Assembly: GCA_016712535.1 (NCBI GenBank)
Contig: JADJQW010000002.1
Location: forward strand, 520,254 to 584,253
DNA length: 64,000 bases
Source of the DNA: Flavobacteriales bacterium
GTDB lineage: Bacteria; Bacteroidota; Bacteroidia; Flavobacteriales_F; PHOS-HE28
Direction: 5' to 3'
Part shown: positions 1-64,000 of the stretch, piece by piece
How positions within the stretch are numbered: position 1 is the first letter of the stretch
How the letters are laid out: each line of letters starts with the position of its first letter
Translations under genes and position numbers: made by a program
Notes under the pieces: generated by a model
Told to the model about the DNA's origin: nothing
The model's input: the letters and a program-made list of their open reading frames with translations, nothing else
Databases searched by the model: none

Positions 1-2
1 AG

Positions 3-440
3 GATACCCTCGCCGGATTCCAGAGCGGTGCCGATGATTACATCACCAAGCCCTTCGGCATGGAGGAGCTCCTGCTCCGCATCAGCGCTGTACTGCGCCG
101 CACCAAGGGCGCAGAGCCGCTTCCCGAAGAGCCCGCCCTTTACCGCTTCAGCCAGTCGGAGCTCGACCATCGCAAGCAGGTGCTGCGAACCCCCGCCGGG
201 GAACGCCGCCTCACCACCAAGGAGAACGAATTGTTACGGCTCCTGTGCGTGAACCGCAACCAAGTTCTTGAGCGCACCGTGGCCCTGAACCAGGTCTGGG
301 GCAACGACAGCTATTTCAATGGCCGCAGCATGGATGTGTACATCGCCAAGCTGCGCAAGTACCTGAAAGAGGACCCCGCCACCGAGATCATCAATATACA
401 CGGCAAAGGATTCCGCATGGTTGCGCCTGACGCGCAATGA
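3..440 (+). CDS. Two-component response regulator, C-terminal part (receiver end plus OmpR-type winged-helix DNA-binding domain); 5' end lies outside the window
   Basis: Open frame from base 3: DTLAGFQSGADDYITKPFGMEELLLRISAVLRR...NQVLERTVALNQVWG...MDVYIAKLRKYLKED...IHGKGFRM. This is a typical OmpR/PhoB-family C-terminus. The ORF track lists 60..440 from an internal Met. Confidence 0.6.
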   Translation, partial: DTLAGFQSGADDYITKPFGMEELLLRISAVLRRTKGAEPLPEEPALYRFSQSELDHRKQVLRTPAGERRLTTKENELLRLLCVNRNQVLERTVALNQVWGNDSYFNGRSMDVYIAKLRKYLKEDPATEIINIHGKGFRMVAPDAQ

Positions 441-480
441 TCCGCGGGCGCCTGCGGTTGATAAGGGAAACACCCTTGTC

Positions 481-1221
481 ATGCGCACCAACCATCAAGC
501 GAACAGGACTGCTGCCTTCGGCTTCGGCGGACGGTTCAGCATCGGGCTGAGCATCGCATTGGCCTTTGTTCTGGTGGCCTTTGAATGGAAGACGACCGCG
601 AGCAGGCCTGAACCGGCCGTATGCGATCTGCTTCCCGAGCCGGTTACGCCGGACCAGCCGACCATCCTATGGACGAAACAGAAGCAGGATAACGTGGAGG
701 CTGCCGAACCCAAGCCGCGCATGAAGCGCAACGGGCCGGCTGTCGTTGGCGAATTGCCGGAGGTCATCGAAGGCAAGGAGGTGCCCGACGGTGCCGGGCC
801 AACCGATCCCGGACCCGTGATCGATGACCCCGGGCCCGCGCCGGTTCCTTACCGTGAAGAGAAGGTGGAGACCCCGCCGACACCGTGGGACCGTGTGGAG
901 CAGCGACCCTACTTCCGCAAATGCCTCGACGCACGAAGGGCGGATCTTGATGAATGCACCGAGCGGACGATCGACCTGCACCTGAAGCGGTATTTCGTTG
1001 TGCCGGAAGCGATGCGGCGCGAGGAACGCACCACCGTCTCCATCGTGATCGACGCGGAAGGCCGCATAGCCAACGTGCTTTGCGTGCCGAAGCCGAGCCC
1101 GGCGGTGGCTGCTGAGATCGAGCGGGTGATCCGTGGATTGCCTCCCATGAATCCAGCCACGCAGAACGGCCTGCCGGTGCCGGTCGTCTTCCAACTGCCA
1201 TTCCGCGTTTCGCGCCTCTGA
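481..1221 (+). CDS. Energy transducer TonB-family protein (N-terminal TM anchor, Pro-rich linker, TonB C-terminal domain)
   Basis: ATG at 481 is followed by a hydrophobic segment (FSIGLSIALAFVLVAF). A Pro-rich spacer (PVTPDQP...DPGPVIDDPGPAPVP) follows. The C-terminus (RPYF...TVSIVIDAEGRIANV...AAEIERVIRGL...NGLPVPVVFQLPFRV) resembles the TonB_C fold. The ORF-track start at 421 is a TTG. Confidence 0.55.
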   Translation: MRTNHQANRTAAFGFGGRFSIGLSIALAFVLVAFEWKTTASRPEPAVCDLLPEPVTPDQPTILWTKQKQDNVEAAEPKPRMKRNGPAVVGELPEVIEGKEVPDGAGPTDPGPVIDDPGPAPVPYREEKVETPPTPWDRVEQRPYFRKCLDARRADLDECTERTIDLHLKRYFVVPEAMRREERTTVSIVIDAEGRIANVLCVPKPSPAVAAEIERVIRGLPPMNPATQNGLPVPVVFQLPFRVSRL

Positions 1222-1344
1222 TCCGCTTCCACGGAAGCCTGTTGCAAACCGTGCAGGGCCTGCCGCCGGGTGCATTGGGGGCTGCGGCTATCTTCGGCCC
1301 GTCGCGGGCGAAGCACGCAAGCGACTGAACCAACAACCCAACGC

Positions 1345-2652
1345 ATGAAGCACTTGTACCTTTTCGCGGCAGCTGCACTGCTGAGCACCGCCAGCGCCAC
1401 GGCGCAGAACACCAAGCACCCCAGCGGCGCATCGCCGGAACTGGTGCAGTTGAAATCAACCCCGCGTTCTACGGATTGGGCCACCGGCCTGCGCGGCGGC
1501 GGACCGGCCAACGATGAGTGCGCTGGTGCCATCGCCATGACCGTGAATGGCGATTGCGTATCGGTGGACGCCACGCTTGCCGGTGCCACCGAATCGCAGG
1601 CGGCATCGCAGTGCAGCGGATTCACATCCTCGGTTGCCAATGACGTGTGGTTCTCCTTCGTCGCCACATCCACCACCACGGCGATCTCCGTGACCGGCGG
1701 CGCTGGCACGACTGATCCGGACACCACCGGCATCGATCCCGTGTTCGAGCTCTTCAGCGGCGATTGCGGCAGCCTCACCGCCATCGGCTGCGTGGATGCC
1801 ACGCTTCCTGCCGGCACCACGGAGACCGCGCAGGCAACGACTGTTGTCGGCACCACCTATTACTACCGCGTCTATTACTGGGCCTACGGTGGCGCACCCA
1901 CCAATTTCGACTTCACCACCTGCGTGTACGCCGTGACGCTCCCGAATCCCCCTGCCAATGATGATTGCGCAGGAGCCACCGTGGTGACGCCTCTCGCGTT
2001 CTGCGGCCCGCTGAACTATTCCGGCGTGGGCGCTACCCAGTCTCTGCCTGGTGTGGTTTGCAACGGGTTCACCGGCAATGCCAACGATGATATCTGGTTC
2101 TCCTTCGTCGCCACGCAGACGACGATGACCATTGGTGCTACCGGCGCCGCTGGACCGGGTGCTGATAACGTGGTATACGATGCCGTGGTGGAGGCTTTCG
2201 ATGCATGCGGCGGAACATCCATCGGCTGCGCAGACGCCACCCTGAGCGCTGAAACCGAATCCTTGGAGCTCAGCGGCCTTACCGTGGGCAACACCTACTA
2301 CTTCCGTGTTTACCACTTTTTCACGCCTGCAGCCGACCCATTTGTTGTGGCTGTTTGCGTGGTGGAAGGTGGCGGGATCAATATCAGCGTGCCTGAATTG
2401 GCTGCCGGGCAGGAGTGGGTGCTCTACCCGAACCCCGCTGCCAACAGCGTGAGCCTGAGCTACGCCGGTGCGACGGGCATGGGCAGCATCGAGCTCTTCG
2501 ATGTGAGCGGCCGTCTGGCCTTGGCTCAGCGCGGCACCCTTGCCACCAACACCACTCAGCAGATCAACGTGGAGGCCCTTGCTCCCGGTGCATACACCGT
2601 GCGCGTGACCTTGAACGGCCAGCGCACCGAGCAGCGCTTGGTGATCGAGTAA
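1345..2652 (+). CDS. Secreted hypothetical protein with an internal duplicated domain and a T9SS (type-A, Por_Secre_tail-like) C-terminal sorting domain
   Basis: Signal peptide MKHLYLFAAAALLSTASATAQ. Two homologous ~150-aa units (ANDECAGAIAM...NDVWFSFVAT...TYYYRVYYW and ANDDCAGATVV...DDIWFSFVAT...TYYFRVYHF). C-terminus LYPNPAANSVSLSY...GAYTVRVTLNGQ is a typical T9SS CTD. Confidence 0.6.
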   Translation: MKHLYLFAAAALLSTASATAQNTKHPSGASPELVQLKSTPRSTDWATGLRGGGPANDECAGAIAMTVNGDCVSVDATLAGATESQAASQCSGFTSSVANDVWFSFVATSTTTAISVTGGAGTTDPDTTGIDPVFELFSGDCGSLTAIGCVDATLPAGTTETAQATTVVGTTYYYRVYYWAYGGAPTNFDFTTCVYAVTLPNPPANDDCAGATVVTPLAFCGPLNYSGVGATQSLPGVVCNGFTGNANDDIWFSFVATQTTMTIGATGAAGPGADNVVYDAVVEAFDACGGTSIGCADATLSAETESLELSGLTVGNTYYFRVYHFFTPAADPFVVAVCVVEGGGINISVPELAAGQEWVLYPNPAANSVSLSYAGATGMGSIELFDVSGRLALAQRGTLATNTTQQINVEALAPGAYTVRVTLNGQRTEQRLVIE

Positions 2653-2674
2653 TCGGATACGGATTCCGTTTGTC

Positions 2675-2703
2675 GAAGGGCGCTCCATCATGGAGCGCCC
2701 TTC
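2675..2703. terminator. Bidirectional hairpin between convergent genes (12-bp perfect stem GAAGGGCGCTCC/GGAGCGCCCTTC, 5-nt loop)
   Basis: Perfect inverted repeat read directly from the sequence. It lies between the stop of the 1345..2652 gene and the stop of the minus-strand SDR gene. Coordinates are approximate (+/-2). Confidence 0.45.
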
Positions 2704-2722
2704 GCGCATTCAGGGCAAGGGG

Positions 2723-3505
2723 TCAGAGGGAGGCCGTGCGCCCGCCATCCACAGGCAGGTTGATGCCGTTGATGCACGCACCGGACGGTCCGGCCAGGAA
2801 TGCCACCGCGAACGCGACCTCTTCGGGCCTGGCGAAACGGCGGAGCGGTATCTCAGCGCGCATTTCCTCGGATGCGTGCTCCTCGCTGATGCCCTGCTTG
2901 GCGGCCTTGTTGCGGATGATCGCTGTGAGGCGGTCGGTCTCGGTGGCCCCAGGCAGCACGTTGTTCACCGTGATTCCGAATGGCCCGAGCTCATTGGCCA
3001 TGGTCTTGGCCCAATTGGCCACCGCTGCGCGAATGGCGTTGCTCACGCCCAGGTTGTGCAGCGGCTGCTTCACGCTTGTGCTGATGATGTTGATGATGCG
3101 GCCGTGCCCGCGCTGCTTCATGCCGGGCACCAAGGCGCGAGCAACGGCCTGGTAAGCGATCAGGTGCTGGCGAAAGGCGGCTTCGAAGGCGATGGTGTCC
3201 GCCTCGTGCGCAGGTCCGGGAGCTGGCCCACCGCTGTTGTTCACCACGATATCAATCGGTGATTCGGCCGCGCGCGCCGCGATCAGCGAGGCTAGGGTTT
3301 CCGTATCGCTCACATCCACGACGATGGAGCGATGCGGCGCATGGGCAGCGGGCAATTCGCGCAGCAAGGCATCTAATCGCGATTGGTCGCGGGCCACGGC
3401 GGTTATGCTCGCGCCAAGACCGGCCAGCACCTGTGCCGAAGCCTTCCCGATCCCTTGCGAAGCGCCCATCACCAAGGCGTGCTGCCCATCGAGTCTGATA
3501 TCCAT
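2723..3505 (-). CDS. Classical short-chain dehydrogenase/reductase (SDR) family oxidoreductase
   Basis: [13 protein letters not shown] Rossmann motif, a NNSGG segment and overall SDR layout. Start chosen at Met 3505 ([14 protein letters not shown]). An upstream Met at 3550 is possible. Confidence 0.7.
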
Positions 3506-3586
3506 GGCGGCAAAGGTGCGGCCGGTAGGCCATTCTTGATCCGCGCTCATGCGGCCGGTTACTTTCGCCGCCAACACGAAACGAGC

Positions 3587-4780
3587 ATGTACGGCAAGCT
3601 GCAAGAGCATCTCCAGAAGGAATTGTCGGCCATTGAGCAGGCCGGCCTATTCAAGCGCGAGCGCATCATCACCAGCGAGCAGGGTGCTGAAATCACGGTG
3701 AATGGACGCACGGTGCTGAACTTCTGCGCCAACAACTACCTCGGGCTGTCGTCTCATCCGGAGGTGATCGCGGCGGCGCACGCCACCCTTGACGCGCACG
3801 GTTACGGCATGAGCAGCGTGCGCTTCATCTGCGGGACGCAGGACATCCACAAGGAACTGGAAGCGAAGCTGGCGGCCTTCCACGGCACAGAGGATACCAT
3901 CCTCTACGCGGCCTGCTTCGATGCGAATGGAGGCGTATTCGAGCCATTGCTCGGCGAAGAGGATGCCATCATCAGCGATGCGCTCAATCACGCCAGCATC
4001 ATCGACGGCGTCCGGCTGTGCAAGGCGAAACGTTACCGCTACGCCAACAACGACATGGCCGACCTGGAGCAGCAGCTCAAGCAGGCCCGGGCCGATGGCG
4101 CACGCCACATCATCATCGTCACCGATGGGGTCTTCAGCATGGACGGTATCGTGGCTGACCTCAAAGGCGTTTGCGAACTGGCCGACCGTTACGAGGCGCT
4201 CGTGATGGTGGATGAGTGCCATGCGGCGGGCTTCATCGGCAGAACTGGCCGCGGCAGCGTGGAGCATTGCGGTGTGATGGGCCGCGTGGACATCATCACC
4301 GGCACCCTGGGCAAGGCATTAGGGGGGGCCATGGGCGGTTACACCACCGGTCGGAAGGAGATCATCGAGATGCTTCGCCAGCGTTCACGGCCCTACCTCT
4401 TCAGCAATTCACTGGCGCCATCCATCGTGGGGGCGTCCATCAAGGTGATCGACCTGCTCAGCGCGAGCACTGAATTGCGCGATCGGCTTGAAAAGAACGT
4501 AGACCGCTTCCGGAACGGCATTGAGGCCTTCGGATTCAAGACGCGTGGTGCCGGGGCAGCCATCGTCCCTGTGATGCTCGGAGATGCCAGGCTCAGCCAG
4601 GTGATGGCCGACAAGCTCCTCGATGAGGGCATCTACGTGATCGGCTTCTTCTTCCCGGTAGTGCCGAAGGATACCGCACGGATCCGTGTGCAGCTGAGCG
4701 CGGCCCACACCGATGCGCACATCGACCGGGCGCTTGCGGCATTCCGGAAGGTGGGGAAGGAGTTGGGCGTCATTGCCTAA
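3587..4780 (+). CDS. kbl: Glycine C-acetyltransferase / 2-amino-3-ketobutyrate CoA ligase (PLP-dependent, class II aminotransferase family)
   Basis: [23 protein letters not shown]...[36 protein letters not shown]...SMDGIVADL...[14 protein letters not shown]. Collinear with Kbl/AONS-family enzymes, including the PLP-binding Lys region. Confidence 0.85.
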
Positions 4781-4881
4781 CGGGTCATTGTTGATTCGAT
4801 GAAGAGCGCAGTGCAGGACCCGATCCGCCGGTCTTCGAACTTTGGCGCGGTCTTCGTTAACGAAATGCAAAACCCTTGAAT

Positions 4882-5499
4882 ATGCGCTCTTCAAACTTCT
4901 CGTTCTGCGCCACGGCCGCGCTCCTCCTCTCCGGTGCTGTTGCATCTGCGCAATCCTTCGATGTAGGAAGCAATGGAATCAACCTGGGCCTTGGCCTCGG
5001 TGGCGGCAGGTACTCCTACATCACGGGTGTCGGCAACTACAGGGTCTCACCGGCTTTTGTGCTTTCCTACGACCGCGGGATCACCCAGCTCGGCCCCGGC
5101 GTGCTCGCCATTGGGGGCATGATCGCCAATCAAACGGTGAAGTACGAGTACAACTACAGCTCCTTCGGGTACACGTATAACTACGACCGGCGCTGGTCGA
5201 ACACCTTGGTTGGCGCCCGAGGCACTTGGCATTGGAATGACTGGCATGGCAACGACAAGCTTGATCTGTATGCAGGTGTATTCGCCGGTTATAACATCGG
5301 GACCTATCGTAACAAGTCGACCAGGACCCTTAACGGAGTGACGACTACCTGGGATGATGGATATTCCGCTACCTCAAGTTACCTGAGGAGCGGTGTCTTC
5401 GCCGGCTGCCGTTATCTCTTCACGGAGAAGTTCGGCGTTTATGGAGAGTTGGGCTATGGCATCGCCTATCTGAACGCCGGGGTCACTTTGGTGCTCTGA
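4882..5499 (+). CDS. Outer-membrane beta-barrel (porin-family/OmpW-like) protein
   Basis: Signal peptide (AALLLSGAVASAQS), Gly/Tyr-rich alternating beta-strand pattern and a C-terminal aromatic-rich strand. ATG at 4882; the ORF-track start at 4876 is TTG. Confidence 0.55.
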   Translation: MRSSNFSFCATAALLLSGAVASAQSFDVGSNGINLGLGLGGGRYSYITGVGNYRVSPAFVLSYDRGITQLGPGVLAIGGMIANQTVKYEYNYSSFGYTYNYDRRWSNTLVGARGTWHWNDWHGNDKLDLYAGVFAGYNIGTYRNKSTRTLNGVTTTWDDGYSATSSYLRSGVFAGCRYLFTEKFGVYGELGYGIAYLNAGVTLVL

Positions 5500-5593
5500 C
5501 CGGTCGGAAGCTTTTGAGCGCAACGGCCACCCTCAATGGGTGGCCGTTGCGTTTCGCCGCAGGCTGGGTCACCGCCATGGGTATCGATTGTGC

Positions 5594-5621
5594 TTGCATA
5601 TCCGCCAAGCCGCTATATTCG
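5594..5621 (+). promoter_or_regulatory. Candidate Bacteroidetes sigma-A promoter (TTG ... 17 nt ... TATATTCG) upstream of rplM
   Basis: TTG at ~5594 and a near-match to the TAnnTTTG -7 box (TATATTCG) at ~5614..5621, about 70 nt upstream of the rplM ATG. Identified by eye only. Confidence 0.2.
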
Positions 5622-5689
5622 CAGCCCGTTTTCGGGGAAGTACCCTTTCAATCCGCACTCACGTGGCATCCACGACCCACACCACCAGC

Positions 5690-6118
5690 ATGGCCAACGA
5701 GGCCACCGTGCAGCAAGAATGGCTGCTGGTAGACGCTGAGAACGAAGTACTTGGACGCTTGGCCAGCAAAGTGGCCATGCTGGTCCGGGGCAAGCACAAG
5801 ACCACTTTCACACCGCATGTGAACTGCGGCGACCAGGTGATCGTGATCAACGCCGATAAGGTGCGCCTGACCGGAACCAAGATGGCCGATAAGGAATACC
5901 AGCGCTACAGCCTCTATCCCGGTGGCCAGACCATTGAGAAGGCCAAGGACCTGAAGGTCCGCAAGCCAGAGGCCCTGCTTGAGAATGCCGTGCGCGGCAT
6001 GCTCCCCAAGAACCGCTTGGGCCGCCGCCTATTCAGCAACCTGCATGTCGTGGTGGGCACCGCTCACAAGCACGACGCCCAGAAGCCCCGCACCTTCGAC
6101 CTGAACACGATCAAGTAA
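5690..6118 (+). CDS. rplM: 50S ribosomal protein L13
   Basis: MANEATVQQEWLLVDAENEVLGRLASKVAMLVRGKHKTTFTPHVNCGDQVIVINADKVRLTG... Strong match to the L13 family. Start taken at internal Met 5690 of ORF 5540..6118. Confidence 0.9.
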   Translation: MANEATVQQEWLLVDAENEVLGRLASKVAMLVRGKHKTTFTPHVNCGDQVIVINADKVRLTGTKMADKEYQRYSLYPGGQTIEKAKDLKVRKPEALLENAVRGMLPKNRLGRRLFSNLHVVVGTAHKHDAQKPRTFDLNTIK

Positions 6119-6119
6119 G

Positions 6120-6506
6120 ATGGCAACCACCAACAGCCTCGGTCGCCGCAAGACCAGCATCGCCCGCGTGATCCTCGCCGAAGGCAAGGGCACCATCACG
6201 GTGAATGGCCGCGACAGCAAGCAGTATTTCCCCATCCTGCTGCAGCAGTACAAAGTGCAGCAGCCCTTCGCCCTCACCGAGACGGTGGGCAAGTACGATG
6301 TGACCGCCACCATCGACGGGGGCGGCATCACCGGCCAGGTGGAGGCCCTGCGCCTGGGCATCGCCCGTGCATTGGTGAAGATCGATGCCGAGCACAAGCC
6401 CAAGCTCAAGGCGCTCGACCTCATGACGCGCGACCCCCGCGAGGTGGAGCGCAAGAAGTTCGGTCGCAAGAAGGCGCGCAAGCGCTTCCAATTCAGCAAG
6501 CGTTAA
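6120..6506 (+). CDS. rpsI: 30S ribosomal protein S9
   Basis: 128 aa, ...GGGITGQVEALRLGIARALVK...RDPREVERKKFGRKKARKRFQFSKR. Canonical S9 C-terminus. Confidence 0.9.
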   Translation: MATTNSLGRRKTSIARVILAEGKGTITVNGRDSKQYFPILLQQYKVQQPFALTETVGKYDVTATIDGGGITGQVEALRLGIARALVKIDAEHKPKLKALDLMTRDPREVERKKFGRKKARKRFQFSKR

Positions 6507-6650
6507 GGTCCCTGCGCTTGGTGGCCCGCCGTAGCCTTGGCGAAGGCGGGTTCAGCATCCAATTCAAGAGGACTCGGTTGACCCCGGCTACCCCTTGAAT
6601 GCCTGCACAACGGGAAAAAGGAAAGTGAACCCAAACAGAACGACGAGGAC

Positions 6651-7478
6651 ATGGCACGAGTAGAATTCGAGCGCCTGCTGGAGGCCGGCGCGCATTTCGG
6701 GCATCTGCGCCGGAAGTGGAACCCGAACATGGCCCCCTATATCTTCGGGGAGAAGAAGGGCATCCACATCATCGACCTGAACAAGACTTCGGCGAAGCTT
6801 GAAGAAGCGGCGAACGCGATGAAGAGCATCGCTCGCGGCGGCAAGAAGATCCTGTTCGTCGCCACCAAGAAGCAGGCGAAGGACATTGTCGCGAACAAGG
6901 TGAAGCCCACGGGCATGCCCTTCGTCACGGAGCGTTGGAGCGGTGGCATGCTCACCAACTTCGCCACCATCCGGCGCACCATCAAGAAGATGGCCACCAT
7001 CGACCGCATGAAGACCGATGGCACCTTCGAGAACATGAGCAAGCGCGAGCGCCTGCAGGTGATGCGCCAGCGCGAGAAGATGGAGAAGAACCTTGGCTCG
7101 GTGGTTGACCTCACCCGCCTGCCCAGCGCCCTTTTCATCGTCGACATCGTGAAGGAGCACATCGCTGTGGCCGAGGCCCGCAAGCTGAGCATCCCCACCT
7201 TCGCCATCGTGGACACCAACAGCGACCCTACGCTGGTGGATTTCCCGATCCCGGCCAACGATGATGCCACCAAGAGCATCGAGCTCATCACCGACGTGAT
7301 GATCCAGGCCATTAACGAAGGCCTTGAGGAGCGCAAGAACGATAAGACCGCAGTGGACGAAGGCGCCGAAGAGGAAGGAGAGGCGTCCGACGCCGTTGAG
7401 GGCACGGATGGCGCTCCGGTAGCCGCTGCTGAAGAAGTGGCTCCTGCCGCAGAATCCGGCACCGACGCAACCGCCTGA
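6651..7478 (+). CDS. rpsB: 30S ribosomal protein S2 (with acidic C-terminal extension)
   Basis: MARVEFERLLEAGAHFGHLRRKWNPNMAPYIFGEKKGIHIIDL... S2 family. Confidence 0.9.
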   Translation: MARVEFERLLEAGAHFGHLRRKWNPNMAPYIFGEKKGIHIIDLNKTSAKLEEAANAMKSIARGGKKILFVATKKQAKDIVANKVKPTGMPFVTERWSGGMLTNFATIRRTIKKMATIDRMKTDGTFENMSKRERLQVMRQREKMEKNLGSVVDLTRLPSALFIVDIVKEHIAVAEARKLSIPTFAIVDTNSDPTLVDFPIPANDDATKSIELITDVMIQAINEGLEERKNDKTAVDEGAEEEGEASDAVEGTDGAPVAAAEEVAPAAESGTDATA

Positions 7479-7531
7479 GGCATCTTGAACCGCACGGGCG
7501 GGATTCTCCCGTTCCGACCAATTCCTCCAAA

Positions 7532-8371
7532 ATGAGCACCATGGCTATCACCGCCACCGACGTGAACAAGCTGCGCCAGATCACCGGCGCCGGCATGATG
7601 GATTGCAAGCAGGCCCTCACCGAGGCCAATGGCGACTTCGATGCGGCCATTGACATCCTGCGCAAGAAGGGCCAGAAAGTGGCCGCCAAGCGCGCTGATC
7701 GCGATGCCTCCGAGGGCCTCGTGATCGCGAAGACCAGCGCCGACGGCACCCGTGGCGTGCTGGTCTGCACCAATTGCGAGACCGACTTCGTGGCCAAGAA
7801 CGCCGACTTCGCCGCCATGGCCGGGCGCATCGCCGACATCGCCTTGGAGAAGGGCCTCGACAGCATCGATGCGCTGAAGGCCGCTGCTTATGACAGCAAC
7901 GGCCTTTCCATCGCTGAGAAGCTCATTGAGCAGACCGGCGTGATCGGCGAGAAGATCGATGTGAGCGCTTGTCATGCGCTCAGCGCGGGCTTCGTGTTCG
8001 CGTACAACCACCCCGGCAACAAGGTGGCGAGCCTCGTGGGCCTGAGCAAGGCAGGCTTCGATGGCGTGGCCAAGGATGTGGCCATGCAGGTGGCCGCCAT
8101 GGCGCCCATCGCCCTCGATAAGGCCAGCACCCCGCAGAGCGTGATCGACAAGGAGATCGAGATCGGCAAGGACCTCGCGATCCAGGAAGGCAAGCCTGCT
8201 GACATGGCTGAGAAGATCGCCCTTGGCCGACTGAACAAGTTCTTCAAGGAGAGCACCCTGCTCGCGCAAGAGTTCATCAAGGACAACAAGCTCAACGTGG
8301 AGCAGTACGTGAAGAGCGCCGATAAGGACCTCTCGGTCACCGGCTTCAAGCGGCACTCGCTCACGATCTGA
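7532..8371 (+). CDS. tsf: Translation elongation factor Ts
   Basis: ITATDVNKLRQITGAGMMDCKQALTEANGDFDAAIDILRKKGQKVAAKRADRDASEGLV... EF-Ts UBA-like N-terminus and dimerisation core. Alternative start at Met 7541. Confidence 0.9.
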   Translation: MSTMAITATDVNKLRQITGAGMMDCKQALTEANGDFDAAIDILRKKGQKVAAKRADRDASEGLVIAKTSADGTRGVLVCTNCETDFVAKNADFAAMAGRIADIALEKGLDSIDALKAAAYDSNGLSIAEKLIEQTGVIGEKIDVSACHALSAGFVFAYNHPGNKVASLVGLSKAGFDGVAKDVAMQVAAMAPIALDKASTPQSVIDKEIEIGKDLAIQEGKPADMAEKIALGRLNKFFKESTLLAQEFIKDNKLNVEQYVKSADKDLSVTGFKRHSLTI

Positions 8372-8392
8372 GCCATTGCAACAACTGATCGA

Positions 8393-8428
8393 AGAGGGAG
8401 GCCCGCGCCTCCCTCTTTTCTTTTCTTT
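8393..8428 (+). terminator. Rho-independent terminator after tsf (10-bp GC-rich stem AGAGGGAGGC/GCCTCCCTCT followed by a TTTCTTTTCTTT tract)
   Basis: Read directly from the sequence 22 bp after the tsf stop. Stem-loop plus a U-rich tail on the coding strand. Confidence 0.65.
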
Positions 8429-8440
8429 GGCCCGCTCATC

Positions 8441-9151
8441 ATGGCCACCCCCTACAAGCGAATCCTCCTGAAGCTCTCCGGCGAGAGCCTCATGGGCGAT
8501 CTGGACTACGGCATCGACCCGCAGCGCATCGGCCAATACGCCGATGAGATCATCGGCATCGCCAAGCAGGGCGTCGAGGTGGCCGTGGTCATCGGCGGGG
8601 GCAACATCTATCGCGGCATGCAAGCCGAAGGCAGCATTGACCGTGTACAAGGCGATCACATGGGCATGCTCGCCACCGTGATCAACAGCCTGGCCTTGCA
8701 GAGCGCACTCGAGGCCAAAGGCCACAAGACCCGCTTGATGACCGCCATCAAGATGGAGCAGATCGCCGAACCCTTCATCCGCCGCCGGGCCGTGCGCCAT
8801 CTGGAGAAGGGCCGGGTGGTCATCTTCGGCGCCGGCACGGGCAACCCCTACTTCACCACGGATACGGCTGCGAGCCTGCGCGCCATCGAGATCGAGGCCG
8901 ACGTGATCCTGAAAGGCACGCGCGTGGACGGCATCTACACCGCCGACCCCGAGAAGGACAAGACCGCAACCAAGTACGAGAGCATCTCATTCGCTGAGGT
9001 CTATGCCAAGGGCCTCAATGTGATGGACATGACGGCCTTCACGCTCTGCAAGGAGAACAAGCTGCCGATCATCGTCTTCGACATGAACAAGCCCGGCAAT
9101 CTCGGCCGACTGATCGCTGGCGAGCGCGTGGGCACGCTGGTGGAGTTCTGA
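8441..9151 (+). CDS. pyrH: UMP kinase
   Basis: [19 protein letters not shown]...[11 protein letters not shown]... Canonical PyrH. Confidence 0.9.
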
Positions 9152-9215
9152 AGCATTTCCGCGCCCGGAGCGCGCCGCTATTTTTGCGGCCCCTCAAGGG
9201 CCAATCCATTGCACC

Positions 9216-9776
9216 ATGATCAACAGCGCCGCCACCCTGAACACTTGCGAGGACCACATGCGCAAGGCCGTTGACCACCTTGAGCTCGAACTCACCAAGA
9301 TCCGCGCAGGCGCCGCCAACCCGGGCATGCTCGAGACCGTGCGCGTTGATTATTACGGCCAGATGGTGCCGCTCTCGCAAGTGGCATCGGTGAACACCGG
9401 CGATGCGCGCACCTTGTTCGTGAAACCGTGGGAGAAGAAGATGATCGACCCCATCGAGAAGGCCATCATCGGCGCCAACCTCGGCTTCAATCCCAGCAAC
9501 AACGGCGAGAGCGTGATCATCCATGTGCCCATGCTCACTGAGGAGCGGCGCAAGGCGCTGGTGAAGAGCGCGCATGCGGAGATGGAGCACGCCAAGGTGG
9601 GCATCCGCAGCAGCCGTCAGAAGGCCATGGAGGCCATCAAGGCCGCCAAGAAGGAAGGCCTGCCGGAGGACAACGCCAAGGACCTGGAGGGCCAGGTGGA
9701 GAAGCTAACGGGTACCTACAACAAGAAAGCGGATGAGTTGCTGGCCGCTAAGGAGAAGGACATCATGAAGGTCTAA
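9216..9776 (+). CDS. frr: Ribosome recycling factor
   Basis: 186 aa; ...ETVRVDYYGQMVPLSQVASVNTGDARTLFVKPWEKKMIDPIEKAI... Confidence 0.9.
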   Translation: MINSAATLNTCEDHMRKAVDHLELELTKIRAGAANPGMLETVRVDYYGQMVPLSQVASVNTGDARTLFVKPWEKKMIDPIEKAIIGANLGFNPSNNGESVIIHVPMLTEERRKALVKSAHAEMEHAKVGIRSSRQKAMEAIKAAKKEGLPEDNAKDLEGQVEKLTGTYNKKADELLAAKEKDIMKV

Positions 9777-10795
9777 GCCCACACCGGGCTCCCCTCACTG
9801 CAATTCCTGCACATCTCGATGCTGCTGCGCGATTGCAGCAGTGAGCGCCGGAAATCGTTGTAGGCATCGCTGTGCCACAACTCGCGGAAGCCCTGCGTGC
9901 GCAGGTCACCGAGAACATGGTGCGCATCCTTGTCGAAGCAGCAGGGCACCACACGGCCGTCCCAAGTGATCACGCAGCTGTGCCACATCTTCCAGCAGTT
10001 GTCCTCGAGCTTGTTCTTCACCTCCCACACGCCTGAGTCGCTGCGCCGATAGCGCGCGTATTCGTCCTGCGAGGGGATCAGCGGGTGATCGTCCTTCGGA
10101 TCGTAGATCTGCGCCGTCTTCAGCCAGAGCTCATCCACGCCCAGTTCGCGGGCCATCTTGCGCGCCTCGGGGATCTGGTGCTCATTGGGCTTCACCACCA
10201 GGAACTGGAAGACCACATGCGGCGTTCGGCTCTTCAGCCTGCGCTTCCACTCGACGATGCGCTTCGTGCCTTCGATCACCTTCGAGAGCTCGCCTTCGCG
10301 CCGGTATTGCGCATAGGTCTCTTGCGTGGTGCCATCGAGCGAGATGATGAGCCGCGACAGTCCGCTGCGCACGGTGGCCTCGGCTTTCGCATCGTCGAGG
10401 AAGTGCGCGTTGGTGCTGGTGGCGGTGTAGAGTCCCTTCTCATGAGCGTAGCGCACCATGTCCAGGAAGCCGGGATTGATGTACGGCTCCCCTTGGAAGT
10501 AGAAGGTGAGGGCCCAGATGTCCGGTGCGAGCTCGTCGATGACGCGCGTGAAGAGGTCCTGCTTCAGATTGCCCGTGGGCCGGGTGAAGCTGCGGAGGCC
10601 GCTGGGGCATTCGGGGCAGCGCAGGTTGCAGGCCGTGGTGGGCTCGAAGCTGATGCTGAAGGGCAGGGCGCCGATGCGGGGCTCTCTCGTTCGCTTGGCG
10701 CGTTGGAAGCTGGCCCAAAGCGCGGCGGCATTGCGCAAGCGCCGAGGCGTCGCATAGCGGCCCCATTCCAGCGCATCCTTCGCCCGCGCGATCAT
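9773..10795 (-). CDS. Radical SAM / SPASM-domain protein (HpnH-like layout, inferred)
   Basis: CNLRCPEC (CX3CX2C) cluster near the N-terminus and a Cys-rich C-terminal SPASM-like region (PCCFDKD...MCRNCSEG). Start chosen at Met 10795; the longer ORF extends to 10981. Converges on frr with a 4-bp overlap. Diverges from the MMPL gene. Confidence 0.7.
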   Translation of the reverse strand: MIARAKDALEWGRYATPRRLRNAAALWASFQRAKRTREPRIGALPFSISFEPTTACNLRCPECPSGLRSFTRPTGNLKQDLFTRVIDELAPDIWALTFYFQGEPYINPGFLDMVRYAHEKGLYTATSTNAHFLDDAKAEATVRSGLSRLIISLDGTTQETYAQYRREGELSKVIEGTKRIVEWKRRLKSRTPHVVFQFLVVKPNEHQIPEARKMARELGVDELWLKTAQIYDPKDDHPLIPSQDEYARYRRSDSGVWEVKNKLEDNCWKMWHSCVITWDGRVVPCCFDKDAHHVLGDLRTQGFRELWHSDAYNDFRRSLLQSRSSIEMCRNCSEGSPVWA

Positions 10796-10874
10796 GCGAG
10801 CAAGGTAGATCGATGGCCTAGGCCGGAAAGCGTTCCTTTGCCCGGCGCCGGAAATGGCTGGCGCGCGATCATCC

Positions 10875-13283
10875 ATGTGGGCCTGGCTCAGCAGCCGCAT
10901 CCTCCGCAACCGCAACGGCATCCTGGTGGTACTGGGCATGATGACGCTATTCATGGGCTGGGGCATGAGCCGCGTGCGCATGAGCTACCGTTACGGTGGC
11001 CTGCTCCCCAAGGACGATAGCGCTTACGTGCAGTACGAGCGCCTGCTGAGCCGCTTCAGCGAGGATGGCAATGTGATCGTGCTGGCGGTGGAGGACGAAC
11101 GCCTGGCCCAGGTGGGGAACTACCGCGCTTGGTGGCAATTGGGAACCGACCTTAAGGAGCAGCCCGGCGTCGATTCGGTATTCTCTGAGGCTCATCTCTT
11201 CAACTTGCTGCGCGACGATAGCCTCAAGCGCTTCCGCCTGCGCTCAATGGTCCCGGAGCCGCCCCGCACGCAGGCGGAGGCCGACAGCATCCGCGCGCTG
11301 GTGCGCACATTGCCGTTCTACCGCGACCTGCTTTACAACGACAGCACGGGTGCCAGCCTCATGATGGTGTTCGTGAACCCCGAGCGCTTCAACAGCGAGC
11401 AGCGAGGTGACATGGTGGAGTTGATTGATGCACGCGTGCGCGAGTTCGAGGCGACCGGCTTCAAGGTGCGCCGCAGCGGGCTGCCGTACATCCGCACGGT
11501 GGTCACCGGCCTCACCAAGTCGGAGCTGCGACTCTTCACCGGCCTCATGCTGCTGGTGGTGGCGGTGCTGCTGTTGCTCTTCTTCCGGAGCTGGCGCGTC
11601 ATGCTCACCTGCCTCACCGTGGTTGCGGTGGCCGTGGTCTGGGCGTTGGGCACCATCGGCTTGCTGGGCTATCCGATCACGCTCGTGATGGCCATCATGC
11701 CGCCGCTGATCGTGGTGATCGGAATCCCCAATTGCATATTCCTCATCAACAAGTACCACCAGGAGTACGCGGCGCACCGGAACAGGGTGAAGGCGCTGGG
11801 CCGGGTGGTGTACCGCGTGGGCCGGGCCTCCTTCATGACCAACGCCACAACGGCGGTCGGGTTCGGGTCTTTCGTGATCACCTACAGTGATACGCTGCGC
11901 CAATTCGGACTCGTGGCCTCTCTGAACATCATGGCCGTCTTCGCGCTGAGCCTGCTGCTCGTGCCCATCCTCTTCAGCCTGCAAGGCGAACCGAAGGAGC
12001 GCCACCTGGCCCATCTCGACCGCCGCTGGGTGGATAAAGCGACCTCCGGGCTCGAGCGCATCGTGCTGCATCATCGTCCATTGGTTTATGCGGTCACGGT
12101 CATGGTGGTGGTGGTGGGCCTCGTGGGAGTCTCAAGGCTGCGCAGCGATACGCGCGTGGTGGACGACCTGCCGCAGGATCATGCCATCATGGAGGACCTG
12201 CGTTTCCTGGAACAGCGCTTCGGTGGCGTGATGCCTTTGGAGGTGATGGTGGATACGCGCAAGAAAGGGCAGGTGCTGAAGGAGTCGAACCTAAAGCGCC
12301 TGGCGCGCCTGCAGGATTCACTCGCCACCTATCCGGAACTCTCTCGCTCGCTCTCCGTCGCTGATGCGGTCAAGTTCATCAAGCAATCGTTCTACGGCGG
12401 GGATCCCGAGCGATATGCGCTCCTGGCCGGAACGGAGAAGACCTTCATCCTGCCCTACCTCGAGCCGGCCTCAGGGCAGGATGGCGTGGCGCGCGGCTTC
12501 ATCGATGCCGACCGCCGATCGACACGCGTCACCGTGCAGGTGGCCGACATCGGGACCTTGCGCATGGATCCCCTGCTGGCGCGCATGCGCGTGCAGGTCG
12601 ATTCGCTATTCCCTCCGGATAAGTTCGATGCGGTGATCACCGGTACGAGCGTCGTGTTCCTTGAGGGCAGCAAGTACATGGTGAAGAACCTGGCGGTTTC
12701 GCTGGTGATGGCCGTGGTGCTGATCGCTGGCCTGATGGCCCTATTGCTCGGTTCCGTGCGCATGGTGCTCATCTCGCTCGTTCCCAACCTGGTGCCGTTG
12801 GTCGCCACCGCCGGCCTCATGGGCTACCTGGGCATTCCGATCAAGCCCAGCACGATCCTCGTATTCAGCGTGGCCTTCGGCATCGCCGTGGATGATGCCA
12901 TCCATTACCTGTCCCGCTACCGCATGGAGATCAAGCACGCCTCCGGCACGATCCGGCAAGCCGTGCTCTCGGCGCTGCACGAGGCCGGTGTGAGCATGAT
13001 GTACACCAGCATCGTGCTCTTCAGCGGCTTCTCGCTCTTCAGCTTCTCCGAATTCGGGGGCACGCAAGCGTTGGGCCTGCTCATCTCCTTCACCCTGCTG
13101 GTGGCCATGTTCACCAACCTGATCATCCTGCCATCGCTCCTGCTCAGTTTCGAGCGCAGCGTGACGGCCAAGAGCTTCCGTGAACCCTTGCTGGACATCC
13201 TCGACGAGGACCCGGACATCAACATCGAGGAGCTTCAGATCGAAGGCGAAGGCACCCGAACGAATACCGAGAACAGGACTTGA
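10875..13283 (+). CDS. MMPL / RND-superfamily exporter (two 6-TM bundles with large periplasmic loops, HpnN-like architecture)
   Basis: About 800 aa. Two blocks of hydrophobic helices ([14 protein letters not shown]...; [17 protein letters not shown]...) separated by soluble domains, as in MMPL/HpnN-type lipid exporters. Start at Met 10875. Confidence 0.75.
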
Positions 13284-13284
13284 C

Positions 13285-14148
13285 ATGAAAGGAATCATCC
13301 TCGCCGGTGGATCCGGCACCCGCCTGCATCCGCTCACCCTGGCCGTGAGCAAGCAGCTCATGCCCGTGTACGATAAGCCCATGATCTACTATCCCCTGAG
13401 CACGCTCATGGCCGCTGGGATACGCGAGATCCTGTTGATCAGCACGCCGCACGACCTGCCCCACTTCCGCAAGCTCCTGGGCGATGGCTCCGCTATGGGA
13501 TGCGTATTCACCTATGCCGAGCAGCCCGTCCCGAACGGATTGGCGCAGGCCTTCGTGATCGGGCGCGAGCACGTGGGAAGCGATCCCGTAGCGCTCATCC
13601 TCGGCGATAACATCTTCTATGGCGGCGGCTTGGGGCGAATGCTCAGCCGCCACACCACGCCCGATGGCGGATTGGTGTTCGCCTACCATGTGAGCGACCC
13701 AGAGCGCTATGGCGTGGTGGACTTCGATGCCGATGGCAAGGTGCTCAGCATCGAAGAGAAGCCGGCGAAGCCGAAGAGCAACTATGCCGTGCCCGGCCTC
13801 TATTTCTATGACAACAGCGTGCTCGATATCGCCCGGGACCTGAAGCCAAGCGCGCGGGGCGAGTACGAGATCACCGACGTGAACAAGGAGTACCTGCGGC
13901 GCGGCAAGCTGCGCGTGGAGCTGCTCGATCGCGGCACGGCCTGGCTCGACACGGGGACCTTCGCCTCGCTGATGCAGGCCGGGCAGTTCGTGCAGGTGAT
14001 CGAGGAGCGGCAGGGCTTGCGCATCGGCTGCATCGAAGAGGTGGCCTGGAAGAAAGGATGGATCACCGACGAACGATTGGAGGAGCTCGCGCGTCCGCTC
14101 ACGAAGAGCGGCTACGGGCAGTACCTGCTCTCGTTGCTTAAGCGCTGA
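13285..14148 (+). CDS. rfbA: Glucose-1-phosphate thymidylyltransferase
   Basis: [54 protein letters not shown]... Canonical RmlA/RfbA. Confidence 0.85.
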
Positions 14149-14150
14149 GC

Positions 14151-15104
14151 ATGCGGACCTTGGAAGAGCATCAGGCGGCCGTGGAGGCGCGCATCGCGCA
14201 ATGGTGCGGCGCCTTGCCGAAGGGCGACCTCTATGCGCCCATGGATTACCTGCTGCACCTCCCAGCGAAGCGCGTCCGCCCAGTGGCCACGCTCCTGGCC
14301 TGTGAGCTCTTCGGCGGCGATCCCGATGCCGCCCTCGATGCCGCTCTCGGAGTCGAGCTCTTCCACAACTTCACGCTGATGCACGATGACATCATGGATG
14401 CATCGCCCATCCGGCGCGGGCAGCCCACCGTGCATGTGCGCTGGGGCGCCAACATGGCCATCCTCAGCGGCGATGCCATGCTGGTGAAAGCCTACCAGTG
14501 CATGGGCGCCGACGCGCGCGCGCTGGCTGCATTCAATTCCTGCGCGCTGCAAGTGTGCGAAGGCCAGGAGCTCGACATGGCGTATGAGCAGGCCAGCGCA
14601 GTGACCGCTGATCAATACATGGGCATGATCCGTCGCAAGACTGCCGTGCTGCTGGCAGGCGCGTTGGAGATCGGCGCCATCAAAGCGGGCGCCAGCGAGC
14701 AGCAGCAGCGCATGATCGGCCGCTTCGGCGAGCAGCTCGGATTGGCCTTCCAGCTCCGCGATGATCACATCGATGCATTCGGTGATCCCGGCGTGACCGG
14801 CAAGCAGCGGGGGGGGGATCTGCGCGCAGGCAAAAAGACCTGGCTGCTGATCCGCGGGCTCGAGCTGGAGCGTGCGCATGGCGGCGGCGCGCTCACCACC
14901 GCTGTCGGCCAACTGAGCATCGCACGCGATGTAGGCGCCATGGTGGAAGCGCTCATCACCCTCGGAGTGCGCGAGGAATCCGATGCCCTGATCCGCGCAA
15001 CGGAACAGGTGGCCATGGATGCGCTCGACAGCTTGGACGTGGCCGAAGGACGCAAGGCGCCCTTGCGCAAGCTCGCCATGGGCTTGATGGGGAGGAAGAG
15101 CTAG
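14151..15104 (+). CDS. Polyprenyl diphosphate synthase (trans-isoprenyl diphosphate synthase family)
   Basis: Two Asp-rich motifs, LMHDDIMD and QLRDDHIDAFGD, with the characteristic spacing. Chain-length specificity cannot be told from sequence. Confidence 0.8.
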   Translation: MRTLEEHQAAVEARIAQWCGALPKGDLYAPMDYLLHLPAKRVRPVATLLACELFGGDPDAALDAALGVELFHNFTLMHDDIMDASPIRRGQPTVHVRWGANMAILSGDAMLVKAYQCMGADARALAAFNSCALQVCEGQELDMAYEQASAVTADQYMGMIRRKTAVLLAGALEIGAIKAGASEQQQRMIGRFGEQLGLAFQLRDDHIDAFGDPGVTGKQRGGDLRAGKKTWLLIRGLELERAHGGGALTTAVGQLSIARDVGAMVEALITLGVREESDALIRATEQVAMDALDSLDVAEGRKAPLRKLAMGLMGRKS

Positions 15105-15108
15105 GCCA

Positions 15109-16005
15109 TCACGCCAGGTCGCGCAGGGCATCATCGAGCAACGTGATCCTGGAGGCCACGCCTGCCACTTTCGCCCGCTCAGCGCGCATCGGCGATCCCT
15201 CGAGCAGCAGTCCGGCCATTTCACCGAAGGCCGCCTTCAGCAGGAAGCCCGGAACCGGCGGGAGCCAGAAAGGCCTGCCCACCGCACGCGCAACGCTGCG
15301 CATGAAGTCCGCATTCGTGGCATTGCCGCCCAGCACGTTGTACGCGCCGTGCATAGGCCTTTCATCCAAGGCGTGGAGGTAAGCGCGCACCAGGTCATCG
15401 ATGTGGATCCACGGCATCCATTGCCTGCCGCTGCCCAGCGCGGCGGCCAGCCCCCAGCGCGCAGGAGCGGCGAGCTTCGGCCATGCGCCGCCATCGCGGG
15501 CCAGCACCACGGGCGTGCGCAGCTTCACCACGCGGCAGAGCGCGCCCCATTCGTCCACGGCGCGCTCCCATTCCACAGTGATGCGCGCGATGGTATCGGT
15601 GCCCGGCGGATCACTCTCGCTGAACGGATCATCGCGCGTCACCGCGCCATAGTACCCTGAGCCCGATGCGCTCACGAAGCACTCGGGCGCGCATCCGTTC
15701 TCTTGGACAGCACGCAACAGGAGCCGGGCGGAAGCGGCGCGGCTCGCGATCAGCTCCGCCACGCGCGCCTTCGTCCAGCGCTTGTCGGCGATGCCCGACC
15801 CTGCCAGATGAACGATGCGATCGGCCCCATGCAGCGCATCCGGATCGATGCGGCCCTGCTTCACGTCCCACGCGAAAGCGCGGACACTGCCGTGGGTTCC
15901 AGCGCGTCTGCTGAGCCAGCGCACCTCGTGGCCTTGGGCGAGCAGTGCTTGAGTGAGCTTCCGCCCGATCATGCCGCTTCCGCCGGTGATGAGCACGATG
16001 GACAT
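15109..16005 (-). CDS. NAD-dependent epimerase/dehydratase-family protein of the TIGR01777 (YfcH-like) type
   Basis: MSIVLITGGSGMIGRKL N-terminal Rossmann motif and ~300-aa length, like YfcH-type atypical SDRs. Confidence 0.65.
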   Translation of the reverse strand: MSIVLITGGSGMIGRKLTQALLAQGHEVRWLSRRAGTHGSVRAFAWDVKQGRIDPDALHGADRIVHLAGSGIADKRWTKARVAELIASRAASARLLLRAVQENGCAPECFVSASGSGYYGAVTRDDPFSESDPPGTDTIARITVEWERAVDEWGALCRVVKLRTPVVLARDGGAWPKLAAPARWGLAAALGSGRQWMPWIHIDDLVRAYLHALDERPMHGAYNVLGGNATNADFMRSVARAVGRPFWLPPVPGFLLKAAFGEMAGLLLEGSPMRAERAKVAGVASRITLLDDALRDLA

Positions 16006-16020
16006 GGACGCTAAACAACA

Positions 16021-16046
16021 ACGGGCGCCGAAGGATCGGCGCCCGT
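16021..16046 (-). terminator. Hairpin (9-bp stem ACGGGCGCC/GGCGCCCGT) followed on the minus strand by UGUUGUUUAG; candidate terminator for the 16067..18115 gene
   Basis: Inverted repeat read directly, 20 bp downstream (minus sense) of the stop at 16067. Confidence 0.45.
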
Positions 16047-16066
16047 TGACATTTCGTTGGATCTGA

Positions 16067-18115
16067 TCAGCGGATGAGCTCGAAGCGGGCCACGGTCATG
16101 GAGCCATCCGGCCGCGTGATGCGCAGGGCATAGCTGCCATTGACCAGCGAGGCAGGAAGGTCAATGGTGTTGACACCGCTCCTGAGCTGAGTGCTCCAAG
16201 CCAAGCGCCCCGAGGGGTCGATCGCCTCAGCGCGCGACGGCAGCTCGGCACCAATGATGAGCGTGCCATGGCTCGGGTTCGGGTGCAAAGTCAAGTTAGT
16301 TGCTGTTTCTGCCACGCCGAGTGTCAGGCAATAGGGGTCGCCCGGATCCACGAAATTCACTCGCACGCAGGCCGTATCCGAACCGCACTGAGGGTGGAAC
16401 ACGATGTAGCAGTAGTCCCCTTCGGAGCTCATGGTGGGGTCGAACGTGCCGCTGGCGGGTTGCTCCTCGAAGAACCAGGATCCATCAGGATCAGGCGTTC
16501 CCAATAGCGAATCGAGCAGGTTGAAGGCATCCTGTTGGGGGCACGCAAGGATGGAGTTGGATTCGCCGGCATTCGGGGCAGGAATCAGGTTCACCGAGAA
16601 GACCGCCGCATCGCTGCCACAGCCGTTGCTCACGGTGTAGGTATAGTCCCCGGGAAGGCTCACTTCCGGCCCATCGCTCCACACGCCTCCATCGGCGCCG
16701 TTCACGTAGTCGGAAAGATCCACGGAGCTGTTGACGCATATTCCAATGACAGCGTCGGTGCCAGCATCCGGCGCTGTGCCGGGGACCACATCGATCACCG
16801 CGCTGTCCTCCCCGCATGCGCTTTGAACAGTGTAGGTATAGGCGCCTACCGCGCTCACGATCGGACCATCGCTCCAGGTTCCGCCATCCTCGCCTGTCAC
16901 GTAGTCGTCGAGGTCAATCACTTCGCCGGGGCAGAGCGGAACCGTGGCATCAGCCCCCGCGCCCGCGTTCGCGAGCACGTCGATGCTGTATGTGTACACC
17001 TGGGTGCCGATCACCGGGCACGCATCATCAGTCGCGGTGATGGTGAAGAGGTAGTTGCCCGCCGGTGCGGAACCATCCAGGCAAACAGCGGCCGACGCAG
17101 GATTGCCCGGTGTCAGCTCGATGCTCCCGCCCGGGATGGCGAAGTTGCTTTCCAAGCTCACCGTCTGCCCGGCATCGGCATCCGTGATGGCTGCGGTGAA
17201 GCAACCGGCGCCGCACGCGATGATCGCGTACGGTTCCGTGGCGGAGATGGCGCCGGTGATATCCGTAGCCACGCCGCTGGCCGTATCGGGCACGATGTTA
17301 TCGCACACCTGCGCGATGAAGGGGAAGTCGCGCATGATGGTGCCCCGCCAAACGCCGTTCGCATCGCGCACCTCGATGGCGATCACGCATACGATGTAGC
17401 CCTGCCCCAGCGCCGTGAAGGTGATCTGGCCGGTGAGGCTATCGATCGCAAGACCGGTGTAAGGCTCGGGCCCCGTGAAAGGCGATTGGTAGCCCACGGA
17501 TTGGATGTCGAGGTTCAAGGGGTCAGCGTTGAGCAGGCGGCGCGCCTCGATCAGGCGGAAGCGCAGTTGCTGTCCTTGGGTGAAGATCACGCCGGGGTCG
17601 TAGCTCACCGGCTGATTCACGCAAACAAGCGGTGGCGTGTTGTCGCTGAAGCTCGGGTACTCGATGCAGGTGCCGCCTTCGTTGTTCACCAAGGCTTCGA
17701 TGTAGATGCCCTGCGACCCTTGCAGGTTCAGCGCAGGGAATCGGCAGCAGGTGCTCCAGTAGATGCGCCAGAAATCGCACGGACTGAGGAAGACGTTGGT
17801 GCGGTACGTGTACTCTTCAATGCCGATCAGGTTCCCGCCATCGCAAGTGGTCTGGTCGGCTTGTCCTTCGCAGATCGGTGAGACATTGGCCATGGAGATC
17901 AGCGGGATATCATCGAGCGTGAATGTCACTCCGCATGAGCTCACGAAGTTGATGGACTGTGAGATCATCGGCACCCCGGTGCATTCGCGCCAGAGCTTCA
18001 GGGTGACCTCGTGCTGGTTGCCGCTCACGCAGCGCACGGAAATGTTGCCGCCGGGCAGGTGCTCGGCCAGGGCAGGCAAGGCCCAAAGAAGAAGGGAGAG
18101 TGTCAGGATGCGCAT
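16067..18115 (-). CDS. Cell-surface adhesin-like protein with Ig-like tandem units and a T9SS type-A C-terminal sorting domain
   Basis: Signal peptide MRILTLSLLLWALPALA (Met 18115). Duplicated units DYVTGEDGGTWSDGPIVSAVGAYTYTVQSACGEDSAV / DYVNGADGGVWSDGPEVSLPGDYTYTVSNGCGSDAAV. C-terminus LTLHPNPSHGTLII...GSYALRITRPDGS is a T9SS CTD. Confidence 0.65.
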   Translation of the reverse strand: MRILTLSLLLWALPALAEHLPGGNISVRCVSGNQHEVTLKLWRECTGVPMISQSINFVSSCGVTFTLDDIPLISMANVSPICEGQADQTTCDGGNLIGIEEYTYRTNVFLSPCDFWRIYWSTCCRFPALNLQGSQGIYIEALVNNEGGTCIEYPSFSDNTPPLVCVNQPVSYDPGVIFTQGQQLRFRLIEARRLLNADPLNLDIQSVGYQSPFTGPEPYTGLAIDSLTGQITFTALGQGYIVCVIAIEVRDANGVWRGTIMRDFPFIAQVCDNIVPDTASGVATDITGAISATEPYAIIACGAGCFTAAITDADAGQTVSLESNFAIPGGSIELTPGNPASAAVCLDGSAPAGNYLFTITATDDACPVIGTQVYTYSIDVLANAGAGADATVPLCPGEVIDLDDYVTGEDGGTWSDGPIVSAVGAYTYTVQSACGEDSAVIDVVPGTAPDAGTDAVIGICVNSSVDLSDYVNGADGGVWSDGPEVSLPGDYTYTVSNGCGSDAAVFSVNLIPAPNAGESNSILACPQQDAFNLLDSLLGTPDPDGSWFFEEQPASGTFDPTMSSEGDYCYIVFHPQCGSDTACVRVNFVDPGDPYCLTLGVAETATNLTLHPNPSHGTLIIGAELPSRAEAIDPSGRLAWSTQLRSGVNTIDLPASLVNGSYALRITRPDGSMTVARFELIR

Positions 18116-18218
18116 ATGCCCAGGTTTTAAGGATCGACAATGTAGAAACGCTGGGCACACCACCAAGCCCAGGCCCATGCATGCGCGCTCGGCCCACAGG
18201 CTGCTCAAGGTGGACCGC

Positions 18219-19091
18219 CTATCGCGCCCGCTCCAGCGCCTTCAGGTCCTCCTCGATGAAGCCTTCCTTCTTGCCGAAGATGGCCGCATCGTCGCGCAGG
18301 TACATCAGCTCGCCGGTACCGGCATTGAACACGCGCTTGAAGCAGTGCTTGTTCTTGTGGTCGCCGATGGTGATCACCGCATCGCTCACGGTCTTGGTGC
18401 GGTCCTGGGCCTCAATGGCGGCGATCGCATCTCCGATCCGGAAGGGTGAGGTATAGACCGCCTTGATGGCCTCGGCGCCCGGCAGGCTCTTGTCCAAGTG
18501 CTCCTTGCTGAAGAGCAGTTCCGTCTCGCGCACCAGTCGGGTGCGGCTCGCATACAGGCGATCGGCGGTGGCCATGTCGATGACCTTGCCGCCCTCCACC
18601 TGCTTGAGGTAGTCCTGCAAGTGCTTCACGTAGATGGTGATCATCGCTGCGGCCTTACCATCGGCAATGGCCTTGGGATCGATGAGGATCGAGGCCAGCT
18701 CCTGCTCGGCTCCGATGCCGGTGAAGCAATTGTCGGTCTGTTGCAGGGCATCGCCTTTCTTCTGCTTCCATCCTTTCACCACCGCCATGAAGCTGCCTTC
18801 GAACTTCACGGGGTCCGTGCGCCGTGTCTTCATCAGGTAGGTCCTGTCGGCGCTGATGGGTTGCATGCCGAGATCGGCCACGGTGATGAAGTCCACTGAG
18901 GCATTGAACTTCCATTCCGCCTTCACCGCGTTCATCAACGCGCGGTTGTACGGAGAATCGCCAGCATCGAGCACCACCACCAGCGGAAGCGCCTTCGCGG
19001 CCTTCACGGCCGGAGCGGCGAAGGAGCCGTACTGCGCGAGTGCGATGAGCGGAGCGGCGGTGAGCGTGACGAGGAATGAGCGGAGGAGCAT
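18219..19091 (-). CDS. Hypothetical secreted/periplasmic protein
   Basis: Signal peptide MLLRSFLVTLTAAPLIALAQ from Met 19091. No recognised domain. GC3-rich codon usage. Confidence 0.5.
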   Translation of the reverse strand: MLLRSFLVTLTAAPLIALAQYGSFAAPAVKAAKALPLVVVLDAGDSPYNRALMNAVKAEWKFNASVDFITVADLGMQPISADRTYLMKTRRTDPVKFEGSFMAVVKGWKQKKGDALQQTDNCFTGIGAEQELASILIDPKAIADGKAAAMITIYVKHLQDYLKQVEGGKVIDMATADRLYASRTRLVRETELLFSKEHLDKSLPGAEAIKAVYTSPFRIGDAIAAIEAQDRTKTVSDAVITIGDHKNKHCFKRVFNAGTGELMYLRDDAAIFGKKEGFIEEDLKALERAR

Positions 19092-19151
19092 GTGTTCGGT
19101 TTTTTCTTCGCCGGGCGAAAGTAGTGCCATGCGGTACGGACCTTTGAGGCC

Positions 19152-19529
19152 ATGAGCGAGGAGGCCAACACATCGCTGTCGAAAGGCGAGCTGGATGGCC
19201 TGCGCCCCTGGCTCGATCGCGCTGAAGTGCTCACATCGACCGTGCAGCAGCTCCGCAAGGACCTCGCGCTCGCAGAGGCGGACTTGCCGGAGCCTGGAGC
19301 GGTGGAGGGGGCCTTTGAGGAATTGCGTGCCGGAGTGCTTGCGCGACTCATGGAATTGGAGCGGGGAAGCGGGAATGCGGTGCAAACGGCCATGTACCGC
19401 GTCGACATCCCCGAGCGCCACTTGCAGCGCGCATTGGAAAGCGGAGGGCTCCACGCATTGGCCGGTGAATGCGTGCTCCGCGCGCTCCAGAAGGTATTGA
19501 CCCGCCTGCGCTTCGCGGGCCGATTCTGA
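19152..19529 (+). CDS. Small hypothetical protein (125 aa)
   Basis: ATG-initiated, GC3-rich ORF in the gap between the 18219..19091 gene and sucA. No recognisable family. Confidence 0.35.
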   Translation: MSEEANTSLSKGELDGLRPWLDRAEVLTSTVQQLRKDLALAEADLPEPGAVEGAFEELRAGVLARLMELERGSGNAVQTAMYRVDIPERHLQRALESGGLHALAGECVLRALQKVLTRLRFAGRF

Positions 19530-19629
19530 GCCTTGGCAATCGGGCTCCATTTGTGGATTCGGTCGTTCACAACCACCGACCGTCACATCCTTCAACCCCC
19601 AGCCGCAGGAATACCTTTGCGCCGCCTCC

Positions 19630-22437
19630 ATGGACAAGCTTTCCTACCTGAGCAACGTCGATAGCGCCTGGCTCGACGATCTCTACCAGAATTACCTGAA
19701 GGACCCCGCCAGCGTCGAGACCGGCTGGGCGCGCTTCTTCGAAGGATTCGAGTTCGCCCGCGCCTTGGAGGGCGGCAGCATCGAAGGAGGGGCTCCAGCA
19801 GCCCCTGCTCCCGGCGGCAATGACCGCTTCGAGAAGGAGTTCCGAGTCATCGAGCTCATCAACGCCTATCGGCAGCGGGGACACCTCTTCACCAAGACCA
19901 ATCCGGTCCGCGACCGCCGCACGTATTCGCCCACGCTCGATATCGAGCACTTCGGGCTGTCTTCCGCCGATCTCGACACCGTGTTCAGCGCCGGCAATGA
20001 GGTGGGCATCGGCCCGGCCAGGCTCCGTGACATCATCGACCTGCTCAAGCAGACCTATTGCCAGAGCGTGGGCGCCGAGTTCAAGTTCATCCGCAACCCG
20101 GAGAAGGTGCGGTGGCTGCAGCAGCGCATGGAGGGCGTGCGGAACACGCCGGATTTCACCATCGAGCAGAAGAAGGAGATCCTCGAGAAGCTCAACGAGG
20201 CCGTCGTCTTCGAGCGATTCCTGGGCAAGAAGTTCATCGGCCAGAAGCGCTTCAGCATCGAGGGCGCAGAGGCCTTGATCCCTGCGCTCGACACCGTGAT
20301 CGAGCATGGCGCCGAGCTGGGCATCACCGAGTACGTGATCGGCATGGCGCACCGCGGCCGCCTCAACGTGCTGGCCAACACCCTGCGCAAGAGCTACGAC
20401 CAGATCTTCTCCGAGTTCGAGGGCAAGGATTATGATGATGAGCTGGTGGAGGGCGACGTGAAGTACCACATGGGCTACAGCAGCGTGCTGAAGACCAATA
20501 CCGGCAAGGAGGTGCGCCTGACCTTGGCGCCGAACCCCAGCCACCTGGAGACGGTGGGCCCCATCATGCAAGGCATCTCGCGCGCCATCATCGAGCACGA
20601 CGACGATTTCGCCAAGGGCATCACCGCGCCGATCATCATCCATGGCGATGCCGCGGTAGCCGGGCAGGGCGTGGTGTATGAAGTGGTGCAGATGGCGGGC
20701 CTCAAGGCCTACGAGGTGGGCGGCACCATCCACATCGTGGTGAACAACCAGGTGGGCTTCACCACCAACTACATCGATGCGCGCACCAGCACCTATTGCA
20801 CCGATGTGGCCAAGGTGACCCAATGCCCGGTGTTCCACGTGAACGGCGATGATGCCGAGGCCGTGGCCTACACCATGAAGCTGGCCATGGATTACCGCCA
20901 GAAGTACGGCACCGATATCTGGGTGGACATCCTCTGCTACCGCAAGCACGGCCACAACGAGGGCGATGAGCCCAAGTTCACCCAGCCGCTGCTCTACAAG
21001 AAGATCCAGGAGCACCCCGATCCGCGGAAGATCTACATCGATAAGCTCAAGAGCAGCGGCGTCAACGAAGCGGAAGAGCTCGCTGCCGAGATGGAGGCCT
21101 CCTTCACCGGCATGCTGAATGCGCGCCTCGACGAAGCGAAGCAGGTGCGCGTGGGCAAGATCACCAACTTCCTCGAGGAGCGCTGGAAGGGATTCAAGCG
21201 CGCCGATGCGAAGGATTTCTTGCGCTCGCCCGAGACAGGCGTGCCGATGGAGACGCTCCAGCTGATCGGCGACAAGCTCAGCGTGCTGCACCCCGAAGGC
21301 AAGAAGTTCTTCAGCAAGCTGGAGAAGATCCTCGGCGACCGCAAGAAGATGATGGAGGCCGGCGTGATCGATTGGAGCATGGGCGAGCTGCTCGCTTACG
21401 GATCGCTGCTCCTGGAAGGCCACCCGGTGCGCATGACCGGCCAGGATGTTGAGCGCGGAACCTTCAGCCACCGCCATGCCGTGGTGAAGGTGGAGGACAG
21501 CGAGGAGGAATTCATCCACCTCAAGCACATCCGCGAGGGCCAAGCGCTGCTCCAGATCTACAATTCACTGCTGAGCGAGTACGCCGTCCTCGGCTTCGAG
21601 TTCGGCTATGCGTTGGCCATGCCCGATACGCTCACCATTTGGGAGGCGCAGTTCGGCGATTTCGTGAACGGCGCGCAGATCGTGCTGGATCAGTACCTCT
21701 GCTGCGCGGAAGAGAAATGGGGCACGCAGAACGGCGTGGTGCTCCTGTTGCCCCACGGTTATGAGGGCCAGGGCGCCGAGCACAGCAGTGCACGCATGGA
21801 GCGCTTCCTTCAGGGCTGCGCGGATGAGAACATGGTGGTCGTGAACTGCACCACGCCCGCCAACTTCTTCCATGTCCTGCGCCGCCAGTTGAAGTGGGAG
21901 TTCCGCAAGCCATTGGTGGTCTTCAGCCCCAAGAGCCTGTTGCGCCACCCGAAGTGCGTGAGCAAGCTGGAGGTCCTGACGAAGGGCTCGTTCCAGGAGC
22001 TGATCGACGATGACTCGGCCGATGCCGAGCAGGTGCGCACGGTGATCTTCACGCAGGGCAAGATCCACTACGAGCTCTCCGCCCACCGCGAAGAGAAGGG
22101 CATCGCCGGTACCGCGCTCGTGCGCATCGAGCAGCTGCATCCGCTGCCTGCCGACCAGATGCGCGCAGTGATCAAGAAGTACGCGAAGGCGGAGCGATGC
22201 CTCTGGGTGCAAGAGGAGCCGAAGAACATGGGCGCTTGGAGCCACATCGCCATGCACTTCCCCGAAATCAAGTGGGAGGTGATCGCCAGGCCCGCCAGCG
22301 GCGCCCCAGCCACCGGCAGCAGCAAGCGCAGCGCGAAGCAACAGGCCGAGATCATCGAGAAGGCGTTCGCACAGGTCGCACCCAAGCCTGCGGCAACCAA
22401 GCCGAAGAAGAGATCGCCAGCAAAGGCCAAAGCCTGA
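19630..22437 (+). CDS. sucA: 2-oxoglutarate dehydrogenase E1 component
   Basis: 935 aa; MDKLSYLSNVDSAWLDDLYQNYLKDP... and the ThDP-binding core (...RKHGHNEGDEP...). Collinear with SucA. Confidence 0.9.
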   Translation: MDKLSYLSNVDSAWLDDLYQNYLKDPASVETGWARFFEGFEFARALEGGSIEGGAPAAPAPGGNDRFEKEFRVIELINAYRQRGHLFTKTNPVRDRRTYSPTLDIEHFGLSSADLDTVFSAGNEVGIGPARLRDIIDLLKQTYCQSVGAEFKFIRNPEKVRWLQQRMEGVRNTPDFTIEQKKEILEKLNEAVVFERFLGKKFIGQKRFSIEGAEALIPALDTVIEHGAELGITEYVIGMAHRGRLNVLANTLRKSYDQIFSEFEGKDYDDELVEGDVKYHMGYSSVLKTNTGKEVRLTLAPNPSHLETVGPIMQGISRAIIEHDDDFAKGITAPIIIHGDAAVAGQGVVYEVVQMAGLKAYEVGGTIHIVVNNQVGFTTNYIDARTSTYCTDVAKVTQCPVFHVNGDDAEAVAYTMKLAMDYRQKYGTDIWVDILCYRKHGHNEGDEPKFTQPLLYKKIQEHPDPRKIYIDKLKSSGVNEAEELAAEMEASFTGMLNARLDEAKQVRVGKITNFLEERWKGFKRADAKDFLRSPETGVPMETLQLIGDKLSVLHPEGKKFFSKLEKILGDRKKMMEAGVIDWSMGELLAYGSLLLEGHPVRMTGQDVERGTFSHRHAVVKVEDSEEEFIHLKHIREGQALLQIYNSLLSEYAVLGFEFGYALAMPDTLTIWEAQFGDFVNGAQIVLDQYLCCAEEKWGTQNGVVLLLPHGYEGQGAEHSSARMERFLQGCADENMVVVNCTTPANFFHVLRRQLKWEFRKPLVVFSPKSLLRHPKCVSKLEVLTKGSFQELIDDDSADAEQVRTVIFTQGKIHYELSAHREEKGIAGTALVRIEQLHPLPADQMRAVIKKYAKAERCLWVQEEPKNMGAWSHIAMHFPEIKWEVIARPASGAPATGSSKRSAKQQAEIIEKAFAQVAPKPAATKPKKRSPAKAKA

Positions 22438-22557
22438 AAAGCCGCAAGGCCCAAGCCTCAAGCCCCAAGCATCAAGTGGCCCGAAACCGATTCGCCCGAA
22501 CCAATTGATGCTTGATACTTGGGCCTTGCGGCTTGAAGCTTCAACAACTGAAACATC

Positions 22558-23793
22558 ATGGCACTAGTCGAGATCAAAGTCCCCAGCCCCGGAGAGAGCA
22601 TCAGCGAAGTGCGCATCGCGCGCTGGAACGTGAAGGATGGCGATGTGGTGAACAAGGACCAGGTGCTGGGCGAGATCGACAGCGACAAGGCCACTTTGGA
22701 AGTGATCGCTGAGGAGGCCGGGAAGGTGAAGCTCCTCGCTGCCGCGGATGCTGAAGTGAAGGTGGGCGATGTGGTGGTGACGATCGATACGAGCGTGAAG
22801 CCGGAGCCGAAGGCGTTGCCGGTGAAGGAGGTGAAGGAAGAGAAGGAGGCGAAGAAGGCCTTGCCAGCAGCGGTGCCCGCGGCTGCCGGATCCGCAGCGC
22901 ACGCCACACCGGTCGCGCGAGCGATGCTCGATGAGAAGGGCGTGAGCGCCGATAAAGTGAAAGGCAGCGGACCCAATGGCCGGATCACCAAGAGCGATGT
23001 AGCCGCTTACGTGGCCGGCGGCGTGAATGCCGATGCCATCGCGCTGAACGGATGGGGCGGATCGCGCAACCAGAACCGCCAGAAGATGACCACCCTGCGC
23101 AAGAAGGTGGCCGAGCGCTTGGTGGCCGTGAAGAACCAGACCGCCATGCTCACCACCTTCAACGAAGTGGACATGAGCGCCGTTATGGCCTTGCGTGACA
23201 AGTACAAGGACAAGTTCAAGGAAGCGCACGGCGTGAACCTGGGCTTCATGAGCTTCTTCACCAAAGCAGTCACCGAGGCACTGCGCCTGTTCCCGCAGGT
23301 GAATGGCCAGATCGATGGCGATGAGCTGGTGATGCACGACTATGCCGACATCGGCATCGCGGTGAGCTCACCGAAGGGATTGATGGTGCCCGTGCTGCGC
23401 AACGCGGAGAAGCTGAGCCTTGCTGGGATCGAGGCGGGCATCAAGGCGCTGGCGGTGAAGGCACGTGACGGCAAGCTCAGCATCGATGAGATGACCGGCG
23501 GCACCTTCACCATCACCAACGGCGGCGTCTTCGGCAGCATGCTCAGCACGCCCATCCTCAACCCGCCGCAGAGCGCCATCCTGGGCATGCACAACATCGT
23601 GGAGCGCCCCGTGGCCGTGAACGGCCAGGTCGTCATCCGCCCCATCATGTACCTGGCGCTGAGCTATGATCACCGCATCATCGACGGCAAGGAGAGCGTG
23701 AGCTTCCTGATGGCCGTGAAGCAGATGATCGAGGACCCCGATAAGATGGTCTTCGGGAACCGCGAGCCGGGGGAGGTCCTGCTGGGGCTGTAG
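22558..23793 (+). CDS. sucB: 2-oxoglutarate dehydrogenase E2 (dihydrolipoyllysine-residue succinyltransferase)
   Basis: N-terminal lipoyl domain ([11 protein letters not shown]), an Ala/Pro linker and the catalytic domain ending [14 protein letters not shown]. Confidence 0.9.
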
Positions 23794-23991
23794 TCAACCA
23801 GGACTCCCGCCGGTGGGCGGAGACACCACGGTCCATGATCACGGGACCCAGGTCCGCTTTCCGTTCGGGGGCGCTTTCGAGATGCGCCTTTGAGCCGGCA
23901 GGTCGTGTCCTTGGCGCCTGAAGGACTGGCGAACCGCCTCCGACCGCCCCGTCTATCTTCGCCGCCCTTCGCACAGACCGTTCCCTACCGC

Positions 23992-25873
23992 ATGGACCGC
24001 AACTCGATCATCGGGATCATCCTCATCGTCGCCATCCTCTTCGGCTACACCCTCTGGACCATGCCGACCGAGGAGGAGCGGGCGGCCTTCCAGCGCCGAG
24101 CCGACAGCCTGGCGATCGTGGAGGCCGATCAGCGCGAGCAGGAGGCCGCCAAGAAGCTGATCGCCGATTCCATGCGGCAGGGCGCCCAAACGGTTGTGTT
24201 GGATACCACGGTCTCGCCTGCGGATCTCGCCTTGGCCGATAGTCTCCTGGAAGCGAACCTGTCCAAGCGCTTCGGGCCATTCGCTCCTGCTGCGGAAGGC
24301 AGGGCCGAGGAGGTCTCCATCGGCAATGAGCGCTTGCAGGTGAGCTTCAGCACCCAAGGCGCGCGGCCAACCCTGATGCTGCTGAAGGAGTACCGCACTT
24401 ACCGCCAGGCTCCGCTGCTGCTCGCCGATCCCGATTCCGGCGCCTTCTATTTCCGGTTCCTCACCGGCGGTACGGACCTCAGCACTTCCGACCTCTATTT
24501 CTCCGCGGAGAAGATCGGTGAGGATGCCGTTCGGTTCACCGCTCCCACCGCCGATCCGGCCAAGAAGCTGCAGATCACCTATCGTCTCGACAGCACCAGC
24601 TATTTCCTGCACACGAGCCTTGATTTCGTTGGCATGCAGGGGCGAGGTCGACGCGCGGAGCCTGCTCTTCAACTGGGAGCTGACGGGCCTGAGCAACGAG
24701 AAGCACCAGCCCAGCGAGATGCAGAAATGCGGCGTGTACTACAAGTACTTCAACGACGACCGCAACTACCTCAGTGAATCAAGCGCCGAGCAGAAGAAGC
24801 TCGAGGGCCGGACCAACTGGGTGGCCTTCAAGCAGGGCTTCTTCACCGTGGGCATGATCAGCGAAGGCGGCTTCAGCAGCAACGGCAGCCAGATCGCCAT
24901 CAATCCGCTCCTCGCCGAGACGCATACCAAGCACTACAGCGCCAAGCTGCTCTTTGAGAAGGAGCGCGATGCGCAGCCATCGGTGGACATGCGCCTCTAC
25001 CTCGGCCCGAACCATTTCGGCACCCTTCGCCGCACGGAGATCGCGGACTTCCAGAAGATCATCGATCTCGGCTGGGGCATCTTCGGATGGATGAACCAGT
25101 GGCTGGTGATCCCGATCTTCAACTGGCTCGATGGCTGGGGCTGGAACTATGGCATCATCATCCTGGTGCTCACCGTCGTGATCAAGCTCCTGCTGATGCC
25201 GCTCACCTACAAGAACCTGGTGGCGAGCGCCAAGATGCGCGTGCTCAAGCCCGAGATGGACGCCATCAACGAGAAGCACAAGGAGGGCGACGCGCTCAAG
25301 AAGCAGCAGGCCACCATGGAGCTGTACCGCAAGGCCGGCGTGAACCCCGCCAGCGGCTGCGTGCCCATGCTCATCCAGCTGCCCGTGCTCTACGCCATGT
25401 TCCGCTTCTTCCCCGCCAGCATCGAATTGCGGCAGGAGAAGTTCCTCTGGGCCGACGACCTCAGCAGCTACGATAGCATCTTCGAGTGGACCCAGCACAT
25501 CCCCTTGATCAGCGACAGCTACGGCAATCACATCAGCCTCTTCACCCTGCTCATGGCGGCCAGCACCATCGTGTACTCGGTGATCAACCAGAAGCAGATG
25601 CCCAGCCAGCAGAACATGCCGGGCATGAAGATGATGATCTACCTCTTCCCGATCATGATGCTGTTCTTCCTGAACAACTTCAGCGCGGGCCTCAGCTACT
25701 ACTACCTGCTGGCCAACCTGATCAGCATAGCGCAGATGACCGTGCTGAAGAGCTGGTTCGTGGATGAGAACAAGATCCGCGCGCAGCTGGAGCTGAACAT
25801 GCGCACCCCGAAGAAGAAGAGCAAGTGGCAGCAGCGGCTCGATGAGATGCAGAAGCAGCAGCGGCGCAAATGA
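23992..25873 (+). CDS. yidC: Membrane protein insertase YidC (long Bacteroidetes type), interrupted by a +1 frameshift in a GGGG run at ~24639..24642
   Basis: Frame 1 (23992..) encodes the N-terminal TM helix and periplasmic domain up to ...SLDFVGMQG. Frame 2 continues EVDARSLLFNWELTG... through the conserved YidC core (PLTYKNLVASAKMRVLKPEMDAINEKHK...GCVPMLIQLPVLYAMFRFF) to the stop at 25873. Removing one G from GGGG restores one ORF. Confidence 0.75.
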
Positions 25874-25957
25874 GCGGCATCGCTCCATCGGGCCTGCTTG
25901 CTCATCGTGCTGATGACTGAGCTGCGATAAAGGCACGCCATTCGATACGTGAGCACC

Positions 25958-26479
25958 ATGAAGCACCTGATCGCTATTCCCATCGCCGCATTGGCGCTGG
26001 CCTGCAGCACCAACCAGCCCGTTGCTACGGCAGAGCCGGCCGTCGACCAAGAAGCGGCTGCCGCTGCGCCACGGCTCGGCGGCGCTGGCAAGGCCGACAC
26101 CCTGTTCCTCAGTCTGGAGCGAACGCCCTGCTTCGGGCAGTGCAAGGCCTACCGGATCGACCTGTACCGCAGCGGATATGCCACCTACGACGGTCGGGGG
26201 AACGTGGAGAAAATGGGTCGGCACAGTGCGCGCATCGGCGTCGATTCGATGATCACCATGCTGAACCGGGCCGACGAATTGGGGTTCTTCGGCCTGCAAG
26301 CCAAGTACGATGCTGAGGTGACGGACCTGCCCAGCACCGTGCTGCGGATCATCGCCGATGGCCGGGACAAGAAGGTGCTTGGCCGGGTGGGACAGCCCCA
26401 GGCGTTCAAGGCCTTGGTGGCCGAGATCGAAAGCCTCCTCCTGCCGGTGGCCTGGGTGCCGGTTACGCCCGAACCTTAG
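25958..26479 (+). CDS. Hypothetical lipoprotein
   Basis: MKHLIAIPIAALALAC signal peptide with a lipobox-like Cys. No recognised domain. Confidence 0.5.
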   Translation: MKHLIAIPIAALALACSTNQPVATAEPAVDQEAAAAAPRLGGAGKADTLFLSLERTPCFGQCKAYRIDLYRSGYATYDGRGNVEKMGRHSARIGVDSMITMLNRADELGFFGLQAKYDAEVTDLPSTVLRIIADGRDKKVLGRVGQPQAFKALVAEIESLLLPVAWVPVTPEP

Positions 26480-26600
26480 CGCCTATCACCGGCCACGCCG
26501 TTGGTCCCTTAACGGTCCGTCACGCACGGGTCCTCCGGCTACATTTGGCGCCCCTCGGCAGGATGCACCAGCCGGGTGAAGCTGAACCAACCCCTCATTC

Positions 26601-28844
26601 ATGAAGAAGTTCCTTTCACTCCTCGTCGCCGCCCTGGTGGCGATCGCCGCCAACGCCCACGAGGGCATGTGGCTCCTCACCAAGCTCAAGCAGATCAACG
26701 AGGCCGAGATGCAGAAGCTCGGCTTCAAGCTCACTGCCGAGGACATCTACGACATCAACCGCAGCGGTGTGAAGGATGGCGTGGTGCGCCTGGGCCGCGG
26801 ATTCTGCAGCGGCGAGATGGTGAGCGCCGAAGGCCTATTCCTCACCAACCACCACTGCGGCTACGATGCCGTGCAGAGCCTCAGCAGCGTGGAGCACGAC
26901 TACCTCACCGACGGTTTCTGGGCCATGAGCCGCAAGGATGAGTTGCCCGCCGGCTTCAGCGTGAGCTTCCTGCAGCGCATCGACGACGTCACCGGCCAGG
27001 TGCTGGCTGAGCTCAATGACGCCATGACTGAGGAACAGCGTGCCGAGGCGATCCAGGCCGTTGCCACCAAGCTCAAGTCGGTCGTGGGCAAGGAGAACGG
27101 TCTGAGCGCCGATTTCAAGGTCATGTTCGAGGGCAACGAGTTCTACCTCTTCGTGTACAAGACTTACCGCGACGTGCGCCTGGTGGGCACCCCGCCCAGC
27201 GCCATCGGCAAGTTCGGCGGCGATACCGACAACTGGATGTGGCCCCGCCACACGGGCGATTTCAGCATGTTCCGCGTGTACACCGGTCCCGATGGAGAGC
27301 CCGCCGATTTCAATGAGGCCAACATCCCGTTCAAGCCCAAGTGGCACTTCCCCGTGAGCATCGCCGGGGTGAAGGAGGGCGACTTCGCCATGGTGATGGG
27401 CTACCCCGGCACCACCGACCGTTTCCTGAGCAGCCACGGCGTGAAGCTCGCCCTCGACATTGAGCAGCCCAGCCGCGTGAAGATCCGTGGTCAGAAGCTC
27501 GAGCTCATGAAGCAGGACATGGACGCCAGCGACGCCGTGCGCATCCAATACGCCAGCAAGTACGCTCAGGTGAGCAACTACTGGAAGTACTTCATCGGCC
27601 AGCAGCGCGGCCTCAAGCGCCTGCGCGTCCATGACAAGAAGAAGGCGCAAGAGGAATCGCTCATGGCCTGGGTGAGCGCCGATCCGAAGCGAAAGGCGAA
27701 GTACGGCGAGATCATCTCCCTGCTCGAGCGCGGGTACAGCGACCGCGCCAAATTCGAGAAGGCCAGCACCTACATGCAGGAAGCCGCCTTCGGCAGTGAG
27801 CTGATCACGTTGGGCTTCCGTCTGCAGGGCCTCAAGGCGCAATTGGAAACCGACCCCAAGGACGCCGCGAAAGTCGCCGCTGCCGTGGCGCAGGTTCAGG
27901 CGATGACCGCCGATCACTGGAAGGACTACAACGCCCCCACTGACGAGAAGATCACGGCAGCCATGTTCGACCTGATCCGGAACGATGTGGAGCAGGACCT
28001 CCAACCGCAGGTGATGGCCACCATCACCAAGAAGTTCAAGGGCAGCACCTCCGCGTGGTCAAAGGCGATCTTCGCCACGAGCATGCTCGCGGACAAGAAG
28101 CGCCTCGATGCCTTCTTGGCGAAGCCCTCCTTGAAGGCGCTCCAGAAGGACCTCGGTTTCCAAGCCAGCGAGAGCTGCCTGAACCACTGGCGCAATGTGC
28201 TCGGTCCTGCCGTGGGAGCAACGGAGGCCGACACCGAGAAGGGTTACCGCCTGATGGTGGCCGCCATGCGCGAGATGGAGCCGAACAAGAGCTGGTACCC
28301 CAACGCCAACAGCACCATGCGCCTCACCTACGGGCAGGTGGGCAGCTACGTGCCCATGGACGGCGCCTTCTACAAGCACATCACCACCGCCAAGGGCATC
28401 CTGGAGAAGGAGGACCCCACGAATGATGAGTTCATCGTGCCCGCCCGACAGAAGGAGCTGCTATTGAAGAAGGACTACGGCCGTTACGCCGATGAGAACG
28501 GCGAGCTGGTCACCTGCTTCATCAGCAACAACGACATCACCGGCGGCAACAGCGGCAGCCCCGTGATCAACGGCAACGCCGAGCTCATCGGCATCGCCTT
28601 CGATGGCAACTGGGAGGCCATGAGCGGCGACATCGCCTTCGAGCCCGAGCTGCAGCGCACCATCAGCGTCGATATCCGATACGTGCTCTGGTGCATCGAC
28701 AAGCTCGCCGGCGCCGGCCACCTGGTGAACGAGATGACCTTGGTGGAGCGCAAGCCCGTGGTGGAAGAGGTGAAGGCCGAACTGCCTCCGCCGGTTGAAC
28801 CGGTGAAGCCAACTCCCGCGAAGAAGCCGGCGGGGAAGAAGTAG
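26601..28844 (+). CDS. S46-family dipeptidyl-peptidase (DPP7/DPP11-like serine peptidase)
   Basis: Signal peptide followed by the family-defining HEGMWL motif. Catalytic-Ser region GGNSGSPVIN near the C-terminus. ~720-aa mature length is typical of S46. Confidence 0.8.
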   Translation: MKKFLSLLVAALVAIAANAHEGMWLLTKLKQINEAEMQKLGFKLTAEDIYDINRSGVKDGVVRLGRGFCSGEMVSAEGLFLTNHHCGYDAVQSLSSVEHDYLTDGFWAMSRKDELPAGFSVSFLQRIDDVTGQVLAELNDAMTEEQRAEAIQAVATKLKSVVGKENGLSADFKVMFEGNEFYLFVYKTYRDVRLVGTPPSAIGKFGGDTDNWMWPRHTGDFSMFRVYTGPDGEPADFNEANIPFKPKWHFPVSIAGVKEGDFAMVMGYPGTTDRFLSSHGVKLALDIEQPSRVKIRGQKLELMKQDMDASDAVRIQYASKYAQVSNYWKYFIGQQRGLKRLRVHDKKKAQEESLMAWVSADPKRKAKYGEIISLLERGYSDRAKFEKASTYMQEAAFGSELITLGFRLQGLKAQLETDPKDAAKVAAAVAQVQAMTADHWKDYNAPTDEKITAAMFDLIRNDVEQDLQPQVMATITKKFKGSTSAWSKAIFATSMLADKKRLDAFLAKPSLKALQKDLGFQASESCLNHWRNVLGPAVGATEADTEKGYRLMVAAMREMEPNKSWYPNANSTMRLTYGQVGSYVPMDGAFYKHITTAKGILEKEDPTNDEFIVPARQKELLLKKDYGRYADENGELVTCFISNNDITGGNSGSPVINGNAELIGIAFDGNWEAMSGDIAFEPELQRTISVDIRYVLWCIDKLAGAGHLVNEMTLVERKPVVEEVKAELPPPVEPVKPTPAKKPAGKK

Positions 28845-28863
28845 AGCGGCATCACATCGCTTT

Positions 28864-28887
28864 GAGAGGGGGCCTGCGCCCCCTCTC
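28864..28887 (+). terminator. Hairpin (10-bp stem GAGAGGGGGC/GCCCCCTCTC, 4-nt loop) after the S46 peptidase gene
   Basis: Read directly, 20 bp after the stop. The downstream tract is only weakly U-rich. Confidence 0.4.
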
Positions 28888-28910
28888 TTGCGTTCAGCTA
28901 CTTTCACCCC

Positions 28911-30206
28911 ATGCCCGCCCCCAAGCTCCTCGATGCGCTTCCGCAGCTCGTGCGCGAAGGGCTCATCACGGCGGAGCAGGCCGAGCGCATCCGCGCGCGC
29001 TTCGCCAACGATTCTGCACAGGGCACCAGCCGCATGCTGCTCGTGTTCGCCATCCTCGGCAGCGTGCTGGTTGGTCTGGGCATCATGCTCATCGTGGCGC
29101 ACAACTGGGACGATTTCACCCGGCCGGTGCGCACGGTGCTCGCATTCGCGCCGGTGCTGATCGGCCAGGCGCTGGTCTGGCATGCGCTGCGCGCCAAGCC
29201 CGATGTCCGCGCGTGGCGCGAGGGCAGCGCCATCTTCCTCGCCTGCGCGCTCTTCGCCTGCGTGGCGCTCATCAGTCAGATCTACCACATCGAGGGCTCG
29301 CTGCATGGCTACCTGCTCACCTGCGCGCTGCTGATCCTGCCGCTGATCTACCTGCCCGGTTCCTTGATCGTATCGCTCGGCTACATCGCCACGGTCACCT
29401 GGCACGCGGCGGCGTACCACTGGGATGGCCCGGGCCGCATGGCTTTGCCCTGGTCCTCTTTGCTGCTGCTCGCCGCTGCCGTGCCCATGTACTTGCGCGC
29501 GGCTCGGTTGAATGGCGAGCGCATCGGTTTCTGGTGGCTCAGCCTGTTCGCGGCGTTGAGCGTGGGCCTGATCTCGCAATGGTTCTACCGCGATTGGAGC
29601 ATCGTGCATGTATTCGGCGTGCTGGGCATGGCCACGGCCTTCACGCTGGTGCCCTGGCTGCACACGGGCCGCGAGCTGCGCTCCTGGCCGTGGGCCCTCG
29701 TTGGCGGCGCGGCGGTGCTCATCACCTTCTTCGTGCTCAGCTATCGCGACGCATGGGGTTTCCGCTCGGCGGACCGTGATCGGTCCATGGTGGAAACGAG
29801 CGAGGCGATCGTGATCGCCGCAATGACGCTCATCGGCATCGTTGCTTACGTGCTGTCACTCAGGCGGCGCAGGCCATTCGAGCAGTGGCCTTACCCGGAG
29901 GCCATGGGCTTCTTCGCGCTCTGTTATGTCGCTGGCCTGCTGCAACCTTGGCTGGCGCCCTTGCTCGTGAATGCCGCCCTGCTCGCCATGGGCGTGGTCA
30001 CGGTGCGCGCGGGCATCGCGCACGATTCGCTGAAGCGCATGAACCTCGGACTGGCCATCATCGGCCTCACCGTGCTGCTGCGCTTCCTGGATACGGACAT
30101 GAGCTTCGCGCTGCGGGGATTGGCCTTCATCGCCATCGGTGGCGGCTTCTTGTACATGAACCTGCGCATGGTGCGCCAGCGCGACAAGCAGAAGCCTGAC
30201 GCATGA
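28911..30206 (+). CDS. DUF2157-type integral membrane protein (possibly fused with a DUF4401-like region)
   Basis: N-terminal soluble segment (LITAEQAERIRARF) then about 10 predicted TM helices. Sits directly upstream of, and overlaps by 4 bp with, a GDYXXLXY protein. This is the usual partner arrangement. Confidence 0.6.
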   Translation: MPAPKLLDALPQLVREGLITAEQAERIRARFANDSAQGTSRMLLVFAILGSVLVGLGIMLIVAHNWDDFTRPVRTVLAFAPVLIGQALVWHALRAKPDVRAWREGSAIFLACALFACVALISQIYHIEGSLHGYLLTCALLILPLIYLPGSLIVSLGYIATVTWHAAAYHWDGPGRMALPWSSLLLLAAAVPMYLRAARLNGERIGFWWLSLFAALSVGLISQWFYRDWSIVHVFGVLGMATAFTLVPWLHTGRELRSWPWALVGGAAVLITFFVLSYRDAWGFRSADRDRSMVETSEAIVIAAMTLIGIVAYVLSLRRRRPFEQWPYPEAMGFFALCYVAGLLQPWLAPLLVNAALLAMGVVTVRAGIAHDSLKRMNLGLAIIGLTVLLRFLDTDMSFALRGLAFIAIGGGFLYMNLRMVRQRDKQKPDA

Positions 30207-30889
30207 ACCGCAAGCCGCTCCTCTTCCTCGGCATCGCCCTCGCGCAGCTCGCCGTGCCTGCATGGATGATCACGGGTCGCGAGCGCGTGCTCACCCAAGG
30301 TGAGGTGTTCAAATTCAAAACGGCGCCCATCGACCCACGCGATCCGTTCCGGGGCGAGTACGTGCGGCTGGAGTTCGAGGCGGAGAGCGGTTCCTGGCAA
30401 GCGCCGGACACCACGGTCACCAATCCGCAGGGCTATGCTGCCTTCGATGAGCAAGAGGCGTATGGCGTGCTCAGTGTGGACAGCAGCGGATTCGCGCTCA
30501 TCAGCGCGCTGAGCGAGCATCCTCCGGCTGGGCAGACGTTCATCCGCGTGCTCTACAACTCGGCGAATGAGCAGCGCATTGACCGCGTGTTCCTGCCCTT
30601 CGACCGCTTCTACTTGGAGGAAGGCGACGGAGCGAAGACCGAGGAACTCTTGCAGCCTCAATGGAACGATGGCGAGGTGACGCAGCCGCTGCCGGCTTAC
30701 GCACTGGTGCGCGTGCTCAACGGCGAAGCCGTCATCGAGGACCTGATTGTGGATGAGCGTTCCATCCATCAATGGCTCGCAGACCCCTCCTTGGAACCGA
30801 GTGCCGCTGGGGTCAGCGCGCTTGCGGATTCTGTTGCCCTCCCGGCGGATTCCGCATCAGCGCTTGCTTCTCCCGCTCCAGCACCGTGA
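30203..30889 (+). CDS. GDYXXLXY-domain protein
   Basis: N-terminal TM anchor and the motif RGEYVRLEF (GDYxxLxY-like). Second member of the DUF2157 partner pair. Confidence 0.6.
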   Translation: MNRKPLLFLGIALAQLAVPAWMITGRERVLTQGEVFKFKTAPIDPRDPFRGEYVRLEFEAESGSWQAPDTTVTNPQGYAAFDEQEAYGVLSVDSSGFALISALSEHPPAGQTFIRVLYNSANEQRIDRVFLPFDRFYLEEGDGAKTEELLQPQWNDGEVTQPLPAYALVRVLNGEAVIEDLIVDERSIHQWLADPSLEPSAAGVSALADSVALPADSASALASPAPAP

Positions 30890-31640
30890 TTGATGCGCCC
30901 ACACTGGCCATCACCGGCGCGAGCATGAGTCCGATCAACGGGATCTTCATCAGCAGGCTGAAGCAGGCGCCGTTGGCCAGCACCGCGCCGAGCTGGCTGT
31001 TCACCGCGCGCGTGGTCTCGCCGATGCGCATGCGCCGCCGCTCGAACACGTAATCGAACATGCTGAAGCCATAGAAGTACGACGACACCACGAAGAGCAG
31101 GATGAAGCTGATGGGCGTGATCAAGGGCAGGAAGAACGAAGCGACCCAGATGGCCACGGTGAACGCCAGCTCGAGCACGCCGTTGCGCATGGCCACCAGC
31201 GCGCCGCGCAGGGCATCCTTCATCAACTGCCGCCAACTGAACGGGAACTGCCGGCCCGTGAGCTTCTCTTCTGCCAGCTCGCTCGCATAGGCCAGCAGCG
31301 GCGAGAGCAGCACCAGCACGATGTACTTGTTGGCCACGAAGAGCAGGTAGCCGATGGCCAGGCGGAGGATCCAGCGTACGATCACCTCGCGCGCGCCGTT
31401 CATCCAGGCTTTGAAAGCCTCCCACCAATCACCGGTGCTGGTCTGCGCCACAGGCAGCTCCAGCCACACGGCCAGTTGCGCGCTCGCTGCCTCCACCATG
31501 CCTTCCATGGCATGGAAGAACCCATAGAAGAGCGCCACCCAGAGCACGATCGGCACCAGGAACATCCAGCCCATGCCGTTGCGCAGGGTGAAGCGGAAGG
31601 CGCTGATGAAGCCGTTGAGGCCAAGGCCGAGGTCGCGCAT
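30813..31640 (-). CDS. EI24/CysZ-like multi-pass membrane protein
   Basis: About 275 aa with 4-6 hydrophobic helices. Resembles the EI24/CysZ family. Start at Met 31640. Its 3' end overlaps the 3' end of the GDYXXLXY gene by 77 bp. Confidence 0.5.
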   Translation of the reverse strand: MRDLGLGLNGFISAFRFTLRNGMGWMFLVPIVLWVALFYGFFHAMEGMVEAASAQLAVWLELPVAQTSTGDWWEAFKAWMNGAREVIVRWILRLAIGYLLFVANKYIVLVLLSPLLAYASELAEEKLTGRQFPFSWRQLMKDALRGALVAMRNGVLELAFTVAIWVASFFLPLITPISFILLFVVSSYFYGFSMFDYVFERRRMRIGETTRAVNSQLGAVLANGACFSLLMKIPLIGLMLAPVMASVGASITVLEREKQALMRNPPGGQQNPQAR

Positions 31641-31653
31641 GGGGCGAAGTAAT

Positions 31654-31773
31654 GGGTTGAAGAGGTTGAGCGGTTGAGAGTTGCGCCTGCGCGCAGGCTG
31701 GCGCCGGTTGAAGGTTGAACACCCCCCAACCTTCATCAACCCTCAACCTCTTCAACCATCAACCTCACAACCT
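31654..31773. repeat. Composite inverted-repeat element built from GGTTGAR heptads (left half) and YTCAACC heptads (right half) around a central palindrome GCCTGCGCGCAGGC
   Basis: 16-bp perfect arms GGTTGAAGAGGTTGAG (31655..31670) and CTCAACCTCTTCAACC (31742..31757). Inner imperfect arms GGTTGAAGGTTG / CAACCTTCATCAACC. At least 5 GGTTGA and at least 5 TCAACC copies. Located in the divergent intergenic region between the EI24-like and DUF5606 genes. Confidence 0.6.
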
Positions 31774-31784
31774 ACTTTCGCCCC

Positions 31785-32333
31785 ATGGATTTGAGCAAGA
31801 TCATCACCGTAGCGGGCAAGCCCGGATTGCACCGTGTCGTGGCGCAAGGCCGCCAAGCCATCATCACCGAATCGCTGGCCGATGGCAAGCGCGCGCCGGT
31901 GCCCTTGAGCGTGAAGGTGAGCAGCCTCGATGAGATCAGCATGTTCACCACCGGCGACGATGTGCTGCTGAAGGACGTGCTCGCGAAGCTGCACGAAGTG
32001 AACGGTGGAGGCGCCGCCGCTGATCCGAAGAGCGACGACAACACGCTCTGGGAAGCGCTCCTCAAGGCCCTGCCCACTGCCGACCGTTCGCGCATCTATG
32101 CCAGCGACGTGCGCAAGCTCTTCACCTGGTACGGCCAGTTATTGAAGGCCGGTGAGTTCGAGAAGAAGGAGGAGCCTGTGAAAGAGGCCGAGTCCAAAGA
32201 GGCTGCACCCGAGAAGAAGACCGTGGAGAAGGCCGTGAAGAAGAAGGCCGATGCCGCCGCGAAGGTGAAGCCGGCCAGCAGCGGCGCCCCCAAGGCAGCG
32301 GCCGTTCGCCGGGGTGGCCAGCGCGGCAGCTAG
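31785..32333 (+). CDS. DUF5606-family protein with Lys/Ala-rich basic tail
   Basis: MDLSKIITVAGKPGLHRVVAQGRQAIITESL matches the Bacteroidetes DUF5606 N-terminus. The C-terminal third is low-complexity KEAE/KKK. Confidence 0.55.
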   Translation: MDLSKIITVAGKPGLHRVVAQGRQAIITESLADGKRAPVPLSVKVSSLDEISMFTTGDDVLLKDVLAKLHEVNGGGAAADPKSDDNTLWEALLKALPTADRSRIYASDVRKLFTWYGQLLKAGEFEKKEEPVKEAESKEAAPEKKTVEKAVKKKADAAAKVKPASSGAPKAAAVRRGGQRGS

Positions 32334-32437
32334 GACGCAGCGAACCAAGCCCGGCCCGGAAGGGTTTCAAGGCAACCCATGAGGCGCGTCAGGAAGCGGG
32401 CTCCGCGCCCGGCTATCTTGCTCGCCCAACGCCACGC

Positions 32438-34429
32438 ATGAAACGCATCCGTACCCTCTCCGCTCGCACTTTCGCAATCGCTGTAATCGTAGGCCTCGTG
32501 TCCGTGCTGGTGGCTTGGAACCAGGACGGGCTTCCGGAAGCCAAGGCGTACCACTCGCAGGCCGAGATCGACGCTTTCCGAGGCGGCGGACAAGGGCTCT
32601 CCAGCGGCGCCAACAACTTCTTCCGCGCCAGCGGCGATTGCTACGGCTGCCACGGCCCGGACAACATCGGCCCGGTGTTCGCCAACCGCGACGCCAACGG
32701 GCACGATGTGAACCCCATCGATTCCTGGCGCAGCAGCATGATGGGCAACAGTGCCCGTGATCCCTTCTGGCGCGCCAAGGTGAGCCATGAGGTGAGCGTG
32801 AATCCGGGCCATCAGACGGCATTGGAGGACAAATGCACCAGCTGCCATGCACCCATGGGCCGCTACGACAAGCACCTCATGGGAGCGGGACCCTTCAGCA
32901 TCGCTGAGCTCGTGCAGGATCCCATCGCCCTCGATGGCGTGAGCTGCCTGGCCTGCCATATGCAGAAGCCGGATAGCTTAGGCCTGCTCTTCAGCGGCAA
33001 CCTGAAGTTCGAGACCAGCGGCATCCTCTATGGACCCTACGGAGGACCGGAGGAAGAGCCCATCTTCGGATCGCCCATGGCCGGCTTCGTGGGCTACGAG
33101 CCGCTTTGGGGGCCTCACCTAAGTGATGCAGGCACCTGCGCCGGCTGCCATACGCTCATCACTGAGACCGCCGACCTCGATGGCAATCTCACGGGCGATG
33201 AATTCGTGGAGCAGGCCACCTACCACGAGTGGCTCAACTCGTCCTACAACACCGATGCGGATCCCGAGAACGGCCTCAGCTGCCAGGCCTGCCACATGCC
33301 GCGCATCAGCGACGCCGTCGTGATCTCCGCCCTCTATGATTTCCTCACCCCGCGCACGCCTTTCGGTAAGCACCACCTTGTCGGCGCCAACGTGTTCATG
33401 CTGAACCTGCTCAAGCACAATAACACCGCGCTCGAGCTCACGGCCAACCAGGTGCATTTCGACAGCACCATCGCACGCACCGAACGCATGCTTCAGCAGC
33501 AGACCCTCCTGATCGAGACCTCGGTCATCGACCGCACCGCTGACCTCGCGTCCATCGATGTGAAGCTCACCAACCTCGCCGGCCACAAGTTCCCGAGCGG
33601 CTACCCCGCGCGCCGCGCCTTCATCGAGCTGCATGTGCAGGACGACGCGGGCAACACCCTCTTCCGCAGCGGCAATTGGGACGGCACCTATGAGGTCGTG
33701 GGTCACGATGCCGATTGGGAGCCTCACCACGATGTGATCACCAGCGAGGATCAGGCCCAGATTTATGAGATGGTCATGGGCGATGTGAATGGCGATAAGA
33801 CGACCGTCCTCGAGCGCGCGAAGGAGCCATTGAAGGACAACCGCCTCGCTCCGCTCGGATTCACCACCTCGCACATCAGCTACGACACCACGCTGATCGC
33901 CGGTGTCCCGCCCGAAGACCTTGACTTCAACCGCTTCACCAATGGCACCGAGGGCAGCGGCACCGACATCACGCATTACCAGATCGCCATGGGTGGCTAC
34001 TCCGGCGCGATCACCATCACCGCTCGCGTGTGGTACCAGAGCGCGCCGCCGCGCTGGATGGAGGAGATGTTCGAGTTCAACACGCCCGCCATCGACACCT
34101 TCCGGGACATGTACGAGGCCGAGGACGGCAGCCCGACGCTGGTGAAGGAGGAGGTGATCGTGGATACGAGCCTCGAGATCGACAACCTCGCCGAAGCAGG
34201 CATCCGCATCTTCCCCAATCCAGTGCGCGATGGACTGCTCCGCATCGAGGGCATCAGCGAGAAGGTGCGCAGCATCGAGGTGCTCGATATCAAGGGAGCG
34301 CGTCTGGCCCTGTTGCGCCGCAACCTCGAGCAAAGCTTCACCGTGCGGCTGCCCGACGCGCCCGGCACCTACCTGGTGGTGATCGAAGTGGCCGGCAAGC
34401 GCTTCGTGGAGCGCGTGGTGAGGCCCTAG
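32438..34429 (+). CDS. Pentaheme c-type cytochrome with a T9SS type-A C-terminal sorting domain
   Basis: Signal peptide. Five CxxCH motifs (CYGCH ~aa68, CTSCH ~133, CLACH ~170, CAGCH ~234, CQACH ~282), then a ~280-aa haem-free domain. C-terminus IRIFPNPVRDGLLRIEG...GTYLVVIEVAGKRFVERVV is a T9SS CTD. Confidence 0.75.
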   Translation: MKRIRTLSARTFAIAVIVGLVSVLVAWNQDGLPEAKAYHSQAEIDAFRGGGQGLSSGANNFFRASGDCYGCHGPDNIGPVFANRDANGHDVNPIDSWRSSMMGNSARDPFWRAKVSHEVSVNPGHQTALEDKCTSCHAPMGRYDKHLMGAGPFSIAELVQDPIALDGVSCLACHMQKPDSLGLLFSGNLKFETSGILYGPYGGPEEEPIFGSPMAGFVGYEPLWGPHLSDAGTCAGCHTLITETADLDGNLTGDEFVEQATYHEWLNSSYNTDADPENGLSCQACHMPRISDAVVISALYDFLTPRTPFGKHHLVGANVFMLNLLKHNNTALELTANQVHFDSTIARTERMLQQQTLLIETSVIDRTADLASIDVKLTNLAGHKFPSGYPARRAFIELHVQDDAGNTLFRSGNWDGTYEVVGHDADWEPHHDVITSEDQAQIYEMVMGDVNGDKTTVLERAKEPLKDNRLAPLGFTTSHISYDTTLIAGVPPEDLDFNRFTNGTEGSGTDITHYQIAMGGYSGAITITARVWYQSAPPRWMEEMFEFNTPAIDTFRDMYEAEDGSPTLVKEEVIVDTSLEIDNLAEAGIRIFPNPVRDGLLRIEGISEKVRSIEVLDIKGARLALLRRNLEQSFTVRLPDAPGTYLVVIEVAGKRFVERVVRP

Positions 34430-34447
34430 CGCTTCTACCTTGCCGCC

Positions 34448-35659
34448 ATGAAGACCAGAAGCCTGCTGCTCGTCGCAGCGTTCGCGCCATTGCTCGCGGG
34501 CGCCCAGCATCCCGTGATCCAAGGCATCCTCGATGAAGTGCGCATCGACAGCATGATGGGGTGGGTGAGCGAGGTCAGCGGCGAGGTGCCTGTGATGATT
34601 GATGGGCAGGAACACACCCTGCTGAGCCGGCACAAGAACAACGAAGGCAACAACCTCGCTCAGGCCTGGCTGATGCAGAAGCTCGTGCAGCTGGGCTATG
34701 CGCCCGTGGAGCAGCCCTTCAACAGCACGGGAAGGAACATCCTGGTGACCAAGCCCGGCAACGGGAGCACCGAGGAGATCGTGATCATCTGCGCGCACTA
34801 CGATGCCATGCCCGCTGGCATCGTGAATGCACCGGCGGCCGACGATGACGGCAGCGGCGTGGCTGCGGTCCTGGAGGCGGCGCGGGTGCTGCGCGACATC
34901 GACTTCGTGCATCCCATCGTGTTCGCGCTCTGGGACGAAGAGGAGCAAGGCAAGGTGGGCAGCGCATTCTATGCAGGCGCGATGGCCGCGAACGATGCGC
35001 TCATCAAGGCCGCGATCAACATGGACGCCATCGCCTACGACGGCAATGCCGATGCGAAGGCGCGCATCCACACGCGGCCCATCGCCAACTCGCTGGCCAT
35101 CGCCGATACGGTCTTCAGCGTGCATCAGCAATACGGCATCGGCCTCGACCTGATCCTCACCAACCCCGGCGCCACCTACAGCGACCACGCTTCGTTCTGG
35201 AACGAGGGCTACGGTTCCGTGCTCGTGATCGAAGAGTTCACCAACGACGGCAACCCGCATTACCACACGCCCACCGACCTCACGCAATACTTCGACGTGC
35301 CGTATTATGAGAAGCTCGCCAAGCTGAGCATCGCCAGCACGGCCGCGCTTGCGATCCCGGTCACGGTCGACATGAACGTGGTGGAGGTCAACGCCGCGCC
35401 CCTGACGCTCTACGCTTACCCGAACCCCGCTGGAGATGCCGCAGGGCTATGGATCGAAATGCCCGTTGCCAGCCGTGCGCGCCTTTCAATCCACGATGCG
35501 CTTGGCCGCGAGCTGGACCTGCTTCATGACGGCATGCTCCCGAGCGGGAAGTCAGCGTTCACGGTTGACCTGCAAGGGCTGCCGGCCGGCGGTTATGTGG
35601 CCCGCGCGGCGATCGAAGGCCGCGAGGTCAGGTCGGTGCGGCTGATGAAGCTGCCCTGA
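34448..35659 (+). CDS. M28-family aminopeptidase with a T9SS C-terminal sorting domain
   Basis: ICAHYDAMP...ADDDGSGVAAVLE...ALWDEEEQGKVGS...SDH. M28 Zn-ligand pattern. C-terminus LYAYPNPAGDAAGLWIEM...GGYVARAAIEGREV is a T9SS CTD. Starts 19 bp after the cytochrome gene. Confidence 0.75.
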   Translation: MKTRSLLLVAAFAPLLAGAQHPVIQGILDEVRIDSMMGWVSEVSGEVPVMIDGQEHTLLSRHKNNEGNNLAQAWLMQKLVQLGYAPVEQPFNSTGRNILVTKPGNGSTEEIVIICAHYDAMPAGIVNAPAADDDGSGVAAVLEAARVLRDIDFVHPIVFALWDEEEQGKVGSAFYAGAMAANDALIKAAINMDAIAYDGNADAKARIHTRPIANSLAIADTVFSVHQQYGIGLDLILTNPGATYSDHASFWNEGYGSVLVIEEFTNDGNPHYHTPTDLTQYFDVPYYEKLAKLSIASTAALAIPVTVDMNVVEVNAAPLTLYAYPNPAGDAAGLWIEMPVASRARLSIHDALGRELDLLHDGMLPSGKSAFTVDLQGLPAGGYVARAAIEGREVRSVRLMKLP

Positions 35660-36277
35660 TCAGTCCTTGGTGAAGGGCTTGGCCAACACCCGGCCATCGC
35701 GCTCGGTGATCAACAGGAAGTAATTCGAGGGCTTCAGCGCGCTCACATCGAGCGCGAGCACGCGACTCGCCACGATGCCCTGTTCCATCACCGCTTCGCC
35801 GCTGAGGTTGATCACGGTGATCGATCGCGCATCTACGCCACCCAAGTCAACGGTCAGCCAATCGGCGGCCGGTATCGGGCTCAGGCGCACGTCGGCGGTT
35901 TCCCCCACCTCGGCCACGCCCGTGGGGTCGATCACCGTGATGGTGCCGAACTGCGTGGCTGCATGCCCATTCCCATCGCATTCGTAGTTGTACACGCCCG
36001 GGATGGTGAAGGTGAAGGTGTACGTCCAATTCCCGCTTGCGGTGTTGCCGCTCGTGAAGCCTTGCGGATTGCTCGGGAAATCGCTCAAGGTGCCATTCAC
36101 GTTGTGCGTGCCGCTCTGGTTCTCCCAGCGCACCTGATCGCCCACGTCGATGGTGAGGAATTGCGGGCTGTAATAGGGGTCGGTGCTGCCGATGGTGCTG
36201 CCTCCGGATTGCACGATCCAGAGTGCGGCGGAAGCGGTGAAGGGGAGAAGCAGCAGGGATGAGGCGAGAAGACGCAT
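35660..36277 (-). CDS. Cupredoxin (plastocyanin/azurin-like type-1 copper) domain protein with a T9SS C-terminal sorting domain
   Basis: Signal peptide MRLLASSLLLLPFTASA. Candidate Cu ligands H (GTHNVNG) ... C-(x4)-H-(x3)-Q (YECDGNGHAATQ), i.e. azurin-like spacing with Gln at the axial position. C-terminus VINLSGEAV...NYFLLITERDGRV is a T9SS CTD. Confidence 0.65.
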   Translation of the reverse strand: MRLLASSLLLLPFTASAALWIVQSGGSTIGSTDPYYSPQFLTIDVGDQVRWENQSGTHNVNGTLSDFPSNPQGFTSGNTASGNWTYTFTFTIPGVYNYECDGNGHAATQFGTITVIDPTGVAEVGETADVRLSPIPAADWLTVDLGGVDARSITVINLSGEAVMEQGIVASRVLALDVSALKPSNYFLLITERDGRVLAKPFTKD

Positions 36278-36358
36278 GCGGTTCTTGAGTTTGGCGCGAA
36301 AGATACCCGGGGTACTAACCGGGCCCGATCTTCCTGCGCACCATGCTTGGCATCGCAC

Positions 36359-38545
36359 TCACCGGACGTCCGGCCGCACGTGTTCGTCGATGTAGCCCAG
36401 CACCTTCTCCATCAGGTGCAGGCGGTCCTTGCCGCGCACGTTATGGCCATGGCCCGGGTAGTTGAAGAATTCCACCTGCACGCCAGCGGCCACGCAGGCC
36501 TTCAGGAACTGGTAGCTGTGCTCGGGCACCACGGTATCGTCCTTGCCGCCAGTGATGATCAGCAAGGGGTCCTTCAGGTCCTTAGCGAAGTTGCTCAGGG
36601 TGGTTGCGGCATAGCCTTCAGGGTTCTCCTGTGGCGTGTCCATGTAGCGCTCGCCGTACATCACTTCATACAGGCTCCAATCGATCACCGGCCCACCGGC
36701 TGCGCCCGCTCTGAATGCGCCGGGATGCCGCGTGAGCATGGCGGTGGTCATGTGCCCGCCGTAGCTCCATCCGTGGACGGCTAAGCGGTCGCCATCGACC
36801 CAAGGCTGTTCCTTCAGCCAGGCCACGCCGCGCATCTGGTCCTTCACCTCCACCACCCCGAGCTGGCGGTGCACCACTTGCTCGAAGTCACGGCCGCGGT
36901 TCGGTGTTCCATGCCCATCCACGGTGAAGACCACATAACCGCGCTCGGCCGCGTGAAGCATCCATGCGGACGCGCCGCCGAGGAAGGAGTTGCTCACCAA
37001 CTGCACATGCGGTCCGTTATAGACGTAGACCAGCACCGGGTAGCGCTGCCGCGATTGGAAGGTGCTCGGCTTGATCACGCGCGCGTTGAGCCTGTCTCCG
37101 TTCTCGCCTTCGATGCTGAGCAGTTCGATGCTGCCCACCTGATGCCCCGCGAACGGGTCCTTCGCGTCAACCAGGGTCTTCATCGCCGAGCCATCGCGCG
37201 TGTTGCGGATCATGCTGCGGTTGGGCACCGTGAGGCTGCTCCACGTGTCGAGGAGGTATTTGCCATCGCTGCTGAGCTGGCCGTGGTGCGAGCCAGGCTC
37301 GCTCGTGAGCCGCGTGGTGCGCCCGTTGGCGAGGTCGATGCGGTAGAGGTGCGTCTCCAGTGCACCGGCGGGATTCTTCGGGTCGATGTTGCCCGTGCCC
37401 TCGACGATCGCGAATGACTCCTTGGGGTCGAGGCCCACGATGCGCTCCACTTCCCACGCGCCTTGGGTGAGCTGGCGCACGAGCCCTTTCTTCACATCGT
37501 AGAGGTAGAGGTGCTGCCAGCCATCGCGACGGCTGCGCCAGATGAACTGCGTGGGCCGTGTCTTCAGGTGGCGCGCAGCCTGAAGCGGCTCGATGTACTT
37601 CTCGTCGCGCTCGGTGAACACAGTGCCTTCGGCTTCGCCGGTGGCGGCATCGTAGCGCACCATGCGCAGGTTCTGCGTGGCGCGGTCGATGTGGGCCACG
37701 AGCAAGTGCTGCTCGTCGGGCTCCCAACTGATGTTGGTGAGGTACTGGTCCAGCGGCTCGCCCGTCTTCAGGAACACGGTGCTGCCTGTGTTCATGTCGT
37801 GCACACCGATGGTGACGTGGTGGCTGGCCTGCCCCGCCATAGGGTAGCGGATGGGCTCGAAGGTGCTGGGCTTGGTGCCGATGTCCTCGAGCATGTAGGT
37901 GCTCACCATGGATTCATCCATGCGGTAGAAGGCGAGCTTGCCGCCCTTCGGCGCCCAGAAGAGGCCTTTCTCCACGCCGTATTCCTGCCGGTGCACGCTC
38001 TGTCCGTTCACGATGCCGTTGCCGCCATCGCTCGTGATCGGCGTGGGCTTGTTCTTGCCCTCGCCGGCGCGCATCACCAGGATGTTATCGTCCTTCACGA
38101 AGGCCACGGCTCCCGTGCTGGGCTCGATCTCCTCATGACCGGAACCGGCCTCGATCCTCGTCACGGCCTGCAATTCGGCTTTCGCGAGGTCGTAGGCGTA
38201 GAAGCGCTGGTTATGCACGAAGGTGAAGCGGTTCGCATTGCTCCAGGTGATCGGCAACCACGCTTTCAGTTTGGCGCTATCCGGAAGCTGCGCATTGATC
38301 GCGCTCAGTTCCACCAGCACGCGGTCCATGCTCTTGCCGATGTCGCCGCGCATGAGCTGCTCGCCCTTCACGTAACTGTAGCGTTGCGCGCCTTCGATCC
38401 ATTGCAGGCCGCGCAGGCGCTCCGGCGCGAGTTCGGTGCCGGCCTTCAGAACGGCATCTTTCAAGGTGAGCGGTTGCAGCTGCGCGGAAAGCAGCAGGGC
38501 TGTGCCAACGAATGAGGGCGCCAGGAGCGCGCGGAGTGCGAGCAT
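36359..38545 (-). CDS. S9-family serine peptidase (dipeptidyl-peptidase IV-like: beta-propeller plus alpha/beta-hydrolase)
   Basis: 728 aa. N-terminal propeller region. Catalytic GWSYGG nucleophile elbow, then downstream D and H (…GKDDTVV…GHGH). Confidence 0.8.
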   Translation of the reverse strand: MLALRALLAPSFVGTALLLSAQLQPLTLKDAVLKAGTELAPERLRGLQWIEGAQRYSYVKGEQLMRGDIGKSMDRVLVELSAINAQLPDSAKLKAWLPITWSNANRFTFVHNQRFYAYDLAKAELQAVTRIEAGSGHEEIEPSTGAVAFVKDDNILVMRAGEGKNKPTPITSDGGNGIVNGQSVHRQEYGVEKGLFWAPKGGKLAFYRMDESMVSTYMLEDIGTKPSTFEPIRYPMAGQASHHVTIGVHDMNTGSTVFLKTGEPLDQYLTNISWEPDEQHLLVAHIDRATQNLRMVRYDAATGEAEGTVFTERDEKYIEPLQAARHLKTRPTQFIWRSRRDGWQHLYLYDVKKGLVRQLTQGAWEVERIVGLDPKESFAIVEGTGNIDPKNPAGALETHLYRIDLANGRTTRLTSEPGSHHGQLSSDGKYLLDTWSSLTVPNRSMIRNTRDGSAMKTLVDAKDPFAGHQVGSIELLSIEGENGDRLNARVIKPSTFQSRQRYPVLVYVYNGPHVQLVSNSFLGGASAWMLHAAERGYVVFTVDGHGTPNRGRDFEQVVHRQLGVVEVKDQMRGVAWLKEQPWVDGDRLAVHGWSYGGHMTTAMLTRHPGAFRAGAAGGPVIDWSLYEVMYGERYMDTPQENPEGYAATTLSNFAKDLKDPLLIITGGKDDTVVPEHSYQFLKACVAAGVQVEFFNYPGHGHNVRGKDRLHLMEKVLGYIDEHVRPDVR

Positions 38546-38587
38546 GAGATTCGGGTTGCGGTGGGCGAAGATGCCGAAAGCGCTTGA

Positions 38588-39649
38588 TCACTCCGGATCA
38601 CTGAACGCCGGATCGTTCAGGAAGCGCTCATCGGTGAGGGCTTGCAGGAAGGCCTTGAGGTCGGCGCGCTCCTGGGCATCGAGGTCGATCTGGCCGCTGG
38701 TCCATGGCCACATGTGATTGTCCAGATTGGGCTCATTGATGTTCACGCTGTCGGCGTAGAAGTCGATCACTTCTTCAAGCGTGGCGAAGCGCCCATCGTG
38801 CATGTAGGGCGCGGTGACGGCAATGTTGCGCAGGCTGTTCACCTTGAAGCGGCCGCGGTCGCTCACGAGTCCGGTGATCTCCGCCAATCCTTGATCCGGT
38901 CCGGGCGCCATGCCGATGTTGCGTAGGTCGTGGTCCTGGAAGAGCGGCGCCATGTGGCAGAGGTCGCACTCGGCTTCGCCGAAGAAGAGGTCCATGCCGC
39001 GTATCTCGGCATCGGACATGGCCGTGGCATCACCGCTGTAGAAGTAGCGGTCGAAGGGCGAATCGAAGCTGAGCAGCGTGCGCTCGAATTGCGCTATGGC
39101 TTTCACCACGCGCACGCTGTCAATGTCCGGTGATCCGAAGGCGCGTGCGAAAAGCTCGGGATAGTTGGGCAGTCGGCGGAGCCGTTCCTCCACCACGGGC
39201 CAGCTGTTGCGCATCTCGAGGTGATTCACCACGGGGCCGAAGGCTTGCTCTTCCAACGAAGCCGCGCGGCCATCCCAGAAGAGGAGATGGTCCCAGAGCA
39301 TGTTCTGCACGGGCATCGATTGCCGCCGCCCCACGGACCCATCCGATCCGAGCGAGAATCTACGCGGGTCGCTGAAGGCGAACTCCTGCTGGTGGCAGCT
39401 GCTGCAGCTGATCGAGTAGTTGTCCGACAGCGCTTTCTCATAGAACAGCTTGCGGCCCAGCGCAACGCCTTCCACGGTGAGCGGATTGTCGGCGGGCAGG
39501 TTCATCGGATGCGGCAGGTTCTGCGTCCAAGGCGGCAGTTCCAGCGCCAAGGGCGTGGGCCCCGTGAAGGCATCGGCCTGCTCCACGGCGGGATCCTTCC
39601 GGCACGCCGCGATGGCGAGCAAGGCGAAGAGGAAGGGGAGGCGCCGCAT
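38588..39649 (-). CDS. Di-haem cytochrome c peroxidase (CCP/MauG family), lipoprotein
   Basis: Lipobox LLAIAAC. Two haem sites, CSSCHQQ and CDLCHMAP. Conserved ...VTAPYMHDGRFATLEEVIDFY block. Confidence 0.8.
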   Translation of the reverse strand: MRRLPFLFALLAIAACRKDPAVEQADAFTGPTPLALELPPWTQNLPHPMNLPADNPLTVEGVALGRKLFYEKALSDNYSISCSSCHQQEFAFSDPRRFSLGSDGSVGRRQSMPVQNMLWDHLLFWDGRAASLEEQAFGPVVNHLEMRNSWPVVEERLRRLPNYPELFARAFGSPDIDSVRVVKAIAQFERTLLSFDSPFDRYFYSGDATAMSDAEIRGMDLFFGEAECDLCHMAPLFQDHDLRNIGMAPGPDQGLAEITGLVSDRGRFKVNSLRNIAVTAPYMHDGRFATLEEVIDFYADSVNINEPNLDNHMWPWTSGQIDLDAQERADLKAFLQALTDERFLNDPAFSDPE

Positions 39650-39676
39650 GCGTGGCGAAGATCGATAGTGCGACGA

Positions 39677-40750
39677 TCAACGGCGGTGACCGGGGGGGCC
39701 GAAACGCGGATTAACGAGGAAAGCCGAATCGGTGAGCGTGCGCAGGAAGGCCACCAGGTCCGTGCGGTCCTGCTTGGAGAGCCGCACTTCGCCTTTGCGC
39801 CAGGGCAGCATGTGCTCATCGAGCGTGGGCGATGCCGTGAACACGTCATCCGCATAGAAATCGACGACCTGCTCCAGCGTGGCGAATCGGCCATCGTGCA
39901 TGTAGGGCGCCGTAACGGTGATGTTGCGGAGCGAAGGGGTCTTGAATCGCCCCGCGTGCCAGGGCAGGCCCGTGCGAGCACCCATGCCGAGGTCCGTGGG
40001 CACGCTGTCGAGCCCGATGTTCAGCACATGATGCCCCTTGAAGAGCGGCGGCTCGTGGCAATCGACGCAATGCGCGCGGGTGAAGAAGAGGTCCTTGCCG
40101 CGCTTCTCCTGCGCATTGAGCGCATCGGCCTGCTTCCCGTAGAAGTAGCGGTCGAATCGCGAATCGAGTGAGACCATGGTGCGCTCGAACTGCGCCAGGG
40201 CGAATGCGATGCGCAGGCTGTCGATGCGCGCATCGCCGAAGGCGGCGGCGAAGAGCGGCGGATAACGCTTGTCCTGCGCAAGGCGATGGCTCACTTCGAT
40301 CCAGCGGCTCGCCATCTCGCGGTGCGCGGTCACCGGCTCGAAGGCCTGCAGCTCGAGGCTGAGGGCGCGGGCGTCCCAGAAGAAGAAATGGTCCCACGCC
40401 AGGTTCATCAAAGGCATGCTGTTGCGCGCGGTGCGCTGGCCGCTCATGCCGCTGGAGAAGCGCGCGCTATCCGCGAAGGCGAAGCGCTGCAGGTGGCAAC
40501 TGGCGCAAGAGAGCGATCCATCGGCGCTCAGCGCTTTCTCATGGAAGAGCATGCGGCCCAGCGCTGCGCCTTCCACGGTGAGCGGATTATCGTAGGGGGA
40601 ATCGAGGCGGAGCGCGGTGTCGGCGATAGCCCAGGCGGGGAGCTCGAGTCGCAGGGGTGTTGATCCGGTTGGTGCAGCGTTCTTGGGCGGATGATGGCAT
40701 GCCATCAGGGCCGCGAGAGCGGTCGGAAGTACGAATCGATTCGCTGACAT
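39677..40750 (-). CDS. Di-haem cytochrome c peroxidase paralog (CCP/MauG family), lipoprotein
   Basis: Lipobox ALMAC. CASCHLQ and CVDCHEP haem sites. About 55% identical to the downstream paralog (VTAPYMHDGRFATLEQVVDFY). Confidence 0.8.
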   Translation of the reverse strand: MSANRFVLPTALAALMACHHPPKNAAPTGSTPLRLELPAWAIADTALRLDSPYDNPLTVEGAALGRMLFHEKALSADGSLSCASCHLQRFAFADSARFSSGMSGQRTARNSMPLMNLAWDHFFFWDARALSLELQAFEPVTAHREMASRWIEVSHRLAQDKRYPPLFAAAFGDARIDSLRIAFALAQFERTMVSLDSRFDRYFYGKQADALNAQEKRGKDLFFTRAHCVDCHEPPLFKGHHVLNIGLDSVPTDLGMGARTGLPWHAGRFKTPSLRNITVTAPYMHDGRFATLEQVVDFYADDVFTASPTLDEHMLPWRKGEVRLSKQDRTDLVAFLRTLTDSAFLVNPRFGPPGHRR

Positions 40751-40764
40751 GGCGGGGTCCGGAT

Positions 40765-41067
40765 TCAGCGCCGCCGCTTCTTCGATCGCAATGGCCTGCG
40801 ACTCGTATGGAAAACACTGTACACAATGGCTAGGCCATCCGTCAACTCGAACACGATGCAATACGGGAAGTCCTGGACCGGGGCGTATCGGAATCCGTTC
40901 ACCCGTTCAGGGTAGCTGCATGTCACGCGAACCAGGTCCTCAATGGCTTTGAGCACTGCTGTTTCGAAGCGCGCGCCAAGTTTCGGTTGCTCGAGCTCGT
41001 AGTGCAATGAGGCCTCCTGCCATTCCTGCCAAGCCAGGTCGCGCAGCTCAATGGCCTTCGCCTTCAT
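40765..41067 (-). CDS. Type II toxin, RelE/ParE family
   Basis: 100 aa; ...FRYAPVQDFPYCIVFELTDGLAIVYSVFHTSR matches the RelE/ParE C-terminal pattern. Start overlaps the antitoxin stop (ATGA). Confidence 0.65.
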   Translation of the reverse strand: MKAKAIELRDLAWQEWQEASLHYELEQPKLGARFETAVLKAIEDLVRVTCSYPERVNGFRYAPVQDFPYCIVFELTDGLAIVYSVFHTSRRPLRSKKRRR

Positions 41068-41285
41068 GCGCGCTTGCGCTTCAGCATGGCCTTCACCTCC
41101 TTCAGGGAGTATCCCTTGCCTTTGCCTTGCCGCCGCGCTTCTCGCCGCTCCTCGAGCATGGCCAATTGCTCCTTGGTGAATCGGAACTCGCCGGCCTCAG
41201 CCTCCAACGCCTTGCTCACCTTGGCCAGCACATGTTCATCATTGGTGGCAATGATGCGTTCGATCAGGTCGAGCTTCGTGAACAT
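41064..41285 (-). CDS. Antitoxin, putative addiction-module component (TIGR02574-like)
   Basis: 73 aa; MFTKLDLIERIIATNDEHVLAKVSKALEAEA... resembles TIGR02574-family antitoxins. Immediately upstream of the RelE/ParE toxin. Confidence 0.6.
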   Translation of the reverse strand: MFTKLDLIERIIATNDEHVLAKVSKALEAEAGEFRFTKEQLAMLEERREARRQGKGKGYSLKEVKAMLKRKRA

Positions 41286-41339
41286 GATCCCGTGTTTCGG
41301 CCAAAGCTATGCGCCGGGCATGCCCGTTGGATGCTGGTC

Positions 41340-41450
41340 ATTGGCATTCAACCCTCAGCCCTCGAACGCTGCAGCATCAGTGACGGCTGTTAACCCTCAA
41401 CCTGCCTTGTCATCCCGGGCTTGACCCGGGACAACCCTCAACACCCAACC
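41340..41450. repeat. Array of CAACCCTCARC motifs plus a 7-bp palindrome (TCCCGGG-CTTGA-CCCGGGA) in the antitoxin/murB intergenic region; shares an exact 12-mer with the 31654..31773 element
   Basis: TTCAACCCTCAGCC, TTAACCCTCAACCTG and ACAACCCTCAACACCCAACC, read directly. AACCCTCAACCT also occurs at ~31735. Confidence 0.4.
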
Positions 41451-41452
41451 GC

Positions 41453-42466
41453 CTAGATGATATTCACCTCGCGCTCCAGCTCCACGCCGAAACGCTCGCG
41501 CACGCTGCGAAGCACTTGATCGCTCAGTTCCCAGACCTCAGCGCCTGTGGCGCCGCCGTGGTTCACCAGCACCAGTGCCTGCTTCTCATGCACCCCGCAT
41601 GCGCCGATGCGCCTGCCCTTCCAGCCGCATTGCTCAATGAGCCAGCCTGCCGCGAGCTTGCTGTGGCCTTCGCCTGCTGGATAGACCGGTGCGTTCGGGT
41701 GAGCGAGCTTGATGCGCTCTGCGACGCGTGCATCCACCACCGGGTTCTTGAAGAAGCTCCCTGCGTTGCCCAGCACCTTGGGGTCGGGCAATTTGCTGCT
41801 TCGGATGGCGATCACGGCATCGCTCACATCCTTGATCGTCGGTTGCGCCACGCCCATTCGGGACAGCTCACCTTGGATGTCGCCGTAGGCGGTGCGGATG
41901 AGGTGATCGCGCTTCGTGAGGGTGAAGCTGACATTCAGGATGATGAAACGATCCTTGCCCTCGCGCTTGAAGAAGCTCTCGCGGTAGCCGAACGCACAAG
42001 CCGAGCGATCGAAGCGAATGATCTCACCATCGCTCACGCGCAAGGCTTCCAGCGACACGAAGCAATCCTTGATCTCCACGCCATAGGCGCCGATATTCTG
42101 CATCGGCGCGGCGCCCACCTTGCCGGGAATCAGGCTGAGGTTCTCGAGCCCGCCCCAGCCCTTGGCCACGCAATGCATCACCAGGTCATGCCACACCACG
42201 CCAGCGCCAGCGCGCACCACGACGCGATCGTCGGTCTCGGCTTCGATTGCGATGTCCGGGACTTCATTCAGCAGCACCAGTCCTTCGAAATCGCGGGTGA
42301 AGAGGATGTTGCTGCCGCCGCCAAGCACGAGGCGCGGCAGGGCGCTGAGCTCGGGCGCGGCCAGCAGCGCGCGCAATTCTTCCACCGTTTGGAATCGGCC
42401 AAGTGCATCCGCCTTTGCGGCTATGCCGAAGGTGTTGAAGGGCTGGAGGTCGGCGTTGCGGAGCAC
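41453..42466 (-). CDS. murB: UDP-N-acetylenolpyruvoylglucosamine reductase
   Basis: 337 aa; FNTFGIAAKADALGRFQTVEELRALL...LVLGGGSNILFTRDFEGLVL. FAD-binding MurB. Confidence 0.85.
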   Translation of the reverse strand: MLRNADLQPFNTFGIAAKADALGRFQTVEELRALLAAPELSALPRLVLGGGSNILFTRDFEGLVLLNEVPDIAIEAETDDRVVVRAGAGVVWHDLVMHCVAKGWGGLENLSLIPGKVGAAPMQNIGAYGVEIKDCFVSLEALRVSDGEIIRFDRSACAFGYRESFFKREGKDRFIILNVSFTLTKRDHLIRTAYGDIQGELSRMGVAQPTIKDVSDAVIAIRSSKLPDPKVLGNAGSFFKNPVVDARVAERIKLAHPNAPVYPAGEGHSKLAAGWLIEQCGWKGRRIGACGVHEKQALVLVNHGGATGAEVWELSDQVLRSVRERFGVELEREVNII

Positions 42467-42619
42467 GTCTATAGGCGGACAAGTTTACCGGAGAAAGCAC
42501 AGCCATGAGTGCAGGGTAATTGCGGCGCCGGATGCCTAGCCTATTGCGATTGCTCTTAGATTCGCTCTGCCGTGGCCAATAGCATGGTCCGAATTAGGTC
42601 TGAACAAACACGACCAGAC

Positions 42620-43588
42620 ATGCACTCGGCATTCCAGCTTTGCCTTGCGCTGCTTGCGCCCGGCTTGTGCGCACAAAACCTGGTGCCCAATCCGAGCTTC
42701 GAGATGGTGGATACATGCCCGCAGTTTCCCCTCGTGCTGGGCTACCAGCCAGGGGCGGTGCCCCAGCATTGGTACAGTTCGAGCGATACCCCGGATTATT
42801 TCAACTCTTGTGAGGATAACGATGTTGGCGGTGTACCTAACAACGTTTTCACGCACCAATTGGCTCACGATGGGGGCGCATATTCGGGAATGTGGTCATT
42901 CCTCGCGGACGACCATAGGGAGATGATTGGAGTTGAGTTATTGAGCGACCTGGTCGTCGGTGAGACCTACTACGCAAGTTTCTACGCCAACGCTGCTTTC
43001 GGCGGCAGTCAGGGAACCGGCCGCGTATGCGATAATCTCGGGTTGCTCTTTTGCACAGCCCCGTACTACTGGCTCTATGGGTCGTCCATGCCGGAATTCG
43101 GCTGTCGCAACTACGCGCACGTGTGGTCAACCGAGGTCATCAGCGATACCTCTGCGTGGGTGCTCGTGAGCGGGGCATTCGTTGCGGATTCAGCCTATCG
43201 GTACATGGTTGTTGGGAATCACTTCGACAACGCCAACACGGTTACCGATAGCCTGGGCCCGAACCCGAACGCCTATCAATTGGTTGATCAGGTCTGTGTC
43301 TCACTGAACCCTTCGCAATGCCCGTTGATCAACGGAGCGGGAGAGTTTTCCAGGACATGGATTGGTGTCCATCCGAATCCTGCGAAGGATGTATTCCAGG
43401 TCTCCTGGGAAGGGCGGGCCAACCGACTGCATGTGTTCGATATGGTCGGTCGGAGCATCTGGCAGGCCACAACACAGGGCGAGAATGGTCTTGTGGTCGA
43501 TGTTGCGCACTGGGCTCGTGGCCACTATGCAATGATTCTCGAAGGGGATAGCTGGTGCTACTCGCACAAGTTAGTTCTGGTGGAGTGA
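42620..43588 (+). CDS. Hypothetical secreted protein with a T9SS type-A C-terminal sorting domain (lower-GC gene)
   Basis: Signal peptide MHSAFQLCLALLAPGLCAQN. C-terminus IGVHPNPAKDVFQVSWEG...GHYAMILEGDSW is a T9SS CTD. Noticeably more A/T at third codon positions than neighbouring genes. Confidence 0.55.
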   Translation: MHSAFQLCLALLAPGLCAQNLVPNPSFEMVDTCPQFPLVLGYQPGAVPQHWYSSSDTPDYFNSCEDNDVGGVPNNVFTHQLAHDGGAYSGMWSFLADDHREMIGVELLSDLVVGETYYASFYANAAFGGSQGTGRVCDNLGLLFCTAPYYWLYGSSMPEFGCRNYAHVWSTEVISDTSAWVLVSGAFVADSAYRYMVVGNHFDNANTVTDSLGPNPNAYQLVDQVCVSLNPSQCPLINGAGEFSRTWIGVHPNPAKDVFQVSWEGRANRLHVFDMVGRSIWQATTQGENGLVVDVAHWARGHYAMILEGDSWCYSHKLVLVE

Positions 43589-43614
43589 CCCTTCTTCAAC
43601 AAAAACGGTAAACC

Positions 43615-45672
43615 ATGGAGAACTGGAAAACCTTCAAAAGCCTTGGCTTGGTCGTGTTCCTATTCGTCAGTGCGAAAGGCAAGGGTCAAGTATCGCAGCT
43701 GAACAATACGGTTACCGCCGTGACCGACTACATAGGCTGCGACGTGAACAGCAACCAGCCGTTGCGATTCACAACGCAGTTGAACTTTCCACATCAATGG
43801 CGAACGGATAATGCACTCCGGATGCGGCTTACACAAACGCTTACGGGCCAGTCAGTGAACGGCTAAGGAAACCGGGACCTGTCAGGGCATCTGGGAATTG
43901 GCCTGTTCACGGATCCGGATGTGAACCGGCCCTTCTCCATGCTTCACATTGATTCGGCGGGCGGGCAGGACACCGGCTACCGCCCGTGGATGAAGGTGGG
44001 CATGACGCTCACTCAATGGTCGGACCTGAGCTACTTCGGCCTGAAATCGGAGAGCAACGACGACAACCATGCGGTGATTGCTTGGAGCGATAACCAAACG
44101 GGCTTGGATGGCCCGGACCTGTTGAAATTCATCTTTTTGATGAACAACAACACAAGCGGTCCAACGGCCGCTTTGGACAATGGTTTGGAGGCGGCCCGCT
44201 TCCTGCCACACACCAGCGGGAATCAATCGTTCTTCGGTGTTGGAGATTGGTTCACGGCTGGCCTCAATCCGACGGAACGCGTCGATCTTCTTGATGGTCG
44301 CTTACGCATCCGCCAGCTTCCGGATGATTCGGAGACTGACCAGGCCTTCAAGGTGATGGTAGTGGACGACACGAACGACCCGTTGGAACGCGGTGTGGTG
44401 AAGTGGAAGAACATCAACCTAAGCGCTGATTGCGATTGGGTGGTGCAGACTGGAGACCCGCATGTGTCGAGCGTGTACGATGGGAGCAGCTGCTTGTGGG
44501 ACCGTCGGCATGGCGTGGGCATCGGCATGGATGTGCCCCGCGCCAAATTGCACGTGCATCACAACAACTATGAGTTGCTAGCTCGCATTGGTACCTGGTC
44601 TAGGACCGAGTCGGATGATTTTCAGAATGAGTTCCAGGGGGTCTTGGGCGAATGTGGTCCTATAGATCCTGACGGCTTCTTTGGCCACGCTGAAGGAGTA
44701 CAAGGACTCGCCTACAACTGCAAGACCACCATCGGTGTGCATGGCCACGGCCGTTACGACTCCCAACAACCGGGAACCGGCACCGGATTCCTGGTGGGCG
44801 TGCTCGGCGTGGCCGAGTACGATCAGCCGTGGCAGGCTTCATTCTCCGCAGGCGTGTATGGTCGATCCATAGCCCCGCAAGGCGCTGGCCAGGCATGGGC
44901 TGGTTTCTTCCAGGGCGATGTGATGATCACCGGGAACGGTTTTGTTAATGGGGCCATCCCCATCACCTCCGATGCTCAGTTCAAGACCGGCGTGGAGGAA
45001 TTGACAGGCGCCTCGGAGTTGCTATCTGCCTTGCAGCCGAAGCGCTACTCCTTCAATGACCTTGGGCAATCCGTGGTCGGTTTGCCGGATGGTGAGCAAC
45101 TCGGGTTCATCGCGCAGGAATTGGAGGAGGTGCTTCCAGATTTGGTGCATGAAACACAGCGACCGGCTGATCTGAATGATGCAGGCGATGTCGTCCAAGA
45201 AGCCATCGACTACAAAGCGGTGAACTACATCGGGCTCATCCCGGTCCTGGTTGCGGGCTTCCAGGAATTGCAAGGGCGCGTTGCGGCGCAGGAGTCGGTG
45301 ATCGCGCAGCTCCAGGAAGAACTCGCCGCCTGTTGCGCCGCCTCGAACGACGATGGCACGCGCTCAATTACGGGGAGCACGACCGATGAGGGCTCCATCA
45401 CCCCCACCCAGGAGCGCCTGCTCCGCATCGCACCCAATCCCTTCACCGACCGCACCACGCTCTTCTGCACGCTGGAGCACGCAGGCCGCATGCAGTTGCT
45501 GGCCAACAGTACCGATGGCCGCAGCTTGATGGTGCTGAGCGAGGGCCAGCGCGAGGCCGGTGAGTTCCAGTATGAATGGAGCACGGAGAAACTCGCGCCC
45601 GGCGTGTACTACATCAACCTCTTGCTCGACGGCGAGCCGGTGGTGAAGCGCGCGGTGAAAGTGGGGAAGTAA
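43615..45672 (+). pseudogene. Tail-fibre-domain / S74 intramolecular-chaperone-domain surface protein with a T9SS CTD, interrupted by a single in-frame TAA at 43864..43866
   Basis: ORF 43615..43866 (signal peptide MENWKTFKSLGLVVFLFVSAKG) and ORF 43921..45672 are in the same frame, separated only by TAA. The downstream part has no start or signal peptide of its own. It ends with an endosialidase-chaperone-like segment (LSALQPKRYSFNDLG...GFIAQELEEVLPDLV...IDYKAVNYIGLIPVLVAGFQEL) and a T9SS CTD (LRIAPNPFTDRTTL...GVYYINLLLDGE). Confidence 0.5.
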
Positions 45673-45767
45673 GGGATTGACCTAAGTGAGATTCCGGATG
45701 GCTGGGTCCATCGCGCTTCGCGCGCCCAGCCTCCGTAATGAGGCCTTCGGCGAAATGCGAGTCGAAC

Positions 45768-45799
45768 GAACGGCCCGGAGCAGCAACTCCGGGCCGTTC
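45768..45799 (+). terminator. Hairpin (11-bp stem GAACGGCCCGG/CCGGGCCGTTC) after the tail-fibre-like gene, just upstream of the GT4 start
   Basis: Read directly from the sequence. A second weaker hairpin lies at ~45700..45730. Confidence 0.4.
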
Positions 45800-45810
45800 C
45801 TTTGGCGCTC

Positions 45811-46914
45811 ATGCGTGCCCTCGTCTGCGTCACCAACGACCTCAGCACCGATAACCGCGTGCACCGCACCTGCGTGGTGCTGCGCGAGTTGGGCTACGAG
45901 GTCCTGCTGGTGGGGCGGCTGTTGCCCGATAGCCTTCCGCTCCAGCGGCCCTACGGTACCAAGCGCATGCGGCTGCTCTTCCGCAAGGGGCCGATCTTCT
46001 ACGCCGAGTACAACCTGCGGCTCCTTTTCCTCCTGCTCTTCAGCAAGGCCAACCTGATCGTGGCCAACGACCTCGACACCTTGCTGGCCTGCTACCTGGC
46101 GAAGGGGAAGCGCGCGCTGGTTTATGACAGCCACGAGTACTTCACCGAGGTGCCGGAGATCCAGGGCCGTTTCGCGAAGCGCGCATGGCTGGCCATCGAG
46201 CGCTGGATCTTCCCGAAGCTGCGGCACGTGATCACCGTGAACGGCAGCATTGCAAACGCCTACCGTGAGCGCTACGGAGTGCCTGTGGAGGTCGTGCGCA
46301 ACATCCCCATGCACAAGGAGCTCGGACCGTTGCCCTCGCGCAGCGATCTGGACCTGCCCGAGGACCGCTTCATCCTCGTCCTGCAGGGCAGCGGCATCAA
46401 CGTGGACAGGGGAGGCGAAGAGGCGGTGCTGGCGATGAAGGAGCTGCCCGATGCCCTGCTGCTCATCATCGGTGGCGGTGATGCATGGCCTTTGCTGGAG
46501 CGTTTGGTCAAGGAGCAAGCGCTTGAAGGCCGCGTGCGCCTCTTGCCGCGCATGCCCTACGAGCGCATGATGCAGTACACGCGCAACGCCGACCTCGGCC
46601 TCTCGCTCGACAAGGACACCAGCCTCAACTACCGCTTCAGCCTGCCAAACAAGCTCTTCGACTACTTCCGCGCGCACATCCCGGCGCTGGTGAGCGAACT
46701 CCCTGAGGTCGCCGGGATCGTGCGTCGGTACGAGGCGGGCATCGTGATCCCGCGCGTGGAGCCTGCGGTGATCGCCGCCGAGGTGCGCCGCTTGATGCCC
46801 GATCGCGCGCGCCGTGATGCCTTGCGGCTGAAGGCTATTTTCGCCGCCACTGAATTGGATGGCGAGCGCGAGAAGGAAGCGCTGAAGGCCTTCCTGCGAC
46901 GCGTTGGCGGATAA
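45811..46914 (+). CDS. Glycosyltransferase, GT4-like (GT-B fold)
   Basis: About 365 aa. N-terminal MRALVCVTNDLSTDNRVHRTCVVLRELGYEV and a C-terminal E-x7-E-like region, typical of GT-B retaining transferases. ATG 45811; the ORF-track start at 45802 is TTG. Confidence 0.65.
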   Translation: MRALVCVTNDLSTDNRVHRTCVVLRELGYEVLLVGRLLPDSLPLQRPYGTKRMRLLFRKGPIFYAEYNLRLLFLLLFSKANLIVANDLDTLLACYLAKGKRALVYDSHEYFTEVPEIQGRFAKRAWLAIERWIFPKLRHVITVNGSIANAYRERYGVPVEVVRNIPMHKELGPLPSRSDLDLPEDRFILVLQGSGINVDRGGEEAVLAMKELPDALLLIIGGGDAWPLLERLVKEQALEGRVRLLPRMPYERMMQYTRNADLGLSLDKDTSLNYRFSLPNKLFDYFRAHIPALVSELPEVAGIVRRYEAGIVIPRVEPAVIAAEVRRLMPDRARRDALRLKAIFAATELDGEREKEALKAFLRRVGG

Positions 46915-48022
46915 GCATCTACATATCGTCTCCTTCGACGTGCCCGCCCCACCAAGCTATGGCGGCGTGATTGACGTGTACTACAAGGCGAAAGCGCTCG
47001 CGGAGCTGGGGGTGAAGGTCCATCTGCACTGCTTCCACTACGGCCGGCCCAAGGCGAAGGAACTGGAGCGCTTCTGCGCCAGCGTGCACTACTACCCGCG
47101 CAACACCGGCAAACTGCAGTTGCTCAATGCGCTGCCCTACGTGGTGGTGAGCCGCCGCAGCGAAGCGCTGATGGAGCGCTTGCTCCAGGATGAGCACCCC
47201 ATCCTCTTCGAGGGGCTGCACTGCTGCTACCACCTCGGCGATCCGCGCCTGCACGGCCGCATCCGGATCGTGCGCGCGCACAACGTGGAGCACGACTACT
47301 ACGGCGCGCTCGCGAAGGCGGCATCGAACGCCTTCCGCCGCACCTACTTCATCAACGAGGCGCACAAGCTGCAGCGCTTCGAGCCGGTGCTGGCCGAAGC
47401 CACGCGCGTGCTGGCCATCTCGCCGAAGGACGAGGCCTACTTCGGGTCGCACTTCCACAACGTGGCGCATGTGCCGGCCTTCCATGCCAGCGAGAAGGTG
47501 GAGGTGCCCGATGGACTCGGCGATTTCGCGTTCTACCACGGCGCCTTGGGCGTGGCGGAGAACGATCAAGCCGCGCTCTACCTGGTGAAGAAGGTCTTCG
47601 AGGGACTGCCCGTGAAGCTCGTGATCGCAGGCAGCGACGCCAGCGCAGAGCTGAAGCGCGCTGTGGCTAAGGCGCCGAATGCGGAATTGCGCGAGGGCAT
47701 CTCCACGGAGCAGATCCATGCACTGGTCCGTAGCGCGCAGGTGAACGTGCTGCCCACGTTCCAGGCCACGGGCATCAAGCTGAAGCTGCTGCTCTGCCTC
47801 TTCACCGGCCGCCACGTGGTGTGCAACACGCCCATGGTGGAGGGCACCGGCCTCGAAGGGCTCTGCCATGTGCACGACGATCCGAGGAGCATGCGCGAGA
47901 GCATCCTGGCGTGCATGGGCAAGCCCGCGAATGGCCAGGCCTTGGAGGAGCGTGCGCAAGTGCTGGAGGAGCGCTTCAGCAACTGGAGGAACGCGGAGCG
48001 GATCGTTGGGTTGCTGGGTTAG
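46904..48022 (+). CDS. Glycosyltransferase family 1-like protein
   Basis: 372 aa; MADKHLHIVSFDVPAPPSYGGVIDVYYKAKALAELGVKVHLHC... GT-B N-terminus. Overlaps the upstream GT by 11 bp, suggesting an operon. Confidence 0.6.
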   Translation: MADKHLHIVSFDVPAPPSYGGVIDVYYKAKALAELGVKVHLHCFHYGRPKAKELERFCASVHYYPRNTGKLQLLNALPYVVVSRRSEALMERLLQDEHPILFEGLHCCYHLGDPRLHGRIRIVRAHNVEHDYYGALAKAASNAFRRTYFINEAHKLQRFEPVLAEATRVLAISPKDEAYFGSHFHNVAHVPAFHASEKVEVPDGLGDFAFYHGALGVAENDQAALYLVKKVFEGLPVKLVIAGSDASAELKRAVAKAPNAELREGISTEQIHALVRSAQVNVLPTFQATGIKLKLLLCLFTGRHVVCNTPMVEGTGLEGLCHVHDDPRSMRESILACMGKPANGQALEERAQVLEERFSNWRNAERIVGLLG

Positions 48023-48026
48023 CGCG

Positions 48027-48716
48027 CTACACCGCACCCACCGCCCCCAATTCAAGGAGCTTCCCTTCCTCGCAGCGCACCACGCGCGTGTTCAGCTTCT
48101 TCATGTGGGTGTAGTCGTGCGTGGCCATGATCACGCTGCGGCCTTGGGTGCTGATGGCGAAGAGCAGGTCCAGGATCTCGCCCGTGGTCTCGGGATCGAG
48201 GTTGCCGGTGGGCTCGTCGGCGAGGATCAGCTCGGGGTCGTTCACCAGCGCGCGGGCGATGCTCACGCGCTGCTGCTCGCCGCCGCTGAGCTCGTGCGGC
48301 ATCTTGTAGCCCTTGTTCGCCAGGCCCACTTTCTCCAGCACCTCCTGCGTGCGGGCGTCCATGGCCTTGCGGTCGGTCCAGCCGGTGGCGCGCATCACGA
48401 AGAAGAGGTTCTCCTGCACCGTGCGGTCGCTCAGCAGCTGGAAGTCCTGGAACACGATGCCGATCTTCCGCCGGAGGTAGGGCACCTGCGCTCGCTTCAG
48501 TTTCCGCAGGTCGAAGCCGCAGCAGAAGCCCTCGCCCTCGGTGAGCGGCACATCGCCGTAGAGCACGCGCATGAGGCTGCTCTTGCCGCTGCCGGTGCGG
48601 CCGATGAGGTACAGGAACTCGCCCTTGTACACGGCGAAGTCGACATTGTTGAGCACCAGGTTCTCGCGCTGGAAGATGCGCGCGCTGTTGAGCTGGACGA
48701 GCGGTGCGGTGGACAT
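48027..48716 (-). CDS. ftsE: ABC-transporter ATP-binding protein of the FtsE type
   Basis: Walker [10 protein letters not shown], signature [15 protein letters not shown], Walker [12 protein letters not shown], ~229 aa. Start at Met 48716 of the longer ORF. No ftsX adjacent. Confidence 0.75.
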
Positions 48717-48873
48717 GATCGGGGGCAAAGGTGCGCACGCATCCAATACGATCGCACCATGGCGCGTTGGCTCTGGCGGCCCGATGCTTGCGAAGCACCA
48801 ACACGCGAGGGTGGAAATCTCCACCGGCGCAGCGCCAAGCGCCCTGTGCCGCCCCGTGAACTTTGAACGCTTG

Positions 48874-51800
48874 ATGATGACCCTGATAACGCGCCTTCCC
48901 GCGCTGCTGGCCGCCCTCGCGCTGGGCCTGCTCATCCATGCCCAGCGGCCCGCCCACTACACCCACCAGGATGCCGACCTGATCAACGCGATCGAGCTCT
49001 TCGGCATGGAGAAGTACGGCGCCGCCCAGTACGAGTTCCAGCACGTGGCCGACCGCATCAGCGACCTGCACGACCCGCGCCGCACCGAAGCCGAGTTCTA
49101 CATCGCCCTCTGCAGCGTGCGCCTCTTCAACGACGATGCCGGCTACCGCCTCAAGCGCTTCATGACCGAGCACCCCGAGGACCTGCATGTGCCCTTGATC
49201 AAGCTCGAGCTCTTCCGCCACAGCTTCAACCAGAAGGATTGGGAGGACGTGATCGCGTGGAGCGATCAGGTGAACGCCTCGGCCTTGAGCACCAGCGATG
49301 CGGAGGAGTTCCGTTTCAAGCGCGGCTACGCCTTCTTCCAGACCGGCAATAGCGAGAAGGCCCTCTCCGAATTCGCTCAGGTGAAGGACAGCGAGGGCCT
49401 CTTCGGGGCGCCCGCGCTCTATTACACCTCGCACATCCACTACGAGCGCGGCAACCACGAGACGGCGCTGCAAGGCTTCCGCAGGCTCGAGGGCAATGCG
49501 GACTTCGCCCCGCTGGTGCCCGTTTACATCGCCGAGATCCTCTTCGTGCAGGGCAAGTACGATGAGCTGGCAGAGTACGTGAAGCCCTTGCTCGCTGATC
49601 CGCAAGGCATCAAGCGGCAGGCGGAGATCAACCGTTTGGCGGGCGAGGCCAACTACCGTCGTGGCAATTACGCTGAAGCACTGCCCTACCTCCAGAAGAG
49701 CGCTCAGCGCGTGGGTGTTGACCGCAGCGACCGCTACATCCTCGGGTATGCCTATTACAAGACGGGCGATTGCCAGAAAGCGCTGGCTGAGCTGATCACG
49801 GTGGCCAATGCCGATGACAGCCTCGCGCAGCTCGCCAGCTACCACATGGCCGACTGCTACTTCAAGCTGAACGAGAAGAACTACGCGCGCAACGCCTTCA
49901 AGAAGGCCTATGAGATCGGCAAGCCGGGCGAGGGCGAAACGAAGGGCGACGCGAAAGTGACCGAGGATGCCCTCTTCCAGTACGCCAAGCTGGCCTATGA
50001 GCTCAGCTTCGATCCCTACCACGAGGCAATCACCGCGTTGCGCAGCTACCTGCGCGCATACCCGAACACCCCGCGCCGCGATGAAGCCTACGAATTCCTG
50101 TTGAACGTGTACTTGAAGACGCGCAACTACGAGGATGCGCTCGCTTCATTGGATGAGATCCAGAACAAGGACCTCCGACTGCGGGAGGCTTATCAAAAGC
50201 TCGCCTACAACCGCGGCGTGGAATTGTACGAGGGCCGCAAGTACAGCGATGCCGCGCTCTTCTTCGAACGGGCGCTGAAGTACCCGGTGAACCAGGGCAC
50301 CAATGCGCGCGCGCACTTCTGGATGGCCGAGAGCCATTACGGCAAGGGCGACCTCACGGCAGCGCTCCAGAAGTACGACGACCTGCGCAATTCACCCGGC
50401 GCGTACAGCACCGACCTGTATGAGCAGGCCGGCTATGGCATGGGCTACGCCTACCTGAAGCAGAAGGATTACACCGAGGCCGCCGTGGCCTTCCGCCGCT
50501 ATGTGCTGAGCAAGAAAGGGGAGGCGAGGCAGCGCGCGGATGCCATGCTACGCACCGGCGATTGCTACTTCGTGCTGAAGGACAACGAGCAGGCCGTGAA
50601 GTGGTACGACGATGCCATGCGCACCGGATCGCCTGACCGCGACTACGCGATGTACCAGAAAGGCGTGTGCCAGGGACTGCTGCGCCGCTATCCGGAGAAG
50701 ATCGCCACGCTGAAGGCGCTGCTCGCGGAGCTCCCCAACTCGCGCTACGCCGCCGATGCCAAGTTCCAGCTGGGTGAGACCTACATCGTGCAGGGCGGCG
50801 ACAGCGAGGCGCTGAGCTATTACACCCAGGTGACCAACGTCCACCCGAACAGCCCGCTCGTGCGGCAGTCCATGCTGCAGAGCGCGCTCATCCACAAGCG
50901 CCAGGGCCGCACCGAGGAGGCCATCTCCGGCTTCAAGGCCGTGGTGGAGAAATACCCCACGATGGATGGCGCGCGTGACGCGCTCGCCGGACTGGAGAAC
51001 ATCTACATAGAGCTGGGCCGCGTGAGCGAGTACGAGGCGTACGTGCGTTCGCTGAAATGGGTGGACCCCGGCACGCTGGAGTTCGACGAGAAGTACTACC
51101 AGAGCGCGGAGAAGCTCTACTTCGAGGAGAAGTGCCCGCAAGCCATAGGCGCCTTCGGCGATTACATCAGCAAGTACCCCAATGGCGGCTATGTGCTCAA
51201 CGCCCTCTACTACCGCGGCGATTGCCACTACCGTTCGGGCGCATACGACCAGGCGATCACCGATCTGGAAGAGGTGATCCGCCGCAATGGGGCGCAATTC
51301 ATGGAGAGCGCTTCGGCCATGGCGGCCGATATCCTCTTCCGCGACAAGCGGTACGAGGGCGCGCTCGACCACTTCAAGCGCTTGGAGCCCATCGCGGCAT
51401 CGCCGCAGAACACCTTGGTTGCGCAGGTGGGTCAGATGCGCTGCTTGCGGGAATTGGGGCGCATCGCCGAAGCCTCGGCCGCCGCAGAGAAAGTGGTCGC
51501 GAACAGCCAGGCGGACAACGACCTGAAGAGCGAGGGCAACATCCTCATCGCCCGCAACCTGGCCGACCGGGGCGAGCTTGATGCGGCCTACGCGAAGTTC
51601 AAGGCCGTTGCCACGGGAAGCACCACGGCGCGCGGCGCAGAGGCCAAGTACAACATGGCTTACATCCGTCACCTGCAGACGCAGTACCGCAAGGCTGAAA
51701 CGGAAGTCTTCGAGCTGGCGCAGCGCTATTCCAGCCACGACCATTGGAAGGCGCGCTCCTTCATCCTGCTCGGCGATGTGTACGTGCAGCTCAACGACCT

Positions 51801-51978
51801 CTTCCAGGCGCGCGCCACGTTGCAGAGCGTGATCGACAATTGCCGCGAGCCTGACCTGGTGGCGCAGGCGCGCCAGCGCCTCGATGCCATCAACGCCAGT
51901 CAGGTGCCACGAGAGCAGCTCGTCCCCGGTGGATCGGACGAGATCATCCTTCCCCAGCCCGGCGGCAACGGCCAATAG
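48874..51978 (+). CDS. Large tetratricopeptide-repeat (TPR) protein with signal peptide
   Basis: About 1034 aa. Signal peptide MMTLITRLPALLAALALGLLIHAQ. Many 34-aa TPR-like units (…YYRGDCHYRSGAYDQAI…, …ALYYTSHIHYERGNHETAL…). Confidence 0.65.
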   Translation: MMTLITRLPALLAALALGLLIHAQRPAHYTHQDADLINAIELFGMEKYGAAQYEFQHVADRISDLHDPRRTEAEFYIALCSVRLFNDDAGYRLKRFMTEHPEDLHVPLIKLELFRHSFNQKDWEDVIAWSDQVNASALSTSDAEEFRFKRGYAFFQTGNSEKALSEFAQVKDSEGLFGAPALYYTSHIHYERGNHETALQGFRRLEGNADFAPLVPVYIAEILFVQGKYDELAEYVKPLLADPQGIKRQAEINRLAGEANYRRGNYAEALPYLQKSAQRVGVDRSDRYILGYAYYKTGDCQKALAELITVANADDSLAQLASYHMADCYFKLNEKNYARNAFKKAYEIGKPGEGETKGDAKVTEDALFQYAKLAYELSFDPYHEAITALRSYLRAYPNTPRRDEAYEFLLNVYLKTRNYEDALASLDEIQNKDLRLREAYQKLAYNRGVELYEGRKYSDAALFFERALKYPVNQGTNARAHFWMAESHYGKGDLTAALQKYDDLRNSPGAYSTDLYEQAGYGMGYAYLKQKDYTEAAVAFRRYVLSKKGEARQRADAMLRTGDCYFVLKDNEQAVKWYDDAMRTGSPDRDYAMYQKGVCQGLLRRYPEKIATLKALLAELPNSRYAADAKFQLGETYIVQGGDSEALSYYTQVTNVHPNSPLVRQSMLQSALIHKRQGRTEEAISGFKAVVEKYPTMDGARDALAGLENIYIELGRVSEYEAYVRSLKWVDPGTLEFDEKYYQSAEKLYFEEKCPQAIGAFGDYISKYPNGGYVLNALYYRGDCHYRSGAYDQAITDLEEVIRRNGAQFMESASAMAADILFRDKRYEGALDHFKRLEPIAASPQNTLVAQVGQMRCLRELGRIAEASAAAEKVVANSQADNDLKSEGNILIARNLADRGELDAAYAKFKAVATGSTTARGAEAKYNMAYIRHLQTQYRKAETEVFELAQRYSSHDHWKARSFILLGDVYVQLNDLFQARATLQSVIDNCREPDLVAQARQRLDAINASQVPREQLVPGGSDEIILPQPGGNGQ

Positions 51979-51981
51979 ACC

Positions 51982-53691
51982 ATGAAGCGCAACCTCCTCC
52001 TCCTCGCCGCACTGCTGCCGATCGCGCTGTTCCTGCCCCGTCAGGCATGCGCGCAGAACGAGGGCCAGTACGTGATCCAGGGCATCTACAACCCTACGCT
52101 CATCGATGCGCAGAAGATCGATCTGCGGCCCGAGGGCATCGACACCATCCTGCCCACCCTGCCCGTGAGCTACAACCTGTTGCCGGCCAAGGCCGATATC
52201 GCGCCGCGCGCCGACAGCCTGGCCGCCGCCAAGCTCAACGTGGAGAAGGCGCAGGCACGGCTCTACAAGGGCTTCGTGAAGGCCGGCTACGGCTTGTACA
52301 ACACGCCCATCGGCGAGCTCCACTTCAATCAGGTGCGCTCCCGCAAGAACGGCTACGGCTTCCACCTGAAGCACATGAGCAGCAATGGCGGGCTCGACGA
52401 TGTGGGCCCGAGCCGCTACGGCAACAACAGCATCGATGCCTTCTATCGCCACATCATCCAGAAGAACGAGGCCAGCGGCAGGCTCATGTACGACCGGCGC
52501 CGCATCAGCTATTACGGCTACCCCAGCAACGAAGGGCTTGAGGATTCATTGAGCCTGCTCGGAGGCGACAAGGACCGCCTGAAGCAGTTCTACAACGACA
52601 TCGGCTTCGCCGCGCGTGTGCGCAGCCTCTACGAGGACAGCAGCCGCATCGCGCATGATGTCGGCCTCGAAGCGCACACCTACAGCAATTTCAGCGGGAG
52701 CCGCGAGACCAACATCCGGGTGGCGGCGGAAGCCGGCAAGCAAGAGAAGACCGAGTACTACCACGCCACACTGCTGATTGACAACAACGCCTTCCGTGGA
52801 AGGGTCTCGCCCGACTCATCGGAGTTCAGGCAGAACGGCACGCTCATCGGCCTCTTGCCCAGCGTGCGCACCGTTGGCCGCAAGTACTTCGTGCGCGCCG
52901 GCGTGGGCCTCTACCTCGATGCGCTCGGCGAGACCACCTTCCACTTCTTCCCGCAGGCCTACGCGCACTACGCGCTGTTCGACAACATCCTGGTGCCATA
53001 CGTGGGCCTCGATGGAGAGCGCCGGCGCAACAGCTTCCGCAGCCTCACGCGCGAGAACCCCTGGCTCAACCCCGCTCCGCGCCAGCGCAACACCAGCAAG
53101 CTGTTCGATGCGTATGGAGGCCTCCGCGGCAGCTTCGGCAACCACATCGGCTTCGATGTCCGCGCCAGCTTCAGCTCGAATGAGGACATGCCCCTCTACA
53201 TCAACACGCCCAATGCGCCCTTCGGCGACCGCATGGATGTGGTGTACGACGAGGTGGAGATCATGGACTTCAGCGGTGAGCTCACGTACAGCACCGCCAA
53301 GGACACGCGCCTGAGCGCCCGGATCGACGTGTACACCTACGCCACCCGCGTAGAGGATGAGCCTTGGAACCTGCCGCCTTACAAGATCACCTTCGCCGCG
53401 CGCCACAGCCTGCGCGACAAGCTCGTGCTGAAGGCCGAGGCCCTCTTCCTGGGCCGCCGCACCGCCTACCGCGCGCCCGAGGCCAGCACCGACAGCAGCG
53501 TGGTGGCCGTGAGCACCCGCACCCAGCTCGATGGATTCCTCGACCTCTACCTCGGTGCCGAGTACCGCTACACCAAGCGGCTGAGCATGTTCCTCGACAT
53601 CAGCAACCTCAGCGCGAGCAAATACGAGCGCTGGTACCGCCACCCCACGCAGCGGGGGCTGATCATGATCGGGGCGACCTACGCGTTCTGA
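51982..53691 (+). CDS. Hypothetical outer-membrane beta-barrel protein
   Basis: Signal peptide (LLLLAALLPIALFLPRQACAQ). Alternating amphipathic strands. C-terminal ...LIMIGATYAF with a terminal Phe. Starts 4 bp after the TPR gene. Confidence 0.5.
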   Translation: MKRNLLLLAALLPIALFLPRQACAQNEGQYVIQGIYNPTLIDAQKIDLRPEGIDTILPTLPVSYNLLPAKADIAPRADSLAAAKLNVEKAQARLYKGFVKAGYGLYNTPIGELHFNQVRSRKNGYGFHLKHMSSNGGLDDVGPSRYGNNSIDAFYRHIIQKNEASGRLMYDRRRISYYGYPSNEGLEDSLSLLGGDKDRLKQFYNDIGFAARVRSLYEDSSRIAHDVGLEAHTYSNFSGSRETNIRVAAEAGKQEKTEYYHATLLIDNNAFRGRVSPDSSEFRQNGTLIGLLPSVRTVGRKYFVRAGVGLYLDALGETTFHFFPQAYAHYALFDNILVPYVGLDGERRRNSFRSLTRENPWLNPAPRQRNTSKLFDAYGGLRGSFGNHIGFDVRASFSSNEDMPLYINTPNAPFGDRMDVVYDEVEIMDFSGELTYSTAKDTRLSARIDVYTYATRVEDEPWNLPPYKITFAARHSLRDKLVLKAEALFLGRRTAYRAPEASTDSSVVAVSTRTQLDGFLDLYLGAEYRYTKRLSMFLDISNLSASKYERWYRHPTQRGLIMIGATYAF

Positions 53692-53884
53692 GCGCCCGTG
53701 ATGGGCTCAGGAATCGGCTGAGAAGGTGGTCTCCTGCGGAGGCGGGGATCCAGTTTCAAGGGCTTCTACGCCCCCTGTCAACGCCCTCTTCCGAACAAGC
53801 GTTAATTATCAACAGAATCCGCGTCCGTGTTGGGAAAACGGCCCTGTTAACCGGGTGTGAAAAGGTACCTTTGGGAGCCTTTGA

Positions 53885-55888
<2,004 letters not shown>

Positions 55889-55905
55889 CTCGTCCATCCC
55901 GTCAG

Positions 55906-55940
55906 AGCGAAGGCCCCAGTGTTTCACCGGGGCCTTCGCT
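55906..55940. terminator. Bidirectional terminator hairpin between convergent gyrB and the giant adhesin gene (12-bp perfect stem AGCGAAGGCCCC/GGGGCCTTCGCT)
   Basis: Read directly. Lies between the gyrB stop (55888) and the adhesin stop (55971). Confidence 0.5.
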
Positions 55941-55970
55941 CATTCCATGGGATGCGTGGAATCTGGTCTT

Positions 55971-58900
55971 CTACTTCAGCACAGTCACGTGCCCGACCCT
56001 TTCGGTCAGCTCGTTGGTGAGCTTGTTCTTGAACTTCATCTTCCACACATACACATCCTCCTGCACCACTTCGCCTTGGTAATCGCCGCCCCAGGGCGCA
56101 TGCACCTGTTCACTCCGGGTGAGCAGCAATCCCCATCGGTCGAAGATCATGAACTCGTAGTCCTTCACGAGCTGCGGAAGGTTGAAGATGGGCATGAACG
56201 TGTCGTTCTCGCCGTCGCCATTCGGGGTGACGGCATTGGGCACCCAGACCACGAGCGCGTCGAGCACCTCGACCGGCTCGCAATGCGTGTCGGCGCAGCC
56301 GTTGGCATCGTACGCGGTGAGGCAGACCATGTAAGTATCACCCAATCCGCCGGGGAAGGTGAACGATGGTGAGGTGGCTGTGCTGCTTCCCACGCCTCCG
56401 AAATCCCAAGAGAAGCTCACCGCATTCGGCGATGAGGTGTTCGTGAAGTCCGCGGTTGATGAGCCTACGTAAAGCGTCTCTGGCGCGAAGTCGAAGTCGG
56501 CCACAACGGGTGCCGGGCGCGCGATCGTGGCCATTCCAGAAGCCGAGCAGCCGTTCGCATCCTGCATCAGCACCACGTATTGCCCAGGGCAGAGTCCGGT
56601 GAACACGCTGCCGGAGCCGAATGCGCCGCCGTTCAAGCTGAAGAGCGCGCCTTCTGGATCGACCACTGTGATGCTGCCGTCGCAAGCGCCGGGACAGGTC
56701 TCGTCGGTGGCGAGGATCGTGTCGATCACCAGCGGTTCCGGTTCATCGATGCTGAACGGAACGATGGTGAAGCATCCGTTCTCGTCGAGGACGGTCACGG
56801 TGTATTCACCAGCGCAGATGCCCGTTGCACTGGGCGAATTGCCCGCGATGGAGCCTGACCAAGCGTAGTCGTATGCACCGTTGCCGCCCGTTGCGGATAC
56901 GCTTGCCGTTCCATCGCAAACGCCGTTGCAGATGGCGTCGGTCAAGGCGACTACGGGAACGATCGCATCCGTGAAGATGATCGTCACCTCATCCTGCGTG
57001 GCGCAGCCATCAGTGGATAGCACGCTCCAGGTTAGCGTGTATGGGCCGCCGGCGATCGCGGTCACGGTGCTCGTAGGCGAACCGGGATCGCTGAAGGTCA
57101 TGCCGGCCGGGCCGCTCCACGAGCCGCTTGCCCAACTGCCCGTGGCGTTCAGCGTGTATTCGAGCGTGCAGCTCACTGCATCGGGCCCGGCGTTGGGCGG
57201 CGCGATCAGGAAAACCGTGGCCGTTGAGCTCGCATAGGCATTGGGGCAGGGCAATAGGCCGAGGACCGTGTAGGTGTACACGCCTTGCGCGCTTGTCGCG
57301 GGGTCGAAGATGCCGTTGCTCGGCTGGCCTCCGGGACCGGTCCAAGTGCCACCCGCCATCGGGGTTCCGCCCAGCAACGAGAAGAGCTCGATGGCCGCGG
57401 CCTCCGGGCATAGTGTGATGGCGCCGTTCGTTCCGGCATCGGGCAAGGGGTTCACCGCCATGGTGACCGTGGCGCTCTGGTCCAAGCAGGGTGCTGTGGC
57501 TTGCACGGTGTACACATAACTGCCGGGCGCGTCCGTCGCAGGGTCGAAGTTGTTCTCGCTGGGCGTGCCGTTCGGTGCTGTCCATTCACCGCCCGCATCC
57601 GGCGATCCGTTCAGGAGGTTGAAGAGCGCGACAGGCGCATCATCGGAGCAGAGCGTGGCGCTGCCATCGATTCCAGGATCCACCGGGGCAACAATGCTCA
57701 TGGCCACAATGCTGGTGTCATTCTCACAAGGCGCAGGAACGAATAGGATGTAGGTGTAAGTGCCAGCGGCTTGTACGCTCGGATCGAAGCCGCCCGTCGC
57801 CGGGCTTCCATCCGGCGCAAACCATGATCCTCCTGCATCAGGGCTTCCACCGAGCAGATCGAAGAGGTCGATGGGAGCGTTATCGCCACAAAGCGTGGAA
57901 GCGCCATCGATTCCTGCATCCGCGTTCGAGAGCACGTTCACGGTGATCACCGCCGAGGCCGACGGACAGGGCGCCACGCCATTCACGGAGTAGGAGTAAT
58001 CGCCCGGAGCGCTTGCGCCCGGCGTGAAGATCCCGTTGGAAGTGCCGTTCGGCCCCGTCCATGTTCCTCCGGGATCGGCAGCGCCAAGCAGGGGGTAGAG
58101 GTCCACTGCATCTCCGACCACGCATAGGTTCAGGATGTCATCCGCTCCAGCGTTGGGCAGCTGCGTCACGGCCACCGTTACACTGGCCGCATCCGCCGGG
58201 CATGGTGCAGCGCCTTGAACGGTATAGGAGAACACGCCGGGTGCATCGGTTGCGGGATCGAAGGTCCCGCTGTAAGAGCTGCCACCGCTCGTAGTCCAGC
58301 TGCCGCCGGGCTCTGGCGTTCCTCCAAGGATGGCGAAGAGGTCCTGAGGCGCATTGCTGAAGCAGAGCGTAATTGCGCAATCGAGTCCTGCATCAGGCGG
58401 CGAGACCACATCCACCGTGACCGTGCTGCTCACGCTGGCGCATGGCGGCGGAACCGCGATCGTGTAGGTGTATACGCCGCTGGCCATCACAGCAGGATCG
58501 AAGAGGCCATTGAAGGCCGTTCCTGCGGGGGTGGTCCACAGGCCACCTTGATCAGGAGAGCCCTCGAGGTAGCTGAAGAGGTCATCCGGGGCAGCATTTC
58601 CACAGATGGTGAGGAAGCCAGGGCCGCCGGGATCGGGTTCGGTCACGACGGTCAGGGTTGCCGTGGCGGCATCAGCAGGGCAAGGCGTGGTTCCATTCAC
58701 CGTGTAGGTATACGCTCCCGCGCTCATCGTTGCAGGGTTGAAGGCCCCGCCTATCACCGGCGATGGTCCGCTCCATGTGCCGCCTGCATCTGGCGTGCCT
58801 CCCAGCGAGTTGATCAATGCAACGGCCGGGCTTGTGATGCACAGGGTCAATGCACCGTCGATTCCTGCATCCGGAGGCTGGATGACATTCACAACGACCG

Positions 58901-61900
58901 TGCTGCTGACGCTCGCGCAAGGCGGCGGAACAGCAATCGTGTACGTATATGCGCCGGCACTCATGGTAGCGGGGTCGAAGAGGTCACCGGCTACAGCACT
59001 GGGTCCTGTCCAGGCGCCACCAGGGTCAGGTGAGCCACCGAGCTGGGCGAACAGGCCGATCGGCGCATCGCTGAAGCATAGGGTGATGGAACCATCTGTG
59101 CCGGGGTCGGGTTCACTAACGACCGTCACCATCACCTGTGATTGATCATCAGGGCAAGGCGCCGTTCCGTTCACCGTGTAGGCGTATGCGCCAGCCGTCA
59201 TCGTTGCGGGGTTGAACATCCCGCCCGCCACCGGCGAGGGACCGCTCCACGTTCCACCCGCCTGCGCGCCGACGCCAAGCGCTGCGAACAACAATGCCGG
59301 CGGACTGCTGATGCAGAGCGTGATCGCCCCATCGGTGCCTGCGTTCGGCGGTGCGATCTCGGTGATGGTCACGGTGCTGCTCGCGTTCACGCACGGCGGC
59401 GGAACGGTGATCGTGTAGGTGTAGACGCCGGGGACCATCGTGGCGGGATCAAACAGTCCACCGACCACTGCGGAAGGCCCGCTCCACGTGCCGCCTGCAT
59501 CGGGTGTGCCGCCTAGTTCAGCGAAGAGGTCGATGGAAGCATCCGTTGCGCAGAGCGTCGCGCTGCCCGGTGCACCAGCATCCGGTGCGGCAACAACGGT
59601 CACCGTCACCTGTGATTGAGCATCAGGGCAAGGCGCCGTTCCGTTCACCGTGTAGGTGTATGCGCCAGCCGTCATCGTTGCGGGGTTGAACATCCCGCCC
59701 ACCACCGGCGAAGGACCGCTCCACGTTCCACCCGCCTGCGCGCCGCCGCCAAGCGCTGCGAACAACGATGCCGGCGGACTGCTGATGCAGAGCGTGATCG
59801 CCCCATCGGTGCCTGCGTTCGGCGGTGCGATCTCGGTGATGGTCACGGTGCTGCTGGCGTTCACGCATGGCGGCGGCACCGTGATCGTGTAGGTGTAGAC
59901 GCCGGGGACCATCGTGGCGGGGTCGTATTGTCCGCCGAGCACGGGAGAAGGGCCGCTCCATGTGCCGCCGAGATCCGGTGTGCCGCCCAATTCAGCGTAG
60001 AGGTCTATGGCCGCATCCGTGGCGCAAAGTGTCGCACTGCCGGGCGTGCCTGCATCCGGCGCAGCAACGACGTTCACCGTCACCGTGCTTTGGTCATTCG
60101 GGCATGGTGCCGTGCCGCTCACGGTGTAGGTGTACACACCTGCGCTCATCGTCGCCGGGTTGAACATGCCGCCGACGACAGGCGATGGTCCGCTCCATGT
60201 TCCGCCAGCCTGTGCGCCGCCACCCAGCGCTGCGAACAGCGATGCCGCCGGGCTGCTGATGCAGAGCGTGATCGCGCCATCGGTGCCTGCGTTGGGCGGC
60301 GCGATCTCGGTGATGGTCACGGTGCTGCTGGCGTTCACGCATGGCGGCGGCACCGCGATCGTGTAGGTGTACACCCCGGGGTTCATCGTGGCAGGGTCAT
60401 ACACGCCGCCTACTACGGGTGATGGCCCGCTCCACGCACCGCCTGCGTCGGGTGTTCCGCCCAATTCACTGAAGAGCAAGAGTGAAGCATCGATCGCGCA
60501 GAGCGTAGCGCTGCCCGGAGTCCCTGCATTCGGATTCGTCGCCACGCTCACATCAACTGTTGCGGAAACCGAGGGGCATGGGGCAGTTCCGTTGACCGTG
60601 TATGAGTACAAACCGACTGCATCCACACCGGGCGTGAAGCTTCCGGTGGAGGCGCCTCCTCCGGGCGCAGTCCAGCTTCCACCGAGGTCAGGCGTGCCAT
60701 TCAGTCCTGTGATCAGTGCTGTGGCCGGGCTCGAAGAGCAGAGCGTGAGGCCGCCATTGATGCCCGCATCGGGCATGGTGTTCACTGTGACTGTGACGAG
60801 CGCGATGTCAGCTGGACAGGGAGTTGCGCCATTGACCGCATAGGAGTAAACGCCTGATGCATCGATCCCAGGGGTGAAGGTGCCCGAATGCGCGGCTGCA
60901 TTGAAGCTCCATGCGCCACCAACTTGCGGTGCACCATTCAACAAGCCGAACAAGTCGAATGCCGCATCGATTTCACATACCGTGATTCCTCCATCGCCAC
61001 CTGCATCGGGCGGTGCGTTGATCGTCACCGTCACCGTAGATGCTGCGTCAATGCACGGCGCAGCGCCGGCGACCGTGTAGGTGTACACGCCCGCGAGCAT
61101 CGTCGCAGGATCGATCATGCCGCCGACGACCGGCGAAGGACCGCTCCATGTTCCACCGGCATCCGGCGTTCCGCCGAGCTGCGCGAAGAGACTTGCGGCA
61201 GCATCACTCGAGCAGAGCGTGATCGCGCCATCGGTCCCGGGATCAGGCGGTGCGTTGATCGTCACCGTCACCGTTGCTTGCTCATCGGGGCAAGGCGCTG
61301 TTCCGGTCACGGTGTAGGTGTACACGCCCGCGAGCATCGTCGCGGGATCAATCATGCCGCCGACGACCGCAGAAGGACCGCTCCATGCTCCACCGGCATC
61401 CGGCGTTCCGCCGAGCTGCGCGAAGAGACTTGCGGCAGCATCACTCGAGCAGAGCGTGATCGCGCCATCGGTTCCGGGATCCGGCGGTGCGTTGATCGTC
61501 ACCGTCACCGTTGCTTGCTCATCGGGGCAAGGCGCTGTTCCGGTCACGGTGTAGGTGTACACGCCCGCGAGCATCGTCGCGGGATCGATCATGCCGCCGA
61601 CGACCGGCGAAGGACCGCTCCATGTTCCACCGGCATCCGGCGTTCCGCCGAGCTGCGCGAAGAGACTTGCGGCAGCATCACTCGAGCAGAGCGTGATCGC
61701 GCCATCGGTCCCGGGATCAGGCGGTGCGTTGATCGTCACCGTCACCGTTGCTTGCTCATCGGGGCAAGGCGCTGTTCCGGTCACGGTGTAGGTGTACACG
61801 CCCGCGAGCATCGTCGCAGGATCGATCATGCCGCCGACCACTGCACTTGGACCGCTCCATGTTCCACCGGCATCCGGCGTTCCGCCGAGCTGCGCAAAGA

Positions 61901-64000
61901 GTGAAGCAGGAGCATCGCTCGAGCAGAGCGTGATTGCGCCATCGGTCCCGGGATCGGGCGGTGCGTTGATCGTCACCGTCACCGTTGCTTGCTCGTCGGG
62001 GCAAGGCGCTGTGCCTGTCACGGTGTAGGTGTACACGCCCGCGAGCATCGTCGCGGGATCGATCATGCCGCCGACGACCGGCGAAGGACCGCTCCATGCT
62101 CCACCGGCATCCGGCGTTCCGCCGAGCTGCGCGAAGAGTGAAGCAGGAGCGTCGCTCGAGCAGAGCGTGATCGCGCCATCGGTCCCGGGATCAGGCGGTG
62201 CGTTGATCGTCACCGTCACCGTTGCTTGCTCATCGGGGCAAGGCGCTGTGCCTGTCACGGTGTAGGTGTACACGCCCGCGAGCATCGTCGCGGGATCGAT
62301 CATGCCGCCGACGACCGGCGAAGGACCGCTCCATGCTCCACCGGCATCCGGCGTTCCGCCGAGCTGCGCGAAGAGTGAAGCAGGAGCGTCGCTCGAGCAG
62401 AGCGTGATCGCGCCATCGGTCCCGGGATCAGGCGGTGCGTTGATCGTCACCGTCACCGTTGCTTGCTCATCGGGGCAAGGCGCTGTGCCTGTCACGGTGT
62501 AGGTGTACACGCCCGCGAGCATCGTCGCGGGATCGATCATGCCGCCGACGACCGGCGAAGGACCGCTCCATGCTCCACCGGCATCCGGCGTTCCGCCGAG
62601 CTGCGCGAAGAGTGAAGCAGGAGCATCGCTCGAGCAGAGCGTGATCGCGCCATCGGTCCCGGGATCGGGCGGTGCGTTGATCGTCACCGTCACCGTTGCT
62701 TGCTCGTCGGGGCAAGGCGCTGTGCCTGTCACGGTGTAGGTGTACACGCCCGCGAGCATCGTCGCGGGATCGATCATGCCGCCGACGACCGGCGAAGGAC
62801 CGCCCCATGTTCCACCGGCATCCGGCGTTCCGCCGAGCTGCGCGAAGAGTGAAGCAGGAGCATCGCTCGAGCAGAGCGTGATCGCGCCATCGGTCCCGGG
62901 ATCGGGCGGTGCGTTGATCGTCACCGTCACCGTCGCGCTCTCGTCAGGGCAGGGCGCTGTGCCTGTCACGGTGTAGGTGTACACGCCCGCGAGCATCGTC
63001 GCGGGATCGATCATGCCGCCGACGACCGGCGAAGGACCGCTCCATGTTCCACCGGCATCCGGCGTTCCGCCGAGCTGCGCGAAGAGTGAAGCAGGAGCGT
63101 CGCTCGAGCAGAGCGTGATCGCGCCATCGGTCCCGGGATCAGGCGGTGCGTTGATCGTCACCGTCACCGTTGCTTGCTCATCGGGGCAAGGCGCTGTGCC
63201 TGTCACGGTGTAGGTGTACACGCCCGCGAGCATCGTCGCGGGATCGATCATGCCGCCGACGACCGGCGAAGGACCGCTCCATGCTCCACCGGCATCCGGC
63301 GTTCCGCCGAGCTGCGCGAAGAGTGAAACAGCTGGATCTGATGAACACAGCGTGATAGCACCGCTCGTGCCGGCATTCGGGGCCTGATTAATGGCGACGG
63401 TCAGTGTGGCAATGTCATTCGGGCATGGGGCCGTGCCAATGACGGTGTAGGTGTAAACACCTGGCGGATCAACTGCTGGGTCGAGGCCGCCGCTCATCGC
63501 ACCGCCTCCAGGACCTGTCCATGAACCAGTTCCATCGGGCCCACCGCCTAACTGCGCAACCATCACTACCGGCGCGCTGGTCGTGCATAGCGTAATGCTC
63601 GCGTCCAGTCCGGCGTTGGGAGGTGCGCTCTCCGAAACAGCAACGGTAGCATCAGCGTTCGGGCATGGCGCCGTTCCGTTCACCGTGTAGGTGTACACGC
63701 CAGGGTTCATCGTGGCCGGGTTGTAGTTGCCTCCAATCACCGGCGATGGCCCGGTCCAGGTGCCGCCGGGCTGCGCGTTTCCACCGAGCAGAAAGAACAT
63801 CGATTGCGCAGCATCGGTGCTGCAAACAGCGAGGCTCGTCGGCGTGCCGGCATCGGGCAACGGATATACGGTCACATTCACTGTACTGCTCACCGGCGCG
63901 CCGCACGCTCCACCGCCACCCACCGTGTAGGTGTAGATGCCCGGTGGGTCGACGCCCGGGACGAACATGTTGGAATGCGCTCCGCCGCCGGGCATCGTCC
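55971..64000 (-). CDS. Giant SprB-like cell-surface adhesin, C-terminal part (>2,670 aa in window): tandem ~79-aa Ig-like repeats, SprB-type repeats, a PKD-like domain and a type-B T9SS / gliding-motility-associated C-terminal domain. The N-terminus lies beyond the window.
   Basis: Single open frame across 8 kb. C-terminus VPNAVTPNGDGENDTFMPIF...MIFDRWGLLL...VYVWKMKF is the type-B T9SS CTD. Upstream are SprB-repeat-like units (CNGVCDGTASVSATGGNGAYDYAWSG..., CPGACDGSITVV...GQYVVLMQDANGC). Before that are at least 30 units of the pattern DAG.DG.ITLC...LF..LGG.PD.GG.W.GP...GG..DPA....G.YTYTV.G..PC.D..ATVTV. Confidence 0.8.
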   Translation of the reverse strand, partial: TMPGGGAHSNMFVPGVDPPGIYTYTVGGGGACGAPVSSTVNVTVYPLPDAGTPTSLAVCSTDAAQSMFFLLGGNAQPGGTWTGPSPVIGGNYNPATMNPGVYTYTVNGTAPCPNADATVAVSESAPPNAGLDASITLCTTSAPVVMVAQLGGGPDGTGSWTGPGGGAMSGGLDPAVDPPGVYTYTVIGTAPCPNDIATLTVAINQAPNAGTSGAITLCSSDPAVSLFAQLGGTPDAGGAWSGPSPVVGGMIDPATMLAGVYTYTVTGTAPCPDEQATVTVTINAPPDPGTDGAITLCSSDAPASLFAQLGGTPDAGGTWSGPSPVVGGMIDPATMLAGVYTYTVTGTAPCPDESATVTVTINAPPDPGTDGAITLCSSDAPASLFAQLGGTPDAGGTWGGPSPVVGGMIDPATMLAGVYTYTVTGTAPCPDEQATVTVTINAPPDPGTDGAITLCSSDAPASLFAQLGGTPDAGGAWSGPSPVVGGMIDPATMLAGVYTYTVTGTAPCPDEQATVTVTINAPPDPGTDGAITLCSSDAPASLFAQLGGTPDAGGAWSGPSPVVGGMIDPATMLAGVYTYTVTGTAPCPDEQATVTVTINAPPDPGTDGAITLCSSDAPASLFAQLGGTPDAGGAWSGPSPVVGGMIDPATMLAGVYTYTVTGTAPCPDEQATVTVTINAPPDPGTDGAITLCSSDAPASLFAQLGGTPDAGGTWSGPSAVVGGMIDPATMLAGVYTYTVTGTAPCPDEQATVTVTINAPPDPGTDGAITLCSSDAAASLFAQLGGTPDAGGTWSGPSPVVGGMIDPATMLAGVYTYTVTGTAPCPDEQATVTVTINAPPDPGTDGAITLCSSDAAASLFAQLGGTPDAGGAWSGPSAVVGGMIDPATMLAGVYTYTVTGTAPCPDEQATVTVTINAPPDPGTDGAITLCSSDAAASLFAQLGGTPDAGGTWSGPSPVVGGMIDPATMLAGVYTYTVAGAAPCIDAASTVTVTINAPPDAGGDGGITVCEIDAAFDLFGLLNGAPQVGGAWSFNAAAHSGTFTPGIDASGVYSYAVNGATPCPADIALVTVTVNTMPDAGINGGLTLCSSSPATALITGLNGTPDLGGSWTAPGGGASTGSFTPGVDAVGLYSYTVNGTAPCPSVSATVDVSVATNPNAGTPGSATLCAIDASLLLFSELGGTPDAGGAWSGPSPVVGGVYDPATMNPGVYTYTIAVPPPCVNASSTVTITEIAPPNAGTDGAITLCISSPAASLFAALGGGAQAGGTWSGPSPVVGGMFNPATMSAGVYTYTVSGTAPCPNDQSTVTVNVVAAPDAGTPGSATLCATDAAIDLYAELGGTPDLGGTWSGPSPVLGGQYDPATMVPGVYTYTITVPPPCVNASSTVTITEIAPPNAGTDGAITLCISSPPASLFAALGGGAQAGGTWSGPSPVVGGMFNPATMTAGAYTYTVNGTAPCPDAQSQVTVTVVAAPDAGAPGSATLCATDASIDLFAELGGTPDAGGTWSGPSAVVGGLFDPATMVPGVYTYTITVPPPCVNASSTVTITEIAPPNAGTDGAITLCISSPPALLFAALGVGAQAGGTWSGPSPVAGGMFNPATMTAGAYAYTVNGTAPCPDDQSQVMVTVVSEPDPGTDGSITLCFSDAPIGLFAQLGGSPDPGGAWTGPSAVAGDLFDPATMSAGAYTYTIAVPPPCASVSSTVVVNVIQPPDAGIDGALTLCITSPAVALINSLGGTPDAGGTWSGPSPVIGGAFNPATMSAGAYTYTVNGTTPCPADAATATLTVVTEPDPGGPGFLTICGNAAPDDLFSYLEGSPDQGGLWTTPAGTAFNGLFDPAVMASGVYTYTIAVPPPCASVSSTVTVDVVSPPDAGLDCAITLCFSNAPQDLFAILGGTPEPGGSWTTSGGSSYSGTFDPATDAPGVFSYTVQGAAPCPADAASVTVAVTQLPNAGADDILNLCVVGDAVDLYPLLGAADPGGTWTGPNGTSNGIFTPGASAPGDYSYSVNGVAPCPSASAVITVNVLSNADAGIDGASTLCGDNAPIDLFDLLGGSPDAGGSWFAPDGSPATGGFDPSVQAAGTYTYILFVPAPCENDTSIVAMSIVAPVDPGIDGSATLCSDDAPVALFNLLNGSPDAGGEWTAPNGTPSENNFDPATDAPGSYVYTVQATAPCLDQSATVTMAVNPLPDAGTNGAITLCPEAAAIELFSLLGGTPMAGGTWTGPGGQPSNGIFDPATSAQGVYTYTVLGLLPCPNAYASSTATVFLIAPPNAGPDAVSCTLEYTLNATGSWASGSWSGPAGMTFSDPGSPTSTVTAIAGGPYTLTWSVLSTDGCATQDEVTIIFTDAIVPVVALTDAICNGVCDGTASVSATGGNGAYDYAWSGSIAGNSPSATGICAGEYTVTVLDENGCFTIVPFSIDEPEPLVIDTILATDETCPGACDGSITVVDPEGALFSLNGGAFGSGSVFTGLCPGQYVVLMQDANGCSASGMATIARPAPVVADFDFAPETLYVGSSTADFTNTSSPNAVSFSWDFGGVGSSTATSPSFTFPGGLGDTYMVCLTAYDANGCADTHCEPVEVLDALVVWVPNAVTPNGDGENDTFMPIFNLPQLVKDYEFMIFDRWGLLLTRSEQVHAPWGGDYQGEVVQEDVYVWKMKFKNKLTNELTERVGHVTVLK
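61081..63213. repeat. Nine near-identical 237-bp (79-aa) tandem coding repeats inside the giant adhesin gene
   Basis: Same-phase ORFs of identical length at 61081, 61318, 61555, 61792, 62029, 62266, 62503, 62740 and 62977 (period exactly 237 bp). They differ by only 0-4 codons. Flanking units (60874.., 63214..) are progressively more divergent. Confidence 0.8.

Follow-up and report, generated by a model that had tools for sequence, protein, structure and literature searches.

A low-GC accessory islet in a Flavobacteriales genome carries a recently inactivated gene for a predicted S74-containing fibre protein with a putative T9SS sorting domain

The segment from 42.5 to 45.7 kb of the window, by which we mean the whole 64,000-nucleotide stretch of DNA that was analyzed, is an accessory islet of an ordinary kind, one of whose proteins is moderately unusual in design. 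It occupies about 3.3 kb between murB and a gene for a GT4 glycosyltransferase (GT1) in an uncultured, high-GC Flavobacteriales bacterium and holds two co-directional genes, whose products are identical to MBK8225998.1 and MBK8226000.1. The first gene, ORF1, is intact, and the second, which specifies a fibre-like protein with a Peptidase_S74 domain placed ahead of a putative T9SS sorting domain, has been knocked out by a TAA mutation that is real and recent. We place good confidence in this descriptive account, which covers composition, gene structure, domains, a mutation independent of assembly, an empty site in relatives, variability of the locus and pairing of the genes. The features are as follows, in window coordinates.

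42480..42488, strand not applicable: CAAGTTTAC box, adjoining the murB start codon, at the left edge of the conserved intergenic DNA
42493..45767, strand not applicable: inserted segment (islet) relative to relatives with an empty site, boundaries approximate
42620..43588, + strand: ORF1, 322 aa, intact, with predicted signal peptide, CBM-like beta-sandwich and T9SS type-A CTD
42674..43336, + strand: carbohydrate-binding-module-like beta-jelly-roll domain of ORF1, without a Pfam family match
43361..43579, + strand: T9SS type-A CTD of ORF1
43596..45809, strand not applicable: replaceable module, where L153-L155 carry a second ORF1-family paralogue instead
43615..45672, + strand: fibre gene, now a pseudogene, 685 codons, with predicted signal peptide, N-domain, Gly-rich region, S74 domain, coiled coil and putative T9SS CTD
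43615..43686, + strand: predicted Sec signal peptide MENWKTFKSLGLVVFLFVSAKGKG, from inspection of the sequence and the alignment consensus
43762..44424, + strand: conserved beta-rich N-terminal domain, about aa 50-270, with codon 84 inside it
43864..43866, + strand: premature TAA at codon 84; ancestral TAT (Tyr), T-to-A at 43866
44434..44967, + strand: variable Gly-rich region, aa 274-451
44968..45339, + strand: Peptidase_S74 chaperone/autoprotease domain with coiled-coil helix; Ser452 at 44968-70, Lys457 at 44983-85, conserved Cys-Cys at 45331-36
45412..45669, + strand: putative T9SS type-A CTD in the fibre protein
45761..45806, + strand: hairpin with a 13-bp perfect core stem (45768-80 / 45787-99), then CCUUUGG, directly 5' of the GT1 ATG at 45811

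GC reaches its window-wide minimum in the islet (0.571 versus 0.629). GC in 500-nt windows ranges from 0.538 to 0.590 between 42.5 and 45.0 kb and from 0.62 to 0.66 in the flanks on either side, and the 3-kb window at 42501-45500, with its GC of 0.571, is the minimum of all 3-kb windows tested (mean 0.629, s.d. 0.016, z about -3.6). The tetranucleotide distance of the same 3 kb from the window average corresponds to z = +2.3. Among the 40 genes of the window, GC3 is lowest in ORF1 (0.675, z -2.9) and third lowest in the fibre gene (0.729, z -1.9), with an average of 0.827 (s.d. 0.052) for the remaining 38. The low-GC island proposed in an initial annotation of this DNA is therefore borne out by sliding-window GC, GC3 and tetranucleotide composition; the dip itself stands, and the 48-56% GC quoted for it was slightly too low against a measured 54-59%.

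Junction alignments place the limits of the islet at a conserved CAAGTTTACCGGAG box beside the murB start on the left and at the hairpin ahead of the glycosyltransferase gene on the right. The CAAGTTTAC box is invariant in an alignment of seven sequences from the window, a sister lineage and the empty-site relatives, and may serve as a murB promoter element. The hairpin folds with -38.3 kcal/mol (z = -4.7 against shuffles) and is kept in the sister lineage; missed by a simple terminator scan, it probably ends transcription of the cassette. A sigma-70 promoter scan, with a model that does not cover Bacteroidota promoters, found nothing. Elsewhere in the window, two small ORFs at 40765-41285 gave toxin-antitoxin matches at sub-threshold level only.

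The N-terminus of ORF1, as read from the sequence and the alignment, is hydrophobic and is followed by a Gln that is invariant across the ORF1 family, and its extreme C-terminus carries a Por_Secre_tail / TIGR04183 domain; ORF1 is predicted to be exported by Sec and the T9SS. In every locus with at least about 1 kb of upstream DNA, an ORF1-like gene lies directly upstream of the fibre gene on the same strand. ORF1 and the fibre gene are a two-gene operon, and the pair is kept across many such bacteria. The two proteins possibly interact, the basis for this being their strict gene adjacency. The claim that the region encodes two T9SS-type cargo proteins is supported, with a T9SS type-A CTD in ORF1 and a putative one in the fibre protein, where the window's own copy scores below the Pfam threshold. 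A further apparent T9SS cargo of the window, with a type-B-like CTD, is located at 55971-63995.

In the fibre protein, the predicted signal peptide is likewise followed by a Gln, which is the consensus residue across fibre homologues. The N-domain that comes next is modeled with a pLDDT of 85-94 over aa 60-220 in an orthologue, and a structure search gave no PDB match attributable to it, so that no fold or family was assigned. The Gly-rich region has low pLDDT as a monomer and is the indel-rich, least conserved portion of the family alignment. It presumably forms a trimeric fibre or beta-helix plus a ligand-binding tip, the shaft being assumed to be a trimeric beta-helix. A GxGxxxPxxKL motif within the region (G302, G304, P308, K311 and L312) is invariant in the 18 closest sequences, and the fibre family gives a weak match to the beta-helix of the Bdellovibrio fibre Bd2133 (8ond, E = 0.0095).

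The S74 domain is recognized from sequence: PF13884 matches the window protein at 45.5 bits, above the gathering score of 22 (E = 9.2e-12), and matches 49 of 49 fibre-family members. Residues S452, D453 and K457 (SDAQFK) are invariant across 49 aligned homologues and fit the SDxxxK motif, and the domain has the S74 chaperone fold with a C-terminal coiled-coil helix. Trimerization-dependent autoproteolysis of the S74 type is predicted from the sequence. The endosialidase-type chaperone segment named in the initial annotation is thus real, and the phage-tail-fibre likeness that it also named is confined to the S74 domain.

We compared the site with its equivalents in other genomes. In six related genomes (L017-L022), murB and GT1 are about 100 bp apart and synteny is otherwise conserved; because murB lies directly beside the glycosyltransferase gene in these relatives, the segment is taken to be an insert. 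A deviating composition is combined with absence from related genomes, as is usual for an island. The best MurB match in a search of genome contigs was 70% identical. A more complex case is L023 (MurB 65% identical), in which ORF1-like and fibre-like genes stand by murB in the same position and orientation as a diverged array, and since this genome also has a cassette beside murB, both insertion here and loss in L017-L022 fit the data. We consider it unlikely that the murB-GT1 site originally held the cassette and that the "empty" relatives lost it, which would make the region the remnant of a decaying ancestral locus. L023 speaks for such a history, as does the frequency of decay in the fibre family, in which 5' remnants and null alleles are found. 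However, the ORF1 copy of L023 is 42% identical, against 58-60% for unlinked ORF1 homologues and 65% for MurB, and so is no simple orthologue; none of the six relatives whose MurB is at least as similar has the cassette; and other genomes carry it at unrelated sites (ruvX|def, RDD|lolA and aroB|aroA).

Taken as an accessory islet, the locus is variable in content even among close relatives. In L153, L154 and L155, homology ends at 43595 and restarts at 45810, the limits of the replaceable module. In L157, a contig with 2.2-fold coverage that could be chimeric, a different ORF1 is accompanied by a fibre gene that differs in its 5' third and continues into a 3' part resembling that of the window at 94% identity. 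A recombination tract was found in murB between strains. Cassette content is probably exchanged among relatives at this variable site by homologous recombination through the conserved flanks.

That the islet is a phage remnant or was recently imported from a donor of lower GC, its low GC being an unameliorated donor signature, is decidedly improbable. The appeal of such an origin lies in the position of the islet as the lowest-GC segment of the window, in the absence of the cassette from six relatives and in the S74 domain, which is typical of phage fibres. Against it, the cassette occupies this site also in a sister lineage of 87% identity, from which its synonymous divergence is similar to that of the flanks (dS of 0.31-0.66 for the cassette and 0.47-0.78 for the flanks); the cassette has been co-inherited with its flanks since the split from that lineage. 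Across 29 loci elsewhere, cassette GC tracks host GC (r = 0.83) and is below it in 26 (mean -3.7 points, Wilcoxon p = 7e-8), and other signal-peptide genes within the window have GC3 that is equally low. Low GC3 thus appears to be a standing trait of this gene family, shared here by other genes for surface proteins. Where the initial annotation had taken composition as a sign of horizontal acquisition, the segment is indeed absent from six relatives, but composition alone, given the flank-like dS and the 26 low loci, is no evidence of recent import.

A phage source was sought directly and fared no better. A tblastn search of 50,697 phage records matched the S74 domain only, covering at most 22% of the query among the matches listed, and no relative turned up when IMG/VR was scanned with the N-domain motif. 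There are no integrase or phage genes near the cassette, whose neighbours are housekeeping genes in five contexts, and no tRNA genes in the 64-kb window. The repeat search at the islet returned short chance-level pairs only, with no direct or inverted repeats and no target-site duplication; local alignment of the left with the right junction, in the window and in L013, scored no better than more than 50% of shuffles, and a CCGGAG hexamer present at both junctions is too short to count. Phage ancestry and flanking repeats or integrase remnants, both suggested as checks at the outset, therefore gained no support. Of the marks of a classical integrative island or prophage remnant, the islet lacks integrase, tRNA, repeat boundaries and phage genes.

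The lone in-frame TAA reported in the initial annotation is genuine, but it does not merely divide the signal peptide from the rest of the protein, codon 84 lying within the first beta-strands of the confidently modeled N-domain. Across 17 aligned homologues, the consensus residue at this position is Tyr, which the closest of them have, and the codon is TAT in L001, L002 and L004; as the closest homologues have Tyr (TAT) there, the TAA is a single T-to-A change. For the fibre gene, comparison with the intact orthologue gives a dN/dS of 0.089 for the whole and 0.036-0.15 in every segment past the stop, with 0.036 for codons 85-250. Amino acid changes specific to the window and to the sister lineage number 22 versus 18 and 13 versus 15, with no excess on the window branch, and the 601 codons past the stop contain no second lesion. 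The low dN/dS and the lack of excess change on that branch mark the TAA as recent, and recent inactivation was the right choice among the three readings of the stop that had been offered, the others being a readthrough site and a sequencing error.

Decoding of the TAA by readthrough or by recoding to Tyr, with the full-length protein still being made, has very little probability. The frame stays open for 601 codons beyond the TAA, the position is Tyr in the closest homologues, and codon 84 is also hit in a second lineage, all of which could be read in its favour. The open frame is, however, accounted for by the recency of the mutation, and the lesions of the sister lineage differ in kind (frameshift, TAG), which fits simple loss of function. 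TAA is also the terminator of 6 of the 40 window genes, the fibre gene included, no other long window gene has an in-frame TAA, and the window has no tRNA gene, suppressor or otherwise; no pointer to a readthrough site was found. That the TAA is a sequencing or assembly error in a gene intact in the organism, as might be suspected of a MAG, whose consensus may carry errors, is effectively refuted by six further independent assemblies from six different samples (L007-L012; JGI 3300038320, SRR3586902, SRR11674035, SRR30482338, SRR32841054 and SRR28981375), which are 99.8-100% identical to the window, all read GGCTAAGGA and, like the NCBI MAG, contain the exact 83-aa product ending at the TAA. 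The null allele is common to the whole sampled population.

The sister lineage has two to three more null alleles, namely a Tyr84 frameshift, a Trp62 stop and a double deletion, the two single-base deletions of the last (L016) being possible sequencing errors. Codon 84 has been struck in both lineages, from TAT to TAA in one and from TAT to TG- in the other, and a search for a repeat or structure that would explain a hotspot at this codon found none. By rough estimate, two of four lesions would share one codon by chance in about 5% of cases, a figure that rests on the fact that only 5' lesions keep the product in the 90% cluster.

How such a protein would work can be sketched, and we hold the sketch as a whole (export route, trimerization, self-cleavage and ORF1-fibre interaction) tentatively, with rather more doubt than conviction. 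After Sec export, the fibre protein would trimerize on its S74 domain, and the T9SS would then recognize it through the CTD. Autoproteolysis at Ser452 would sever the mature fibre (about aa 25-452) from a chaperone-CTD stub, and the mature fibre would either have to be retained on the cell by its conserved N-domain, possibly bound to the product of ORF1, or be set free. Loss of the CTD through S74 cleavage seems hard to reconcile with export and anchoring that depend on the CTD. In the window genome, the TAA stops translation past the signal peptide and the first N-domain strands, the 601 codons that remain have no signal peptide, and the fibre gene is dead.

Across a sequence divergence of a few per cent, this site is found empty, occupied by the fibre gene, with a paralogue or another 5' module swapped in, and with null alleles of at least three independent origins. 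This pattern of turnover suggests selection against display of the fibre, for example by phages. A broader and more speculative proposal, to which we give a minor share of belief, is that ORF1 and the S74 fibre are an undescribed T9SS-dependent surface-recognition module of uncultured Flavobacteriales, in which a MAT-like trimer is cut from its secretion tag by S74, is held by a lectin-like partner and acts as a contingency locus. The contingency-locus part of the proposal derives from the exchange of modules among strains, from tandem arrays that include 5' remnants and from knock-outs that arose naturally more than once and independently; exposure of the fibre, for instance as a phage receptor or as a floc or prey adhesin, would drive such behaviour. 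An S74 domain set between passenger and T9SS sorting domain poses a testable question on the order of folding, export, cleavage and anchoring. The fibre would also extend the bacterial use of phage-type fibres, known from the MAT proteins of Bdellovibrio, to Bacteroidota, and the locus is a compact natural case of surface-protein turnover in an abundant uncultured lineage.

The nearest parallel in design is the mosaic adhesive trimeric (MAT) fibres of Bdellovibrio bacteriovorus, whose S74 subgroup (e.g. Bd3182) comprises bacterial S74 fibres with the SDxxxK motif and a conserved N-terminal beta-rich domain (PMC10769870). MAT fibres are chromosomal, non-phage bacterial surface fibres, as the window fibre is predicted to be, and the architecture of the two is analogous, with a signal peptide (predicted in the window fibre), a conserved beta-rich N-domain, a variable shaft and tip and an S74 domain with SDxxxK. 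The GxGxxxPxxKL motif of the window fibre resembles the MAT capping-loop motif, and the direct sequence link between the two consists of the one weak match to 8ond (E = 0.0095). Unlike the MAT fibre, the window fibre is short (685 versus about 1000 aa), its S74 domain is not terminal, a linker and then a putative T9SS type-A CTD coming after it, its constant partner is a T9SS gene of CBM-like type and its host is no known predator.

Phage fibres and tailspikes, such as endosialidase endoNF (3GW6), phage S16 gp37 (6F45) and the T5 L-shaped fibre, match the window fibre in S74 sequence, fold and Ser/Lys dyad, and the variable region just upstream of its chaperone resembles phage receptor-binding tips. 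Outside S74 they bear no likeness to the window fibre, which has no phage genes nearby and, given its predicted Sec signal peptide and putative T9SS CTD, would be exported from the cell rather than assembled into virions. With classical T9SS type-A cargo (gingipains, mirolase, Flavobacterium RemA and NucA) it would share a signal peptide followed by a conserved Gln and a CTD of Ig-like fold, about 80 aa long, that bears a PNPF-type motif, and its fold matches extend to CTDs solved in T9SS complexes. It differs from these in having a self-cleaving chaperone between passenger and CTD that is predicted to detach the passenger, and in the literature that we covered, which was incomplete, no paper linked S74 or intramolecular chaperone domains to T9SS cargo. 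The ICA domain of MyRF, a eukaryotic membrane-bound transcription factor, is alike at the domain level only.

As a locus, the islet can be compared with replacement-type flexible islets for surface structures, such as O-antigen-like loci. It shares with them a fixed site between conserved genes and a content that varies among close relatives (here a fibre gene, an ORF1 paralogue, an alternative 5' module or nothing), a lower GC, the absence of mobility genes and recombination tracts in the flank. It departs from O-antigen-like loci in being very small, with two genes, and in encoding protein fibres and lectins instead of the enzymes of glycan synthesis.

Two genes on the forward strand, which we refer to together as the cassette, lie between murB and the GT4 glycosyltransferase gene GT1:

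42620..43588, +, ORF1: 322 aa, with a hydrophobic N-terminus, a domain of ~220 aa and a Por_Secre_tail CTD
43615-45672, +, fibre gene: 685 codons, with one internal TAA at 43864-43866 (codon 84)

A sliding GC profile gives values of 0.538-0.590 across 42.5-45.0 kb against 0.62-0.66 on either side, and at 2-kb resolution this trough is the lowest-GC stretch in the 64-kb window. Measured in 3-kb windows, 42501-45500 has a GC of 0.571 (mean 0.629, sd 0.016, z ~ -3.6), and its tetranucleotide distance from the window average (z = +2.3) is exceeded only at the repeat-rich 58-64 kb end. The trough reported in the initial annotation is therefore real, but the 48-56% GC assigned to it was a little too low, the measured range being 54-59%. 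ORF1 has the lowest GC3 among the 40 genes (0.675, z -2.9) and the fibre gene the third lowest (0.729, z -1.9), compared with a mean of 0.827 for the remaining 38. Because GC1 and GC2 of both genes are ordinary, the compositional shift sits at third codon positions, as had been proposed. Elsewhere in the window, a giant ORF at 55971-63995 (-), of >2674 aa and running off the window end, contains near-identical ~95-aa tandem repeats, and its C-terminus (..PNAVTPNGDGENDTF..) resembles a T9SS type-B / gliding-motility CTD. No other part of the window deviates as strongly in tetranucleotide composition (z 4.6), and the ORF has a GC3 of 0.71.

A MurB scan of species-representative genomes yielded six relatives (L017-L022; MurB 65-70% identical) that share synteny on both sides of the site: murB is accompanied by a peptidase and the cytochrome c peroxidases, and GT1 by GT2, an ABC ATPase and a large TPR protein. 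All six have a murB-GT1 gap of ~100 bp, so the cassette genes are extra DNA at this site and the segment is indeed an insert. The sister lineage (L001 and L013-L016) also has both genes at this position, with DNA identities to the window of 87% for the cassette and 84-88% for the flanks and dS values of 0.31-0.66 and 0.47-0.78, respectively. These sequence comparisons indicate that the insertion is not recent on the scale of the window's lineage. A classical integrative island or prophage remnant was rejected, as the region has no flanking repeats at the islet and no tRNA, and no integrase or phage genes were found in any cassette context seen.

The neighborhood of the site has further features. 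Two tandem di-haem cytochrome c peroxidase (CCP_MauG) paralogues lie at 38591-40861 (-), with one or two copies in relatives, and between a peroxidase gene and murB are two small overlapping ORFs of 100 and 73 aa (40765-41285, -; GC ~0.60), which gave only sub-threshold, addiction-module antitoxin matches (PF09720, E = 0.011; NF048017, E = 0.009). This pair is absent from L017-L022 and from the close relative L153, is present in the close relatives L154 and L155, and is a second small variable insert by murB. A very stable hairpin at 45761-45806 (-38 kcal/mol, z -4.7), just 5 nt before the start codon of GT1 and kept in the sister lineage, could also affect GT1 translation or expression.

The cassette pair is found in many uncultured Flavobacteriales at unrelated sites (e.g. 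ruvX|def, RDD|lolA and aroB|aroA), and at each of these its GC3 is 0.64-0.78 versus 0.79-0.92 for most neighbors. Among the 29 loci whose flanks span 2 kb or more, cassette GC is below that of the flank in 26 (mean difference -3.7 points; Wilcoxon p = 7e-8) and tracks host GC (r = 0.83). The window's other lowest-GC3 genes are 4861-5496, 1222-2649 and 367-1218 (GC3 0.70-0.74); the first two have signal-peptide-like starts, and the giant protein at 55971-63995 is a low-GC3 signal-peptide protein too. Taken together, these data show that the GC dip is a standing feature of the cassette gene family. Low GC3 is probably general to surface-protein genes in these genomes and may be so for the exported or surface proteins of the window genome; weaker codon selection is one candidate cause, and frequent recombination with diverged alleles is another. 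A reading of the low GC as recent horizontal transfer is not supported, given that it is family-wide and that the cassette shows the same divergence as its flanks in the sister lineage. An unameliorated donor signature was rejected because the low GC also follows host GC.

ORF1 starts at ATG 42620, which corrects the initial annotation. No Pfam family matched its ~220-aa domain; its Por_Secre_tail CTD scores above threshold, its AlphaFold model, built with 60 homologues, is confident (pLDDT 92), and its CTD places it with T9SS type-A cargo proteins. Wherever a locus includes enough sequence upstream of the fibre gene, an ORF1-like gene directly precedes it in the same orientation.

The fibre protein contains a Peptidase_S74 domain (E = 9e-12), which is recognized as a family member by Pfam score, catalytic motif and fold. 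In alignments of 18 and 49 homologues Ser452, Asp453 and Lys457 (SDAQFK) are invariant. A Cys-Cys pair ends a long helix; its second cysteine, Cys574, is likewise invariant, and at least 90% of the 49 keep Cys573. The family profile finds the phage S16 long tail fibre (6f45) and MyRF (7dc3) through their chaperone domains and, weakly, the Bdellovibrio fibre Bd2133. A structure model was made on P0001, an intact orthologue 89% identical to the window protein, and is confident for a beta-rich N-domain (aa 60-220), the S74 domain and helix (455-575) and an Ig-like C-domain at the protein end (600-685). The Gly-rich region at 274-451 has low confidence, as expected where a segment folds only as a trimer. 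The CTD of the window protein is sub-threshold by sequence, PF18962 is matched in 21 of the 49 homologues, and the CTD fold is positive in the P0001 model. The N-domain has no recognizable structural relative, and a scan of its motif against IMG/VR yielded no relative; phage genomes match the protein only in the S74 part. The description of this protein as tail-fibre-like is therefore limited to the chaperone domain and overall design, and does not extend to the rest.

Tyrosine is the consensus at the TAA column, also in the closest aligned homologues, and three related loci have TAT at codon 84, so the lesion is a single T-to-A change at 43866. The stop had been attributed to recent inactivation, sequencing error or readthrough, and the first of these is borne out. 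Comparison with the intact orthologue of the sister lineage gives a dN/dS of 0.089 overall and of 0.04-0.15 for each segment past the stop, the window branch shows no excess of amino-acid changes over the sister branch with two outgroups (22 versus 18 and 13 versus 15), and no second lesion was found in the window fibre gene, all of which points to a young mutation. Readthrough finds no support and there is no reason to invoke recoding, TAA being a normal terminator that ends 6 of the 40 window genes, the fibre gene included, and no tRNA genes being present in the window. A sequencing or assembly error is excluded because six further assemblies, each from a separate sample, encode exactly the 83-aa product ending at the TAA; their DNA matches the window at 99.8-100% identity, with GGCTAAGGA in every one. 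NCBI annotates the downstream product as MBK8226000.1 (577 aa; MAG contig of 2.4 Mb), and it too is identical to the window. As truncation removes the signal peptide and ~4 strands of the N-domain, a product re-initiated at GTG 43921 or ATG 43939 would stay cytoplasmic.

In the sister lineage eight cluster members of the fibre protein are intact (685 or 693 aa), and three further kinds of allele were found:

Codon 62, TGG to TAG (Trp62): L015, an NCBI MAG, and a second haplotype, P0093
Codon 84, TAT to TG-, a frameshift at the same Tyr84 codon as the window TAA: L013 (2106-2140) and L014 (1770-1804)
Two single-base deletions, which may be sequencing errors: L016

The lesions of these non-intact alleles differ and all fall in the 5' part, a bias that is an ascertainment effect, since lesions elsewhere would make the product too short for the 90% cluster. 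Counting the window TAA, two of four lesions share a codon, for which we roughly estimate a chance probability of ~5%; no sequence feature making codon 84 mutable was found. All 15 members of the ORF1 cluster from these populations are essentially full length. Such a knock-out pattern would be expected if the structure is exposed and losing it is frequently tolerated or favored.

The locus also varies in content among close relatives. L153-L155 have flanks 82-92% identical to the window and an orthologous ORF1, with DNA 82-83% identical across the murB-ORF1 block; homology ends at 43595, just past the ORF1 stop, and returns at 45810, just before the GT1 ATG, and in place of the fibre gene they carry a second ORF1-family paralogue (33% identical to ORF1, GC3 0.59). 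L157 (ENA ERZ15185972) has an intact 743-aa fibre gene at 845-3076, in which 94% identity to the window starts inside the gene at 44216 and spans its 3' two-thirds and GT1; the 5' third differs, with an intact frame and a tyrosine at the critical position, and the upstream ORF1 variant is also different. This represents either module exchange within the gene or an assembly chimera (2.2-fold coverage). In 12.5 kb compared with the near-identical strain L007, 26 of the 29 differences cluster at 41441-41894 in the 3' part of murB, a pattern indicating a recombination tract adjoining the islet. The pair is often arrayed on metagenome contigs, with several ORF1 copies, each trailed by a 94-290-aa fibre 5' remnant, and a full-length fibre with S74 only in the last unit (arrays: L107, 753-6336; L134, 1266-8088; also L106, L116, L121, L126 and L023, the last a diverged array by murB that reads ORF1-like, fibre 5' remnant, ORF1-like, fibre-like). 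These tandem arrays suggest repeated duplication and deletion.

The NCBI labels 'tail fiber domain-containing protein' and 'T9SS type A sorting domain-containing protein' mean that the genes were already known as sequences; in the searchable literature we found neither an account of the ORF1-fibre gene pair nor one of a protein in which S74 precedes a T9SS CTD. The case is mostly ordinary, with one moderately interesting protein design and a well-documented locus turnover. By analogy with phage fibres and Bdellovibrio MAT fibres, the fibre protein would cross the inner membrane via Sec. It might then trimerise on its S74 and coiled-coil part and be taken up by the T9SS through its CTD, with a predicted cut following Ser452. 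As the CTD lies downstream of this cut, the mature fibre would lose its sorting and anchoring tag, and would then be held by the conserved N-domain or released; the co-encoded CBM-like T9SS protein ORF1 is the obvious candidate partner. Bdellovibrio MAT fibres have a signal peptide and an N-domain that is beta-rich and conserved; their tip varies, and their S74 domain, which contains an SDxxxK motif, was shown experimentally to cleave itself (PMC10769870). The same motif is likewise present in the window fibre, as SDAQFK.

Follow-up and report, generated by a model that had tools for sequence, protein, structure and literature searches.

Two questions were raised by the long repeat-rich gene at the end of a 64,000-nt stretch of Flavobacteriales DNA: what kind of surface protein it encodes, and whether its number of repeats is real, recent and variable. 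The stretch analyzed (Flavobacteriales bacterium GCA_016712535.1, contig JADJQW010000002.1, positions 520,254 to 584,253) is called the window below, and all window coordinates are counted from its first letter. The C-terminal 2675 codons and the stop codon of the gene occupy 55971..63998 on the minus strand, as do all features of the gene given below. The reading frame is uninterrupted from 63998 to the stop codon at 55971–55973 and runs off the window end, in agreement with the original prediction of a gene of more than 8 kb within the window that continues outside it. The in-window translation is an exact suffix of P0127 (GenBank MBK8226007.1, 3402 aa). Full length and N-terminus were therefore read from this identical protein and from the same-species protein P0126, giving a whole protein of 3402–3425 aa of which the N-terminal ~750 codons lie past the window end. 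P0126 starts with MAVLYDRIHLDALIRRAFLCLACLASAAISALAQP, a hydrophobic stretch closing in ALA-Q, which we judged by eye to be a putative Sec signal peptide of the full-length protein.

The N-terminal head of ~720 aa contains a CUB-like domain, a PKD domain and a proprotein-convertase P-domain, and then ~250 aa without any match. Behind the head comes a stalk of 29 units, and the protein then continues through a PKD-like region and two SprB repeats to a PKD domain and, last, a type B T9SS C-terminal domain (CTD). The name “subtilisin-like proprotein convertase”, given to relatives by one source, was rejected; it reflects a match to the P-domain only, and there is no peptidase domain. No Rfam families and no tRNAs were found in 50000–64000. 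A promoter and terminator scan of the 82-bp gap to the neighboring gyrB gave a single weak terminator-like site, located within the coding sequence, and nothing else.

The type B CTD (CHU_C/TIGR04131; 55983..56243, aa 2586–2672 of the in-window protein) stops 3 residues short of the protein end. Its presence had been predicted, and both profiles exceed their curated cut-offs (PF13585, 47.5 bits with a cut-off of 27; TIGR04131, 47.9 bits with a cut-off of 35). The domains preceding it score lower. A PKD domain with a WDFGG motif (56283..56456) has sub-threshold Pfam scores (PKD_4, 22.6 bits with a cut-off of 27; PKD, 19.0 bits with a cut-off of 23.5), as has the PKD-like (K319L-like) domain at 56976..57155 (PF22352, 20.4–22.6 bits, below the cut-off of 27). 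Between these two lie the Cys-rich SprB-type repeats (56538..56933, with the stretches 56766–56933 and 56538–56702). In a scan restricted to the C-terminal 412 aa, PF13573 detected them as two stretches (aa 2356–2487) at 31.2 bits, above its cut-off of 28; in the whole-protein scan they reached only 27.5 bits. A match to DUF3727 (34.5 bits in the whole-protein scan, cut-off 23.8) was discarded as spurious; it spans 23 profile positions, its score is summed over the repeats, and no single stretch passes.

The stalk consists of 29 units of 79 aa, arranged as three unique units, ten A units, two unique units, three BC double units and eight unique units. Sixteen of the 29 domains are homogenized, in two separate arrays. 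The first units seen in the window (63381..63998) are U00, truncated by the window end to its C-terminal 47 aa, and the divergent U01 and U02, each 86% identical to its orthologue in P0001. They are followed by the A block of ten 237-bp units (U03–U12, 61011..63380). Tandem Repeats Finder delimits this array at 61005..63331 (period 237 bp, 9.8 copies, 95% matches, score 4085) and finds no indels. The homogenized core of the block extends over ~61077–63323, and U03 and U12 each have an outer half that is unique and conserved in position.

The nine back-to-back units of 237 bp that were first noticed at 61081..63213 are indeed present: cutting this interval at 237 bp yields exactly 9.0 units, which are 90.3–100% identical, with 0–23 pairwise differences (mean 11.4) and 32 variable columns; two units are identical. 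Differences of only a handful of nucleotides, as described for these units, are confined to the four or five central A units (1–10 nt); the edge units differ by up to 43 nt. The ten A units as a whole are 82–99.6% identical, and all but two carry distinguishing variants. The longest perfect direct repeat at a lag of 237 is 392 bp (61996–62387 vs. 62233–62624), which is beyond chance, and perfect periodicity is unbroken over 629 bp.

The units were also expected to become progressively divergent further out. Instead, the transition is abrupt, and the adjoining U13 and U14 are only 45–50% identical in protein. These two unique spacer units (60534..61010) separate the two arrays; they are 45–53% identical to the protein’s own other units vs. 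87–98% identical to their positional orthologues in the sister genomes L001 and L002. On the far side of the spacer lies a second homogenized array that had escaped the original prediction. It is made up of three 474-bp double units (BC; U15–U20, 59112..60533), detected by Tandem Repeats Finder at a period of 474 with 3.0 copies and 85% matches, and units two apart are 83–89% identical in protein. The stalk ends with eight divergent Ig-like units of 78–82 aa (U21–U28, 57198..59111). Each has a 1:1 orthologue in L001 and/or L002 (U21 and U22 have none in L002), and the best L001 match is 83–97% identical vs. 50–68% for the protein’s own other units.

To evaluate how the arrays evolve we compared the locus with its relatives. 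L001 and L002 are colinear with the window at about 90% nucleotide identity over 17.5 kb. Across orthologous loci the A block was found to hold 5, 10, 11 or 12 units: ten in the window, eleven in L001, L002 and P0001, twelve in P0003 and five in P0008. BC is present three times in the window vs. four times in L002, P0001 and P0008, and 2.5, 3.5 or 4.5 times in a sister species. The sister-species alleles (3506, 3664 and 3822 aa) are 99.7–100% identical at the N-terminus, and their lengths differ in exact steps of 158 aa, i.e., one BC. Between two of them, P0003 with 3506 aa and P0129 with 3664 aa, identity is 100% at either end. These step alleles lie on contigs of 0.3–4.1 Mb, and their end regions are 96–100% identical. 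The original prediction that repeat number varies between cells or strains is thus borne out among relatives and among near-identical alleles of a sister species. For the window’s own species there is a single case, the JGI metagenome contig Ga0245063_00044 (L003) with seven fewer A units, which may be a collapse.

The block units resemble each other more than they resemble those of relatives, being 97–100% identical to their own paralogues vs. 91–98% to any unit of relatives, and the flanking units behave in the opposite way (83–98% to one orthologue vs. 50–68% to their own paralogues). Likewise, mean nucleotide differences between block units are 15.9–28.5 within a genome and 31–42 between genomes; the A units of the window are on average 15.9 nt apart vs. 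31–35 nt from those of the L001 and L002 blocks. This is the pattern of concerted evolution, as had been suggested. The alternative offered at the same time, a very recent expansion, did not hold: the A block occupies a constant position even in lineages with flanks only 59–63% identical in protein, which indicates that the array is old and continually homogenized. Differences between block units favor synonymous changes (dN/dS about 0.18; 19 variable codons are synonymous-only vs. 5 with replacement), suggesting that the units are under purifying selection. Relatives often have about 30 units in total, a hint that the number is constrained and does not vary freely. A scan of metagenome contigs with U13–U14 gave relatives of 44–53% identity among the matches listed, which did not include L003; their arrays are less homogeneous (70–89% by Tandem Repeats Finder), a result that is uninformative for the window’s species.

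From these results we conclude that the gene probably encodes a periscope-like, variable-length T9SS type B surface protein with two homogenized stalk arrays. It would be a fibrillar surface protein of roughly 3,425 aa, made by an activated-sludge (wastewater) Flavobacteriales bacterium, in which a presumably ligand-binding head is displayed atop a rod-like stalk of 29 domains. The units would be kept near-identical by gene conversion or unequal homologous recombination acting on the perfect repeats, for which direct repeats of up to 392 bp are ample substrate. The same process would gain or lose whole in-frame units, so that stalk length differs between relatives and the unique units, head and CTD stay orthologous.

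Arrays of highly identical domains are known to give rise to variable-length “Periscope Proteins” (PMC8201768). As here, members of this group (among them Sgo_0707, Rib/alpha C, SasG, Esp, and CdrA; PMC8201768) carry an array of near-identical folded domains between a distal head and a surface anchor and show exact in-frame unit steps between close relatives, for which intragenic recombination has been proposed. They are proteins of pathogens with a sortase or T1SS/T5SS anchor, whereas the present protein has a Bacteroidota T9SS type B CTD and an uncultured environmental host. It differs further in that only 16 of its 29 domains are homogenized, in that there are two arrays, one of which is built from a super-repeat of two domains, and in that the total number of units looks constrained near 30 in many relatives. 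Length variation is seen here between species and among sister-species alleles, the own-species case being L003 with its possible collapse.

The explanation that competes best with this reading is that the unit count in the window is an assembly artefact, produced by collapse or mis-extension, and that the differences from relatives reflect the behavior of assemblers. The block had been flagged as an assembly hazard, and the comparison with orthologous loci bears this out. L003 has three A units instead of ten, exactly 7 × 237 bp fewer, together with a 16-bp frameshifting deletion. Two of its three units are exact copies of U03 and U08, and the third is an exact hybrid of U09 and U12. Such exact copies and hybrids of window units are expected of a collapsed graph path, and the shortfall is either real variation or assembly collapse. 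L001 and L002 have indels of 1–2 bp within block units that split the gene call, which shows that such regions are error-prone. Moreover, Nanopore MAGs from activated sludge, to which the window appears to belong judging from accession ranges and locus tags, are population bins (PMC9765116) rather than strains. The ten-unit count could therefore be one unit off, and the 629 bp of perfect periodicity make an error of one unit plausible. Against this explanation, at least seven independent assemblies share the block and its position, with 5–12 units. In the window itself, 8 kb of reading frame are uninterrupted, the 237-bp period is exact and free of indels, and all but two of the ten units can be told apart by variants. 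The 158-aa step alleles lie on long contigs, and P0003 and P0129 differ in length despite identical ends. We consider an artefact possible but rather unlikely, and the doubt concerns only the exact unit count; the array and its variation stand.

We also asked whether the protein could be an SprB orthologue or functional equivalent, that is, a motility adhesin moved along the gliding track with the repeats forming an SprB-type filament. Like SprB (Fjoh_0979), it is a giant repetitive Flavobacteriales protein with a TIGR04131/CHU_C CTD and Cys-rich SprB-type repeats near its C-terminus, and its homologues are named [quoted passage not shown] in the sources. The two SprB repeats pass the threshold only barely, and the bulk repeat of 79 aa, which makes up about 85% of the in-window protein, differs from the SprB repeat and is without a match in Pfam. 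The head with its CUB, PKD and P-domains is common to short paralogues, and the length is about half of the 6497 aa of SprB (10.1101/2024.01.29.577165).

The neighborhood differs as well. The SprB gene is part of the sprCDBF operon (PMC5879114, citing Rhodes 2011). Here no sprC, sprD or sprF context is seen: the downstream neighbor is a convergent gyrB, also in L001 and L002, and the 10 kb upstream, read from L003, contain an ECF sigma factor gene and three further CHU_C genes. Counting the stalk gene, four type B CTD genes thus stand in tandem. The upstream paralogues share the head and the C-terminal module but have 0 or 1 stalk unit. Scans of the window’s 22 largest ORFs and of the 10 kb upstream found no PorP/SprF family member (upstream region read in L003, L001 and L002) and no T9SS core component (upstream region read in L003). 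A type A CTD protein at 42572–43588 (Por_Secre_tail, 31.3 bits) is an indirect hint that the genome encodes a T9SS.

The lack of an adjacent PorP/SprF gene fits the “orphan” subclass of type B substrates, which use a common distal shuttle (PMC12618676). As here, the F. johnsoniae orphans Fjoh_1123 and Fjoh_1720 as well as Fjoh_4934 are type B CTD genes without an adjacent porP/sprF-like gene (PMC12618676). They also occur several per genome, comparable to the four tandem genes of this locus, and may use one distal shuttle. The difference is that the four tandem genes have CTDs with just 25–38% identity over the last 100 aa, which gives no indication of a shuttle in common. If the protein behaves like other type B substrates, its CTD would direct export by the T9SS and then anchoring at an outer-membrane PorP/SprF-like shuttle encoded elsewhere. 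As the orphan CTDs of F. johnsoniae also send cargo to the gliding machinery (PMC12618676), a role in propulsion is conceivable. The likeness to SprB that was originally predicted is therefore retained for the type B CTD and the two SprB repeats but not for the bulk domain or the operon, and we regard an SprB orthologue or equivalent as improbable.

The 79-aa domain has neither a Pfam nor an NCBIfam model. None of 24 units matched Pfam at E ≤ 10, the NCBIfam search of the unit gave sub-threshold noise only, and a PDB sequence-profile search gave a best E of 0.34. The unit was found in at least 4,844 representative protein clusters at E ≤ 0.001, and two cysteines are invariant in 24 of 24 aligned units. 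An AlphaFold2 model of one unit is all-beta with a pLDDT of 86.8, and we predict each unit to be an Ig-like sandwich domain. Foldseek placed the Ig-like stem repeats of GhpA on top for one unit (E = 0.035, TM-score 0.52). For a three-unit model (pTM 0.60) all six top PDB matches were GhpA fragments (E = 1.6e-5 to 1.6e-4, probability 0.96–1.00) with TM-scores of 0.22–0.28, which limits the likeness to the domain level. With 21–29%, GhpA also had the highest sequence identity among the fold matches. Going by these models, the closest solved structure to the unit is probably the stem of Aureispira GhpA.

GhpA (Aureispira sp. CCB-QB1; PDB 9flp, 9flu, and 9g8b, among others) is likewise a T9SS substrate with a long stem of slightly varying, Cys-containing Ig-like repeats. 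It has 5898 aa and 52 repeats, is a heptamer with disulfides between nearby Ig-like domains, and has PorP and PorE homologues encoded directly downstream (10.1101/2024.01.29.577165). That the present protein would also act as a rigid, disulfide-stapled multimeric “grappling hook”, with several copies side by side and the head as catching device, rather than as a monomeric adhesin, is suggested by the six fold matches, the invariant cysteines, the shared secretion system and the clustering of homologue unit counts near 30, but is highly improbable given the low TM-scores, an inter-domain geometry that does not superpose, a PDB profile search without a GhpA match at E ≤ 10, a different set of N-terminal domains and, unlike with ghpB and ghpC, no PorP/PorE homologues downstream.

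A more far-reaching proposal, to which we attach little likelihood, is that the 79-aa two-cysteine unit represents an uncurated family that always occurs in arrays and would build GhpA-like, disulfide-stapled rigid appendages in environmental Flavobacteriales. The stalk would then have a set-point of about 30 domains under continual reshuffling, and the locus would display one head at 0, 1 and 29 domains. In any case, a widespread unmodelled domain with the GhpA stem, solved recently, as its only apparent relative in structure is a target for curators and structural biologists. There is a practical side too, since relatives of the gene in public assemblies are collapsed or mis-called as two ORFs, and one is misnamed from the P-domain alone.

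Read as a periscope-like protein of variable length, the gene product would carry a principle known mainly from pathogens in culture over to uncultured Bacteroidota and their T9SS-anchored proteins, a known kind of behavior in a less studied group. The locus also provides a natural example of concerted evolution, in which two independently homogenized arrays adjoin unique units that have remained positionally orthologous.

The giant gene is an open frame of 2675 codons on the minus strand, which runs from 63998 to a stop codon at 55971-55973 and continues past the window end; the original description likewise had it exceed 8 kb within the window and extend beyond it. Its product in the window is identical to the last 2675 aa of MBK8226007.1 (3402 aa), named 'PKD domain-containing protein' in GenBank and encoded on a 2.40-Mb contig of a Flavobacteriales MAG. 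Another protein from the same species (P0126) matches MBK8226007.1 exactly in the first 1042 residues of the alignment and begins 23 residues earlier, with a signal-peptide-like sequence. In the N-terminal head of ~720 aa, a CUB-like domain scores 22.1 bits (cut-off 21.4); the PKD domain reaches 57.1 bits and the proprotein-convertase P-domain 35.5. The ~250 aa after the P-domain gave no match, and the domain scan of the head found no peptidase domain. At the other end, the protein closes with a C-terminal domain (CTD) of type B for T9SS sorting, detected by both PF13585 (47.5 bits) and TIGR04131 (47.9 bits) above cut-offs. As the original prediction had it, this CTD is preceded by SprB-type and PKD-like domains: two SprB repeats follow the stalk units (31.2 bits, cut-off 28, in a scan restricted to the C-terminus), flanked by a PKD-like region on the stalk side and a PKD domain before the CTD, both sub-threshold.

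The stalk in the window protein comprises 28 complete units and one partial unit (U00-U28) of 78-82 aa, mostly 79. Tandem Repeats Finder detected a 237-bp array at 61005..63331 (9.8 copies, 95% matches, no indels) and a second array with a period of 474 bp at 59118..60533 (3.0 copies, 85% matches). The nine 237-bp units predicted at 61081..63213 were confirmed, as this interval holds exactly 9.0 units that are 90.3-100% identical (0-23 nt pairwise differences, mean 11.4; two identical). Perfect direct repeats at lag 237 reach 392 bp, and the block is real and far beyond chance. Differences of only a handful of nucleotides are seen among the central units U04-U08 (1-10 nt) but not across all nine, and instead of diverging progressively outward the block ends abruptly, with unique sequence in the outer half of both U03 and U12. 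Based on protein identity, the stalk starts on its N-terminal side with three divergent units, followed by the ten A units, which are homogenised (U03-U12; 61011-63380, minus strand; homogenised core from ~61077 to 63323). Next come the unique units U13 and U14, then the three BC double units (U15-U20; 59112-60533, minus strand) and finally eight divergent units (U21-U28). Within the BC array, units two apart are 83-89% identical and neighbours only about 50%. We consider this two-array architecture a modest novelty. Several long plus-strand antisense ORFs cover the repeats at 58215-61904, e.g., 60888-61904 (338 aa) and 59616-60422 (268 aa); these are most likely by-products of a G+C content of 63-67% and periodic sequence, not genes.

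Scoring of 8,000 candidates yielded 1,487 homologous proteins with E <= 1e-10, and all matches carrying an organism name came from Flavobacteriales MAGs. Two loci, L001 (GCA_016705545.1) and L002 (GCA_016716605.1), are colinear with the window at ~90% nt identity over 17.5 kb and have the same convergent gyrB and further neighbours, which makes them orthologous loci of sister species. Common to all relatives is an A block followed by a BC array, with one or two unique units between the two and further unique units on their outer sides. Repeat number, predicted to vary, does differ between orthologues in related genomes, with 5, 10, 11 or 12 A units and 2.5, 3 or 4 BC pairs: the window has 10 A units, 3 BC pairs and 29 units in total, L001 has 11, 3 and 30, L002 and the homologue P0001 have 11, 4 and 30, P0008 has 5, 4 and 24, and P0003, P0004 and P0005 have 12, 2.5 and 30. 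Alleles of 3506, 3664 and 3822 aa were found in the P0003 species on contigs of 0.3-4.1 Mb, and the steps between them are exactly one or two BC pairs of 158 aa. Over the N-terminal 720 aa the alleles show 99.7-100% identity, and over the C-terminal 900 aa the 3506-aa and 3664-aa alleles show 99.6-100%; P0003 and P0129 are 100% identical at both ends. Four orthologues of different unit composition each have 30 units in total. Among the fetched homologues, 138 have 150 aa or more on each side of the array, and their unit counts show a sharp peak at 29-32, with a maximum of 37; stalk length may be constrained, in a sample biased towards high scorers.

The A-block units share 97-100% identity with their own paralogues, while their best matches in L001, L002 and P0001 reach 88-98%, with all block units there about equally similar. 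This is in agreement with the predicted concerted evolution. Each unique unit has a single counterpart at the orthologous position in one relative or more, with 83-98% identity in L001 or L002, against 50-68% to its own paralogues. At the DNA level, block units differ on average by 15.9 nt within the window, 21.8 within L001 and 28.5 within L002, against 31-42 across genomes, and the nearest neighbour is almost always from the same genome. The A block is also present in lineages with a head and CTD identity of only 59-63%, so it is old and has been homogenised continually, contrary to the very recent expansion that was one of the original proposals. Differences between block units are mostly synonymous (19 synonymous-only and 5 replacement variable codons; dN/dS 0.18). 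Serine codons switch between TCN and AGY in patches (codons 14, 19 and 38 of the 79-codon unit, 61011-63380), and subsets of units have short multi-nucleotide patches in common (e.g., codons 17-19 in U10-U12 and codons 37-40 in U09). A mosaic of this kind is expected from gene conversion, not from independent point mutation, suggesting gene-conversion mosaics under purifying selection.

The same-species JGI contig Ga0245063_00044 is 99% identical to the window minus exactly 1659 bp, i.e., 7 x 237. Its block consists of three units: exact copies of U03 and U08, and an exact hybrid of U09 and U12. Two unequal crossovers would give this pattern, and so would collapse by the assembler. In addition, 16 bp of U17 are deleted, and the contig breaks off 168 bp short of the stop codon. 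Judging from accession ranges and IPK-type locus tags, we infer that the MAG of the window comes, like L001 and L002, from a Nanopore-plus-Illumina activated-sludge set, in which MAGs are described as population bins, not strains (PMC9765116). In that case ten A units is a plausible count, but one that could be off by one. The orthologous gene was called as two ORFs in L001 (5625-16066) and L002 (5802-16318) because individual block units there measure 233-236 bp instead of 237, probably due to uncorrected long-read indels in near-identical repeats. Split calls mislead protein databases, where P0006 and P0007 begin mid-repeat.

Ten columns are invariant in 24 aligned stalk units (G4, C12, L24, G32, W34, P47, G53, Y57, P64, C65). 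None of these 24 units matched any Pfam model at E <= 10, NCBIfam gave only noise for the unit, and a PDB sequence profile search returned nothing. With a single-unit model, Foldseek placed fragments of GhpA, the grappling-hook protein of Aureispira, at the top (E = 0.035, 21-28% identity), and with a three-unit model (pLDDT 82.9, pTM 0.60) all six top matches were GhpA (E = 1.6e-5 to 1.6e-4). As TM-scores were low, the modelled resemblance lies at the level of the domain, not of inter-domain geometry. At E <= 0.001 the unit profile matched at least 4,844 representative protein clusters, and 940 still match at E <= 1e-30, with 5-31 matched stretches per protein among the best 150 matches. What is modestly new is a putative stalk domain, widespread and uncurated, with a predicted fold related to GhpA.

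The 3' end of the giant gene lies 82 bp from that of gyrB (53897-55888, plus strand). A 569-aa ORF adjoining gyrB is kept in L001 and L002, there too without a Pfam match; large ORFs (569-722 aa) without a match at the thresholds used are located at 51982-53691 (+), 33119-35287 (-), 16067-18208 (-) and 6737-8800 (-). A neighbouring pair of paralogous genes, at 38588-39649 (-) and 39677-40861 (-), encodes di-haem cytochrome c peroxidases (CCP_MauG, ~180 bits each), and a Peptidase_S74 (endosialidase chaperone) domain occurs in a 583-aa protein encoded at 43921-45672 (+). No PorP/SprF family member was found among the 22 window ORFs scanned. A 338-aa type A T9SS CTD protein at 42572-43588 (+) (Por_Secre_tail, 31.3 bits) hints indirectly at a T9SS in the organism. 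Beyond 64000, Ga0245063_00044 (316-9859) carries, directly upstream of the giant gene and in its orientation, genes for an ECF sigma factor and three further CHU_C proteins, two of which are paralogues of the giant protein. One is 47% identical in the head over 725 aa and 35% in the C-terminal 195 aa and has no 79-aa unit; the other is 43% identical in the head over 819 aa and 36% in the C-terminal 547 aa and has exactly one. The locus therefore carries one head-plus-anchor design with stalks of 0, 1 and 29 domains, a series of graded stalk length that is again modestly novel.

The best-supported reading is that the giant protein is a T9SS-secreted, outer-membrane-anchored fibrillar protein. 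Its anchoring is predicted from published work on the binding of type B CTD proteins to PorP-like proteins (PMC9143113) and on 'orphan' substrates, which have no adjacent shuttle gene and use a distal shuttle in common (PMC12618676). The head would be held away from the cell by the Ig-like domains of the stalk; on the scale of GhpA, which has 52 repeats within a 240-nm appendage, 29 units would span roughly 100 nm or more, at a few nanometres per unit. The label 'SprB-like' fits the type B CTD and the two SprB repeats, but unlike SprB the gene lacks the sprCDBF context (PMC5879114) and has a different bulk repeat, so orthology to SprB is not demonstrable. Nor is the protein demonstrably a GhpA orthologue. 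The repeat block itself is real and well explained. Two parts of the stalk evolve in concert, with length changing in in-frame steps. This variable-length behaviour is that of the already known Periscope Proteins (PMC8201768), here in a Bacteroidota type B CTD protein.
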